Part shown: in pieces, positions 1 to 64,000 of the stretch
How the letters are laid out: the number at the start of each line of letters is the position of its first letter
Numbering within the stretch: the first letter of the stretch is position 1
Assembly: GCF_964194025.1 (NCBI RefSeq)
Contig: NC_134482.1
Location: forward strand, 38,750,001 to 38,814,000
Source: Convolutriloba macropyga
Lineage: Eukaryota
DNA length: 64,000 nucleotides
Direction of reading: 5' to 3'
Notes under the pieces: generated by a model
The model's input: only the letters and a program-made list of their open reading frames with translations
The model's database searches: none
What the model was told of the DNA's origin: nothing
Made by a program: the position numbers and the translations under genes

Positions 1-227
1 CAAGTGTAATGTTTAAATCTGAAGTAAGATATATGTTTAGTTACTTTGCACCTTCTACATACTAGATACTGATCTAGATACTTAAAGTGAGCAGACATAT
101 GGGCTTGTCTTTCTCTATAGGTTATAATCATATCAAATACAAAATATGAGAGTTTTTTATTTTGGAACTCATCACAACTCCAACACCAAGCCTTATCCTT
201 ACATTTGTCACATTTAGTACCAATCAT
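1..227 (-). CDS. Cys-rich (CxxC) ORF divergent from PolB, open to the window edge; likely part of the same Polinton/adintovirus-like element
   Basis: Hand translation from ATG at 227 (context ataaaaATG): MIGTKCDKCKDKAWCWSCDEF...VCRRCKVTKH..., no stop before position 1; not in the ORF track. Confidence 0.45.
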   Translation of the reverse strand, partial: MIGTKCDKCKDKAWCWSCDEFQNKKLSYFVFDMIITYRERQAHMSAHFKYLDQYLVCRRCKVTKHISYFRFKHYT

Positions 228-279
228 TTTTATAGTATTGAAAAGATATATAAATAATATTTCAAATTTTCCTTTAAAA

Positions 280-3200
280 ATGACTCATCTAGAAAACAAC
301 GGAATCATTGATTCCAGAAGTGAACAACCCCTATCTGCAAATGAACATGTCTAATTTGGAAGTGAACAACCCCAATCTCATGGACAAGTCCAATCTGGAA
401 GTGAGCGAGCTCAATCTCATGGACAAGTCCAATTTGGGGGTGGACAAACTCAATCTAGTGCTAGTAGCACAGCTATTCAAATGTTAGAAAAAAAACAAAC
501 CAAGGGAAGAAATCAAACCTGTAGATAAAGAAGAACAAAAGAGGGAAGCAGAAAAAGGTTTCAAAAGCAATCAGAAGGTTTAATCAAATGAATGAAGAAA
601 TAAAAGAGTTGCTCAGTCTAAAGATTCAGATAGAGATTCAAATTTAGACTCAGATAGAGTATCATCTTCATCTATTGATTTTATCTGTACTCAAAAACCA
701 AAAACTAATAAGTTTAAATGTGAAGCTTGCAATCAAGAATTAACTCAAAAGAATTATCATAGACACATTAAATCACTTAAACATAAAAAGAATGTACGAT
801 TATATAATAGAAATAAAATTATTGAGAGTGCTAATGAGGATTGAATAAAAGTTACTAATGAAGATACAGATTAAAAGATAGCTGAGCAGTATTCTGAACT
901 AAAGGGAATAAAGTATTGTGATAGTTGTGATATGTATCTTGAAAATAGTACTGCTTATAATAAACATGTGACAACATTAAAACATAAGAATAATTTAAGA
1001 CTAAATGATGGAGAGATAATAAAGAATGAAGATAGGTTTGAATGTATAACATGCAATACTAGTCTAAGTCAATATAGTGTGGAACAACATTTTAAATCAA
1101 AGATGCATCTAGATAATGTTGAGGGAATAACTAAAAAAATAACGAAAGAAAGCTCAGGTTATTGTGATATATGTAATACTAGATATAACAATAAAAATGA
1201 ACACATTGAATCAGTTGAACATGAAGAAAATGCTAAACAGAAAACACTCGTTGATAAGAAGTGTCGAGATAAAGTTAATGAATTAGGATTAGATCATAAC
1301 ATGAAGCATAATCAAATAATGATAACAAGTAGTAATTATGAAGATATTAAATTCTTGAATGTATTAGAGGCAATGTATAACATACATCCCCATATTAAGT
1401 TTAACACCTTTGATGTAGTTAGGTATACAAAATATACAGATGATAATTTAGAAGAAAACGAATTCACTTTTAGACTAATGACTAGACAATATAATGGTCC
1501 TCATGACTTGGATATGTTAATAAAGAACTAGAGAATAGAATGCGAGAACAAGAGATGAATCAATCTGGTCGGACTATGCGAAGATTTATCAAAAGAACAA
1601 TGTATTTACATAGTTTTTATCCAACAGGTGGATGTACGACTGAGTTACCATTCACATCTAGATATATAATTAATATAAAGAATACTGATAACAAATGTTT
1701 ATTGTGGTTTTTGATTGCTTATCTACATCCTGCTAAAGACCATCACTATAGAGTTGGTAATTATAATAAACCAGAATATTTTAATGAGATAAAACGACCA
1801 AAGACACCACCTACCTACTGACATAAAGATTTGCAGAAAATACAAGAAATGAATAAAGATAAAGTATTATTTAATGTGTTTAATCTAAACAAAAATAAAA
1901 CTAATAATCCTGTATTAATCAATCATAAGGATCATATAGGGTGTAATATACTATACTGGGATAATCATTATCTACTATGTAAAGATGTATCATTCTTATT
2001 CAGAAAATCACCTAAACAAAAATGTTATCCATGTCTAAAATGTTGTTTATCAATTATAACTGAACATGCATTAAATAAACATTTAGAGATGAGTAATAAC
2101 ACTGGAAGAATAACATTCCATAAAGATGAATATCTAAAGTTTGATAAGTTCCATTATAAGAACAGAGTACCATTTGCTATGTATTATGATTTTGAATGTA
2201 TAAAAAGATAGTCATTAATCAAAAAAAAAAAATAAAAAACATCTTCCCATTGCTTGTGGTTTATATATAAAAAGTGATTATCCTAAAATATTGGAGGATA
2301 AGTATGAATATTACTGTGGTGAAGATGTGGTTGATTCGTTTATAGGAAGGATGAGTTATTATAATAAATTGTTTAAAGATATCTTTAGTGTAAATATTCC
2401 AATGAAAGAAGAGATTATTACTCCACTTACTACTGAGTGTTTCTATTGTAGAGAGAACTTGGGTACTGACATTGTTAGAGATCACAATCATCTAACTGGT
2501 AAATTTAGAGATCATGCTCACAATAAATGTAACCTCCAAGCTAAGAATACATTTGTACCAATATATGCATTTAATTCTATTAATTATGATAATCATTTAT
2601 TTATAACTAAACTAGCAAAGAAGATTAGACTTAAAATATTAACTAAAACTGATGAGAATTATATTAGTTTTGATATGGGTTATGCAAAAGCATTAGATAT
2701 GTTTAGGTACTTCCATCCACTTAGCTTAGATGCTATAAGGAAAACATTGAGTAATAAAAAGTGTGTAACCTTAAACAAATTTGGGTTAGAGAGACGTAAA
2801 GGTATATTCCCATATGAATGGTTTGATAGTATAGACAAACTACATGAAACAACTTTACCACCTAAGGAAGCTTTCTATTCTAAGTTGAAACAAGGTGGTA
2901 TTACAGATAAATTACATAAGCAAGCAATAGATTGTTGGAATAATACTGGATGTAAGACAATAAAGGATTACATGATGTTATATCTTAAAACAGGTGTGTT
3001 ATCATCAGTAGATGTATTTGAGAAGTTTAGAGATAAGTGTTTAGAATATAATGAAATAGATCCTTGTTACACATATTCTACTCCTGGATTAACTTGGTTA
3101 TGTGGATTGAAATATACTAATGTTATAGTTAAATATTATAAAGAAAATACAGTTAAGATTTATGATACAATACAACATGGTATTAGAGGTGGGTTAGCTT

Positions 3201-4452
3201 CAGTATTAGGTGATTGTCATGTATAATGTAAAAATAAAGAAATAGATCCTGAATATACAGGGAAAGAGAAGTATTCAAAGTATTTAGACTTTAACTCATT
3301 ATACGCTTCTGCTATGGTTCAAGCTTTACCTACTGGTGAGATCAAAGTATGTAACAATCCAGAAACTGGTTTCGCAGATCTCAATTATACTAGATCTAGC
3401 TCTAATACTGGATATATCTATACCATTGATATAAAGTATAATGATGAGTTGAAACAGAAAACAAAGAAGTATTCATTCTTTCCTGAAAAGACTAAAACAA
3501 ACATTGATCAGTTTACAGATTATCAAAATGGAAACAAAAAGAAAGAATATAAACCTAATGAGAAGTTGATGTTAAAGTTAACAGATAAAGAAAACCATGC
3601 AATAGATGGAGAGATGTTTGATTGGTATTTAAGTAATGGTTTAAGATTGGTTGATATTACAATTAAGCATAAGTTAGAGTATAGTAAGAGTGAATGGTTA
3701 AAGCCTTATATTGAGTTTAATATTCAAAAAAGAAAGGAAGCTAAAGCTAAGGGTGATAAATTTGGAGACGTATTCTTTAAACTGAAGAATAATGCCTGCT
3801 ATGTAGAGTTAGTTAATGATGTAGATAGATATATTAAATTAGTAGAAAATATTAGTTTTAAATATGTTGTAGAGTTTGATGATGATCTAGTAGCTGTACA
3901 TAAATCAAGAAGTAATGTTAAGTTAGATAAGTTTAATTATATTGGTTTTGTTATATTAGAAAAAGCTAAACTGTTTATGTATAGAGCCATATATGAATAC
4001 TTCGAGAATGAGATAGATTGTAGTTATCATTACACAGATACTGATTATATATTTATAAACATAAATGTTCCATTGGATAGTACTATAGAAATAAAATGAA
4101 TAAGATAAAAGGTATATTGCATAATAATGAGTTAGGTAACATGAAAGATGAAATACCTAATGATACTACTATAGAAGCTTGTTTCCTTAAAACTAAATCA
4201 TATTGTTTTAATACAGTTAAAGGAGAAGAAAAGAAGTTAAAAGGAATAACTAAAGCTACTAATAGAAACCAAATTAATTTGGAAGACCATACTAATGCTA
4301 TATATGAAGGTAAAAGTAAATCTGTAACCAATTATACTATTGATAGCAAAAGGCATCATTTAGAAACTAAGGAACAGTATAACATAGCTATAGATCCATT
4401 TGATGATAAAGGTATTAAAAGTTGTAATGGTGAGTTCAGATTTTACAATTAA
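280..4452 (+). pseudogene. Fragmented protein-primed family B DNA polymerase (Polinton/Maverick/adintovirus type) with N-terminal C2H2 fingers and an endonuclease VII-like insertion
   Basis: Collinear motifs across broken ORFs: four CxxC...H...H fingers, IINIKNTDNKCLLW, PFAMYYDFEC (ExoI), CFYC..VRDHNHLTGKFR..AHNKCNL (EndoVII-like), YDNHLFI, RKGIFPYEW, GIRGG, YLDFNSLYASAM (motif A), KLKNNACY (B), YTDTDY (C), KLKGI; many stops and frameshifts. Confidence 0.9.
316..458 (+). repeat. ~39-bp tandem repeat (3-4 copies) at the 5' end of the PolB region
   Basis: Repeated gaagtgaacaaccccaatctcatggacaagtccaat (EVNNPNLMDKSNL). Confidence 0.6.
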
Positions 4453-4899
4453 TATTATATAAATAATAGCAAAATTTAGAAATTTATAAAAGAGTTAGGC
4501 TGGTTTTTTTGTTCAAGTTTTTTTTCGCAAGTTGGTTTTACGTGCTTTTTACACGGTCTCACTTGTTTTATACTAGTATCTGGGGACGTCCATTGGAGTC
4601 AGTGGGGATAGAACCCAAACTATCCGTCTGATAACGGTTAATTACCAGCTTAACTCAACACTAGTGGTTTGCACTAAGTGAGACAAGAAACGATAGTTTT
4701 TAATTGTATAAGAATTGGAATATAGAGTGAAATACAAATGGAATTAGAGTAGTGTGTATATGGAGGCTGTCTCGCCGCCTCTATGGCATGGAGGCCTCCA
4801 TATACACATTACTAAGATGTTACTGCGGTTATTTCTAAATCTTAGAAAAAAAAGTACAGAACAGCTTTCTATAACTTGAATTAGGTCTTTATCAAAGCT

Positions 4900-6250
4900 G
4901 TATCCGGAATTGTTTCCCCGGTTCTGACGGTGCTTTTCAACCAAAATTTAAAGGAGGGAAGTTTTCCGAAGTCGTTTAAAGTAGCATTCGTTTCACCATT
5001 TCATAAGGAAGGAAACAAGTGCAAACCAGAGAACTACAGACCCCTTTCATTGTTACCTATTACTGATAAATAACCGAATTTCTATTTTTCGATAGCAAAA
5101 AAACTAAGTAGAAAAGATCAAGAAACAAAAAGTTAACCAGTCTGGGTTCAGATTAAACCACAGCACTACCGACGCAATTTTTTCTAGTTACAGGATATCA
5201 GGGTTAATAAAAAAGCAAATAAAATCAAAAATGATTCTCTGGACTTGAAAAGAGCAATTGATACAGTCGATCATCGCACTCTCCTAGAGAAATGTTCAGA
5301 ATACGGATTGAGGGATTAAACTTTGAGCATAATTGCTTCATTTCTGCACAACAAAAACACAGACTGGAAAAAGTTAATGGAAAAACTTCAAAATCAAGAG
5401 AAATTCAAAATCAGTCGTTTGGAGTACGGCAGTGTTCCATCCTTGGACCACAGCTGTTCTTTTTTTATCAATGACATTTCATGTTAAAACAAAAACAAAA
5501 CAGATTATCTTTTTGCTGAGGACTCTGATAAAAAACCAGGGAACTCACAAAACGATAGATGGCAGGCGTCAATTGTCTTTGAACAATGTTACACAATGTC
5601 TAGAGCAAAATAAACTAACACTAAATGTCAAAGAAAAAACAAAGGCAAAGTCTCTTAGACAAAAGGAAGCTAGCGAATTTGGCTTTTTTATCCGTGGGGG
5701 AAATAGAAATCTGAAGAGTTTCAAATATTTAGGCTTCAATCTAGATCATCTTTTAAATTTTGCGGAACATAACAATAAGATCCAGAAAAGACTGAACCAG
5801 TTCTCTGTTGTGTTTTATCGTTTGAGAAAATTCTTAAAAGTACAGCATATGATAAGAGTTTATAAGACATATGTGAAGTCAATCAAACAGTACGGAGTTA
5901 TAGTTTATGGGTCGACCGCATGAGGCGCCCTAAAACCGTTTTATAATGAAGTAAATAGATTGCTGAGAGTAGTTCTTTGTGAGATAAAGTTTGATTCAAC
6001 TACAAATATATGAGAAGAGAACATCTTTTACAGCAAACAAGAAGTTCATATTTACGAACTGCTAAAGTTTCTGATAAGAGAGATACAAAAAATGCAATGT
6101 TAAACAACTGCAATAAGCAATCGAAGGAAAAAAACTTGATTAAGTTTGATTGGTTGAGGAAAACGAACAAACACTTCAATTTTATTTTCCCTAAGTAAAG
6201 TAAATGCTCAATCACTCAAACAAGCAGAAATTAGTGCTAAATTTTTCCTC
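4900..6250 (+). mobile_element. Decayed non-LTR retrotransposon (CR1/L2-group-like) reverse transcriptase
   Basis: Motifs PENYRPLSLLP, QSGFR..HST, LDLKRAIDTVDH, GVRQCSILGP (QGSILGP), FAEDS (FADD), FKYLG; frameshifted; boundaries approximate. Confidence 0.85.
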
Positions 6251-6882
6251 AAAAACTACGTTGATTATTTTTTTGGTTACTTTGGCTAGATAAGAAACTT
6301 TATTTTTGGCTAATTGGTGCCATCAAATTTTTAAGCTGTATACTGCCGTTTAATTCCGAAAAATTGTGTTTTGGATTTGTTTGAAGTTTTTAGTTTTTTT
6401 TAGATATATAGTAAGTCCTTTCCTCTGCATTAAAATAATAGACTGTGTTTTGATGCATCTTCCTCGCAAAAGCACCTGAAAACGATATATAACGGGCATA
6501 TATGTCCTTTCGTTGAGCATGTGACATTTAAAAATAAAAACAAATATTTAACTGCCCATTTGTATTATGCGTAATTTTAAAAAAATTATTTTTATATCAT
6601 AGCTCAATTTGGGCCGGGACATCGACCTGGGAGATAGGAGTTGATAAACACAAAATCTACAAGATACGATTTTGCGAAAAAAGCTTTTGGAGCCATTGCA
6701 AAAAAATCGATAACGCTATTAAAGTTTTTATTAGCTTCCTTAGAATTTGTTTCGGAGGTTAGTTGTGCAACAATTTTGCAAGAGTAGGTCTTTTTTCACC
6801 TTGAAATATATATAATAGCTAGGCGAATGCTATATCTTGCTGAAAGCAACATTCAAACGCAAATTTGAGTAAATTGACTGAG

Positions 6883-7692
6883 CCCGGGTCGAGGTGTCAC
6901 CGCCATTCAACGCAAAGTTATATAAGATAAGCGGTGAAGGCGGAAATTTTTGTAAGATAAACGGTGAATGCGGTGAAATTACATAAATCAGGCGTTGAAT
7001 GCGGTGACAAAAACCTTTATGGCCTGGTAGCGGTGAAATTGCATAATTTCACTGCTGAATCTAGCGGTGAAACTACATAAATTCACCGCTTTGAAAAAAT
7101 TGTCCAAATTGTGTAAGATAAGCGGTGAATGCGATGAGACTACATTCACCACTTAACTTAGTTGTGAAACAACATAAATTCATCGCTTAGAAAACTCTTC
7201 GAATTGTCTTTTGTTCAACGAAGTTAAGATATATTTTTTAAAAGACGCACGGAAAAGTTACCCATGAATAATCATACATATTTTTGAAACTTTTTTCAAG
7301 CGGTGATTATATATAGTTTCATCACTAGAGTAAGCGGTGAAATTACAAAAAATCACCACTTTTCACCACTAAAATTTGTAATTTCACCGCTAAACTTACA
7401 AAAGTTCAACTTGTTTGTTTTACAAAAATAGAGTGAGTTTGTTTCTATGCAACAGCAATATGCATGATTTTAGTGAGAAGAGGCGCAGTGGAAGGAGAAG
7501 GGGTTGCCATGCAGGAGGTCAGAGGTTCGAATCCGTGCAAGGCGGTAACTTGTAGTAAGCGGTGAAATGTGGTGAATTTTTGTAAGTCCACCGCTTACTC
7601 TAGAGGTGAACATATATAATTTCACCGCATTCACCGCATTTCACCGCAAAATTATGTACGAAATTTGGGGTGAAAAAAACCAACTTTTCACC
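6883..7692. mobile_element. Truncated copy of non-autonomous DNA transposon family A (CCCGGGTCGA ends, TTCACCGC/GCGGTGAA subrepeats)
   Basis: Starts cccgggtcgaggtgtcaccgccattcaacgc; reverse complement of 8129-9024 and 18005-18867; other end missing. Confidence 0.8.
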
Positions 7693-7765
7693 ATTGAACG
7701 TTTTCTGCAAATTAATTGTTAATAGAAAGGGAAACTATTCAACATTTTCAGCATTGTTTACTTAC

Positions 7766-8081
7766 GTTTCTTCTCCCCATTATATTGCAGACTGCGCATG
7801 AAACTGCGAATGATGTCGTCTCTGTAATCCGAAACCAACAGCACAACATTGTCTACAAGCCTGTGCAGTATACAGTAATTGAATGATCGTCCTCGATCTG
7901 TTACGTAGAATTGGTTGTCACTCAACAGAAAACCAAAGTGGCAAATATCTTGTGTTGTCTTTACGTAGACTGCCAATATTTCGTATTTGACCCCGTTAGC
8001 ATTCGAAACCGAGAACCCATAAGAACCGTCCTTAATTTCATATTCAGATACAGCGTGCACTTTCGTTGTCAACTGGTACTG
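7766..8081 (-). CDS. Putative 316-nt internal coding exon of an unidentified gene
   Basis: Acceptor tgtttgcctcttttcag, donor AAAC|gtaagt, open frame throughout (QYQLTTKVHAVSEYEIKDG...LQYNGEKK). Confidence 0.5.
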
Positions 8082-8128
8082 CTGAAAAGAGGCAAACAAC
8101 ATTAGCAACCCAGGTTGCCGAACCATAT

Positions 8129-9024
8129 CCCGGGTCGAGGCAAAATCAGAAAAATGTAAAAGAAAAGCGGTAGAAAGTTGTTTTTTTTTCACCGCCAATT
8201 TCGAAGAAAATTTTGCGGCGAAATGCGATGAAATTATGCAATTTCAGCCAGAGTAAGCGGCGAACTTATAAAAAGTTTCCACATTTCAGCGCTTAGTACA
8301 AATTACTGTCCGCATACGGATTCGAACATTTTACCTACGACATGTCAGCACCTTCCGCTTCGTCTGCGCCACTTCTCACTACATTCTATCATATTTGTTT
8401 TGAATTTAAATCAAATTCGGTCACTTTTTGTAAAACATGCGCGTTGAGTTTTTGTAATATTAGCGGCGAAATTACAAATTTTAGCGGCGAAATGCCGTGA
8501 TTTTTTGTAAGTTCACCACTCACTCTAGTGATGAAATTACATAAAATCACCGCTTCAAAAAGGTTTCGGAAAGATGCATGATTATTCGAGGATGAATTTT
8601 TCTAGCGTCTTTTAATAAAGCAATCTTAACTTCGTGGGACAAAAAACAATTCGGAGAGTTTCCCAAGCGGCGAATTAATGTAATTTCGCCGCATTTATTG
8701 CTGATCTCACACATTTTAACACTTATTTCTTAGCGATGAATTTGTGCAACTTCACAACTAGCTTAAGCGGTGAATTTTTGTAATTTAACCGCTCATCTCA
8801 CAATTTGGAGACTTTCGATGCGGCGGATTTATGTAATTTCAACGCAAAACTCAGTGGCGAAATTATGTAATTTCGCCGCTACCAAGCAATAAAGTTTTTT
8901 TCACTACATTCACCACCCGATTTATGCAATTTCACCGCATTCAAGGCTTATCTTACAAAATTTCCACATTCACCTCTTATCTTACATAATTTTGCGTTGA
9001 ATGGCGGTGACACCTCTACCCGGG
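8129..9024. mobile_element. Full copy of family A non-autonomous transposon (CMC/EnSpm-like ends)
   Basis: Ends CCCGGGTCGA...TCTACCCGGG flanked by a 2-bp AT duplication; apparently nested in an element starting cccaggttg at 8109 that resembles 39197-40030. Confidence 0.8.
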
Positions 9025-9086
9025 ATGTGGTACCTTGCTTCCCATAGAACAGACCATATATGGTCCATCAAACACCGGGAACGAAA

Positions 9087-9782
9087 TTATGGTATACAAC
9101 AGTTGCATAACTTAGCGATGAAATAATTTGTTATTGCGCGATGGATGCTACAAAAATTTGGAGCAGTTCTGAATTCTGATTTTGCGGTTGAGCATCGTTT
9201 TCCGCAAAACTTTCTTCCACACTGGCGCGTGTTATTTAGAAAAAATTTGAGATAAAGTCTAAATAAACAAACTTCCTATATATCTCCTACTCATCACTTT
9301 CTTATAACTTACTGACAACAATTAAATCAAATTTCGCTTAAAGTCAAGTAAGCTCTGATTATATTTTTTTCTTATTTATAAAAAAAATAAAATTTCCCCT
9401 TTGTCAATCAAAACCTGTAAATTGATGGCGCAATTATGTGCGCATATATGCTCACTAACACCCATTGTTCCTTAATTTGAATTTGTCTTGCATTGAATTT
9501 CTACTCAAATCTGGAAAATTCAGTAAATTTGTTCTTTAATTTGAACTTGTCTTCATTGACCGAATTCGGAGGTTCAAAAAGTACTGGTGGTTCTAAAAGT
9601 ATCTTGTGCGTTTTCATCTTGTGTTTCTTTCTATCTTGAAATTCGCCGTTTTCAAACATACATTTGTGATCGGAATCAATTGGCTAAACTGAAAAACACA
9701 AGACAAAAAAACAAAGATAAAAGAATGGCTTCAAGCAACTTACATAAACATAATTGGCTGGTCTCGACTGTCCTTTACCCAT
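9087..9782 (-). pseudogene. Compact 4-exon gene of unknown family (MGKGQSR N-terminus, Cys-rich C-terminus) with two in-frame stops
   Basis: Exons 9782-9744, 9683-9415, 9354-9313, 9258-9087 joined by GT-AG introns of 60, 60 and 54 nt give 174 codons in frame; TAG at 9503-9501 and TGA at 9329-9327. Confidence 0.55.
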
Positions 9783-12125
9783 GTTGTTTCAACGAATATA
9801 TCAGTAAGTTTAGTAACTCGAACTCAGAAATGAAAATATTCTCAAAAAGTTGGAAAATTACAATTGGTTTAAAATTTTTACGTAACGAACAGTTTTGCTT
9901 TTCTGTGAACTGAACGCTTTTGTTAATTATAAACTAGAAACCACCCGCTGATATCCGAGACAGTTCTGATATTTATGATTTTGTTAGTCGCTAATCACGC
10001 GACAGTTGTTTCGATAAATTTGCGAATAAACAATCAGCTTATACGGTTATGGCGACATTTTTGTATCTAAAACATTGTATTGACTGATGTCTCCCAGGGT
10101 TCCATAAGTATTGAAATTCGGTGAACTAAGTTCGAAGGTTGAGAAACTAATCACACGATGAAAACAAAAGTTATAGACGGTCATGGACGGTAGGAATTTT
10201 CTGTGTCGAAGTGCCGTGATGAACTTTACAGCTTTTAAACTCAATGTGGAGGACAGTAGAAAGGAAAAATAACTTTTGCTCTGATACAGGATGAGGTCCC
10301 AAACCCAAGCCAGATATTGGCCAGACTGACTTGAGTCACAGACAGGAGGGTTCGGTGTGACCAGACACTATTTGCTTGAAAAATATTCGGTAGAGCCTTA
10401 AGGCTAGTTAATGATCAACTTAATTAGCTTTAGTGATCAGACTTTAGGCAGACTTTGACTAATGAGCTAGCTCGTTCAATAGGCAGATTTTACAGATTTA
10501 ATATGATGCTCGTCCATGTAATCAAAAAACGCAATCCCCCCTCCCCCCGTGCGTTTGTAATTTAATTGTCTGACCTTTCATTAACGCATATCTCGACCTG
10601 GGTTCCGTATTTCAAATTTCGGTCTGTTCGGCCTGATCAACGTCCAAATTTCTGTCTGACTGGTCTCTCCACTACCCAGTTTTCCGTCTGTTTGGACGGT
10701 CAGTGGAATGTTTTGGAAAACAGTTTGTAGTTTGGCGAAAAGTGACCAAAATCATTTCGGCGTTGTCAAAACATCATTTTGGGTTTGGTCGGTACAGAAC
10801 CCCCGGTCCGCACCCATGTTCGACTGGCAAATACCTGGTTTGGGTCGAGGAACAAATCCCTGGCGAATTGTTCTAAAATCTGAACTGTGACTTCTTGATC
10901 TTCAATTTTAAAATTTTTCATGCACTTTCCTATTTCATTGCTATAGTTTTAAACGTTAGCAAAAAAATTCTTAAGAAATAGATTCTATAACAAAGATGAA
11001 ACTGTGTAATCCAAAACTATAAATTATTCCTGTAAATGTTCGTCTGAAGTTTTTTTTCCAATGATAATGATGATGAACATGACTCCAAGATTGAGCATTT
11101 CATCAAGATTGTAGTGAACACGCGTGCCCAGCATCGACGACAGAGAAACAATTACAAGGTTGCAAGCAAAAAAAGATGAAAACAATCATTTTAAAGGACG
11201 GGACAAACGCCCTTCTGAAATTAAAAAAATGATAACTTAGAAATTTTGTTTGCCAAAACACTGGTATCGACGGAAGCGCCGCCACTCAAACAAAGGCTAA
11301 AACACAAACAGTTGTAAAACAACAAAACTTATGAAATCAATGGAACAATGCTTGAATTTAATGCAAACAAAAAATGACAATATGGAAGCAATACTTATGT
11401 GCAACAAGTTGATTCAAATAGCAATTTCCGACGCTCTTTCTTACAATGATTTATACCTAATATTTCAGCATGGAACTCTTTTGAATAAAAAATTAGTTAT
11501 GGATCAGTTTCTTATCATTTCTGTAATATTGTTTGTTTACTATCGTCCTAATTATTCCGTGAGAACATATGTTAACAGATTTAAATCGTGAAGGCAAACA
11601 TATAGTTAAACAAATTTATTTTACTGCATTTACTGTTGTTTTCTTAGATGTTTTTTTAATCAATTATTGCTGGATAATAAGATATTGTCAGAAATGGCAG
11701 TATTCGACTCAAGGTAATACTAAGCGTACTACTCGTGCTCTCGGGTAACCTTGCAGAAATTTATCTTCGCAACTTTTGATATATCTTTGAATACCTCCGT
11801 TCAAAGTAGCGCTAACAGCAAAAAAGTCACAACGTCTAAAAAAATTTTTTTCTTGGTTGTTCCTACTGAAAAACGGGGCTTGGAAATAGAACCAAGACAA
11901 GTTCTTCTAACCGGATTATTGGAGGCAAACTTGAAAATAATTGATTCAATCAATAAAAATCCACGCTAAAAAGCCAGAAGCTTACCAGGTCAACATATTT
12001 TGAAACAATTAATTCAAGACTTTGATATAACGTACATTCCCAAAAGTTTAAATAATTTTCTCCACGATAATCTTAACTTTTTCAAATATGATTTTTGAAG
12101 GTTCATAGGAGCTGAGCATGCGAAA

Positions 12126-15100
12126 GAAACATTTTAATTTTATCGATTCGTTGCGACAAAATTGTTATAATTGTGTTTTTTTGGGTAAATTGGTAGTGGG
12201 AATTGATCTTTTTTTTGCTGGAGGAGAATCTGTCAAACCTACTAGCGACTACAGCCTAGATTATTTCCAAAACTTGACAAAAAGCTCCTTCAACCATAAT
12301 ACTTGCATATGATCTGCGACTATCCAATTTTGATACTGCTACAAAAAAGGTATCTCTACAACTCAACTAATTACTTTTTTACAGATATTTATGAAACAAG
12401 CAGAGTAGCAGATGCAATGTTGAAATGTGGCAAATCGGTAACAACCCGCGTTCATAATTCCGCGATGTTAAAACCAAAGTGACAAAGAAATAGTTAATTG
12501 ACAAAACCTATTCAGCCATAGCGTTCCAAATTTTTATCGAAAATTCAGACAGGAGACGATTCAAACGGGAAACGGTTTTCTGATGCAAGTAGAGGATATA
12601 AAATTTTATTAGAATTAGACATGGCAAACTAAAACTTGTCCTTCGAAAAATGGCTATTCGAGGAAAAGAAATTAAACGTTCAAGAATTAGTGACGATGAG
12701 ACTTAGTATATGTTTTTTCAAAACAGAAAAGAGCAATTTCTATTCTATTTTTTAAGGATGAGGCCGTCAAAGCCAGGTCAAATTTTTTTAAGATCTTAGC
12801 AGAAAAAAAGACTCAAAGGATAGTTTAGGCAATGCTGAACAGTTTTTGTCATAAGGTGGCAAAGTCTTTAGAAATTGCAATTCTTATAAAATTTTGAAAA
12901 AAATTTGATTTTCAACTTAGAAAGATTCAATTGGCTTGCAGTGATTTAAACCTCATTTCTCCAAAAATCTCTTTGAATGTGTTTTAATTTCCAATACCCA
13001 ACAGCCAAGGAAACAAGTGTGCTCATAGGTTTTTTTCGTACAAGTAAACAACTCAGTTGTTCAAAAATACTAGAATGGGCCCTAAAAGGTGCTAATTTAA
13101 AGCAAGTGGATCCACTTTTCAATCTCACGGTTCAATTCATCATAGAGGAAATGTTGCTGAATATGTGAAAAAAGCGTATGTAACTCAAAAAAATCTAACT
13201 GATTCACTCAATTCCAGACCTATTTATGTCATTTCCGCTTTGTCAAAGTTTTGGGAGAGACGCTTAGCTGGCAAAAAAGAGTTTCCTGTGAAACTTGATT
13301 ATTGCTTTTGATGAACACAATACCAATTCAATGGAGAAATCTTTGAGTAAAAAGACGCAAGGGATTGTTCAAAAAAAGGTTCAATCAGATTGGTTATTTT
13401 TGAAAAGAGGCCGGTCGCAAGGTACTGTTTTAGGTCCTTTATTTAATCTTTAGTAGAAAGTTTTACGGTCTGGCAGTATGCTGAAAACACTTTTCTTTAT
13501 ACACCCAACAATGTTGAAATATTTTTAGAAAAAGCTAAACAAAAGCTCTCTAAACTCTTTGATTTTTATCAAAACATCTTTTGAATGCTGAAAACAAAAA
13601 GATAGGAAACTAAAGTTTAATGTGCATGATGTGAAACATATACTTTACATACCGACTTTTGGAACGAATGCTTGGATTGCACTGTTTAAAAACTTACTGG
13701 AGAAAAAATTACAGTGTCCAATGCAATTCCTATCAGTCACGTACATTATTTTACTTATATTTTCGTTGGGCTCCACTAAGAAATAATGAGAACTTTGGGA
13801 AATAACTGAATCTGGGGAAACAAATAATGTAATAATGTGAGAAAGTACGATCAGTCTGCACATCTTAATCGTCCTAACAAAATTTCACACGTGGTCTTTC
13901 TCTTAAAATATCTTTGCGCAAAATTTGATGATATGTGGAAAAATATGTCAAAACTGAGATCAGAGAAAACTTTTTGAGACGTTGGAAGATATATATCAGT
14001 ACATGTCGTTTTTATACATCCGTTTAGCATAAGGTAAGTTGTTAATAAAGAGGAAAAGGTATGACTGTTAAGACTAGAGTAACTGATTTTAAGTCGCAAT
14101 GTCTGGAAGGTTTCCAAAAATTATCCACCCTTTTTGATGTTTTCATTTTAAGCTTTTTTGCATTGTTTCCGGTAATTTGAGCTGAGTAATATAATTGAGC
14201 AGATAATATAGTTGAGCAAATAAAAGGCCATATTTTATATTATTTTCTCCTTCAAGTCAATTACGAAGTTTTGAGTCTTTTTTTCATCTATTAATTGTCA
14301 GATATTATTGTCAATGCCATACTTGAAAAGTTACCAGTAAACTCATGCTTTTATACAGAAGACAGAGCAGAGAGGGGATTGTGAAACAGCAATTGATTTT
14401 TGTCCTCGAATGACTCTGAAAAATAGCAAAAATACTAGCTTCAAAAAATTGCAATAAATTTTACCTGAAAAGGTGAGAGATTTTGGATCAAATTTCTTTT
14501 TTTCCACAGCCTCCTTTTAGTTTTAACTAACGGGGCCAAATGGTATGTATTTTGAATATTTTACCGAATAATTTTCGTTTCGTGTGTTTTGTGTTCCTAA
14601 AGAAACATTTTATTTTTATCAATTCGTTGCGACAAAATTGTTGTAAACGTGTTTTTTTTGGGTAAATTGGTAGTGGGAATTGAAACTTCTATTGCTGGAG
14701 GAGAATCTGTCAAACTTACTGGCGACTAAAGCCTAGATTATTTCCAAAATTCGACAAAAAGCTCCTTCAACCATAATCTTTGCTTATGATCTGAGACTAT
14801 GCAGTTTTGATACTGCTACAAACAAATGTATCTCTACATTTCAACTAATCACTTTTTTACAGATATTTATGAGACAAGCAGAGTTGCAGTTGCAATTTTG
14901 AAATGTGCTAAATTGATAACATTTGATGATATGTGGAAAAATATGTCAAAACTGAGATCAGAGAACACTTTTTTGGACGTTGGAAGATATATATCAGTAC
15001 ATGTCGTTTTTATACTTCCGTTTAGCATAAAGTAAGTTGTTATTAAAGAGGAAAAGGTATGACTGTTAAGACTAGAGTAATTGATTTTAAGTCGCAATGT

Positions 15101-17842
15101 CTGGAAGATTTCCAAAAATTATCTACCCTTTTTGATGTGTTCATTTTAAGCTTTTTTGCATTCTGTCCGTTAATTTGAACTGAATAATATAATTGAGCAG
15201 ATAATATAGTTGAGCAAACAAAAGTTCACTCTTAACATCATCTTCTCCTTCAAGTCAATTACGCAGTTTTACGTCTTTTTTTCATCTATTAATTGTCACA
15301 TTTTAATGTCAATGCCATACTTGAAAGGTTACCAGTAAGCTCATGCTTTTATACAGAAGACAGAGCAGAGAGGGTAGTCCTCGAATGACTCTGAAAAAGA
15401 GCAATAATACTAGCTTCAAAAATTGCAAAAAGTGAGAAAAGGTGAAAAAAAGTTTTCCCTGAAAACGTGAGAATTTTTGGATCAAATTTGATTTTTTCCA
15501 CAGCCTCCTTTTAGTTTTAACTAACGGGGCCAAATGGTATGTAATTTGAATATTTTACTAAATAATTTTTATATATTCTCGTTTTAATTTTTTTCTTGTT
15601 TTTTTTCCAAAATTACAACTGTTGTTTTGTATCGTGTGTTTCGTGTTCTTAGAGAAATATTTTAATTTTATCAATTCGTTGCAACAAATTTGTTATAAAC
15701 GTGTTTCATTGTTTAAATTGGTATTGGAATTGAAATTTCCGTTGCGGGAGGAGAATTTGTCAAACATACTGGCGACTAAAGCCTAGATTATTTCCAAAAC
15801 TCGACAAAAAACTCCTTCAATCATAATCTTTGCTTATGATCTGAGACTATGCAATTTTGATATTGCGGCTGCTACAAACAATGGTATCTCTACAACTCAA
15901 TCAATTACTTTTTGCAGATATTTATGAGACACGCAGAGTAGCAGATGCATTTTTGAAATGTAGTAAATTGATAAAATTTGATGATATGTGGAAAAAATAT
16001 GTCAAAGCTGAGATCAGAGAACACTTTTTGGGACGTCATAAGATGTATATCAGTACATGTCGTTTTTATACATCCGTTTAGCATAAGGTAAGTTTTTATA
16101 AAAGAAGAAAATGTATGACTGTTAAGACTAGAGTAACTGATTTTAAGTCGCAATGTCTGGAAAATTTTCAAAAAATATCTACTCTGTTTGTTGTTTTCAC
16201 TTTTTCAATTTCAACTTTTTTATTGTGTCCGTTAATTTGAGCTGAGTAATATAATTAAGCAGATAATATAGTTGAGCAAATAAAAGGCCACAATATATAT
16301 TATCTTCTCCTTCAATTCAAATACAAAGTTTTCCGTCTTTTTTTCATCTATTAATTGTCAGATATTATTGTCAATGCCATACTTGAAAAGTTATCAGTAA
16401 ACTCATGCTTTTATACAGAAGACAGAGCAGAGTGGGGAGTGAGAAACAGCAATTGGTTTTTGTTCTCGAATGACTCTGAAAAAGAGCAAAAATTCTAGCT
16501 TCAAAAATTGCAAAAAAATTTTACCTGAAAAGGTGAGAATTTTTGGATAAAATTTGATTTTTTCCACAGCCTTCTTTTAGTTTTAACTAACGGGGCCAAA
16601 TGGTATTTATTTTGAATATTTTACCGAATAATTTTTGTGCAAATTTGAGAATTTTGCAAATTTGAGATTGATTTATATATTCTCGTTTTATTTTTTTTCT
16701 TTTCGATTTTCTTCTCTAGTTTTTTTTCCAAAATTACAACCGTTTTTTTGTTTCGTGTCTTTTGTGTTCTTAAAGAAACATTTTGATTTTATCAATTCGT
16801 TGCAACAAAATTGTTATAAACGTGTTTTTTGGGTAAATTGGTAGTGGGAATTGAAATTTCTAGTGCTGGAGGAGAATCTGTCAAACTTACTGGCGACTAA
16901 AGCCTAGATTATTTCCAAAACTTGACAAAAAGCTCCTTCAACCATAATCTTTGCTTATGATCTGAGACTATGCAATTTTGATACTGCTACAAACAAAGGT
17001 ATCTCTACAACTCATCTAATTACTTTTTTTCAGATATTTGTGAGACAAGCAGAGTAGCAGATGCAATTTTGAAATGTGATAAATTGATAAAATTTGATGA
17101 TATGTGGAAAAATATGTCAAAACTGAGATCAGAGAACACTTTTTGGGACGTCGGAAGAAATATATCAGTACATGTCGTTTTTTTACATCCGTTTAGCATA
17201 AGGTAAGTTTTTAATAAAGAAGAAAATGTATGACTGTTAAGACTAGAGTAACTGATTTGAAGTCGCAATGTCTGGAAAATTTCTAAAAAATATCTACTCT
17301 TTTTGATGTTTTCATTTTCAACTTTTTTGCATTCTGTCCGTTAATTTGAACTGAATAATATAATTGAGCAGATAATATAGTTGAGCAAACAAAAGGTCAC
17401 ACTTAACATTATCTTCTCCTTCAAGTCAATTACGCAGTTTTACGTCTTTTTTTTTTCATCTATTAATTGTCACATTTCATTGTCAATGCCATACTTGAAA
17501 AGTTACCAGTAAGCTCATGCTTTTATACAGAAGACAGAGCAGAGAGGGTAGTCCTCGAATGACTCTGAAAAAGAGCAATGAAACTAGCTTCAAAAATTGC
17601 AAAAAGTGAGAAAAGGTGAGAAAAGGTTTTCCCTGAAAAGGTGAGAATTTTTGGATCAAATTTGATTTTTTTCCACAGCCTCCTTTTAGTTTTAACTAAC
17701 GGGGCCAAATGGTATGTAATTTGAATATTTTACTAAATAATTTTTATATATTCTCGTTTTAATTTTTTTCTTTTTGATTTTCTTCTCTAGTTTTTTTTTC
17801 CAAAATTACAACATTTTTTGCTTCGTGTGTTTTGTATTCTTA
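12126..17842. repeat. Tandem array of four ~1.05-1.12 kb units with alternating variants (~2.17 kb higher-order period)
   Basis: Unit marker gaaacattttaattttatc.attcgttgc near 12126, 14601, 15653, 16775; first unit interrupted at ~12441-13918. Confidence 0.9.
12441..13918 (+). mobile_element. Highly decayed LINE-like insertion in the first array unit
   Basis: Interrupts the unit cleanly; SQGTVLGPLF and QYAENT (YADD-like) remnants at ~13415-13490. Confidence 0.45.
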
Positions 17843-18004
17843 ATCTCCGCGAACAATTTCAGACCGCAGTTTTAGTCTGTAATTGGCAGCTTTGATTTCC
17901 TTTTTAATTGTTTTGTTTCATTTTTACATTGTTTTTGTTTGATAGAAAAGATGAAAATTGCCCGAGGACAGACTTATTTGTGTCTATATTTGCCACAACT
18001 TCCA

Positions 18005-18867
18005 CCCGGGTCGAAAGAAAATCGGAAAAATATGTAAGATAAGCGGTGAAAAGTTGGTTTTTTCTCCACAAATTTCGTACATATTTTTGCGGTGAAATGC
18101 GGTGAATGCGGTGAAGTTATGTAAGTTCACCGCTAGAGTAAGCGGTGAACTTACAAAAATAAACCACATTTCACCGCTTACTACAAGTTACCGTCCTTGC
18201 AAAGATTCGAAACTCTCACCTCCTGCATTTCAACCACTTCTTGTTCCACTGCGCCACTTCTCACCAAAAGCTTGCTTATTTGTTTTGAATTTAAATCAAA
18301 TATACTCTCCCTTATGAAAAACACGTGTTGAACTTTTGTAAGATAAGCGGTGAAATTACAAATTTTAGCGGTGAAGTGCGGTGAATGCAGTGAAATTATA
18401 TAAGCTCACCGCTTACTCTAGTGGTGAAATTACATAAATTCACCGCTTAAAAATTTTTCAAAAAGTTGTATGATTTTTCGTTGGTAATTTTTCCGTGAAT
18501 CTTTTAATAAAAGTATCTGAACTTCGTTGAACAAAAGACAATTCGGAGCGTTTTCTAAGCGGTGAATTTATGTAATTTCACCACTAAGTTAAGCGGTGAA
18601 TTTTTGAATTTTCATTGCATTCACCGCTTATCTTACAAAATTTGAACAATTTTTTTCAAAGCGGTGAACTTATGTAATTTCACCCCTGAATTCAGCGGTG
18701 AAAATATGTAATTTCACGGCTACCAGGCGATAAAGGATTTTTCCACCGCTTTCACCGCCTGATTTATGTATTTTCACCGCATTCACCACTTATCTTACAA
18801 AATGTTTTGCTTTCACCGCGTATCTGACATAATTTTGCGTTGAATGGCGATGACACCTCGACCCGGG
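18005..18867. mobile_element. Full copy of family A non-autonomous transposon
   Basis: Perfect 10-bp TIR CCCGGGTCGA/TCGACCCGGG, 2-bp TSD CA, dense GCGGTGAA subrepeats. Confidence 0.9.
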
Positions 18868-21800
18868 CATCCACCTGTTGTTTCTTCTACATTTCAGAAA
18901 TTTTTAAATGGAAACTACTCTCCTGGGATCAAACTATTGGTTGCTTCGCTCATATCAAACACTTGAATGTTTGATACGGCCTATTCAACTGAAATATCTG
19001 AACCACCTTTTATAAACCTTTTTTGTTTCAGACTCACATTTCTGCGGACAAATTTGAATTTAGTTGTAGAATCGTTTTTGTGTAGAGTAATTTTTGTACC
19101 ACACTTTGCAATGAGAAATTCTCCATTTCTTTTTTTAGTTAAAGCATGTGACAAAAACATTATGGCTTGCTGTAAGGCTAATTTGAAGTCATGATCTTTG
19201 TTCAGTTCCCAGGACGTGTTTTTCTAATGTTATTTTATTTTGAAATTTTTTTGAGTGTTTGGAATGAAAGTGATCCGAGGTTCCCCTTTTAGGGAATCTA
19301 CTTTCCACCTTTTTTAAATATTTTTCCCAATATCAGACTTCCCAAATTTAGACAAAACACCATAAAACAACATTTCAATAGAGACAAAAAATCTCTTTTC
19401 AGTGTGTTTAGCGAAAAAGTAACTAAGGGTTTTACTTTGGTTATGCGTTAAGAATCTTCAAGCTGAAAAATTTTAGAGCTTACCTTCAGTTCAACTTTAT
19501 TTGAAAGAGATTTTACGAAAAAGAAATATAAATATTTTTGGATGAATTGTTTCTTTTTTTCAAACTTGAACGCTATTTTATGTTTTCTATTTAACATTTC
19601 AGATTTCTTGATGAAATTTTGTTCCATGACAAAGACTTCTTCGTGCATATACAAGCGACTATAGTGCATTACATGTTTATACACACCCCTTAATTTTTAT
19701 CAAATTCGAACTAATCTTAGCCCTGTGGAACCCACTTACGCAAAAACTGATGTACGCTTACATTTATCTCTCAGTGGTCAGTACTTTCCGCAGAACACGT
19801 CAAGAGCATTTTGTGAAAATCACTGACAATAAAAAGTTGTATACCCCGACAGAATTCTGCTAGTGGATTTCGCAAAACAAGAAAAAAATGTTCTAAACAC
19901 TTTAATGCTAATATTCTTTCGAGTTTTAACGTTCTAAAGTTACAGCACAATTGTTTGGAGTACACTAAAACAAATTAAAAATAAAATGAACGAAAATGCT
20001 CAATACCATAATTCTCGTTAACTACTACAATCAAGGGCAAAAAATTTTGAATTCGACAAACTTTGTTCAAGATCCTTTTTAGATATGCCCAGTTCAAGAA
20101 CTTTTTGTATTAGGATTGAGTTTTAATTTCGTAAGACTTTATTTAACTAAAGAAAAAAAAACGATTTCAATTAGAACATCAAGGATAAAATTTGAATTTA
20201 TAAGTTTGTACGTTTTCATATTCCATTCTCATTTTCATTTTCAAAATTTTTTCAATCTCATATTATATCCAGCCGAGTCTATACACACAATATTTATGTT
20301 CCTTTTTTAATCGTAAACACAGAATACATTTCCGCAGGCAAAATTGACTCCAGAACATCTCTATTGTACAAACCACTTCTCAAAATCAAAGCAAACTCAA
20401 GAAAGACCACTAAATTTTTGAAATAAATCAATTTTTGTAAGCAATTCTCAAGTCTCTGAAGATTAAAGCTAGTTGGTGGAGAAATTGTGAAATTTTTTTG
20501 GTGAAATTAAAGTAACTAATAGCTGAAAGTGAATTGTTCATGTTATCAAAAGTCCTCAAAGTCAAGCAGCAAAATTCATTTTGTAAACCGAAGCTTCAAA
20601 ATCTGCTTGGACACAAAATATTTTCCGCCTAAACAACTGAATATTTGTGGTAAAGTTGTTGTTTTCTTAATGTTTTTTTCCTTTACGTCAAAGTTTTCAC
20701 AATGTTTTTGAAACCAAAACCTTTTTTGTAGGCAACTCTCAAAAACAATTTTCTGAAAATTAATAGTAGTTGAAAAGGAAATTGTGAACTTTTTTATGGA
20801 AATTTAAGAAACTAAAAAACTAAAATGAAATTTTTGATGTTCTGAAAAGTTCAAATTTAAGCTCTTGTTTTCTACTCAGAAAATACTTTGAAAATGAGGA
20901 GAAATGAGACATTTGGGAAAATTTATTTTATCTGCTTTTTATTAGAAAGAAGGGGGTTTTATTCTGAAATGCTTAATTGCACAATTTTCCGCCAATCTAT
21001 ATCCCAAACGTAACTGGATTTAAATCTGTGTAAAAAATTGAGAAAACACTCTTCTCCGAGATCAAAAACAATTAGCTCTCCTTTCATTGGCACGAAACGG
21101 GAAGATTTCGAAATTGATTAGAAGCACAAATTTCCCCCAATCCAATTCGCGAGACCTAATTGTTTGTCCACTTCTAGTAAAGACTGAGAAATTAGTTCTC
21201 AGAAGTGCAAAATCTTTTTTAAAAAGTGGGGGAACTCCGTGAATTTAATTACCACACGACCTTTTTTTCAAACAGATGTAGGGAAACCTCTGAAAATAAA
21301 CTTAGTTGCACCAAATACCCCAATCCTTTTTCCTAGTCTTAGTTTGCTCGAGACAAAATTAGTTATTGCCTTTTAATCCACTAAACTTTCTAATGCAGTT
21401 ATATCCGTTTCTCTGCGATTGAAAAGTTTCACAATTTATTAAAGAAAAGCATTCAACGCTTAATGAAATTTTAAAAGAACGATTATTAATTATAATCGGA
21501 AAACGTACTCTTGTGTTTCCGGTACTCTAGTTTGATGGTTTAATTGGCATCCTGATACATATATCAAACGCACATTGAGTTCGTCGAATCTAATTACGCA
21601 ACTCGCGGAATCAAATTATGAAATATAGTAACAAAAAATTTGACATTTCATTACGCATTTTGTGGAATCTTATAACGCAAATCTCGAGCTTTAATTACGC
21701 AAATTGTGCAAACTAAGAAATCAAATCTTGATATCTACTTATCTAGGCCTGCCAGATACACTTTCACTAATCCGTCAGTGAATTCCGCAAAACGCTTTCT

Positions 21801-22507
21801 GTGGAAAAAATGACTCCATCCTTTCCAAATATTCCAATCCAAGCCAATTTGACGAACGTAATTTTATTCCACAAGACGAAAGTTTTGAGGTTGCATGCGG
21901 AATCAACTGCACGAATCGGTCAATTTTGCCCGATTTAGGGGTCTGTCATTCACGTGCTCAAAACTGTGATAGAATGTTATTTTGCCTCTTCTATCAATTT
22001 TGAGCAATTTTCTACAAATCTTGTGTTACAGTGTTGCCACTAAAAACTGAAACAGAAATTTATATAATTTGATGAAAAATTGTTACATTTGCACTCAAAA
22101 GAGTGAATGAGATAAATAGGTGTTTTTTGCGGGGATTTTTTTTCATTTTTTTTTAAAAACCCAAGTTATAAAAAAAATTTGTAGAAAAAATGCGCAATTT
22201 GAACTAATTGGAGCGGACAAATTTGCTGTTAATGAGTGCTTATCTTTCAAAAACTCTCATGCTTTAGTTTATTTTTCAAAAACTGCGTTTTTGAAAATTG
22301 CTTGTTTTTCAAAAACTGCATTAATGTTTTAGTTTTTAGTTGAAAGAATCTCATTTAAAAACATATCCCTTGTCGAGTTTTTACCGCAAAAAAAGATCTA
22401 TGAAGAGGGGGTAATCGGGAAAATGTTTATCCAATTTCCCTCAAAACCCTTATATCATTTTGTGGAGTAATGCGGGGTAATCCGATTCAAGACTGGTTAT
22501 AATGATT

Positions 22508-22897
22508 GTCTGGACATGAACGCACGAAAGTCTGGACATGAACGCACGAAAGTCTGGTGAACGCACGAAAGTCTGGACATAAACGCACGAAAGTCTGGTG
22601 AACGCACGAAAGTCTGGTGAACGCACGAAAGTCTGTCGAACGCACGAAAGTCTGGACATGAACGCACGAAAGTCTGGACATGAACGCACGAAAGTCTGGT
22701 GAACGCACGAAAGTCTGGACATGAACGCACGAAAGTCTGGTGAACGCACGAAGGTCTGGACATGAACGCACGAAAGTCTGGTGAACGCACGAAAGTCTGG
22801 ACATAGGCACTTTCCGTCTGGGACGGTCTGGACATAGGCACTTTCCGTCTGGGACGGTCTGGACATATCGACTTTCCGTCTGGGACCTCAACCTGGG
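22508..22897. repeat. Minisatellite of 22-bp and 19-bp units, then three ~31-bp units, ending at a TCAACCTGGG transposon end
   Basis: GTCTGGACATGAACGCACGAAA and GTCTGGTGAACGCACGAAA units; GTCTGGACATAGGCACTTTCCGTCTGGGACG x~3. Confidence 0.9.
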
Positions 22898-23311
22898 ATG
22901 GTATTTTAAATGCGCACGTGCGTGTGACAGCTTTTAAATCTGTACTCTGTGTCAGTTGCTCAGTTTTTGCTGCTTGAAGACTAACAGAATGCTTGAATGT
23001 TAGAAGAAATTTAAGTCATATTTTTTATTCATTCAGAAAAGATAAACAAAAATTTGATTAATTTAAGGAGAGAACTAAATAAGATGCTTCTAAACGTTTT
23101 GGATCTATTCTGTAAGCTTAGTGGGCATATAACTTTCACGCCCCCCCCCAAGGCGCATGTGCTAGTTTTTACATGGTAACGTTTTATATATCAACGCATA
23201 AATGGTAAATGGGGGGTCAAAAAGACACTGTGAGAAGAGATCCAATGTTTGAGTTATTTGAGTTAGAGTTAAGTTCTATAGAAAAGTTACAAATTTAAGA
23301 TGTCTTTTTTC

Positions 23312-23566
23312 CTAATCACTGGTGCAACTTTGTGACCAGTGGTCGCATTTTTCGCCCCCGAACCAATCGCAGTCATCATCTTCATAACAGGGTTGTCGAG
23401 TCCTGAAAATCTGGTTGTATTCACGCCTCAAATGATTGGGCGGAAGCCGTTCTCTTCGAGATATGAAGTCCCGGGTGTCTTGACCTCTCTTGCTGGGGTC
23501 GTAGGGATTGAGGGCAAGTAGCATTCCAATGCAAGTTGCAATCACTGCCAATCTCATTGACATCAT
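23312..23566 (-). CDS. Secreted prepropeptide with a C-terminal 4-Cys mature peptide
   Basis: Signal-like MMSMRLAVIATCIGMLLA (ccaaaATG at 23566), KR/RR/RR/RTR sites, QPCYEDDDCDWFGGEKCDHWSQSCTSD*; splice acceptor tttttttccttgttttag at 23605 just upstream. Confidence 0.75.
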   Translation of the reverse strand: MMSMRLAVIATCIGMLLALNPYDPSKRGQDTRDFISRRERLPPNHLRREYNQIFRTRQPCYEDDDCDWFGGEKCDHWSQSCTSD

Positions 23567-25080
23567 TTTGGAACAGGCAAAGATCATTATAGAGTTTCTT
23601 CAATCTAAAACAAGGAAAAAAACTGAGTAGATAAACTAGAATAGATTTTTTCATATACAAAACGCTGATTTTTCATATCCCCTTTTTAGCCGAAGAGAAG
23701 AATTAGAGCATAAAATTTTGCAAACCAGCAAAACTATCTCAAAAACGCCAAAAACGCTCAAAAACATTTATTAAAAAATGACTTAAGCCTCCGAGCTTGT
23801 AATAGCTGGAATTAAAACTCAGTTGTAGGCATTATTCACACTAAAAAATGCGCAGAGGACACAAATTCGAACATTAGATAAACAATGTTTTTAAGCGAGA
23901 GATTGGGGCAGAGATTACTGTCAACCGTTTTGCAGTTTTTGATTGCCTATTTTGTGAAGGGCGTTGATATAATTTTCTTAGGCCTCCACCTGTGAATTCC
24001 TGCAAATTGACTCTAAGATGATTTGGGCGAAAAAAAACTTTATTTATCGAATTTTGAAACTCAGTACCTGTTTTTTGACGAATTGTTTCAACTTTTAATC
24101 AAATTTTATCACTCGCTCGTCTGAAAGCTTTTGTAAGAACTGAGTACAGTTTGATCTGGATATCAATTTAAGCTGTCGTCACGTGATATGATAGACCTGG
24201 TCTGGTTATACGAGTTCAAAATAATTATTATGATTTTCATTACTGCAATTTACAAAATCGTGTTCTTATGATATGTTGTCTTTCTAAGGGCCACATAACT
24301 GCATTTAATTAGCAAAACGTTTTGATGAACAGAATAGAAAAAAATAAACAAGAGTAAAGATAAAACACAGTACTATGCGTTGAATCACACTCTAAAATTT
24401 TCTCGCGTGAGATCACATAAAAAATCATGTGCCAACACACGATTTTTCAGTTAAAAAGTGACACACAAGAAAATTGGAATTTACGTGATTTTTCGTGTGA
24501 AATCACACGAATCTCTCGAGTTGACCTTCGCGAGTTTTCATGTGATTCACACGAGTTTTCACGTAATTTCTCATGTAGAATCACACGTTTTTTCATGTGA
24601 GCCCACGTGATTTTTTGGGGGTTTTACAAACGAAAAATCGTGTATTTTTACATGAAATTTTGCACGATTTTTTGCGTAAAAATTACCGAAAAATCATGTG
24701 AAAAGCCCCGAAAAATTATGTGGGCTCACACTATAACTCGTGTGACTTTACATGAGAAATTACGTGAAAAATCGTGTGAATCACGTGACAACAAGTGAAG
24801 GCTAACCCGAGAGATTCGTGTGATTTCACACGAAATATAATGTAAATTGCATTTTTTTCGTGTGTCAATTTTTAACTGAAAAATCGTGTGTTGGCACATG
24901 ATTCTTTATGTGATCTCATATGACAAATCATGTACTGCTTTTTTTTACAAAACTCATTCAAAAAAAGGGCGGTCGCCCCAAAAAGCACTTGTTATTTGTG
25001 CTGTTAGGAGAAATTTTATTCATGTACGTCTCTAACTACCTTCTAAAAATACAACATTAAAAATTTTCTTCGAAAAATTT

Positions 25081-25720
25081 AAGGCCACGAGCTAATAGCA
25101 AGAAATAGAAGAGAAGACACAAAAAGAGTTCAAGCAGGTCAATTTTACGGCCCAACAGTTAAGAACACTTTTTGCCACCATCGCTTTAAAAAAATTGTTT
25201 CAAAACATTGGAGGCCACGAGCTAATAGCAGGAAATAGATGAGAAGACATGAAAAGAGTTCAAGTTTGTCAATTTTATGGCCCAATAATTAAGAACACGT
25301 TTGCCACCATAACTTGTTCAAAAATTTGTTCAAAAAATTGGAGGCCAAAAGCTAATAGCAAGAAAAAGAAGAGAAAACACGAAAAGAGTGTAAGTTGGTC
25401 AATTTTATGGCCCAACAATTGAGATCAATTTTGCTACCATAACTTTTGAAAACTTTTTTTTCAAAAAATCGGAGGTCACGAGCTAATACCAAGAAATAGA
25501 AGAGAAGACACGAAAAGAACTCAAGTTGGTCAATTTTATGGCCGAACAATTGAGAAAACTTTTGCAACCATTACTTTTAAAAAATTTGTTTCAGAAAATT
25601 GGAGGCCAAGACCCAATAGCAAGAAAAGAAGAGAAGACACGAAAAGAGTTCAAGTTGGTCAATTTTATGGCCCAACAATTTAGAACACTTCAAAAAATGG
25701 AGGCGACGAGCTAATAGCAA
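25081..25720. repeat. ~130-bp tandem repeat (about 5 copies) inside the CACTA element
   Basis: gaggccacgagctaatagcaagaaa recurs near 25081, 25211, 25341, 25471, 25601, 25699. Confidence 0.85.
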
Positions 25721-25797
25721 ATTTAAAAGAGAACAAAAAATAAATTTAAAAAAATAGGTTATCAACAGTTCAAGCAATAAATATGAAGGAAAATCTG

Positions 25798-28286
25798 TTA
25801 GGAAAGTTTAATGTTTTTGACACAACTAGGGAAATTGTTATAAGCAATTCTATTACGTAGCACAACATGCCCGAAGAGGCAGTTATGGTCAAAACACCGA
25901 TGGATTGAATAGCAATGGTAATCAAAAATGGAGTTGAAATTCAGGAGATCAATGTTGGAAGTTTCAGAAACAAGAAAACTCCGAGACTGTTCAGAGAATT
26001 TTGACGTTTTCAAGTACGAACCAAAGAAATAAAGCTCGTCGGAAATGTTGAGAATCTTTTCAATTTTCAGGAAATTTGGTTCATCAGTTTCGCAATTGTA
26101 GCTTGCAAAAACTGCATCTTGACACCTGAACAATACGCCGCATCTCAGGGCTCTCTTACATTCGTAGATCCATTCTAAATCGAAGCCCAATTGCATTTTG
26201 AAAACTGTTAGAGATTTCTCATGAAAAGCAACAGGAGTCGACACAAATTTTCCTGGTCAAAACTCAAGACCTTTGAGGTCTTTAGGCGAGCTCCAGTAAA
26301 CGTACTGCTGCAGTTGATGGCAATCAAGCATAGTTTTGTAAAGGTTTTTAAAATTACAAACAATATGTGCCAGTCGCTTAAAAAACTGATGTTTGCGTTC
26401 GTATTCCAAAACACATTGATGTATGAAAGGTCCTGATTTTTCTAAGACAGTCGGGTAGTGTAGTAGCCGGTGCTGTTTGAACACTATTGGTTGCTCTGGA
26501 AACAAGGGCTTAAACCATCGCAGGTGAGTAGCTAAAATGAAACTCCTTCAAAACAAAAGATTATAGCCCTATCGAGAGGGTGAGGTTGGGAATCAAAGTT
26601 AACACAGCAAAAATACCTTATGTTATTTTTCTGTCCACCCCCTTTATTGTTATATGCTGCTACAGATCTCACGAAAAAATTTATCTACTTACTAATCTGA
26701 TGGGACATGATAGCGAGATCAGATTCGAGAAACGACGGAGAGAGAAGCAGGTTGACCAATTCAAAATATTGAAGAAGTAATTGCCAATGTTCGTTGACTT
26801 CTGGAATTAGGTCACATATAATCAAGGGGAGAAATCTGAACAAAGTGAAGATCTGATCAGATTTTCCACGTATGCTGTGATCTTTGAGATCGCGAAGTCT
26901 GAATGTCAAAAAAGTGCTATGATTATAAAACTTTTAGTTAACTTATTAAGTCACAAGTTGATCTTACTTAATGATGTCAATTTCAGTAGGTTTACTATCT
27001 TTCTCTCTGGCGTATGCGAACGAGTTTAATCTGTAATTAAGCATGTCACATGAGAAAAATTTCTGAACAACAACTAATTGATGAAGAACCAATTTTACTG
27101 TATGCTGAACACCCCCTTCAAACAGATCGTGTTGTATATCTGTCGTCCAGTTTCTGTAACTACTAAAATAACTGGTTTCCAGATAGCATTTTCCTTTAAC
27201 GCTTTTTGATGGTCTCTGTGTGGATTGCGCTCTTTGTAAATGTCGCTCGAAACTCGAAACTTTACGAATCGGACAACTTGATTCAATGAGGTAATTGCTA
27301 AAGTTTTCAGCGCTAACAAAACATCTTTCGCAGCAAAAACCTTTCGCAAAGTTTTTGACAAAACCCAATGCAGAGTGATATTCTGCATTGTCTGCAACGA
27401 AAGAAAAATATGCACCGAGAACTGATATCGTAGAACCGCCTTTCGTTAAAACATTGAAAGGTCTTTACAGTTTTTTGAGGTCTTCACTTATTTTATCAAG
27501 AACGGGTTTATATCCATATCTGCACAAATCTAAAGTATTGCATAGGGCAACAACATTTACTTGATTTATTTGCGAATTGAGCCAGGGAGGCAAATTTTTC
27601 AAGATCCAATAGAAGCAGGTAACTTTATGAATGGAGTTGCGCGAACCAATTGGATTGCTTGGTTCAAAATCATCAGAGTAGAGCTGCAGACATAGTTTGA
27701 AAGAAAAGGATGTAGTTTCTATCTCAGCAAGGTGCTCGGAATTGCTCGGGGTCCCGTTTTCTTCAAACGTTTTGCACTGTTGCAAATCAACCAGCAAGTT
27801 GCCGTCTGTCATTTTTCTTAGAAAATTATTATAAGCCAAAATTTGCTCAACAATAGCGTCGTCTCTCAACATAACTTTTTTTATTACTTCAGAGATTGGA
27901 ACAAAATAGAAGTTGTGTTTCATTTGTACCTGCTTCGGCCTTCCATCTTTAAACATCGTTTCTTGTCGGCTGCCTAAATAAACTTCTTGAGCTGGAATAT
28001 GCACTTCCTTAGTTGCCAATAACTTTTGAATGTCCCTGACGTTTTTAATAGTTTTTAGACAATTATTATTGAGCAACGATGCAAGGCGTGAATAAATTGT
28101 TGAATCCTCTGGGACAATTTTTGATTCCGAGCTGATAAGTTCCAAAATCAACTTCATTGTTTGACTAAACAGTCCGCCAAAATGTTCAACGAAATCGAAA
28201 GCTTTTGTAATCGTTATTGAGGATGAAGATAGAACTTTGATTAAAACATCATCGCCTACAGAGCCACTTGTAATTTTTTCTAGCAA
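25798..28286 (-). pseudogene. EnSpm/CMC-type transposase, intron-containing and inactivated
   Basis: LYSDDFEPSNPIG..HK..FYW.LKNLPP, ADNAEYHSALGF...CERC, DIQHDLFEG, KQHRLLHYP..GP, EYERKH; in-frame TAA at 27465-27467; gtaag donors near 26964 and 26690. Confidence 0.85.
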
Positions 28287-31099
28287 CTGCAGTTTTACAT
28301 CAGCGTCAGTGCGCTACATCTACGTTGAACACATTATCCATTGAATTTTTAAACTCTTTTTAATTGGCTCTTTTTGTTGGGTGTTTAGTCCATTGAAATC
28401 ACCATTGATTTCACGTATACCTCATTGAAATCACCAGATTCTCTTTTTAAATGACAAAACAAAGAAAAAAATGCACTTTATACCCAACTTTTTCAATTTA
28501 AAGTATTATCTTTGGTTTTAATCACTAAAAAGACCCCAATTTAGCATGAAATTATAATGGATAGATCAGCCGTCTGTTCTAAAAGAAATTAGTACAAAGA
28601 AAAATCTGAATTTTCTATAAAAATTGCTTCATTTCCTCATACATTCATTCACATGAAAAATCGTGTAATTCTCATCGCACGAGGAAAATTTTCTCGTGTG
28701 AAATCACACGAGACGCATTTTTCACACAAAAAATCGTGTGATTTTGCATCACATGAGAAAAAATCGTGTGATTTCACACGAGAAATTTTTAGAGTGGATT
28801 TGCGGTGAATTTGAGTATAAATGTTGTGAGATTTGCTCTCAATACGATGAATGCGGTGACAAAAAATATTTAAACGGTGAATTTAAACGGAGATAAAACA
28901 CAGTACTATGCGTTGAATCACCCTTCGCAGTTTGCAATTTTGAAGCGCATTATTCGCATTATTTTAAAATATGTCTGTTCGATGCGAATTTTTATGTATT
29001 TTTGTGAGTTTGTGTTTTAAAGTGGCTTGAAAGGTTGGGTGGCTTCACTGTCGAGTCAAAACGCAATGAAGCCTTTTTAAAAACTATTAAATACTGCGAG
29101 CATAACATATCTTTGTGTATACAGTATATACAGTAAAAAAAGTATGCAGTAAAGACATAATGATAATTAGGCCATTGAATATAATTTACATCAATTGCGA
29201 TTCGTTGGGTGTATTCTAGCTGTTCATAGAAAAACCACTATTTGATCTTTTGACTTTTGAGGTTCATCAAAAGACAGAGAAAAGTCATCACAGACTAAAC
29301 CATTTATACCCAAACTTATGATGTTTAACCATAGCACCTGAATAACTTAGCGCGTTGTTGTTTAAAAAATAGTTTGTACGCTTGGAAAGGGTAAAATTCA
29401 TAACTCGGCTTGATGGGGGGGGGGGGGGGGAGACAGATTAGATCCAAAGTTGGAACAGAGCACAACCTGGTTAAAGTCCTCCCCTAAAACAAAATTGGGT
29501 CTGGGTCGCGCATAATGGATTCTGACCAAACATATCCAAACTCTATTGGCTGACACTTTGGACCAGGCAGAACAGACCCCAGCCAGCTAGGCCAGACGGA
29601 GCAGAACCAGGCTAAACCGTATGACAGATTGAAAGAATTTTGGTAACCCTGGTCCAGACCAACTTAAACATACAAAAACATTAGAATTACAAATTATGCG
29701 TATTAAAGTTTGAGCCTAAAAATCAGCTTCAGCTGTTTAGACTGTTTTTATCAAGAAAAATTTTCAAATACAAGAACAAGGTAGTTTTAGTAATCAAGTT
29801 TTGGTGTAGGGTTATTTGATGAATTAATACCGTCTTGGGCTCGACTTTTGTAATTTGATCAACTCGAATAGTTTATTTGGACTCTGATCAGAGCAATACG
29901 AAAATAGAAAAAAGATACAAAAAAACGGGTATGGGCCAGAAAAAAAAAACAGACCAAAATATCGACAAGGGCCAGAATTATCAGAATGAAGTTTGGGTTT
30001 GGAGGAGACCAACCAGATCTACATTAGATATGCGCCAGAATGAAGAGACTGAAAGTTGGTATGGACCAGGCAGAAACTTATCAATTCACTTAGCGGCGCG
30101 ACCGACATTTTGTCCAGATTCTGAACTCGATCGTACAGTATGCCCCCTGTCTGCGACCCCATTCCCTCTGGCCACTACCTGTCTTGGGCAAATAGTGGGC
30201 TTGAAAAATTGAGAACTCAAAAAATTTCCGAGTAATTGTTTTATGTTCCGACTTGCTGCAACTGATATTTTCGAGGGAAACAGTTACACTTGGAAGAATC
30301 TTAAGAAAAATATAAATTGACGTTACTTGTTGTAAAAATGCTTGTAATATACAATGATTTTATTTAAAATACCCTCATTGTGAAATCGAATTTTTTTAAA
30401 ACTACGCCTCAAAACTGAAGCTGAACTACCAGTCTTAAACAAAAAAAAAAACGTTTATATCGTTTGCACTATTGCAGTGCAGTTTTTTTAGAAGAATTCC
30501 GTCAGTTTCAATACAATGTCTGCTCAACTTCTCCCACAAAAGTACCAGCCCGGACTGAACTTCAAGTCTTAATCACCACTGAGTCAGTCAAACTGAAAGT
30601 TTTCAACCATCACTATATCAGAACTCTGATAAATATCACTTTCGAACGTGATACGTCTCGATTGAAGCCCTGAATTGTAAAAATTCGTGAGGCAAGTTTT
30701 GTCCGAGACTTGGCAAATATTGTATTAATTCCTAGCCAGGACTTCAAAGACTCTGAAACCGTCCAGATAACGCTTAAAATGCAAGCTAATTGCGGAAATT
30801 AGATCGGAAAAATTTGACAAAACAGTTCGAGAAAACGTTGAGAAAAATGGTCAAAAGTAACTTTGTCCACCATCTGTTTTCTTCAACTGACATTAAGAAC
30901 ATTTTTATACCCCTGAATCGGCCGCAAGAGATCAAAAACTGCAAAAAAATACTGGTGAACGTCCTTCTTCAAATTTTGGACGTGTGTAATCATCGTAATC
31001 AAAAAATAAACGCATGAGAATTGATTTTTTTTTCACTTTTTACTCAAACGAAGTCCAATTAATATTTCGAAGTCCCTTATAGTGTGCACAATTGATACT

Positions 31100-32700
31100 G
31101 AGTTGAGAGTATTTAAAAAAGACATCAAAACCACAAGTAAAGCAAAGAAGAATCGAAACATCCAAAAATAAATGGCATCGACAGGCATTAGGATTAATTT
31201 TGGTTTTTGTTTTTGACCCAAAGAAGACATATTGTGCTTCCTAAGACAACTATGCAATGCATGGTTAATTTCTGGGTCAAAAAACATTCAAGGGACACAC
31301 AATAAAATCTAGGAGTGCAAACACAAATAGAGGCATCGTATTCATAACATAAAGACATCAGCATCATTTTTTTCTAAAGCAAAAGATTAAACTTACCCTC
31401 TGAAGGCTGGCAAAGTGTTCATGATCAGTTATTTTTTGTTTCGAAAAGCACAAAGACGAAAACTACAAACTAAATAGCGAAATTTCCAGGCATCGTATTC
31501 AAAATGGAAACTCATTCGGACAAATTTCTATTTTTGTGTTAATAAAAAAACCATATCTTTATTGAAGGACTCTAAAGTAGACTTAATTGTTTTTTGGGCC
31601 AAAGCAAGACAAAAGACCGAAGTGAAAGCGAACACCACAAGTAATGTAAGGAAAATTTGCGTCATCTTATTAAAAATAAAAAAGCATCAAAATTATTTTG
31701 TTTCCTTTTTTGACATAACAGCAAAAAAGCTAATCTTTTTACGCCAAAAAAGTACTCAAGATCATCTTTTGCGTTTGAAAAAAGTGAAAAAAATAAGAGA
31801 ACCATAAAGAATGCAAAAAAAATTGAGGCATTGTATTCAAATTAGAAAGGCATCAAGGTCAATTTAATTGTGTTCTTGACAAAAACAATACAGATTGTAT
31901 TTTCCAAGGCCACAAAAGTACGACTGATTAATTTTTGGATAAAAACAACAACAAGAAGCAAACTTGAAAAACAAGACAGCAACAAAAAACAGAGTAATCG
32001 TTTTCAAAATAAAAAACATCAAAATTGCGTTTCTTACAGTCAGCTTTGAGGACGCGAAATTTTTTTCACAAAAAGTCAAATGAAACACAAGAAACACGAG
32101 AAAAGCATAGAAAAACAGAGGCGACGTATTTTGCTGTTTTTGTTTTTGAAGCAAGGACGACATAGTGAGCTGTTTAAGGCATGTAAAATTGGCATGACAT
32201 TTTTCTAGAACAAACCACTAATAATCGAAAAACCAAAGTGAGAACCAATACAATTAGATGCATTCTAATCAAAAATTGATAGCAACAAAATTATTTTTTT
32301 TAGTCTCAGCCTGAAGAAAGAAGAATTGAGTTTTTTAGGGCCAGTAGAGTATGTAAGAACAGTTTTTGTGTTTAAAAAACTAAACGAAGCAATAAAACAA
32401 CAAAATTTATAGGCATGGTATTTAGATTATAAACGCATCAGGATTATTTTTTTTTATCGTTTTTGACCAAAACAATTTTTCTCAAATTTTTTTAAAATGT
32501 TTTTGTCCCATTTTTGGCTAAAATTTAAAAGATCAAATCACTCACAAAGAATACAAAGAAAGATTGAGACAATCGAGCATTTTAAATAAAAGGCTAAGGT
32601 ATGGATAAAGTTTTTAGCTTAAAACGCAAAAAAGAAATCAAAAGAAAACCCATAATTTTAAAAAAGCAGAGAACGCTTTCCCAGTCAATATATCCAGAGA
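31100..32700. repeat. Old degenerate satellite-like region
   Basis: aggcat(c/t/g)gtattca-like motif recurs near 31330, 31488, 31826, 32119, 32411 in A-rich sequence; limits approximate. Confidence 0.35.
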
Positions 32701-32747
32701 AAACAGCCATTGACCCATTTTTGTTCAAAAATGCAAAAATGCGGTCC

Positions 32748-34060
32748 AAATCAGCTCTATTGGTTGCCAAAGTTCTCATAAAACCTCAGGAGAAAGGTAG
32801 TGAAATTCTGAAACATGAAGGCGCGTTGTGATTTTTTTCTGGTCTACTCAAAATTTTTTTTCAGAATTTTTAAGTCTTGAAAAGTCTTTACCCAGAGATT
32901 TGAAAATCTCTATACAGGTCTTGAGATTTGCAAACTAATCAGTCTACTCTTCGAGATTTTCATCTTCGTTATTTTAGGAGTTATCAACAGTTTTAACCCT
33001 TCAGAGCCAGAAACACCTCAAGGCGTAAAATAAATCCAAATAGGTTTTTGTTCATTTTTCACTGCTTTCTAAATGCTGCTTAAACTTAAAAGGTTTTATT
33101 ATTTTTTGAGCAATTGGGAGTTTGACTACACAAATGTTAACTTTTCTTTCAAAAATTGTATGGTCTACTGCCAAAAATTTTTTCTGAAAAAATTTGTAGA
33201 AATTTCCCCCACACTCAAATATACGTTCCCATGGATAACATTAATAATAAAATGATAATAATTAATTAAGTACAAAATCAGCAATTTCAAAAAGCGATCT
33301 AAACCAGCTCTAATGTCGCCAAAGTTCTCATGAAACTTTTGGAACAGGTAGTGAAAATCTGAAAGATGAAGGCACGTTTTTTTTCTGATCTACTCAAAGT
33401 TTTAACAGAGAATTTTTTGAGGCTTGAAAAGTCTTCGCCTAGAGATTTGAATATCTCTATACAGGTCTTGAGACTTGTAAACTCATCAGCACTGATTTAT
33501 TATCCCAATGTCGTTGTTTCCAAGAGAAAAGTTCTGATCAAGACTTGAAACTCATTCATTCCTGGAATTTGGATTAATATTTTTTGACGGGAGAGACAAA
33601 AAATTATCCGGCAGAATGTTTTTTTTCATAAGTGCCCTAGGGTCTTTGTTGAACACTCAAGCTACCTTGTACATATCAATTGAAACTTGATTTTCAGCCC
33701 GTTCACCACAACGTTTCCATTATCTATCGAGGCTTACTTTTTAATCTTCGAGATTTCTGTAATTATCAACATTTTCAACCCTCCAGAGCCAGAAACACAA
33801 CAAGGCCAGACAAAATAAATCCAAATACGTTTTTGTTCATTTTTAACTGCTTTTTAAGTGCTGCTTAAAGTTAAACGGTTCTATTTTGTTTAAGCAATTG
33901 GACGTTTGACTACAGAAAAATATTTTTTTTTCTGCATAAATTTGTAGAAATTTTCCCCTCACTCCACAGTGTGCAAATATTAATAATCTTTTCAAATATA
34001 AATACTAATGGATAACATAATTAATAAATTTATAATTACTGATTAAGCACAAAATCAGCG
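32748..34060. repeat. Diverged tandem duplication (~32748-33290 vs ~33301-34060; second copy has an extra ~230 bp)
   Basis: Both start cagctcta..gccaaagttctcat..ggtagtgaaa.tctgaaa and end attaag.acaaaatcagc. Confidence 0.7.
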
Positions 34061-37000
34061 AAGTTAAAGTGTCAGATTGGTGGCTATGTGAGACGTTGAT
34101 GATTAATCCGCGCTTTATAATTGATTTAATTGCTCATTTTACATTTTTTTTATATCTCACTAACACTAAAAACTGAACAGATTTAATTGTCGCTGTAAAA
34201 AATTAACGTTTATTACAACCGGACTTATTACAATATGTCACTATAAAATAAAAATCAGTCTTTAAAGTATTATTCATACATTGGTAATTTTTTTATTCAT
34301 GAAGGATATGACTGTAAATGTGATTTAACTAAACTAGTCAGTCATTCACCAGTACAGGCGGCTACCGTTAAAAATAGCAAAGCTTTCAGACAACGCTGGC
34401 TTAGATATCATATTCTAAGTGACCTTTGTGAATTGAGCATAGAAACTTAAAATAAGGGGGGCTTTGATCGACTTTTATGCTGTTTATCAGCGCATAAGAA
34501 ATCTGAGGTTTGATTAGCATCTTTTGAAGATTTTAACATTCATTTCAAGCGAGTCTTAAGTATTACAAATAATATCTTTATTTCTTTATATTTCGTTGTC
34601 CAAATATGAAATATAACAAACACGATACAAACACATTTTGTATATAGGTGAAATTTTGGTTCGTGGGTGATATCTTTGATTTGTTAAGCAGAAGTTATTT
34701 GATTAATTATTCTCTTTATTTTATTTTGATCTTGAAGCCTTTAAATATTTTCACATCCGCAATTGAAATTTGCATGTCAATACAGCTCACTTCAAACTAA
34801 AAACAGAATAAACAAAAAATGATATATTACGTAACGGTTGAAAACAACGGAAAGTAAATAAATTTATCTTAACATTTCATGACTGACTAAATAACAAATT
34901 TTACGCTTTTGGTCAATTTGTTCTTCAAAAGCCTAAATGTCGATTACCACATGTTTACAAAAGATTGTTTTGTTTATTCTTTTTAAGCAGAAGTAAACAC
35001 ATTGTTCAGTCCAGCAAACAAATGCTCGTTCAAATAAAACTATTAAACTGTTATCGCAATAACAAGGCATTTTATTGGAAGCCTGAATGTTTTATTATTT
35101 ATCATCAGTTTTTTTGATGTTATCAGGGTACGAAACAGTTGTTATGCAGGCAGAAACTACTAAATTTAAAAACGAACTGCTGAAAATTTGCAATTTTTAG
35201 AAAAATTAATATGAATTCCAAAAAGAATATGCAAAGAACCATAAACGCAGAATGAATTGTCACTTATTATTATAGCTATTATGAATAGCATAAAACAATA
35301 GATAGATAAAAATTGCAACATATAGTAAAAAAGTTGTTATTGTTACCCTTCTATTTTACGAATAACAGATATTAAAATTGCATCAAAGTTTAGTTGGAGC
35401 CTACCTTTCAGTTTTCAGTTTATTAATTATCTTGATCGAAAATTTGTTCTTACTTGGACTATTATTTTCTAGCTGATATTCCAACCGGATTCTTGCTACA
35501 AATCAGGTTAGCCAGAAACCGTCTTTAACCTATTCAAATTCCAAAAATGCGCCCAAATCAAATATTTTGGTAATTTTGGTTAATCGAGTATTTAATTTGA
35601 ACGGCTAATTTTTCCCAGCGTTGAGGTTTGATTTACTGTATCAGCAAATGATGAAATTGTTGATACAAATAATAAAAAATCAACCTATGAAGTCGGTTTT
35701 TCAATCAGCAAATTTGTGGATCTAGTATGAGTCATTAATCTCTGGCAAAAAGCAGTAAGCATCTTGCTCACATCTTCCATGAAATTTGCATAACCTTGGT
35801 ACCCTTATTGAGTAAACTGTTAAAATGGTTCGTTGACAGTAATATTGGGCGTGTTAGAACTAGAATAAAGACGTGAGTTTTTCGTTTCTTTTCACAAAAT
35901 TTATTGAACCTGTTTCTTGTATAAAACTAACTTTTTAGTGTTTACTTGCTTAAAATTGTTTTAGTTCTTTTCCTCCACTTCAAAATTATTTCTATTCGGG
36001 AACGAACTTGTCAGGAGTGAAGATTTTAACTAATCTTCTCTTAAGCACAATTGAATAACATAGCATATATACTACTTTGGCGAACATTTGACACAATTTT
36101 TACCAAACGTTTTTATACAAACGAACAAAAAAAACTTTTATTCAATCAAATACTGGACATCAATTACTGCCTGCAACAAATTTCAAGTCCTGATCAGTAA
36201 TTCTCCAGTGAAATACACGTCTTAAATTGACAAACCAGTACTGATCACGTTTAGTTTTAAGTATTACTACTTGTGAAAAGTTGTCGGGGACTCGACTCAA
36301 TAATTGTGAAATCTAACTCAAGTCCTGGTGAAGACATGAAAAGTCCTGAGTCATTTATTCAACAAGATTTGGACAGTTTTATGTCAATATTTGACAAGGA
36401 CTTGACAAGTCGTCATCAGTGCGCAGTTGAAAGGCAAAAGTAGATTTTGAAAAGTCAATATTTTCATTTAACTTATTTCAAAATTAGCTAAAATTCGTTC
36501 AGTTTCCTTGGGAAAAATTTGCTAATTGAACCAAAATTTTTGTGAATTGAGCATCTATCTGAAAAAATTCCCATAAATTTGTTGAGGAAATACAATTGCA
36601 GAAAAGAGTGGCCATGACTGGTATATTTGGGCGATATCAGAACTTTTTTCCTTCTCTACCACGTGAACATTCTAGAAGTGCAATTCGCTTTTTGTTGCGA
36701 CTCTGTTTTCACTTTGGATGCTTTTGGAGGTACGCCATTGTCATTGGCAGCTTCTTTGTTGGATGCGAAATGAACGAAAACCAACATTAAACGCTGTGTT
36801 AAATACCTGACTCAAAACTCGTCAAGACTCAGCCAAGACTTGGTTCAAGACTTGCAAAAACTGAAAAGCGACATGATCATTTTACTGATACTGTACTGAT
36901 CCATAATTTTCAGTTTCAATAAAACAGTGCTGAATAAAGTTTGGCGTTCAGTCACGGTGAATTTTAAAACATTCAAAGTTCTAAAAGTGAACTGGAAGAC

Positions 37001-38330
37001 AGATCCGACTATCAAGGTATGCAAAGTTTTTGCATTGTTTTCGTGAAACAAGTGAGACACATTTTAGTGCAATTCTGACCTATAATTTTTTATCCTGAGT
37101 TTAAGATTGACGAATTCTGATTTGCAAGGCGTCTGACTGTGTGATTATTATTTGCATGCCTCTGTATCAGTGAACTATTATCATATACTAAAGACAAGGA
37201 TAAACGGTAAACTGCGTTGCCACTTGATTTTCCAATCCTTCAGTGATAAACATTATATATGATATTGTCTTTAAAATTTGGCTTCGCCCACCTTGTTAAT
37301 TTCAGTTATATTTAAAATATCAAATCCTACGTCCTGGGTTTTTTTTATTTGTAACTGTATACTAACTTACAGGTAGACTGTTTTAAGAAGTGATTGTAAT
37401 CTCCTATTAATGAAAAATGTCGATAACTTTTATTTTCAAATAAATTAAAATCAATCGTGAACTTTTCGTTGCCGATTATTTCATCATATGACGTTTTCTC
37501 TAAGTAAACGCAGAAAAAAAATACAGCTGAAAAATATAGTTGTGTCAATTGTTTAATCAAAAAATTTTTTAACCAAAAAGGCTTCAAAAAAGCAAGAAAA
37601 TCAAATTCAGTTTAAAAAATTTGAATTTAATTTGTCCTTATTAACATAAACGTATTCTGATTGAAACTATTTTCCATCAATTTAAGGTAAAAGTGGAATC
37701 AAAATTCAGAATTACGGAAGAACAAAAACAGTACAGGGAAGTCAATAAATTGTGGTCAAAAAGTAGAAAAGCTGCAGAAGCGGTTAAGCAATCCAAATTG
37801 ATGTCTCATTAAGTACAACAACGTAGCAAGACTCGTTCTAATAAACGATCCAAAAAATTGAATCAGAAGTCTGGCCTTACTAGCGTATCTATTGATTTTT
37901 TGAACGTGACGGAACAAAGAGGTAGGAAAATATTTTTTAAATAAGGAGAACAAAATAAAAGCAGGCGAATCAACAGATGTCCGAATTTTTTTTGATGAAT
38001 ACAAACAAATTGCAGGGTTGTTCAGCTTTCATGTCTTCGGAACCAATATTATGTTGCCGATATTTAATCAAGAACGCATAGGTGAGCTCTCAATTGTATT
38101 AAAAAACAAGTTTTCCAAAAATTAACTACCTAAAAATTAATAATGCTAAAATTTTTAAGATAAAAGGTTTCAAATGCAATGTATGCTGCTGAAGTCTACC
38201 AGCCCTATAAAAAGAAGGTTTAAATCAAAATTAAAACTTCAATACTTTTTTTGTCTCTTATATTGGCATCACAAATACGCCCAAAAAACGGACATACAAA
38301 CAAGATGTGTATGAACTGCAACGAGCGTTT

Positions 38331-38509
38331 GGATCTTTTCCGTTTGTGCCCTCCCAGTACGTTATGCTCTCCCTAGTTACAGAGCACGTGTCATTACATA
38401 GTAAATCATTATGAAAAAATATGGCACGTGCTCCCGGCGGATACAAATAATGTACACCCACTAAGCTATGAGTGTGGAGGGGGGGGGGGGCTCAAACGGA
38501 AAAAATCCG
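38331..38509. mobile_element. ~160-180-bp MITE family B (relatives near 23115-23245, 38975-39110, 40179-40330, 50275-50432, 56975-57131)
   Basis: TIR ggatcttttccgtttgtgccc / gggctcaaacggaaaaaatcc, paired internal gcacgtg motifs shared by the copies. Confidence 0.7.
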
Positions 38510-39196
38510 TGGGCATATTTAAGAGAAAAAAATAAAAAACTACAATAAAAATCGCATCAAAAATCGGACAACGTTAATTTTTATCTCAAAAAAATCGAGT
38601 AGTGGCTTTTCACTTTTGGTTTAGGCCTCCTCAGCGAAATGAGCACGTGGTCAAGATGATGACAACGACTTTAAAAAACAAATAAAAATTTAATTTTACA
38701 TTGGACATACAACGTATGAGAAGCTCATGTAAGTGAGATTGATTACGATTCTCCAAGAGCTGAGTGGGTTGAAGGGTAGCAAAAGAGAAAACTTGTGAAA
38801 ATTTAGAGCCTCATTTTTTTTAAAGAAACAAGAGCAATTTTGGAAAAACGAATCAGATTTCAACAGCTTTCAATTTCCAGCCAAAATTGGCTGAAAAAAT
38901 GTATACCTGGCTTTAAATTTTTCTAACCCTCCTCTCATTGGTTGATGGAAGAAAAAGTGTTGATGCAAATTTTGGGATCTTTTACGTTTGCAGCCCTCGC
39001 CCCGCAGTACGATATGCTCTCCAAAATCATCATGTAATACTATGGCACGTGGATCTGGGGGGTGCAAATAATATGCGCCCAATAAAGGGGAGTGGGCACA
39101 AAAGGAAATGCTTCAAATTGTTTTTCTCCTGAACTCCTTAAATCTGACATCATTCCAGATGGCGATTTCATTTAAAATCTTTCTTTCCATTGCCAT

Positions 39197-40030
39197 CCCG
39201 GGTTGACCAAACTTACTTACCATAAAACAGACCATATATGGTCTATAAAATTCCATACAAATTTCCGTTTTATGATCTTGCTATGGTAACTAAGTTTCCA
39301 TATATGGTCCGTTTTATGGAAAATAATTTTTCCGAGGAGAGCATTCTTTTTGGCTCCCATGGCAGTAAAAGAATGAAACAGTGCATGCTGCCATATATGA
39401 CTCGTTTTATGGTTTGTAAGTTTCCATATATGTTGGTTTTATGTTTAGTAAGTTTCCATATATGGTCCGTTTTATGGTTAATATGTTTCCATATATGGGT
39501 CGTTTTATGGTCAGTAAGTTTACATATATGGTCCGTTTTATGGTTAATAAGTTTCCATACATGGTCTGTTTAATGGTTGAAAAGTTTGTTGAAGAGACAA
39601 AAATTAAATGTAGCTAACTTTTTTCGGAAAAATCTCAAAGTCAAGTTAGTACGGTACCAAAAAAAAGGATTTTTTCTTTTTTGACGTTTAATGAATCTAA
39701 AACTGGGCTTTCGAATTCCTTCGAAAAACAACCCTTACAAAATCGGCCTTTTATTAATTAAGATTTTTTTATGGACAATTTGTAACCATAAAACGGTCCT
39801 TGAAATATTTTTATGGCGTTTTATGATAAGTACGGTACCATAAAATTAAAGTACAGAATTTTGAAATATTAAGCACAGAAACGTTGTTTTGGAACAGCAT
39901 GTGGACCTTTGGACTTTTTCTCAGCCAAACTCAAAAATTTTTATGGTCGTTGTATGTTTAGTAAGTTTCCATAAAATCCATATAAGGCGTTTTATGATTA
40001 GTAAGTTTCTTTTATGGTGGTCAACCCGGG
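39197..40030. mobile_element. Non-autonomous DNA transposon family C
   Basis: 13-bp TIR CCCGGGTTGACCA/TGGTCAACCCGGG, 2-bp TSD AT, internal ~33-bp repeats aagtttccatatatggtccgttttatgg. Confidence 0.9.
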
Positions 40031-40708
40031 ATGTTTACCCATTTTTCATTCATTTATTTAACAAACTTTGTTGTAAAGTTTTTTCAACAATTTTCATATT
40101 ATTCTGTTCAACCGTTGTGTCAAACGTTTTCCCTTTCTTAAATATTGAACGTGATGTTTGCAAGCCATAGCAATTTTAGGATCTTTACCTTTTGTGATCT
40201 TTTTCACCCTCAGTTTAGTGAGTGCATTTTATCTGCACCCCCAACAGCACGTGCAATATTATTGCATAATGATTTACTATTTAATGTCACGTTCTCTCGA
40301 AGAGGGAGGGGCTGCATAACTGAAAACTTATTTCAGCCCAAATTTATTACCTAATATTGCAGACGGTGTAATGTAGTTATTACGTAACAAGTTTGACAAT
40401 CGAATAGCTGCTATCTATATAAATGGGGATATTATTTTTTGGAATTTATTACGGAACTTAATATGGAATTTGTTTCTTATGTGCTGCCTGGGAAATGTTA
40501 ACGACTTCATTCAACGTTACAAAATGGCCACCTGTAATCGATGGACTTGAAACATTATTAGACAATATTTAATTTATAAAGATTAGTATAAGTTATCTCT
40601 TATAGGGCTACAAAAACTTTCACCCATGTAACATGTACGTCAGCTTGTTCACTCATGTATATAGAAACAAACTTTTTTTCTAGAAGTTCGAATTTTTCAA
40701 ATAAATTT

Positions 40709-43700
40709 TTATTGAAGGTAACTTTTGCATGAAATAGCTCCGTCCATAACAACCGAACTTCCGCTCATAAATTCAGCCTCACTCGATGCCATAAAGGTGA
40801 CCAAATTAGCGATCTCTTCTCCTCTGCCTATTTTTTCCATAGGATGAACTTTCCTTATTTTTTCATAAAATTCGTCCGCAAAGTCTTTGGGAAGGCCAGC
40901 GTTGGTACCAAATGACGTCACAACAACTCCTGAGTGGTTGATATTAAGCAATCACTGTATCGGTTTTTTGTCCTCCATTTTTTAAGAGTAAGCAATTATT
41001 TGTTTTACTTTGCAGAAGTGTGCTAGCTGGAAGAATCAAGAAAATTAAGTAGCAATTTATTGTTAAATAGTCAACAGTGATTAAAGTCAACGTTTTTTAT
41101 ACTTAATTTTCTTTTTTCTGAAGCGGAAATCACAGAGATAAATGCTTAAATGGGTTTCTAAAAAGTGTTTTTCGTCAAAAATTTTTTTCATCCTTGCAGA
41201 AATTTTTGTCGGAAAAACCTTCTAAAATACAATAAGCAACACAAAAAATAGAAGAATGAAAACAACTTCAGAAAATAATATTTGAAGAATGTGTCAAAAT
41301 ATCTTCATCTGATATTTTTGTATAATCTTTTATTGAGAAATTTTTGAGAAGGCTAAAACTTTAGCAAACTCTTAAATGTGATTGATCAAATATCGTTTTT
41401 ATTGCAAAGTATCTTGACTTTTTTTAATAATTGGTGTGGAGTTGTAGGTTTTAATTTTTATGTTGCCTGTCTGACTAATCGATGATAGCCGCAAACTCAT
41501 TTTTCAAATGAAAATGGAAACCACAAAAATTTCAAAACTAAAAAATTTTTAAATTAAGTGAACATTTAGTCAAAGACCAGTTGTGTAGATCCTTATGTTG
41601 TTTAGTTGTGCTGCTTGCTTCATGTCAGTTTATACTTTGAAACAAAATCTGAGAATAATATTTTTAGCTTGTTGACTGATCTTTGATATAAAAATTAATT
41701 GCTTGCTTCATTCTGAATATAACGGACAATAGATTTTAAGTACTTAAACATGAATTATTTTTTGCTCTGTGTAAACAACTTGAAAATAAACAAATGTGCT
41801 TGAGGCTTTTTGATAAATCCACGTTTTTCTTTACAAGTTAGTTTTCAATTTGATTTTTTGTCACATTACGAGCATCTACCGGAGAACTAAAGCTACCTCC
41901 AAAGAATGTGACTGGAACCGACTTCCGTTAAATGTGGAAAGAGCTTGAATTTTGTGAAAGTGGTTTCCACAAAGCAATTAAGCACCCCAAAAGGAAAAAT
42001 AGGTTGAAGTAAATTTGAAAAGTACTTACTACGTTCAGCTATAAAGGCATTTCACAAAAATTTACACCTCTTAATCCTTTTGTCATCCATTTTACGATTT
42101 TATCGATTTGATGTTTTGAGATTTCATAAATCAGGGAATATGTTGCAAGTAAGTTTTCACTTTTCATTTCCAGTTTAAAAATAGAGATTACCGACAAGAA
42201 TTTTTCTATAAGGAACAATTGAAAGTATGTTTCACGCGCACGATGCATTACAAAGGAAAAGTGAAATCTGGCAAAAGTCATTGTTAATCCTAGCAAAATC
42301 CGGAAAAGGAATAGCTCAAATTTGTTTTCCTTTTCCCTTCATTTCAAAAAAATTCCAACATTTAAGAAAGCAAGAATTTTCACACTATCAATCTCTATTT
42401 TCTTGAAAATTGAGTTGAAAATTGAGCTAAGATTCAATAATTGGTCAGCCACAAATCGGTCAGCTGCGTGGGCGGACAAATAGCATAGCTCAACCGAACA
42501 GTTGACATCGAAAAGGCTACAATCAAACTTAGCTTTATTTTGGTCAGCCGGCCAAACATTTAAGACACTTTAATGTTTTCTCAAACGTTTCTTCATAAAG
42601 AACTTAACTCGAGCAAGCTCTTTTCATGCCAATTGCATCTCGAACATTCTTTTTTAAGTATAGTTTTAAACCGGGTCATTTTAATTGTTGTAACGTTTCA
42701 GCGCCCGGTACCAAATTAGGGTCCCATTTGTTCCAATTTACCATTTGGTTATATACATTTTATCTTTTTAAACCCAAAAAACGTATTTTAATTTTCCCAA
42801 ATTAATTCCCAAATTTAGTGCAATGGTTATTATAATCAATTTGGCACGTGCGGTGGCTCGTAATTTTTCTTATCCGCTAACTCTTCAAAACTGGTCAGTG
42901 ATTGCTTGTTAGTTTTTCCTGGATTAATATTATTGGCGCGAATCCCATTTTTTCCTTCTTCAAGCGCGATGCATTTCGTGAACATATCTAGGGCCGCTTT
43001 GCTCATGCAATAATAGGCCATATTTTCTATCGGCGTCTGACCCAAAATAGATGAGTTATTAATGATGTTACCCTTCGTTTCCCGAAGATGGGGTATGCAA
43101 AGTTTAGTCAACCGAATAGCCGATTTCAGGTTGACATCAAAAACAGTTTCATAAGTTTCGATTGATTGGTCGGCTATGAAACCAAATATGGTCATTCCTG
43201 CATTGTTGAACAAAACGTCAATTCGACCAAACTTCTCAATGACGTCACTAACTATTTTTTCACATAATCCTTCTTTTCGAAGATCACCTGAAAAATTTAT
43301 GCTGTAGAAATGAATCCCCTTATTTTCATCCCGAATCATTTAATCCCGCATAGCTTAACCCCACATCGTCTAGCCCCCTCTATCATCCATTTAACCCATC
43401 TATCATTTAACCCCTCTATCATATCACACCTCTATCATTGAAAAAACAGGGGTAAAGCGATAGGGGGTTAAATAAATAGGGTAAAGAAGGTTATTATTTA
43501 GAATCATCGTGATTCGCAGTTTTTGAGTTTTCTTGATATTGTTATCAGAAATGTTAGTTAGAGAGCTTTTCATTGGTTTGTTTTCACTGCTGGATTATAA
43601 TTTCTCATAAAGAGGATTGGCAGAATAGAATCTTTCAAGCATCTAAATGTGAAATAGATTAAAAGTACTTAAAATTCCAAGCGTTTCAGTACTTTATTGT

Positions 43701-46700
43701 ACCTGCATTTTAAATAGCTATTAAAAAAGTAAGTGTTAAACGGTTTTTTTTTCATTGACACTATAAACAGATTGAAATGCTTCAGTTGCAGCTAGCACTA
43801 TTCAGAATGCGAATTCAACTAGACATTCGTCAAAAGTTTCTTCGGTTACAATCAAATTTTTTAAAATTATTATTTTATATTTTTTTAATTTCTCTAAATC
43901 AAGAGCACTATTTCTATTCCAACAGATTGTAATAATTATGAAAAATTGAAATGTAACTACTGCAAAGCAAAAATATCTTAAACTGGTTAGAAATGAAGAT
44001 TGAAAAAACGCTAAACAAAATGCGAACATTTTTGAGAATGATCATTTTTTCACTAAAATAATCAGGTTTAAATCATCTTTAAGTCTTTTCGATTGATACC
44101 TCATACTTGATTGAGAACAAAGAAAATCAGTTAGGTTATAAATGACATCAGAAGTTATATCTTTTAGGATCTCACCAGTAACTCCTAGGACAATATTTTG
44201 GGTGTTTTGATTAGAAAAGATTGTTCAAATTACTATAATGCAAACCCTAAGTTCTGCGGAAACTTTTACTGATTAAGCTCTTCAAGCGGCCGATTTATGA
44301 GGCAGATCTGCCGCGGTTGAAAATTTAATGCTTTATGAAAAATGAAGGGGTAGTTTTGGCTGATTTTACAAATAAATCATGTCTTCTATATTTCCGATTT
44401 CTTTTTGAGCAATTTGACTTTTCTTAGGTGATTATACTTGATACAATGACCTCTGAACTACTGTACCCTACTTATCTTTTGTAGGATACAAAATTTTAGA
44501 GGTCATTGTATCCTTCACCTTAGTCGAGACCGGATCATTATCTTGCAGGAATCTGTCAGATTTTGGCAGATAAATTATTAGCTTTCAAAACATGGGAGAA
44601 AAGTTCCTGCATCTGCCAAAAAATGGTTATCTGGCTCAATCTGCCAGAACAATGGCTATCGTGCGAATTTGGTTAGAAGGCGGAAAAGTGGTTATCTTGG
44701 ATGAGTCTCATAGAATTTTTTTTAAAAAAAATTAGAATTGAGCTTCATTATAATTAGCTGTTAATATCTAAGCTGCTCCTTTTGTGTTTTGATGAAATTA
44801 TATGCAGTAAAGTTGCTTTTTTATTGAATAAAAGAGCACAAAATGCTTACCAATGCTCGATAAAAAGTTGCTCGATATGATGATTTACGCAGAAATTTTT
44901 TAAAAATTGTTCATGTGGGTAATTTGCGCATAGTGTACACTGTACGCTTTTTCATTTTAAAAATTGCTATTTGTTTTTTAAAACGGATCACAGGCGAATT
45001 TTTTTTGGCTCTCAAACACCAAATATTCAAGCTATTTAACTCATTGCATCGTCTTTATTAAATTTGAACACAAGGTTTATTCGAATATTGCGAGGGTGAA
45101 GTAAAAGCGTTATGATACAGTACTATATTAAATCAGATAATCGGATTCCATAATCTGGTTGGTTATCTGGTAGGAATCTGGCAAAAAATTGGCAATTTTT
45201 TAATAATCCAATAGAAAACTGACTATTATGCATGAATCTTGCGGAAAATTGTGCCAGAATAGGCATCGTCTTGTGAGAATCTGCGAGAATTTGCCAGATT
45301 CCTACTAAATAAGCATCTTCTCTCGATTAGAGTGAATTTCATCATTATGAACCGGCCAAACATTTCCTGCTACACGAGAGCTGATGATTTTATGATCGCG
45401 TTTGGTAAACTTTTTAACGGGTAAGAGCAGATTTCGATCATAAATTTTGTTCAGCTTTTTCAAATTGCGGTGGATCAAAATAGTGTCAAAACAACATGAA
45501 TCCGCATAATATTATCAAAAGTTTGATATATAATCTTACTATTTGAATTAATTTGTCCCTCACTTTTCTTTGACTCCATCGTGCAAACGCTGTTGAACAA
45601 TCACGTGAATTCAACATCTTGTTGAACCCTTATCTTCGTTCCCAAAAGTTTCAGATATAACTGCAGAATTTTTTATGGAAATAAATCGTGAATCCGAGAA
45701 ACGTTTGGTATCATGAGACAAGATTAAAAGCGCTTCAATGATATATATGATTTTTCTTCTCTCAGTTTTAACGTTGACTGTTCTTTTGCTTGTTTTTAAC
45801 CACTTTTCCACCAATACATTAATTAAAGATTTGATCTCCAGATCTGGGTAAAAGATAAACTTGAAAAATAAATGTTTTTTTTTCTCATATGGTTTACTTT
45901 GATTGACCTCTGGCCTCTGTTTTTGCATTTTGATTTAGCACAAAGGTTGACACAAACTACCAATTCGTTGGCATTCAACTTCATCATTAGCATTCGATAT
46001 CTTTTTCAGTTAATTTTGATAGTTAATATTTAACCACGCAAAAGATAAGAATATAAAAAATCGGCAAAATCAAATGATCCTTTGACAGAGCTTTTATCTT
46101 TAGCAACAAAAAAATTAGGAAATATGGTTGACTTTCTTTTGTTTATATTAAGCAAACAGCTATCGTAGATAGATTCACAAAATCTCGGCTCTATAAAATT
46201 TACGTTATCTTGGAAAATTCATAAGCAATTTAGAAGAGATTCTTTTTAAGCGTAATTATTTTTTGCTTCATGAAAAAAAAGAGAGAACTCGGAAAATTTC
46301 ATCCGTTTTTGTTATTGACGGTAACCAAAATTGAAATATGTGTGATAGATTTTTTCTATAACAAGTATAATTAAACTTAAAATCGTTGATAATTACTGAC
46401 TGAAAATTCAATAAAGAACTCAAAATTTTTTTAGCTGACTTTGTGTACAAAAAGATAAAAAAAAACTGTTTTTATAAACGGTTTTTGTTATAGTAAAAGC
46501 TTTCATTATTAGGACAAATTTTTAAAAAGGTGAGAATTGAAAGGTCTATCTATAGAGTTCCGTGTAAGAGGTCCGTTCGCTCGTTATACAAACATTGGTT
46601 GAGATTCGCTACGGTAAAACCATGCTGTACATTCAATATATTGACATCAAAAAAAATTATGATCATTTAAAAAAGCCAGTATTGAGCATTAATGTTTCTT

Positions 46701-47608
46701 TTCTGATTTTCAGTGACGCTTAGCTCCGGAAACCAACTTAACCTAGACCACCTTTGTTTTGCAGAAATTATATTCTCTCAAGGGCATTCTACGATTCAGT
46801 TAGTAAATACTAGAACTGATGAGGATCATTTTTGTTCATTTCATGACTAGAAGTTACACCCAAAATGCAAAATTTCAAGACTTTTGTTTTCTCTGAGCCG
46901 AGAGCAAAATTATTTTTTTATCAGCCCCATTTATCAGCTCTAAGTGAAAAGTAATTCATATTTTATTTTTTTTTGTGCTATTATGTGCTGCTAACCAACT
47001 GTTCTTTTTTGAAGAATGGAATCAAGTAGTTTTATGTTTTTTTCAAAAGATCTATAGAATGCATTAAGGAGACCGTGTAGTGATTGCTTGCAAACCTGAT
47101 TCAAATTAAAACCAACTATGATTTGTATTTTCTCAATAAAACGTTATTTTTGAGTGGTTGCAAGATTTTTGAAGAAAATTTTACAGGACAATGCAAGACA
47201 ATGTTGCAATTTTGAAAAATTCAGTCAGGATCTTGCGAGATATTTTTTCTTTACCTAGAAGTCGAGTATAGTAAATTCAGTTTTTAAGACAAGTCCCTTC
47301 TTAAATGGTAATTCTAAATGCTTTTGCTAGAATAGACAACTCAAACATTGAAATGATTTATAACAACGCCAGCCATTAAAACAGTTTTTTGGAACCCTAA
47401 AACTTTGCAAGCCTTTCACTAATAAAACTTCAGCATCTTTGTTCACTGCTAGACAATCTTGTTTTGTCTTTTCCAATCCGTCTGTATTGCGACCATTGAG
47501 ACATAGTTTTGTGATTCCCTTTTCCACAAATTTCACAGCCGTGTCTTGTCCTATCCCAGAACTGGCTCCAGTTATAATCACCACTTTCTCATCAGAGAAC
47601 AGTTTCAT
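40709..47608 (-). CDS. Classical short-chain dehydrogenase/reductase (FabG-like), paralog 1; exons 47608-47413, 43287-42919, 40929-40709; 261 aa
   Basis: TGASSGIG, NNAG, catalytic S and YCMSK, NPG.V.T, P..KIG, G....DG; GRN after beta-2 suggests NADP(H) preference; introns GC-AG (4125 nt) and GA-AG (1989 nt). Confidence 0.9.
44440..44512. other. 73-nt near-perfect hairpin in SDR-1 intron 1
   Basis: gatacaatgacctct/agaggtcattgtatc 15-bp perfect stem extending to ~32 bp with a 9-nt loop. Confidence 0.7.
44518..45332. mobile_element. Diverged MITE-like element with CC(C)TAGTCGAGA-like ends
   Basis: ccttagtcgaga ... tctcgattagag; recurrent aatctg(c/g)cag motifs near both ends; no TSD seen. Confidence 0.45.
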
Positions 47609-47689
47609 GACGATAAGGGTCGTTTAAAGGAAAATATTCAATTTATAACTTAAACTTAACTTCGAAATTATTTAACTTCAAAATGCGTT

Positions 47690-47730
47690 TCAAAGGTCTA
47701 ATTGAACAAATCGCAAGTTAGAAAGGAGCA
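47690..47730 (-). promoter_or_regulatory. Non-coding block conserved upstream of both SDR paralogs (partner ~58960-58998)
   Basis: aaaggtctaattgaacaaatcgcaagttagaaaggagcag vs aaagttcaatttgaacaatgctcaagttagaagagcag, both ~70-120 nt upstream of the ATG. Confidence 0.5.
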
Positions 47731-50700
47731 GTACCGTTTAAAGTAAACTCAAATTACCTCCATCAATAGTAACGCCGCTGTAATGAATGGTGGGACTGTT
47801 ACTGAATTTCAAATATAGATTCACCTTGAAATTTACTTCAAAGAAAGCTTTATGTTTCAGAAACAAATATATTGTATAAGATCAACAAACATTGAACGAA
47901 TAACGCCATGTATCAAGGCAATGGTTTTCGAGCTTCTTGCAAGTTTGTTCAGATTGAACTCAAATGTAATAATTGTGCAATTCAACCTAAAATTTAAAAA
48001 ATTAAGGTAAAAAGCAGGCGGGAATTAGTTGATCAATTACTTTTTCACATAAAGTAAGGTGACCTAATTTTCCAAAACTATTTTTTAAAATATATATCAA
48101 CCCAAGAGATCATTGCACTTGGGTTAGTAAAAGCTGCAATTAACTGCCCTCAGGGCTTAGAACTATCTATCTACGTGTCAGGGCTTAAATTCAGCCGTAA
48201 TGCAAATTAATGGAGACCAATTTCGGCCTCTCAATAATGAATTGTCTTAAAGATTTACATCTCCTTTAACTTTTAGGATCTCCTTTACCTTTTTACTATA
48301 TCTTTTAAGGGTCTTCTGTAGATATCAGCATTATGCTCACAGTAATTAAACTACACATCATTCATCTTATACCTCATTTTTTTCTTTTATGCATTAGTGG
48401 TCAGTACAAACCCTCAAATGGGGCATAATTGTATGTGACATACAATGTGACATAAGTGGATTTCACACGCAACACTGAAAACTTTAAATCTGTGGAAAAC
48501 TCTTACTTTCACTAAATTGGCTCGGACTGATTTTTTTCAGGAAATAATTCAGTCTTGTCCACAAACGCGTTTGGTTAATTCATCGAAGGATTAGTCTCAG
48601 TGTTTTTCAAAGGCCAGTGTAATTATATCTTACGATTTGAGTAATAATATTTCGTGATTGGCCTAAATCAGAACTATTTACCCGTGATTATATAAATGAA
48701 TCTCAATAATAATAGAATAATAGAGGGGATATTTGGGCAACTAATCATTGATTATAGATTTAAGTGAATCAGAAAAATTGGAATTCAAGAAAATAAAATT
48801 GCTTCTTCAGGCTTTGTAAAATCAACTGGCAAATTTCAGTATTGTCCTCGAATGGACCCTAAGAGCCTTTTGTGGACAACAATCGGAAATTAGTGTCAGC
48901 GGAGCTCAAGTTTTCGTAGCTGAAATCCATTGCTCTAAAGGAAGCGAGAAATTGAACAAAATTAAGGAGTCTGTCTTCACAAATAATTTGGTTTCAATCA
49001 AAAATTTTCTCTGTTGCTACTTATTTAAATATCTGTTTCATGCAAAAATTGAAAAAACATATCCTATGGTGACCAAACAAATCTTACTCAAGTTAGAACT
49101 TTCAGATGCATCGATACAGGGAAATATATTCTTGCAAGATCTTGTAAAAAGTTGTTTCTCTTCTAGGATCTTGCAAGATAAACTTTTTGTCAATTAGGGT
49201 AGCTCTCTGCAGTTTGTTTATTTTTTGTTCATCACTACTTGCTGTGTGTGAAAACCATTTTTTAGGTTTTCGGAACAGAAAAGCAAGGCTCATTAGCTGC
49301 ATTTGTAGAGAGTTGGCTGTAAAACTGGGCTACATGTGCAAATTTTCGACAATTTTGGCAGAAACCGTTCTTGCTCAATTGTTTTGTAAACAAAAAACGT
49401 TTCTCTTCAGTATAAGCTTGTCTTTATGACATCAATAATGATCTGTGCGTTTGAGAGTCAAAAAAGTGCAAAAAATAGAAACACAGAAGATAAATAAGGA
49501 TCAACTGAATTCGTTTGTATTGTTTCAGTAAAAAGGTACAACAATGCGAGTTTCTCATCCGTAACATTTGAAAAAATTTAAAAATGACGTGATTTATTAT
49601 CGTAATTTTCACACCAAAATAAAAATAAAAAATTCAATTTTTCTCAATATTTATTCTGCTTTTCATTACCTGTTGGTATCAGCCATAATTTTGAGACTTT
49701 GAGAACTGACACTCCTAATTGACACAATTTGTTAGTTATCTACCTTCGCTGGTCAGTGGAGTGGTTCTAAATACAAAAAGAGCTTTTTGTCACCGCCTAT
49801 ATAAAACTTCAAACTTTCAATCTTCAAAAGCTCGGACAATTTCTGAAGACCTTTTAGCTCCAGAGATAAAACCATTTGATGTTTTTAGATACCCAGTGTT
49901 CAGTAATTTTTTGTGTATATCGTAATCTGTTACAACTAAGAAAACAGGTGTTCTTAATTCAACCTTTCCGATAGGAACTTAAATTATCAATTACATGTTC
50001 ATCCAGAATATAGTCCAAAATAAAGCTTTATCAAGGCTTTAGGATTTGGTTTTGTCGTCTGTGGTTATAAATCAAGTCAAAAAGCTCTTCGATTGCTTAG
50101 GAAACCATTCACACTCGGGTGTTCGCTTTATGGCTGAATTAGCATCTCCTAAAATTAATTATTCATTTTTAATACTTTTGAACTTGGTCTCAGTTGATTG
50201 TGTTCATCAACTAGAAATTTTTTGCTGTCTGTGACAAAGTTCTCATCAACTGTTTAAAATCTATTGATCCGTCGGATCTTTTGCATTTGTGCGTTTGTGT
50301 CCCCCCAGCTAAGTGGGTGCATTGCACCCCCCATACGCACGTTCCATTTTTTACATGCGAATCACTATGTGATGGCACGTGCTCTTTAACTGTGAAGAGG
50401 CTAACGTACTGGGGCGAGGGGTCCATTGGATTCTGAATTTTTTCACCTTCCTAAGTAGACAAACCAAAACAGTTTTAGGGTATTGTTAAACTTTTTTCGC
50501 CGCATCATATGCAAATTTTTTGTAGTAGAGGAAAATTTATTGTCACGTCCAGTTGTTCAGGTTGACCTGCAAATTTTATCGCTTCAACAAGAGTCTACTT
50601 TTATTTAAAATTATCGTTCTTTCTGGGGAGGAAAAACAACAGCTGTCAGTCAAATAAAAACTTTTTTGCTGTACAAAATGGCGGTGCATCTAAGTTGTCA

Positions 50701-53700
50701 TAATCATGAAAAGATAATGAGGCAAAAGTAAGAATGCTTTTTTGAATGGTGTTTTAAAAACTGTTCTGTTAAATTTATCTCTCTTTCTGTTAAAGAAATC
50801 TGCTATTTTAACATCAATCAACATTCTGAGAAATTTGTATCGTGGTTGGTTGATTTCTTTCTCATTAACTTTACAACCAAAGAACGGCATTCAGCCATCA
50901 AATCTTTTAACACTCTGTTTTTTTTTATCGTCAAGACCTCAATACTTTTTAATCGAGCAGCAGACACTGGCACTTTTCGAAATATTTTGTCAGGTGTTTC
51001 ATTTTTTTCTCGTAAAGGTGTACGAAGAATGTTAGTGAAAAATTTTCAGCTGTTTTATACTATTGTGTTTAATTTTTTTGATAGCCATATCAACTGAAAA
51101 GAGTTTGAGAAAGTTTATTGATTTAACGGTTTTCTTTTGCAAATCTTAGTAGTGCAATATTTTTGCCCATGTTCCATGTTAAATAGAATCGACAAGCCAG
51201 CAGACGTCCATTGTCGAAGACAAAATCAACTATTGCGTTTTTTTTGTTATTCCGAGATGTTGATGATCAAAGTTTATAAAGAGAGACAGTCGAGGACTAC
51301 ACGGAAACTTCTCAGCAAAATTCAATCACAGTTTCACCATGAAATGCTCTTATTGGCAAACCCTGTGTCAAATCCCCCCCCCCCCCCCCGATTACCCAAT
51401 GGGGGTAAACCCGGGTTGAAGTTTCCTTGATTTTATACAAGGTTCATAGTTCATATATCATTTCATACTGTTCATACTTGATTTCTTAGTACGACCTTTG
51501 TATGAAACCAAAGAAATCATAGATGACCCTAGTAGAATACCAAAAATCATACGTCTATTTTTCATAAACTTTAATATTTTTTTGATTTTGTTGCGTAAGA
51601 CATCACCTATATGATTCCCCGGCATTAATTTTTGATCCGCCAGAAGCCCTAACGTACAATTTTATTTGCAAAGTTGAACACTAAATTTAAGAGTAAGTTC
51701 ATACCGATAGCTAAAGTATTGATGTTCTCTGAAGCATGTTCATACCTAAAAATGCCTATTTATAAAAAACATTTGTAAAAAGTTTCTTTTTTCATTTAAC
51801 CTCAATTTCGTTTGTTGAATATGTTTAAATTGCAGAGTATTTCTTTTAGCGCACACAAAGAATCAATTGTGGATTGCAAATGAATTTTAAATGGGATTGT
51901 AATTTTAGAAGGGTAGAACGACGTAAGATAAGGGAGGAAGGGGAAAGGGTGAGTAGAATCATAAAGATGGACTGTCAATAAATAGTCAAGCATTGATATT
52001 TTGGAGGCTAAGGAGAAGCGGCTGAAAGGACAGAGGTTGCGGGTTCAAGACTGTCAGTTTTTGAGTATGTGGGCTATAGCAATATAAGATTAGCGCTTTC
52101 AAGGGGTCTACCCCAATTACCCCCTACTCGTGCATCATTTTACCGCCCACCTCCCCCCAAAAGAAAAAATTATCCCTACTTTTAAACCATCCCACCATTT
52201 AACCCCCATTACCGCACAAAAAGATTTATGAGTGATTCCATACTTTTTCGATTTACTTTTTTGGATCTCTACTTCGTTCCTTCATATTTGTTTTCACCAA
52301 TTTAATGTATCTAAACTTGTTGTCCTGAGCTCTCTTACTTAAATGTATAGCTAGGTTGTTACATTCCATTTTTTCTCAGCACGCGATATCAATTAATGTA
52401 CCTCGTTCAATTCTTTGATTAAGTTTTTTATTTTGTTTAAATATGAGAAACGTTTACAGATTCTCTCTGGGGTTTCAGAATTGCAAATTAAATGCCAAAA
52501 ATTCTGGCTCTTTTCGATCACTGTCTACATTCTTTTCGACAAAAAGTGACCAAAGTTCAGAAGTATTCTTTAACCTTGTACAATTCCACGTCTTCTAAAA
52601 GTGAAGTATCATGGACATCATCTTTAATATCCTGTAACAAAATTCTTGACAAAAAAGAATTGTTCCAAAAAATTTTTCAAAAAGGAGGAAAGTATATGTA
52701 ATGCTGGTAATTATATTAAATTTGAAAAACAGGAAAGTATTTAAAATATCGAACGAAAAACTGAAAATAAAAAAGATTACTAGGGGGAGAAATAGTGTTG
52801 AAATTTAAAAAAAAACAAAAGGAAAAAATTTTTGTTGTAATTTTTTTCCGTTTTTTCGTTTTCTCGTAATGAAAAACTGCTGTAATAACCAGTGGTTCTC
52901 TTTATCGTTTAGATTTTGTGGAAAATAGAGGACCCGAGATCTCACAATAGCAAAGATATTACCTTTGCAAATGTAAAACTTAAGAAAAATATAGAACTGC
53001 ATTCTTTTCTGAAGTCTAGAGTATTCAGTATCTGCAAAAATTTGACGTTCAAAAAGACATCATTCCACCAAAATTATTATTGAAAACTGAAGATGAAATT
53101 ATTCTATTATCTTTTTATAAACCTTATTTTGTCAGAGCAGATGTTTTGATTTAACCACCTCTAGTGTAATGCAATTGAGAAGATTTTGAGTTTGAGAGTT
53201 TATTGATTAACATTTTGTAGAACGTAATACAAATGTTCATTTTCAAAAAACACTAGAAGAAAATTTTTCTTCTTTTTTTCCGTATAATGCAATGGGTGTT
53301 TAAATTGGTCTTTTCCCCGACTCTGGGCGTTCTTTCAAGAAGAAAACCTAAATATTTTACTGATTATGAAAGTTTTTGCATGCAAAACTAAAGGTGTTTT
53401 TGAATGAGAATTTTTTTAAACTCAATTATAAATTACTAAAATTTTCACTTTATTTAACTACGCCGAAAATTGAAAATGCCAAAATCAGAATTTACTGAGA
53501 AGCAATTTTCTTCATTACTGCTAAATATGAGCGTTTGAGGACAGTTTTAATCATGCGCTTATTTGTTAGAAATAATTAGGGCCAGAGTGCAAAAACTGTC
53601 AGAAGTCTTAAAAAAAATTTTAAAAAAACTTTATAATTCCTACAAATTTTGGTTTTTTGAATATTTTCAAAAAGTGTTTTCTGAAGTCTAGCTCTGAACA

Positions 53701-53956
53701 CGTCTGCAGGAATTGGAAAAAAGGAAGTGGACCATTATAATCAAGAAACAACAAAAATTACAAAAAAGTAAAAAAAACTCCCTGTCAAAAATTAGTGTCG
53801 AATTTACTATTACCAAAACAATTACCTCAAGAAATCCACTCTTGGTTTTCCAGATAAAACAAACCAGACATTAATGAATGATGCGAACATGAGTAAAGAT
53901 CAGCTCCTGTAATGAAAAATACAAAAAATGCTTTTTATTTCTGCCGGGCTTTTTAT

Positions 53957-53985
53957 TTGTGTGTTTGTGTTTGTGTTTGTTTTTG

Positions 53986-54042
<57 letters not shown>

Positions 54043-54139
54043 ATGCACATGCATGCAGGGGTGTTTTTATGTGATTGTGCGTGTCTATATAAATTGTGTT
54101 GTATGTGTGTGTGTGTGTAAGAGTGAGAAAGAGGGAGAT

Positions 54140-54177
<38 letters not shown>

Positions 54178-54210
54178 AGAAAGAGATAGATAGAGTTATC
54201 TGAGAGAGGT
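53957..54210. repeat. Compound microsatellite: TG-rich, (CT)n, TG-rich, (GA)n
   Basis: Directly visible dinucleotide tracts. Confidence 0.95.
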
Positions 54211-56414
54211 AAATCATTTAAAAGTTAGACTAAATCAACAGAGGTAGAGTCACAAACTGTCTAAAAAAATAGTTAATATGCATGCTATTTGTTACAATTT
54301 TTTGGCTTTAAGTTTGCTGGAAAACAATATAGTTTTCAAATTCGAATAGTAAAAAATCTGCGAGATTTTTTAAAAAACAAAATAAATATTGTGCTCATGA
54401 GGCATCAAAAAAATTCCTTTTAATTATTAATACCCAAATTACAAATACCGTTGCTATCGCCTCAACCAGTCGACAACAAGTTTTCGAGATAAAACGAAGA
54501 AGACCTAAAGCAACGGTGACGATTCTTGGGTCAGCTGCCAAATATCAGTTGACAGAAGAAATATTATATAATGTTTCTTTTGGTGTTGGGATTTGTATTT
54601 AGGTGATTGTGTTTTTGTGTGCAAGATGTGTTTGTAAATTTGTAAATTTGTATGATCTGTGTGCTTGTAATTGTCTGTCTCTGTGTCTTTCAATTAGTAC
54701 TACATTTTTTTTCCAAAATTAGCTAGGGACTTTTTTGGTTGTTGTCTGTTGAAAAAGATGGTGTACTTTTTGATTTGAACAGTTCAGGCAATTTCACCAA
54801 TGCGTATTATTTATTTTTGGACACCCTCAGCAGTTTCTCTGACAGAAATTTATAGTTTTTTGCAACCTTGAGAGTTATGTTGTTTTACTGAGGAAACGTC
54901 ACATTTTTTTTGTAATTTTTCGAATGGCAAACTCTTTTTTGGAAAATATCCTGTTCTCAGAATCCCTCCAGTTCTGCCTGTTTCTTTTTTGTTTTGCTTG
55001 GCTACACCTAAAGTATTTGCAGCTGTCTTTAATTTTTTCTTTTGTAGCTAATACAAACGAAATTGTGAAATTTGTTGCATAGCTGCATACTACTCCTCGT
55101 TTTTTGTCAATTATGTCAAAATACGAATCAAAGAATCACACTCGAATTGAAAATTATGGGACTGTGATTCGAATTAGTTACCACACGGTGGTTTGAGCTT
55201 GGTGGTAGAGCATTTCAGCTCTGAATCAGTCTCCGGACATGCTTTTTTCTGAATGGCCATTACTCTGTGCATGTAACGATAAACACTGCATAGTTTTGAT
55301 TTTCACTTTAAATTTGCTGCATGAAAAATAACATGTTCAGCTCAACTGTTGCCAAAAAGTGTGTTTTGCATGTGATTCAAACTTTGATTATATAAGCTAA
55401 GTGGGCCTTGTGGTAATTGCCTACAAACTAGATGAACTATAATGAGTGTGAATTCTACTATAGAAAAAACCGGTTATAAGTTGCAAAAGCATGACTTTTT
55501 TCTGCGCAGACTTAATTTAGAGTAAGAGTAATTTTCAGACGAAACAGGGTAATTTAGCATGAACGAATTGTTTGATCTAATATATTCATATATTCATAGC
55601 TGTACATAAAAAATCTCAAAATGTTCTGGAGGTGCAACATTTCACAACTCAATTATATTTTTACTAATGAAATGTGCTGGTTCAGCGCTAAATTGCCCAG
55701 ACACTATAAAATATCAACTCAAACCTTTTCCGCGTAATCTTGTGAAGTGTTTGAGTTAAGAGCTGTCTTAATTATAGAGGTGTTTCGTTGAAATTAACAT
55801 CAGGATCATACGTTGAACTAAAAATATGCCTTTTGAAAAATATTCGAGATCCTTGATATGAAAGAAAAGATCAAAAAACCCTAAGTTCAGGTCCCAGACC
55901 AAAATAGCTCCAATTTAGATTGCTCCATGCCAATATCACATTTGATCAGTCTGCCCCAGGGCTAACGTGACCTCTGGGGAGACAAATTTAAGACCATTAT
56001 CCAGACCATCTGAAAGGAAAACACGTCATCTGGTTAAGCTTTATAGTTCGTGCCTTCTTGGTCTGTAAATTCTGTCATTGTTGCTAAAAATTTTTTAGTA
56101 AGATGTCCATTTTTAAATAATCGGCACATTTTTAGTCATTGATTCTGCTGGAAGTTAATTGGAACTATTAATACATATACGTTATGATGAAGACCCTGAT
56201 CTTTTGGAACTGCGTCTCTCCCCCTCTGTAATATGACCCTCCATAATTGATACTTTCACAAATAACTATATAATTGTATTCATAAACTGTAATGGATAGC
56301 GCACTCGGGGGGCTGATACGGGCCTAGGATAATTAGTTTTATTATAGGAGACGGAGGGGGAAGAGACAGCTCCAAATATAGGGGTTCCTTGTCAACTAAG
56401 TCTGTTCTTTGGTT

Positions 56415-58889
56415 TTATTGGAGACAACTTTTGCATGTAATAGCCCCGTCCGTAACAACAGAACTCCCACTCATGAAATCAGTTTCACTTGATGCTATGA
56501 AAGTGACCAAACTAGCGACATCTTGCGCATTTCCTATTCGCCCAATTGGGTGTTCCTTTGTTTGTCTGGCCCAGAATTCGTCAATAAATTCCTTAGGAAT
56601 ACCCGAGTTGACTCCAAAGGGTGTCCCAATAATACCTTCAAAATTGCGCCCAGCAGTCTTTATACCTGTCTGGTATAATGCAAAACACTTAACTTAATAA
56701 AAACTTTGTTGCTCATTTTTTCAGAACTTTTGAAATTACCAATTCATGATCGTGAACTGAAAAAAGAAAGTTAAACTAGCTGAGATTTTCACAACAATTA
56801 TTTAATATAATTGAGTGGTTAAACAATTCAGAAATACGAAGGGAAATTAAAGGTCTTTTTGAAGTAAAGGGTCGCTGATTAATTATATATGATAATTTGA
56901 CGTGCCACTAAGAAATGGTTTTAGAATTGTTTAAAGAAAATCTAATTATGAGATTTGATTGTCTCAAAATTAGAGGATCTTCCGATTCTGCACCCCCCCA
57001 AGCTTACTGGGCGCGTATTATTTGTGCCCCCCTCCCCAGACGCACGTGCTATATTTTTCATAATGATTTATTATGTAATGGCACGTGCTCTGCGTGCAAC
57101 TGGGGGTGGGGGGCACAAACGGAAAAGATCCAAATTAGATGACGATCAAATTGTAGTGGCCTTTTTATAACATTTTGATTCTTTTTCTATCCTTTTAGCC
57201 GAGATTTTTCTTTCATTTTTTGAGAGATTCCGCATGGCATGCAACTAATTTCACAATTTTTCAGAGAGAAATCTAGAAAAATGTGACGTGTTAAGAGCTC
57301 TGATGTATTATCAATACGAAAAACGCTTCTTTTCCATGATATTTCAGAAATGACGTTGTTTGTAATTGCTGAGCGTTTTTTCCCTGGATTCACGTTGTTG
57401 GCACGAATCCCGTTTTTTCCTTCCTCAAGTGCAATGCATTTCGTGAACATATCCAGGGCCGCCTTACTCATGCAATAAAATCCCATATTTTCCACTGGAG
57501 TTGTTGCCAAAACCGACGAGTTATTTACAATATTACCTTTGGTCTCACGTAAATAAGGAATACATAATTTGGTCAAACGAATCGTGGATTTGAGATTGAC
57601 ATCAAAAATGGTGTCGTAAGTTTTGATTGGTTGATCGGAGAGAAGACCAAATATGGTAAACCCAGCATTGTTGAATAAAATGTCAATACGACCAAATTTC
57701 GCGATGCAGTTGTCAACTATTTTTTCACATAGTCCTTCAGTGAGCAAGTCACCTGAAAAAATATTTGAAGTGATTCCTGATTGTCGAATTTCTTTTTGTA
57801 AAATGAAAACAAGTTTTTGTTTTTCAAACTCTTTATTGTACTTAACGTACTAACATTTTCCTACATTTAAAACCAAAGACAATAAAGATTTAAGTTTTCA
57901 AAAAACATACAGAGCTCTTCTTCAGCAAAAAAAACTTTTTTTCCGTAGAAGTTTGATGCTACCAACGTTCAATCATTCTTTGTTTCGAAGCCAAAAACAC
58001 ATTGAACTTCCTACAAATTGGTCCCTTTTTTCGGTCTCTTGGATTAAAAATGCAACTGCAATTCACGAAAAATGTTTGATTGAATTCTACACAGGGGACC
58101 AATTCTTCCATGAACTACAACCTAAAAGAAAACTTAATTAATTGTATTCCTTAGCTAGATTCAATTTAGACTAGATAAAAATTGTAAACGTAGCTATGAT
58201 CCTGAACGTCTTGAAAAATTTTGCTGTGCGGCAAAAAAATCAGAGAAGATCAAGAAAATTCTTGCAGCGTACACTAAACCACAATAATATCAACAAGATT
58301 ATTCAAGAAAAAATTGTTTTCCTGTCTCCTGATGTTGCTATCAATTAATTTTACAATAATCAGAACTCGATTTAAATTTGAACTCTTCGTTTGTACTAAA
58401 TTGATGTTGTCGATAAATCAATTGCGCTTTTTATTATCACAATTTATATAAGTCAGAATAGAAAGCTTTCGAAGCAATTGGCAAATTTTAAATTAAAATT
58501 TATTGGACATATAATGTATTGAAAAACTTTAATGAAATACTGGGTCAATTTGAGCATATTTTCAAAGTCAGTTCAAAATTAGTTGAGCATATTTTTAGTT
58601 TTTTCAAAGTCTTAAGAAAAATCAGAACCTCCGAAGTCAAAACTTAGACGCTGAAAGTTCTGAGTCCTAATGTCAAAAGAAGAGCAAGCTAACCTTGAAC
58701 CAATAAAACTTCAGCATCTTTGTTGGCCGTTAGGCAATCTTGTTTTGTTTTTTGTAGTCCTTCTATGTTGCGACCATTGAGACAGAGTTTTGTGATTCCC
58801 TTTTCCACAAATTTCACAGCCGTCTCTTGTCCTATTCCAGAACTAGCTCCAGTTATAATCACCACTTTCTCATCTGAGAACAGTTTCAT
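56415..58889 (-). CDS. Classical SDR, paralog 2; exons 58889-58694, 57752-57384, 56635-56415; 261 aa
   Basis: Same motifs and exon lengths (196/369/221) as paralog 1; exon 3 hand-translated IIGTPFGVNSGIPKEFIDEFW...HPIGRIG...GSSVVTDGAITCKSCLQ*; introns GT-AG (941 nt) and GG-AG (748 nt). Confidence 0.9.
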
Positions 58890-59778
58890 AATTACTACTT
58901 GCTTTATCCTCAAAACGTGAACTAATATTTAAACAAGAACGAAAATCTAAACGTGTCACTAAAGTTCAATTTGAACAATGCTCAAGTTAGAAGAGCAGAA
59001 ATTTAATGTCAATCCAAACAAAACGAACAATAGCTTCAATAGTAAACAATTGCAATTGCCAACGTTTCAAATTTCTGCAAACAAATTTTATCTCAAATGC
59101 CATCAATAATTTGTCAAGGTTTGTCCGAAGAAAGACACAGGGGTTATTTTCGAACAATTTAATGTTTGTTTGATGGGCTTAAATTCAAGTGGCTAAAGTA
59201 TAAGTCGTACTTCAACTTCGGCAAAAGAATGCTAATTTTCAAACTGTATCCTAGACAACGAATAATTGAAGGAATAAAAACATTGTAGAATTTGATTATA
59301 ATGATAAAATTGTTTTTTTTTCTATTTTCTGAAAAGTTTTAAAATTTTTTTTTTCGAATTTTTAGGACCCAACGAATAAAAAGTTCTTTTGTAATTTGTT
59401 TTTCAGTATCGAAATAATTAAACTGCGAGGACAGTTTACAGCAGGAATATTAATTTTACATAACTTATTGATTTAGCGGTTACACGACACTTTTCCAAAG
59501 CCGAAAGGACCAAAGGTGGCAAAATACCCAAATTACTGCCCTGAATATTTTTTTAAAAATTCAAAAATCCGAATAAAAGCTTGCTTTCTCATAATTAATC
59601 TGATAATTTAATCCCATGTTCGGTTGAGATAGTTTCAAATCAAATCCTACGGATGGAGGGGCAAACAACTAACTGAGAACCTATTTTAACTGACCTGCAA
59701 ACAAATTGAACAAAGAAACGAATAGAAAAACAGTCAATACAAAAATATCCGCATCGACAAAACTCATGACGCTAATAC

Positions 59779-60279
59779 TGTCGCGGTCGATAACACGGGT
59801 CAAAAGACTTCAACAAAAAAAATTTCAATGAAAATTGGAACTGAAATTACACAAAAATTAGCTCGTATTTATAGTAGTTATCTATGCGAAAATATACAGA
59901 GAAAATTTAGATCACCTAAAAATAATTTACTTGATTGACATGTGAATAGATCTTAGTTCCGAATCCCAGAGGTGATTTTCTATTTTCATCAACATTTCAT
60001 GAGAATCATATATGGCCTAGGTACAATCGAATTCTTTAGTTGGAGGTCAGAGGATGTTAGAATCAAGTTTCTGTTGGCGGGAGAAATTACCTCTGACACA
60101 TGAATGATAGGTCAATAAGATAATGATAGCGCCAAAACAAAACTAGAATTGAGTGTAGTTTTGTGATCATTACTTATCGACAAAACAACATAGTTCGTCA
60201 GGTAAGTTATTCTTTTGTTCTTGGAAACTTCAATAAAGAGAACTTCTAAGTTTCTCGATGTTTCTTTGAAACCATCACA
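59779..60279 (-). repeat. Probable 3' LTR of the Gypsy element
   Basis: On the minus strand PPT AAAAGGCGGGAGGA precedes TGTGATGG; TATAAATA near 59870; ends ..CCGCGACA; second LTR not in window. Confidence 0.5.
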
Positions 60280-63200
60280 TCCTCCCGCCTTTTTAAAGCA
60301 AGTTTGTGAGTATAAGTTCTCAAAATATGTCGGGTTGTTTTCTATATGTAGTGTTATAGCTTAGGTTAGCTATTTGAATTGGAAGAGTAGAGTGATTACA
60401 CTATATTGAATCTATTGTGGAATCGCAGGGCGAATCCTGAATTATGTGTGTTTTACTAAATTCGCTCAATGGAATCGCAAGGCGAATCCAGATTAAGTTA
60501 GACTTGAGTAAATAAGAAGCGATTACAGAGACAACTTGAATTCAAGAGATTAATCGAGATTAAGCTTACTTAACATAAAATACTATGAAATACAAACTAT
60601 GAAATAAATTAGTAGACTAGCGGGAATATAGTTATATGTGAGTAATAAAAGTCATCATAACCTTAGTTATAAAACGCATGATATAAATATTAAAATAGAG
60701 GGTAATTAATAATTTAGTACACACAAAGATTTCGATATATATTTATGTATCCATAGTTATCACATTTCCCCCATGACAGGAAAAAATTGTGTTATGTATT
60801 TACAATTTTTTAGAAAGAATCAACACAAATAAATTAAATGTGTGGAAAAGAATGAACAGTACAAGTGTCAGAATCATTTGTGGAAAAGCGCCACGATTGT
60901 AAAATTAAATAAACGGGAAGGCATTATTTTATGCATTTGTAGAGCAAATACATGTTGAGAAATATGAGTGCACAAGCAGTGGAGATACTATTGAATACTA
61001 TATGGATGGAACTGCTTGGCGGATGCAGCAATTATAATTTTAAAACACAACGAAAATGGGATTCGCAGAGCGAATACAGATAAGAATTGCAGTTGAGGAA
61101 ATGGGAAATAAAATTAATGAATAAATGAAACATAAATACAAAAAATTGCATTCGCAGAGCGAATACATGACTGAATTTAAAAGGAATGGTTTTTTCAACA
61201 GTTTTGAAGTTTTATCAATTGTCCTTAAATTTTTTGTTCTCAGCATCCCATACTGACATCTCTCTTTCCTGTTCATATTCATAGTAACGAATTCGGGAGT
61301 CGGGTGGAGATACTTGACCAACTTCAATATCGGGCCTTGGTGGAGAGGGAACTCGAGATTGTTCGGCACTTTGAAATAAGGCAAATACCGATTCTTCGGT
61401 GGCTGAACTTTTCTTGCTTTGTTTTTTCGTCTTGCGTTTCTTTGATTTGGAAGGGTTAGCAGTTGTCAAAGAACCAGTCGGGGAAATATCTGCCTCCGTA
61501 AAGCCGTAGAGTTGTTGTCGTTTTCGTTTCCGCCCTTCGTTCTGTGATGCAGTATCTGATACCAGTGACGATTCGAGTTGTTCTTGATGTGGTGGTACTG
61601 GCGGAGCGGGTACTGATGAAGGTCCAGGTTGATCTTGAGATGCACTTTCACTGGGTTCGTTCGGAGGGGCTGTGGTTCGTCTACGTTTAGGTTGTGGCTT
61701 GGAGGGTTTGCGAACGGTTAAAGCAGGGTTGACGTTGGAATTGACGGATGAAAACTACTGATGTGGTGTCGCGTTGTCGGTGACGTATTTTGATTTCTCC
61801 ATTTTCTGTTTTTTCAAGTCATTGCTATGCTTGGCTATTTTTCTTTCTGTTGTTTGTTCATATGGGGCGGGTCTGCGCTGTGCGTAAGTCCACATATTTG
61901 TAGCGCGCTTCGCTTTAGTGCCAAGTTTTGCCAAATCACTGTCCCGAACTTTTACAGGTGCTCGTCCTGGCTCGTTGATGATTGTTGTCGTTGTGGAGGA
62001 TTTGGTCACCTACGATCCAGGTTTGAGTACTTCGTACAAGCCAGCGAGTCGTCTTTTTGCTCTCTTCTTTTTGGGCAGTTTTCTGGCAAGTTTGATGTTT
62101 AAAGAGGCCTCAGTTCTGTGAATGGGGTTCGAAATTTTGGGATGGATTATGAATCGGGATTCCTTGTTATCGGAATCACGATAGCGGCGGCCTGCGTCCT
62201 GTTGTGCCCGACACATATTTTTCTCAATATCCAAATCGCTCCTATCAGGATTGACCCAGCCCAACTCGTCGAGGAAATCATCTGCGGTGACCGTGTCGGC
62301 ATCTAAATAGGGGTTAAAAATTTTTTCATAAGTTAGATTTAGACTCGAAGGAACAGTACTAATATTCTTTAAAGACGTATTTGCAGGGCAACCAAAATGA
62401 GCTTCGAACGGTGTTATCTTTGTGGTTTTCTGTTCTGTTAGAAGGAGGTCTGAAATAATCTGTTTAATTACAGTAGAAGTAGCAAAGGTTTCTTTATTCT
62501 CAGCTTTCTTGCAGGATAGACGCCTTTTTATTGTTTGAATCATTCGCTCCACTAATCAATTAGCCCTATGATCACCTACATGAGCGTCGAGAATGTCAAT
62601 GTTATTTTCATTGCAGTAACTTGTAACTTGTTTACCTACTAGACAGGTGGCTTGATCTAAACGTATTGTTCGCGGAATCCCATGATTATATGCATATTCT
62701 CGGAGAAATTTAACGACATTGGTCCCATTAACATTTTCAAAAATCACAACTGTGGGGTACTTTGAATAACGATCGATACATGTTAAAAAGTAGATTTCTT
62801 TATCTTTTTCATTCAATATTGGACCACCAAAGTCAATTTGAATTTCCTCATTAGGTTCTTGACATAATTTATATGGATGCCACTTAGATTTAGGGATGAT
62901 AGGTTTGAGTTTCTTATCAATATCTGTACACGGAACACAATCGGAAGTTTTCGCAAGAATTTCCCTATGCATGTAGGGCCACCATGCATATTGGGATAAT
63001 GAGATCATCCCCCAACTTCCTGGATGCCTCATATGGATTGGCTCGATTACAGCATCTTTGATCGAGTTCGGGATCGCGACGCGTTCGTCGACGCAAAAGC
63101 ATCCGGACTTAACGTGAAGGTCCTTCCAGAAAGAGTGGATGTAGTGGCTGACCTCTTTATATCTAGCCTCGTCGTCTTGCATCACACAGTCCCTGACTTC

Positions 63201-64000
63201 CTTTAGAACAGCATCCTTGCTGGTGAGAACTGCGGGGAAGGACTTTGTGAAGAGTTGATTTAAATTATTTTCGAAAATCTCCTCACGGGATAGCTCAATG
63301 TCTCGGTGTTCGGGTGATGAAGAGGCCTGGGTTTTGTTGATGCTTGCACTAGTGTTTGTATTTGGCGTGGATTGTGCTGTGAAGGTGACTCGGGGAGTTT
63401 GCGGTGAAGCTGAGGGATTGTTTTGAGCGGACTCATTAGCAGACATTGGGATATGATTTACGTTAGTGCTAGTATTGGTGGTTGAATTGAGCTTTAAACT
63501 TTGTGACTGGATTTGCGGAGCGGATACAGTATTGATTTTGAGCAAATGATTTGCGTGACAATTGAAGTTAGAAAAGTCAATTGAAGTTAGAAATTATTTA
63601 CTTTTGCTAGAGTAGTGAGTGAGTTATTTGAGGTATTTGGAGTATGTGCGCTGCTTTTAGCAATTTTGCAAGAGTGAACGCGAGTCTTGTTTACTTGGAA
63701 CTGACTTTTGCTGGTAGGGTGCCGCTTTTGCAATGGAACTTTGTTTGAGTGACTAAATAAAGTTGCAACTGCGTCGCGAATGCGGGAAATTGTAGATACC
63801 ATGAATTCCTCATCGTATTGAGTAATGCTTTTTGCTTTCTGATTTGGTTGTCGCGAAATATAATCAACTAATCTTATTTTAGTGCCAAGGATATGTTCTA
63901 TATTAAAATCAGAGGGTAGTAAACGATCTATCCACCGTGTTAATCGACTATTATAGGATTTATTTGAACGATGAGATTTTAAAACTGAAAGAAGCGCTCT
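59779..64000 (-). mobile_element. Ty3/Gypsy LTR retrotransposon, 3' part (RNase H end, integrase, 3' region), disrupted
   Basis: RWIDRL..DFNIEHI.G....VDYISR at the window end; integrase H..H.G...WWP.M...C..C zinc finger, QIDFGGP, IDRYSKYP, HGIP..IRLDQ, ERMIQTIK, TPFEAHFG; in-frame stops. Confidence 0.9.

What the first reader, a model, noticed from the sequence alone, without database searches (positions are those of the whole stretch)
43288..58693. Four different donor dinucleotides (GT, GC, GA, GG) in four introns of one gene pair
Donors are AAG|gcttgc, CAG|gaaaaa, AAG|gttagc and CAG|ggaaaa. Only the exonic (A/C)AG and +1 G are invariant, and every junction is phase 1 AG|G on both sides. 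Homologous introns switched GT/GC and GA/GG while both ORFs stayed intact. Short introns elsewhere in the window mostly use gtaag. Inference: a spliceosome tolerant at +2 that relies on exonic AG, perhaps mainly for long introns.
Basis: partly seen in the sequence, partly recalled or inferred. Interest (0 to 1): 0.7.

Follow-up and report, generated by a model that had tools for sequence, protein, structure and literature searches.

The report
Non-GT intron starts, acoel SDR genes
Two neighbouring dehydrogenase genes of the acoel worm Convolutriloba macropyga do have introns starting with GT, GC, GA and GG, but these are two separate things: an ordinary intron with one T-to-C change, and an old intron with hairpin-forming ends that starts with GG or GA in all nine gene copies examined. 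Its removal from RNA could not be checked here.

Summary
The window is OZ077313.1:38,750,001-38,814,000 of C. macropyga. It carries two intact three-exon short-chain dehydrogenase (SDR) genes on the minus strand, with donors AAG|GC, CAG|GA, AAG|GT and CAG|GG. All junctions are phase 1 and all acceptors are AG|G.

Seven further copies from the same array and an unplaced scaffold split the four dinucleotides into two cases:
- Intron 1 is GT in 6 of 7 copies. The GC in gene 1 is a single T>C change. Its ends do not pair.
- Intron 2 is never GT: GG in 6 copies, GA in 3. Position +3 is always A. Its two ends pair in 8 of 8 copies (p<=0.014), against 0 of 6 for intron 1.

Exon 3 is under purifying selection (dN/dS 0.08-0.28, dS>1), so intron 2 must be removed in frame. 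No GT/GC-AG alternative keeps the conserved NPG-x-(I/V)-x-T motif. RefSeq uses the GA-AG junction in one copy and mis-models five others.

No RNA run was available, so splicing itself is not shown. The pattern matches the GA/GG donors of the copepod Eurytemora (obligate exonic AG, +3 A), with introner-like inverted repeats added. I found no paper describing this in acoels. This scan has already noted the same intron class elsewhere in this genome.

The parts
47413..47608 (-). Gene 1 (RefSeq XP_075262554.1) exon 1, ATG at 47608
43288..47412 (-). Gene 1 intron 1, 4125 nt, GC-AG (AAG|GCTTGC...TTTTTCAG|GT). No end pairing. Places 43851-43886 lie inside it and were not sent to any search tool.
42919..43287 (-). 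Gene 1 exon 2 (adh_short profile positions 57-179)
40930..42918 (-). Gene 1 intron 2, 1989 nt, GA-AG (CCAG|GAAAAA...ACTCAG|GA). RefSeq reads through it to a stop at 42836-42838.
42896..42907 (-). Gene 1 intron 2, 5' stem arm AAGCAATCACTG (intron +12 to +23)
40946..40957 (-). Gene 1 intron 2, 3' stem arm CAGTGATTGCTT (perfect 12-bp complement, 16 nt before the acceptor AG)
40709..40929 (-). Gene 1 exon 3 with stop at 40709-40711. Missing from the RefSeq model.
58694..58889 (-). Gene 2 (RefSeq XP_075262555.1) exon 1, ATG at 58889
57753..58693 (-). Gene 2 intron 1, 941 nt, GT-AG (CAAG|GTTAGC...TTTTTTCAG|GT). No end pairing.
57384..57752 (-). Gene 2 exon 2
56636..57383 (-). Gene 2 intron 2, 748 nt, GG-AG (CCAG|GGAAAA...TTTTGAAG|GT). 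RefSeq instead uses AAC|GTCATT (GT at 57354-57353) and TTAAG|TGT (intron end 56688), which adds 27 residues.
57367..57375 (-). Gene 2 intron 2, 5' stem arm CGCTCAGCA (intron +9 to +17)
56647..56655 (-). Gene 2 intron 2, 3' stem arm TGCTGGGCG (intron -20 to -12; 9 bp with one G.U). It closes the whole intron in both the MFE and centroid folds.
56415..56635 (-). Gene 2 exon 3 with stop at 56415-56417

Best explanation
Two neighbours of a tandem array of classical SDR genes in the acoel Convolutriloba macropyga each carry two lineage-specific, phase-1 introns at AG|G sites.

Intron 1 is an ordinary U2-type GT-AG intron. Gene 1 has a recent T>C change at +2, which makes it a GC-AG intron.

Intron 2 belongs to a different class. 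It entered the ancestral gene before the array expanded and carried terminal inverted repeats of about 20 nt, most likely left by a small DNA transposon (inferred). Since then it has been spliced at CAG|G(G/A)A...AG|G without a +2 U (inferred).

Recognition presumably rests on three things:
- exonic AG, +1 G and +3 A pairing with U1 and U6;
- an acoel spliceosome that accepts a purine at +2, as in Eurytemora and Oikopleura;
- the stem between the intron's two ends, which brings donor and acceptor together and may offset the missing +2 U and the poorer T-tract at the acceptor.

Shown here: the sequences, their conservation, the end pairing, the constraint on exon 3 and the absence of workable canonical alternatives. 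Inferred: that splicing happens at these sites, that the stem helps, and that the intron came from a transposon.
For: 1. Intron 2 starts with GG in 6 and GA in 3 of the nine copies whose 5' end I could read (window genes 1 and 2, P0002, P0006, P0008, P0009, L002a, L002c, L004a). It is never GT, +3 is A in 9 of 9, and the acceptor is AG|G in 8 of 8.
2. All exons are intact and of equal length. dN/dS is 0.09-0.17 overall. Exon 3 alone gives 0.08-0.28 with dS 1.2-2.9 between groups, so exon 3 is translated in the frame set by this junction.
3. Pfam adh_short_C2 matches as one stretch (1-233) in the colinear RefSeq protein P0008 and in an environmental transcript, P0010. It breaks in two at profile position ~175 in RefSeq models that use other sites.
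4. Enumerating every GT/GC donor with every AG acceptor around the junction gives no in-frame alternative that keeps NPG-x-(I/V)-x-T. The alternatives differ from copy to copy.
5. RefSeq XP_075263236.1 (P0008, 261 aa) uses the GA-AG junction. The 261-aa model for L002a can only be colinear with GG-AG.
6. The first 45 nt against the last 45 nt gives a duplex z-score of -2.6 to -5.1 (p<=0.014) in 8 of 8 intron 2 copies. For intron 1 it is +0.3 to +1.4 in 0 of 6.
7. The terminal stem closes the whole intron in the MFE and centroid folds of gene 2 and P0009. L004a pairs through an unrelated arm sequence, TTGTTTTCAG/CTGAAAACAA.
8. Aligned 5' and 3' ends point to ancestral inverted repeats running almost to the splice sites.
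9. Intron 1 is GT in 6 copies and GC only in gene 1 (GCTTGCAAA against GTTTGCAAC and GTGTGCAAA). RefSeq P0121 splices that GC-AG.
10. Lottia and Branchiostoma homologues have GT-AG introns 16 nt and 5 nt upstream of the two acoel positions, so both acoel positions are new.
11. The published parallel is E. affinis: about 12% GA/GG donors with obligate exonic AG and +3 A, recently gained, and breaking automated gene models (PMC5714493; PMC7072748).
Against: - There is no transcript evidence.
- RefSeq handles intron 2 differently in most copies. It reads through in gene 1 and P0009, uses shifted GT-AG sites in gene 2 and P0006, and uses a GT-AA junction in P0002 (note 5). If those models rest on RNA-seq, real splicing may be more variable than my model.
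- No second copy of the inverted-repeat sequence was found outside the SDR introns in about 200 kb, so the transposon origin remains an inference.
- The short direct repeats at the borders (AGG to CCAGGA) are also just the splice consensus.
- The copies share ancestry, so 8 of 8 is not eight independent tests.
- The sequence of the intron ends is only moderately conserved: 51% and 42% identity between groups, against 45% at third codon positions.
- The pyrimidine difference at the acceptors is modest.
Confidence: 0.7

Rival explanations
1. The acoel spliceosome simply ignores +2 and relies on exonic AG plus +1 G. The paired ends of intron 2 are an inert relic with no part in splicing, and all four donors show one and the same tolerance.
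For: All four donors share (A/C)AG|G. E. affinis GA/GG donors were described without any hairpin. Arm sequences are only moderately conserved.
Against: +2 of intron 2 is only G or A in nine copies despite dS>1, so it is not free. Pairing persists in 8 of 8 copies, in different registers and once with an unrelated arm sequence; intron 1 shows none. Unconstrained 9-15-bp stems should have decayed at this divergence. GC occurs in 1 of 7 intron 1 copies, which fits the ordinary GC-AG class.
Confidence: 0.15
2. The colinear model is wrong. Transcripts use the sites in the RefSeq models (shifted GT-AG, GT-AA, or no splicing of intron 2), giving proteins with 17-27-residue inserts or lacking exon 3. 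GG and GA are then not donors at all.
For: RefSeq XP_075262555.1 (288 aa), P0006 (281 aa), P0002 (278 aa), XP_075262554.1 (215 aa) and P0009 (192 aa) all avoid the GG/GA donor.
Against: The inserts are not homologous between copies. Gene 2 and P0006 differ by a 1-nt indel right after the donor, so their read-through frames differ. The inserts split the Pfam match at the NPG motif. Truncated models drop an exon 3 that is under purifying selection. RefSeq itself uses GA-AG in P0008. Robertson reported the same kind of model failure in E. affinis.
Confidence: 0.08
3. One or both genes are unexpressed pseudogenes whose splice sites have decayed.
For: No expression data here. Gene 1 has two non-GT donors, and its RefSeq model is truncated.
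Against: All exons are intact in nine copies. dN/dS is 0.09 for gene 1 against P0002 and 0.14 for gene 1 against gene 2. The non-GT state of intron 2 is ancestral and shared, not a private decay.
Confidence: 0.04
4. Base-call or assembly errors created the non-GT dinucleotides.
For: The raw-read check could not be run. The GC at 47411 is seen in one copy only.
Against: The assembly is from about 64x HiFi (PMC13650328). GA and GG recur in nine separately assembled copies, including an unplaced scaffold. Four DNA runs hold 90-95% of the sampled 31-mers of the gene 2 stretch.
Confidence: 0.01

Closest known systems
GA/GG-donor introns of the copepod Eurytemora affinis, and GA-AG introns of Oikopleura dioica (Robertson 2017, PMC5714493; Frey & Pucker 2020, PMC7072748)
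   Same: +1 G with A or G at +2; exonic AG before the donor; A at +3; normal AG acceptor. The introns sit at positions not shared with other animals, and automated gene models are truncated or distorted at exactly these introns.
   Different: No end-to-end pairing was reported there. GA far outnumbers GG in the copepod (31:5), whereas GG outnumbers GA here (6:3 in one family). The host is an acoel, for which I found no report. RNA support exists there and is lacking here.
Introner elements / MITE-derived non-canonical introns (Amoebophrya, PMC7789003; Fritillaria borealis, Henriet et al. 2019, cited in PMC7789003, and PMC13326754)
   Same: Inverted repeats of 8-20 nt join the 5' and 3' ends of the intron. 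Short direct repeats (3-6 nt) span the exon/intron borders. The donor dinucleotide is non-GT.
   Different: Those introns have highly variable or AG-AN borders and occur as many near-identical copies. Here the borders are strictly G(G/A)...AG. The intron is old (dS>1 between copies), and no dispersed copies were seen in about 200 kb.
Ordinary GC-AG introns (the commonest non-canonical class in animals, fungi and plants; PMC7072748)
   Same: Gene 1 intron 1: a GT>GC change at +2 with the AG acceptor kept and a T-rich tract. RefSeq accepts it.
   Different: The rest of the donor (GCTTGC) is far from the strong AAG|GCAAGT consensus that usually goes with GC donors (own knowledge).
Structure-dependent introns of teleosts (Lin et al. 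2016, PMC4691745)
   Same: A works-like resemblance: a stem that bridges donor and acceptor and could replace weak linear signals.
   Different: Those stems are formed by (AC)n/(GT)n repeats and the introns keep GT-AG (own knowledge of the paper; only its title and the start of its abstract were seen). Nothing was tested here.

Membership tests
GA/GG-donor U2-type introns (Eurytemora/Oikopleura kind) | +1 G, +2 A or G, AG acceptor | tested here: met
   9 of 9 donors are GG or GA; 8 of 8 acceptors are AG|G
GA/GG-donor U2-type introns (Eurytemora/Oikopleura kind) | Obligate exonic AG before the donor and A at +3 | tested here: met
   Exonic AG in 8 of 9 (P0009 has TG); +3 A in 9 of 9
GA/GG-donor U2-type introns (Eurytemora/Oikopleura kind) | Junction supported by spliced RNA reads | not testable with these tools
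Indirect support only:
GA/GG-donor U2-type introns (Eurytemora/Oikopleura kind) | Lineage-specific intron position | tested here: met
   Lottia and Branchiostoma homologues have their intron at N(AA|T)PG, 5 nt upstream, with GT-AG. Orthology is assumed from best hits.
Introner / MITE-derived introns | Inverted repeats pairing the 5' and 3' intron ends | tested here: met
   8 of 8 copies, z -2.6 to -5.1; terminal stem present in whole-intron folds
Introner / MITE-derived introns | Direct repeats (target-site duplication) spanning the borders | tested here: inconclusive
   AGG to CCAGGA is shared at both borders, but this equals the AG|G splice consensus
Introner / MITE-derived introns | Many related copies in unrelated genes or intergenic DNA | tested here: not met
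   No copy outside SDR introns in the window plus loci, about 200 kb. A whole-genome search is not possible with these tools.
GC-AG introns | GC donor, AG acceptor, homologous to a GT-AG intron | tested here: met
   Gene 1 intron 1 against six GT copies; used by RefSeq P0121
U12-type (minor spliceosome) introns | Donor /(A|G)TATCCTT and a TCCTTAAC-like branch site | tested here: not met
   Donors are GGAAAA, GAAAAA, GTTAGC and GCTTGC

The most novel reading that the evidence does not exclude
Acoels have a standing route by which small inverted-repeat elements inserted at AG|G sites become permanent introns. Their RNA hairpin would substitute for the +2 U, and partly for the pyrimidine tract, and selection would keep the pairing (through wobble and register shifts) over long periods. 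That would make this a structure-assisted branch of U2-type splicing in a bilaterian animal.
Probability: 0.3. Interest if true: 0.75.

Novelty: new variant of a known kind. Interest (0 to 1): 0.55.

Why it matters
- GA and GG donors are vanishingly rare in most genomes: 0.006% and 0.014% of human introns (PMC5714493). They are known to be abundant in only two animal lineages.
- An acoel would be a third lineage, and here the odd donors come with paired intron ends.
- The SDR array is a ready natural experiment. Nine copies hold the same intron under purifying selection, with different stems and GG or GA donors. This allows direct tests of whether structure can replace the +2 U.
- There is a practical consequence. 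RefSeq mis-models 5 of the 8 copies whose models could be judged at this one intron, so gene sets for acoels, which are used in debates on early bilaterian evolution, are probably damaged wherever such introns occur.

Tried and rejected
1. RNA evidence. The look-up of sequencing runs (kind rna) returned only four DNA-like runs from one study.
3. Transcript-derived proteins. No C. macropyga protein from an RNA assembly was among the hits. The nearest transcript, P0010, comes from a Logan assembly of run ERR1712226 and is 61% identical.
4. U12-type introns were rejected on the donor sequences.
5. Base-call error was rejected because the donors recur across copies.
6. Canonical alternatives. All GT/GC-AG pairs were enumerated and none is colinear.
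7. Transposon family. Local BLAST of the eight intron 2 sequences and fuzzy searches for the repeat core found only interior dispersed repeats and the SDR introns themselves. One 11-of-12 match at 47078 is at chance level.
8. Direction of the GG/GA change. A tree of exon 2 left the deep branches unresolved. GG is taken as ancestral only because it occurs in the most divergent copies.
9. Rfam found nothing in the window, so no snRNA gene could be inspected.
10. Donor census in the window. Not feasible: I modelled no other multi-exon gene, and the other long ORFs I sampled look like mobile elements.
11. Literature. No paper on non-GT donors in acoels was found.
12. Exons were searched one by one, by reference.
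Full report
WHAT IS THERE

The region holds two paralogous genes on the minus strand. Each has three exons of 196, 369 and 221 nt, giving 261 codons.
- Gene 1: exons 47608-47413, 43287-42919 and 40929-40709.
- Gene 2: exons 58889-58694, 57752-57384 and 56635-56415.

Each exon on its own matches the short-chain dehydrogenase profiles, in consecutive profile ranges.

The closest database proteins are RefSeq predictions named for Convolutriloba macropyga. Locus L003, cut from chromosome OZ077313.1 of GCA_964194025.3, is base-for-base identical to window 46415-64000. The window is therefore OZ077313.1:38,750,001-38,814,000. RefSeq calls gene 1 XP_075262554.1 and gene 2 XP_075262555.1.

THE OBSERVATION

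- AAAG|GCTTGC (GC at 47412-47411)
- CCAG|GAAAAA (42918-42917)
- CAAG|GTTAGC (58693-58692)
- CCAG|GGAAAA (57383-57382)

All four acceptors are AG|G and all junctions are phase 1. Sliding a junction by one or two bases gives no GT-AG reading. For gene 1 intron 2 the alternatives are GG-CA, AG-TC or AA-GG.

MORE COPIES SPLIT THE FOUR DONORS INTO TWO CLASSES

The genes belong to a tandem array at 38.79-38.93 Mb, and a second gene pair sits on an unplaced 75-kb scaffold. I fetched four loci and located the exons by tblastn.

Intron 1:
- The donor is GT in six copies (P0002, P0008, L002c, gene 2, P0009, L004c) and GC only in gene 1.
- Gene 1 reads GCTTGCAAA where its closest relatives read GTGTGCAAA and GTTTGCAAC. 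That is one T>C change at +2.
- RefSeq's gene 1 protein (P0121) contains LLVKGDLRKEG, so RefSeq splices exactly this GC-AG intron.

Intron 2:
- The donor is never GT. It is CCAG|GG in gene 2, P0006, L002a, L002c and L004a, CCTG|GG in P0009, and CCAG|GA in gene 1, P0002 and P0008.
- Position +3 is A in all nine copies.
- The acceptor is AG|G in all eight copies whose 3' end is available.

IS INTRON 2 REALLY REMOVED AT THESE SITES?

No RNA could be examined. The run search returned four DNA-like runs from one study. The case is therefore indirect, but it is consistent.

1. All exons are intact and of identical length in every copy.
2. Nei-Gojobori dN/dS is 0.09-0.17 overall. For exon 3 alone it is 0.08-0.28, with dS of 1.2-2.9 between paralogue groups. 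Exon 3 has therefore been translated in this frame for a long time.
3. The Pfam adh_short_C2 profile runs unbroken (1-233 of 236) through the junction in the colinear RefSeq protein P0008 and in the transcript-derived relative P0010. It breaks into two stretches at profile position ~175 in the RefSeq models that use other sites.
4. I enumerated every GT or GC donor from -45 to +150 and every AG acceptor from -200 to +45 that is in frame and free of stops. None preserves the NPG-x-(I/V)-x-T motif, and the nearest alternatives differ from copy to copy.
5. The sequence just after the donor is not coding. Gene 2 and P0006 differ there by a 1-nt indel, so their read-through frames differ.
6. RefSeq uses CCAG|GAAAAA...AACAG|GT in XP_075263236.1 (P0008, 261 aa). 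The 261-aa model of L002a can only be colinear through GG-AG.

RefSeq treats the same intron in four different ways:
- colinear (261 aa);
- shifted GT-AG with a 27-residue insert (gene 2, 288 aa) or a 20-residue insert (P0006, 281 aa);
- a GT-AA junction (P0002, 278 aa);
- read-through to a nearby stop (gene 1, 215 aa; P0009, 192 aa).

Robertson reported the same kind of model damage for the GA/GG introns of Eurytemora.

THE TWO INTRONS DIFFER IN KIND

I paired the first 45 nt of each intron against its last 45 nt with RNAduplex and compared the result with 500 shuffles.
- Intron 2: z = -2.6 to -5.1, p<=0.014, in 8 of 8 copies.
- Intron 1: z = +0.3 to +1.4, in 0 of 6 copies.

The stems in intron 2:
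- Gene 1: a perfect 12-bp stem, AAGCAATCACTG/CAGTGATTGCTT (42907-42896 with 40957-40946).
- Gene 2: 9 bp, CGCTCAGCA/TGCTGGGCG, with one G.U pair.
- P0008: 15 bp with three G.U pairs.
- P0009: 13 bp, perfect.
- L002a: 11 bp, perfect.
- L004a: 10 bp from an unrelated sequence, TTGTTTTCAG/CTGAAAACAA.

In whole-intron folds of gene 2 (748 nt) and P0009 (560 nt), this terminal stem closes the molecule in both the MFE and the centroid structures.

Aligning the ends across copies suggests an ancestral intron whose two ends were inverted repeats of roughly 20 nt, running to within a few bases of both splice sites. Different copies now keep different parts of that repeat.

Between paralogue groups, the first ~25 intron columns are 51% identical and the last ~30 are 42% identical. 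The adjoining intron sequence is about 30% identical and third codon positions are 45%.

The T content upstream of the acceptor is 0.45-0.60 in intron 1 and 0.25-0.45 in intron 2. This difference is modest, and the copies are not independent.

AGE AND ORIGIN

The closest Lottia and Branchiostoma homologues share two GT-AG introns.
- One lies at EDK|ILLV, 16 nt upstream of acoel intron 1.
- One lies inside the N codon of NPG, 5 nt upstream of acoel intron 2.

The acoel genes have only two introns, both at AG|G sites that these animals do not use. This points to loss of the old introns and gain of new ones. It assumes that the best hits are orthologues.

The inverted repeats, together with short direct repeats at the borders (AGG up to CCAGGA), resemble the introner elements of Amoebophrya. 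A small DNA transposon is therefore the most likely source. I found no other copy of the repeat in about 200 kb, and the border repeats equal the splice consensus, so this step remains an inference.

GG is probably the ancestral donor, because it occurs in the most divergent copies. The exon 2 tree does not resolve whether GA arose once or twice. Gene 1, P0002 and P0008 share GAAAAACT.

The core idea, a donor defined by exonic AG and +1 G with a tolerated +2, fits the data and the copepod precedent. Several points need correcting.
- The GC case is ordinary and unrelated to the GG/GA case.
- Position +2 of intron 2 is confined to purines over long divergence, so it is not free.
- One copy (P0009) lacks the exonic AG.
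- Intron length plays no visible part.

COMPARISON WITH WHAT IS KNOWN

- Closest: the GA/GG donors of E. affinis (about 12% of introns, obligate exonic AG, +3 A, recent gains) and GA-AG in Oikopleura.
- For the paired ends: the introners of Amoebophrya and the MITE-derived non-canonical introns of Fritillaria.
- For a possible mechanism: the structure-dependent introns of fish (plus my own knowledge of that paper).

I found no paper describing non-GT donors in acoels. The S. roscoffensis genome paper and the C. macropyga genome note do not mention them.

Earlier notes of this scan describe the same intron class in other genes of this genome, and one claims RNA support. I treated them as leads. 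From them I confirmed only the species and the two stems in this window.

LIMITS AND COMPLIANCE

- Splicing was not observed.
- The raw-read verification could not be run.
They were excluded or masked in every later search.
- The joined protein models were not searched.
- The nine copies are related, so counts such as 8 of 8 overstate the number of independent observations.

Noticed in passing
L001:12503-13868 (scaffold CAXMKX030000771.1): The RefSeq model P0002 joins GAAGA|GTTAGC to GCTTAA|TAAC. That is a GT-AA (or AG-TA) intron with a non-AG acceptor 16 nt upstream of the AG used in my model. If it rests on RNA-seq, 3' site choice in these hairpin introns may vary.
   Followed up: partly
window 47413-47608 and 58694-58889 (exon 1 of both genes) and paralogues: Synonymous divergence of exon 1 between paralogues (dS 0.24-0.5) is far below that of exons 2 and 3 (1.2-2.9). 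This suggests gene conversion or nucleotide-level constraint at the 5' end of the genes.
   Followed up: no
L004:13395-13410 (P0009): This copy has CCTG|GG, that is TG rather than AG before the donor. It also has the longest perfect terminal stem (13 bp). Its exon 3 is still under constraint (dN/dS 0.28 against L002a), although RefSeq truncates the model at 192 aa.
   Followed up: partly
window 57021-57037 / 57103-57119 (inside gene 2 intron 2): A 17-nt G/C-rich inverted repeat (TTTGTGCCCCCCTCCCC / GGGGTGGGGGGCACAAA, 94% complementary). Nearby is a dispersed repeat also present at window ~38328-38467, 40239-40297 and 50329-50385. It looks like a small element nested in the intron. The whole intron folds with z = -6.8.
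   Followed up: no
window 62010-63545 (minus): A retroelement integrase ORF (rve plus Integrase_H2C2). ORFs at 932-4452 (plus) include a zf-DBF hit and a weak Endonuclease_7 hit, and carry a DTD motif that looks polymerase-B-like by eye. They are probably another mobile element.
   Followed up: partly
L005:3001-3774 (ENA ERZ25071359, contig ctg38011_56x_l): An intronless 257-aa homologue (57% identical over exon 2) on a 727-kb contig of unknown organism. If it is from an acoel, it would date the gain of both introns.
   Followed up: no
L002:6001-42047: The RefSeq model P0008 joins exon 1 to exon 2 across a 34-kb intron 1 within the array. It could be a real long intron or a chimera of two array members.
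   Followed up: no

What the first reader, a model, noticed from the sequence alone, without database searches (positions are those of the whole stretch)
56636..57383. Paralogous GG-AG intron retains an end-pairing stem with compensatory changes (SDR-2 intron 2)
The same intron position reads CCAG|ggaaaaaa...ttttgaag|GT. Intron nt 9-17 CGCUCAGCA (57375-57367) pairs with UGCUGGGCG (56655-56647; 9 bp, one U-G), ending 11 nt before the acceptor, with AAAA/UUUU able to extend it outward. The AGCA/UGCU core is shared with paralog 1, while the adjacent pair changes from A-U to C-G and the stem extends in the opposite direction. I see no similarity in the rest of the intron (748 vs 1989 nt). Pairing conserved without sequence argues for selection on structure.
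Basis: partly seen in the sequence, partly recalled or inferred. Interest (0 to 1): 0.85.

Follow-up and report, generated by a model that had tools for sequence, protein, structure and literature searches.

The report
Non-GT intron zipped by conserved stem
An intron in a dehydrogenase gene of the acoel worm Convolutriloba macropyga is spliced out even though it starts with GG instead of GT. Its two ends are joined by a base-paired stem kept in all seven gene copies, so RNA structure may help define splice sites here.

Summary
Confirmed and extended. The window matches the acoel Convolutriloba macropyga. An RNA-like run holds a contig (depth 48) that joins 56634|57383 and skips exactly 748 nt. 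None of the four equivalent placements gives GT, GC or AT at the 5' end; only GG..AG ends in AG. DNA-like runs carry the same GG donor.

Alone it is only marginal (P about 0.02-0.15). I fetched five more family copies. All seven have an intron at the same Gly codon of the NPG motif, all read CAG|G[A/G]A...AG|G, and all have an end stem at the homologous place.

Synonymous sites among the five deep lineages are saturated, and the introns are otherwise unalignable. The 16 stem columns are 81% paired, against 26-46% for slid controls and 69% for non-cognate arms. Nine columns changed on both sides. Whole-intron folding gives the stem probability near 1 in six of seven copies. Eight canonical introns of the same or homologous genes show no such stem.

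Best reading: a spliceosomal intron of the Eurytemora GA/GG-donor type, with a selected end-zipping helix descended from an ancestral inverted repeat of about 16 nt, possibly transposon ends. Genome-wide generality and functional need remain untested.

The scan had already noted the paralog's stem on this same window.

The parts
58694..58889 (-). SDR-2 exon 1 (Met to first base of Gly66; TGASSGIG cofactor motif)
   Evidence: ORF and tblastn; intron 1 joint in RNA contig; full 261-aa ORF rebuilt
57753..58693 (-). SDR-2 intron 1, canonical GT..AG, 941 nt, T-rich tract before the acceptor, no end stem (control)
   Evidence: Joint 57750|58692 read with cut +2 as CT..AC on the + strand; end duplex only -5.1 kcal/mol
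57384..57752 (-). SDR-2 exon 2, ending ...AAT CCA G (Asn-Pro-Gly of the SDR NPG motif)
56636..57383 (-). SDR-2 intron 2, 748 nt, phase 1, GG..AG. Equivalent placements are AG..GA, GG..AA and GA..GG; none is GT/GC/AT at the 5' end.
   Evidence: RNA contig joins 56634|57383, depth 48, 173 nt on the shorter side, 3 ambiguous bases; no variant in DNA-like runs
57367..57375 (-). 5' arm of the end stem, CGCUCAGCA, intron nt 9-17
   Evidence: pair probability 0.87-1.0 in the whole-intron ensemble; in MFE and centroid
56647..56655 (-). 3' arm of the end stem, UGCUGGGCG, ending 11 nt before the acceptor AG
56415..56635 (-). SDR-2 exon 3 including the TAA stop
40930..42918 (-). Paralog SDR-1 intron 2, GA..AG, 1989 nt, same codon and phase. 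Its 12-bp end stem is AAGCAAUCACUG (42907-42896) with CAGUGAUUGCUU (40957-40946).
56975..57145 (.). Palindromic MITE-like high-copy repeat inside intron 2; not part of the end stem
   Evidence: Summed contig word depth 1.8-2.9e5 against about 38 for flanking DNA in DNA-like runs; inverted arms I2

Best explanation
This is a genuine, constitutively removed intron of a short-chain dehydrogenase gene in the acoel Convolutriloba macropyga. Its donor is G-G, and G-A in paralogs, instead of G-U.

Shown: the 748 nt are absent from mRNA. All seven family copies read CAG|G[A/G]A at the donor and AG|G at the acceptor. Six of the seven acceptors have no T-rich tract like the one before intron 1's acceptor (L1a has a five-T run). 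All carry a 9-15-bp helix that joins a site 7-11 nt inside the 5' end to a site 10-18 nt before the 3' end. That helix has persisted, with changes on both sides, through divergence that saturated synonymous sites and erased all other intron similarity.

Inferred: the intron is removed by the major (U2-type) spliceosome with relaxed reading of position +2, as proposed for Eurytemora affinis GA/GG donors. The helix acts as a zipper. It holds the weak donor next to the branch and acceptor region, turning a 0.5-2 kb intron into an effectively tiny one. This would compensate for weak signals at both ends.

Inferred, weaker: the helix began as the terminal inverted repeats of a DNA transposon whose insertion created this lineage-specific intron. 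It was later kept for its RNA-level effect.
For: Junction: (RNA contig at depth 48; exon-only depth bins; unchanged genomic GG in DNA-like runs).

Family-wide donor, acceptor and stem: seven copies; duplex -18 to -24.5 kcal/mol.

Selection:
- dS is 1.1 to saturated among the five deep lineages.
- blastn finds no intron similarity among them, apart from one short patch between L2x and P0003 that looks like a shared repeat.
- The arms are islands of 54-57% identity between flanks of 23-36%.
- The 16 core columns are 81% paired, against 26-46% when slid and 29-36% in the flanks.
- No derangement of arms among lineages (0 of 44) reaches the observed pairing.
- Nine columns changed on both sides, including a G-C, G-U, A-U series.
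- All three substitutions separating the recent pairs (W_SDR2/L1a, SDR-1/L1b) keep pairing through wobble.

Thermodynamics: pair probability is about 1.0 across 0.5-2 kb in six of seven copies and 0.55 in the seventh. The stem is in the MFE and centroid folds.

Contrast: eight GT/GC introns of the same or homologous genes give -5 to -13 kcal/mol. Those of the family genes have T-rich acceptors.

Spliceosomal character: G+1, A+3, the exon-end AG and the 3' AG are invariant. The Pro codon is CCA in 7/7 despite saturated dS. This matches the E. affinis rule of obligate exon-end AG and A at +3 (PMC5714493). Spacers from stem to splice sites vary (7-11 and 10-18 nt), so the cut sites are not measured from the helix.

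Lineage-specific origin: more distant paralogs in the same genome are intronless. Lottia and another assembly have introns at other codons, and a third assembly has none.
Against: - All seven stems descend from one ancestral intron, so this is one evolutionary case. I could not show that other non-GT introns in this genome carry stems.
- No experiment shows that the helix forms in vivo or matters for splicing.
- Two competing helices exist. One is a perfect 9-bp local hairpin (intron nt 4-12 with 57-65) that would form first during transcription. The other is an 8-bp GC-rich internal partner for the 3' arm.
- The branch point is unknown.
- E. affinis GA/GG introns were described without any such helix.
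- RNA evidence is a single assembled contig from one run, and contigs drop minor isoforms.
- Transposon origin is weak. No other copies of the repeat occur in 174 kb of this genome, the intron ends have single-copy word depth, and the AGG direct repeat at both junctions is forced by the codon and the splice consensus.
Confidence: 0.55

Rival explanations
1. The arms are kept for some other RNA-level or sequence-level role and do not help splicing. Examples: binding sites for a protein, stabilising or circularising the excised intron, or regulating expression.
For: Both arms are partly conserved in sequence: the AGCAAU core, 54-57% identity. No functional data link the stem to splicing. Non-cognate arms still pair at 69%.
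Against: A single RNA-binding protein would not need its motif in sense near the 5' end and antisense near the 3' end. Pairing (81%) exceeds what arm conservation alone gives (69%, 0 of 44 derangements), with double-sided changes and tolerated G-U. The helix sits just inside both splice sites in every copy. It co-occurs with weak donors and acceptors and is absent from the canonical introns of the same genes.
Confidence: 0.2
2. The intron is removed without the spliceosome and the helix is the recognition element, as proposed for Euglena nonconventional introns.
For: There is no GT, GC or AT donor, most copies lack a T-rich acceptor tract, and the helix joins the intron ends. Euglena nonconventional introns need end pairing (PMC12501133).
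Against: G at +1, AG at the 3' end and CAG|G exon context are invariant in 7/7 copies, which is typical of spliceosomal chemistry. Spacers between helix and cut sites vary (7-11 and 10-18 nt). Euglena uses fixed spacers of 3 and 5-6 nt with a CAG/CTG motif. No bulge-helix-bulge or IRE1-type loops lie at the junctions.
Confidence: 0.1
3. The inverted repeat is a neutral relic of the terminal inverted repeats of the transposon that created the intron and has no present function.
For: The layout resembles transposon-derived introns of Amoebophrya and Fritillaria: an 8-20-nt inverted repeat plus a 3-5-nt direct repeat at the boundaries (PMC7789003, PMC11282704). The intron position is lineage-specific.
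Against: Synonymous sites are saturated and the rest of the intron is unalignable. Even the 10-18 nt between the 3' arm and the acceptor are at random-level identity (25%). Yet a helix survives in all five deep lineages. Each is at about the 2-3% tail of the null, so the joint probability is of order 1e-8 if decay were neutral.
Confidence: 0.07
4. The stem in SDR-2 is a chance match in AT-rich sequence.
For: For a single intron, a 9-bp helix with GU allowed occurs in 15% of random 40x40-nt pairs from this window.
Against: The helix is at the same homologous position in seven of seven copies, with pair probability near 1 in whole-intron folds. Slid controls give 26-46% pairing against 81%.
Confidence: 0.01

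Closest known systems
GA and GG donor introns of the copepod Eurytemora affinis (Robertson 2017, PMC5714493; also noted by Frey and Pucker 2020, PMC7072748)
   Same: G at +1 with A or G at +2, obligate AG at the end of the upstream exon, A at +3, ordinary AG acceptor. The introns are constitutive and needed for the reading frame, and they break automated gene models.
   Different: The organism is an acoel, not an arthropod. No end-pairing helix was reported for E. affinis, where recognition was left unexplained. The genome-wide frequency here is unknown.
Transposon-derived non-canonical introns: Amoebophrya introner elements and Fritillaria borealis MITE-derived introns (PMC7789003; PMC11282704 citing Henriet 2019)
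   Same: An 8-20-nt inverted repeat links the 5' and 3' ends of the same intron, a 3-5-nt direct repeat overlaps the boundaries, the borders are non-GT, and the position is lineage-specific.
   Different: Those are recent, repetitive families with many similar copies and highly variable dinucleotides. This is a single old intron inherited through gene duplication, with a fixed G[A/G]..AG rule and single-copy ends. Its repeat is kept by selection with compensatory change long after any transposon signal decayed.
Euglena nonconventional introns (PMC12501133)
   Same: Non-GT borders and a need for pairing between the intron ends; purine at the first base of the downstream exon.
   Different: Euglena uses a 3-nt CAG/CTG-type motif at fixed spacers (3 and 5-6 nt), has sliding boundaries, and probably uses non-spliceosomal machinery. 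Here the helix is 9-15 bp, the spacers vary, and G+1 and AG-3' are invariant.
Structure-bridged introns of budding yeast ('zipper' stems between the 5' splice site and the branch point).
   Same: A long-range helix shortens the effective distance between splice signals in an otherwise long intron.
   Different: The yeast introns have canonical GU donors and strong branch sites. Here the branch point is unknown and the donor is non-GU.

Membership tests
Canonical U2-type GT-AG / GC-AG intron | GT or GC as the first two intron bases | tested here: not met
   The four placements allowed by the RNA joint give AG, GG, GG or GA at the 5' end. All seven paralogs have GG or GA.
U12-type (minor) intron | 5' consensus [A/G]TATCCTT and branch consensus TCCTTAAC near the 3' end | tested here: not met
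   The 5' ends read GGAAAAAA, GAAAAACT, GGAATTAT and GGAAATTT. No TCCTTAAC-like motif is in the last 50 nt.
Eurytemora-type GA/GG donor intron | G at +1, A or G at +2, AG acceptor | tested here: met
   7 of 7 copies; SDR-2 junction confirmed by RNA contig.
Eurytemora-type GA/GG donor intron | Obligate AG at the end of the upstream exon and A at +3 | tested here: met
   CAG| and +3 A in 7 of 7. The Pro codon is CCA in all copies despite saturated dS.
Eurytemora-type GA/GG donor intron | Constitutive splicing, needed for the full-length protein | tested here: met
   Splicing gives an intact 261-aa SDR with the NPG motif. X6 shows no intron coverage apart from the repeat. Contigs can hide minor isoforms.
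Eurytemora-type GA/GG donor intron | Common genome-wide (about 10-12% of introns) | not testable with these tools
Transposon-derived intron (introner / MITE-derived) | Inverted repeat of 8-20 nt between the two intron ends | tested here: met
   9-15-bp helices in seven copies, aligning to an ancestral repeat of about 16 nt.
Transposon-derived intron (introner / MITE-derived) | Target-site duplication at the boundaries | tested here: inconclusive
   AGG is repeated at both junctions in 7 of 7 copies. The Gly codon and the AG|G splice consensus force this repeat anyway.
Transposon-derived intron (introner / MITE-derived) | Many similar copies at unrelated loci (a repeat family) | tested here: inconclusive
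   No other copy of the repeat occurs in 174 kb of this genome. The intron ends have single-copy word depth. An old, decayed family cannot be excluded.
Euglena nonconventional intron | CAG/CTG-type complementary motif at fixed spacers (3 nt from the 5' end, 5-6 nt from the 3' end) | tested here: not met
   Spacers are 7-11 and 10-18 nt and vary among copies.

The most novel reading that the evidence does not exclude
Convolutriloba macropyga, and perhaps acoels more widely, may have a sizeable class of non-GU (GA/GG-AG) introns whose splice sites are paired by a selected long-range helix rather than by the usual donor and T-rich-tract signals. That would be structure-assisted intron definition in a bilaterian animal. 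It could also explain how Eurytemora-type GA/GG donors are recognised, and why this genome annotates poorly.
Probability: 0.3. Interest if true: 0.85.

Novelty: new variant of a known kind. Interest (0 to 1): 0.62.

Why it matters
Three things follow if this holds.

1. How spliceosomes accept GA/GG donors is an open question; it was left unexplained for Eurytemora. This gene family is a natural series of five independently diverged versions of one such intron. All keep an end-zipping helix, which gives a concrete cis element to test by arm mutation and compensatory rescue.

2. It is a rare case where covariation supports a long-range (0.5-2 kb) helix in an animal pre-mRNA.

3. It has a practical cost. 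Four of the five public models of this family mis-place this intron; for SDR-2 this adds 27 residues inside the conserved NPG motif. Non-GT introns may therefore degrade annotation and completeness scores for this genome.

I found no report of non-GT introns in acoels in the searchable literature.

Tried and rejected
- I first guessed the copepod Eurytemora affinis from the GA/GG donors. The protein search rejected this and showed Convolutriloba macropyga.
- Canonical alternatives (AAC|gtgaat...ccag|ACA, and the public model's gtcatt...ttaag) are rejected, because RNA depth stops exactly at the non-canonical junction.
- A donor polymorphism is rejected, because DNA-like runs carry GG.
- Rfam found nothing in the gene or the window, so no known intronic RNA explains the stem.
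- I considered spill-over of gene conversion from the exons. The 3' tail lying between the arm and the exon is at random identity, and exon dS is saturated, so I rejected it.
- A search for the repeat as a transposon family found nothing beyond the SDR introns in 174 kb.
- I tried to find orthologous introns in other species. Searching exon 2 alone found only homologues with a GT-AG intron 12 codons upstream, or with no intron.
- I tried to test generality on other genes. The window and fetched loci hold mostly transposon ORFs.
- The repeat finder misses the terminal stem because of the U-G pair.

Full report
**1. What is at the coordinates**

The region lies in a three-exon, minus-strand gene for a classical short-chain dehydrogenase/reductase (SDR):
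- exon 1, 58889-58694
- intron 1, 58693-57753
- exon 2, 57752-57384
- intron 2, 57383-56636
- exon 3, 56635-56415

Joined, these give an intact 261-aa protein with the TGASSGIG, YCMSK and NPG motifs.

Intron 2 splits the Gly codon of NPG and reads CCAG|GGAAAAAA...TTTTGAAG|GT. Intron nt 9-17 (CGCUCAGCA, 57375-57367) pair with UGCUGGGCG (56655-56647).

**2. Is the intron really removed there?**

Yes. Of the runs that hold this DNA, X1-X3 cover exons, introns and spacers evenly at about 38x, so they behave as DNA. X6 covers exons only, so it behaves as RNA.

- X6 has a 422-nt contig at depth 48 that joins 56634 to 57383 and skips 748 nt, with three ambiguous bases.
- On the minus strand the intron can therefore be written AG..GA, GG..AA, GG..AG or GA..GG. 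It cannot be written GT, GC or AT at the 5' end. Only GG..AG ends in AG.
- The X6 depth bins (13.3 and 6.09) equal 48.2x over just 24 and 11 exon bases. Coverage therefore stops at the junctions.
- The same run shows intron 1 as an ordinary GT..AG.
- The DNA-like runs carry no variant at either splice site, so the GG donor is genomic and not a strain difference.

**3. Organism and public models**

The protein search identifies the source as the acoel Convolutriloba macropyga. The exon-encoded parts of the public SDR-2 model P0001 map exactly onto the window.

- P0001 (288 aa) uses a GT..AG pair inside the real intron. This adds 27 residues inside the NPG motif.
- P0002 uses a GT donor 60 nt downstream of the real one.
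- The P0005 and P0004 models imply odd boundaries.
- Only P0003 is annotated with the true GA..AG intron.

**4. The family**

I fetched two more loci of this genome. Together with the window they hold seven copies: SDR-2 and SDR-1 in the window, L1a (P0002) and L1b (P0005) on a 75-kb contig, and L2x (P0009), P0003 and P0004 on the same chromosome as P0001.

- All seven have an intron at the same codon and phase.
- All read CAG|G[A/G]A at the donor and AG|G at the acceptor.
- The Pro codon before the donor is CCA in all seven.
- Six of the seven intron 2 acceptors have no T-rich tract like the TTTTTCAG-type one of intron 1 (L1a has a five-T run). Intron 1 of these genes has GT donors, or GC in SDR-1.

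This donor pattern is the one described for Eurytemora affinis GA/GG introns: obligate AG at the exon end and A at +3 (PMC5714493).

**5. The stem in every copy**

| Copy | 5' arm | 3' arm |
|---|---|---|
| SDR-2 | CGCUCAGCA | UGCUGGGCG |
| L1a | CGCUCAGCA | UGUUGAGCG |
| P0004 | UCGCUCA.UAAU | AUUG.UGAGCGA |
| P0003 | CUCAGCAGUCAUU | AAUGAUUGUUGAG |
| SDR-1 | AAGCAAUCACUG | CAGUGAUUGCUU |
| L1b | AAGCAAUCACUG | CGGUGAUUGCUU |
| L2x | GACAAGCAAUU | AAUUGCUUGUC |

- End-duplex energies are -18.0 to -24.5 kcal/mol.
- Eight canonical introns give -5.1 to -12.7. Five are intron 1 of family genes and three are GT-AG introns of SDR homologues in other assemblies.
- In partition-function folds of the whole introns (522-1989 nt), the terminal helix has pair probability about 1.0 in six copies and 0.55 in P0003.
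- The tool's own fold of the 748-nt intron shows the helix in both the MFE and the centroid.

**6. Chance, relic or selection?**

Alone, the SDR-2 stem is weak evidence. In random 40x40-nt pairs from this window, P(helix >= 9 bp) = 0.15 and P(dG <= -18) = 0.023. The family decides the matter.

- The protein tree gives five deep lineages plus two recent pairs.
- Among deep lineages dS is 1.1 to saturated.
- blastn finds no similarity between their introns, apart from one short patch between L2x and P0003 that looks like a shared repeat.
- A joint alignment of the 5' arms with the reverse complements of the 3' arms places all 14 arms on one core of about 16 nt, close to CGCTCAGCAATCACTG. The stems are therefore remnants of one ancestral inverted repeat, and different copies keep different parts of it.
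- Among deep lineages the arms are 54-57% identical. The inner flanks are 23-36% identical, and the tail between the 3' arm and the acceptor is 25%. That pattern excludes spill-over from the exons.
- In the 16 core columns, 81% of cells pair. Sliding the partner by 1-3 columns gives 26-46%, and the flanks give 29-36%.
- Swapping 3' arms among lineages gives 69 +/- 5% (maximum 79.5%). None of the 44 derangements reaches the observed value.
- Nine columns show changes on both sides, including C-G/U-A, C-G/A-U, U-A/C-G and a G-C, G-U, A-U series.
- All three substitutions that separate the two recent pairs keep pairing through wobble.

Together this shows purifying selection on the helix. Pairing is kept better than sequence, and G-U is tolerated, which points to the RNA level rather than to a DNA-level inverted repeat.

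**7. Origin**

- More distant SDR paralogs in the same genome are intronless.
- Lottia has an intron two codons upstream.
- Another assembly (ERZ25071366) has a GT..AG intron 12 codons upstream, and a third has none.

The NPG intron is therefore specific to this subfamily. An inverted repeat close to both ends plus an AGG direct repeat at both junctions resembles the transposon-derived non-canonical introns of Amoebophrya and Fritillaria (PMC7789003, PMC11282704).

The evidence for a transposon is nevertheless thin. The AGG repeat is forced by the codon and the splice consensus. No other copy of the repeat occurs in 174 kb of this genome. The intron ends have single-copy depth. I rate a transposon origin at about 0.4.

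**8. Mechanism**

Shown: removal at a non-GT donor, an invariant CAG|G.A...AG|G frame, and a selected helix just inside both ends.

Inferred:
- Removal by the major spliceosome with relaxed reading of +2, as suggested for E. affinis.
- The helix brings the weak donor next to the branch and acceptor region. Only 7-11 plus 10-18 unpaired nucleotides then separate the two splice sites, which offsets weak signals at both ends.
- The spacers vary, so the cut sites are not measured from the helix. This argues against a Euglena-like, non-spliceosomal route with fixed spacers (PMC12501133).

Caveats:
- A perfect 9-bp local hairpin (intron nt 4-12 with 57-65) and an 8-bp internal partner for the 3' arm compete with the stem and could form first during transcription.
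- The branch point is unknown.
- All seven stems are one evolutionary origin.
- The RNA evidence is one assembled contig.

**9. Novelty**

GA/GG donors are known as a genome-wide feature in E. affinis and Oikopleura (PMC5714493, PMC7072748). Inverted repeats at the ends of non-canonical introns are known from Amoebophrya, Fritillaria and Euglena.

I found nothing on non-GT introns in acoels, and nothing on a conserved, covarying end helix attached to Eurytemora-type donors. I class this as a new variant of a known kind.

Whether it is a general rule in this genome could not be tested.

Noticed in passing
window 56975-57145 (inside SDR-2 intron 2): A palindromic, MITE-like element with G/C-run arms (TTTGTGCCCCCC... 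/ ...GGGGGGCACAAA). Its summed contig word depth in DNA-like runs is 1.8-2.9e5, against about 38 for flanking DNA, so it is an extremely abundant repeat. It accounts for most of the intron's fold z-score of -6.8.
   Followed up: partly
window 56636-57383, and L001/L002 gene models: Four of the five public models of this SDR family mis-place intron 2. P0001 and P0002 use internal GT donors. P0005 and P0004 imply odd boundaries. Only P0003 carries the GA-AG intron. Non-GT introns may lower annotation quality for this genome, which one preprint lists among low-BUSCO assemblies.
   Followed up: partly
window 57319-57380 and 56646-57014: Two competing helices. Intron nt 4-12 (AAAAACGCU) pair perfectly with nt 57-65. 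The 3' arm region (CUGGGCGC) has an 8-bp GC-rich partner next to the internal repeat. Equilibrium folding still prefers the terminal stem, but folding during transcription might not.
   Followed up: partly
window 42908-42913 (SDR-1 intron 2, nt 6-11): A perfect branch-site-like ACUAAC lies at the 5' end of the SDR-1 (and L1b) intron, just before the 5' arm. Its significance is unknown.
   Followed up: no
window 43295-47411 (approx.; SDR-1 intron 1): SDR-1 intron 1 has a GC donor (AAAG|GCTTGC) where the other copies have GT. It has no end stem (-12.7 kcal/mol). So the gene pair in the window uses GT, GC, GA and GG donors.
   Followed up: partly
window 22450-22891 and L002 49862-50418: A tandem repeat gives long ORFs in several frames (PDFRAFMSRLSCVH-like units). 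It is present both in the window and near the P0004 gene, so it is a dispersed minisatellite.
   Followed up: no
window 932-4452, 25798-28286 and 61040-63545: Transposon-like coding remnants. There is a string of large ORFs at 932-4452, and similar ORFs occur in L001 at 19.8-23.2 kb. More unassigned large ORFs lie at 25.8-28.3 kb. At 62.0-63.5 kb the ORFs look retroelement- or integrase-like by eye; no domain search was run on them. Besides the two SDR genes the window holds little host coding sequence.
   Followed up: no
L003/L004 6001-6786 and L005 6001-6774: Two more distant SDR paralogs of the same genome (47% identical) are intronless single exons. Either the intron-bearing subfamily gained its two introns, or these two are retrogenes.
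   Followed up: partly
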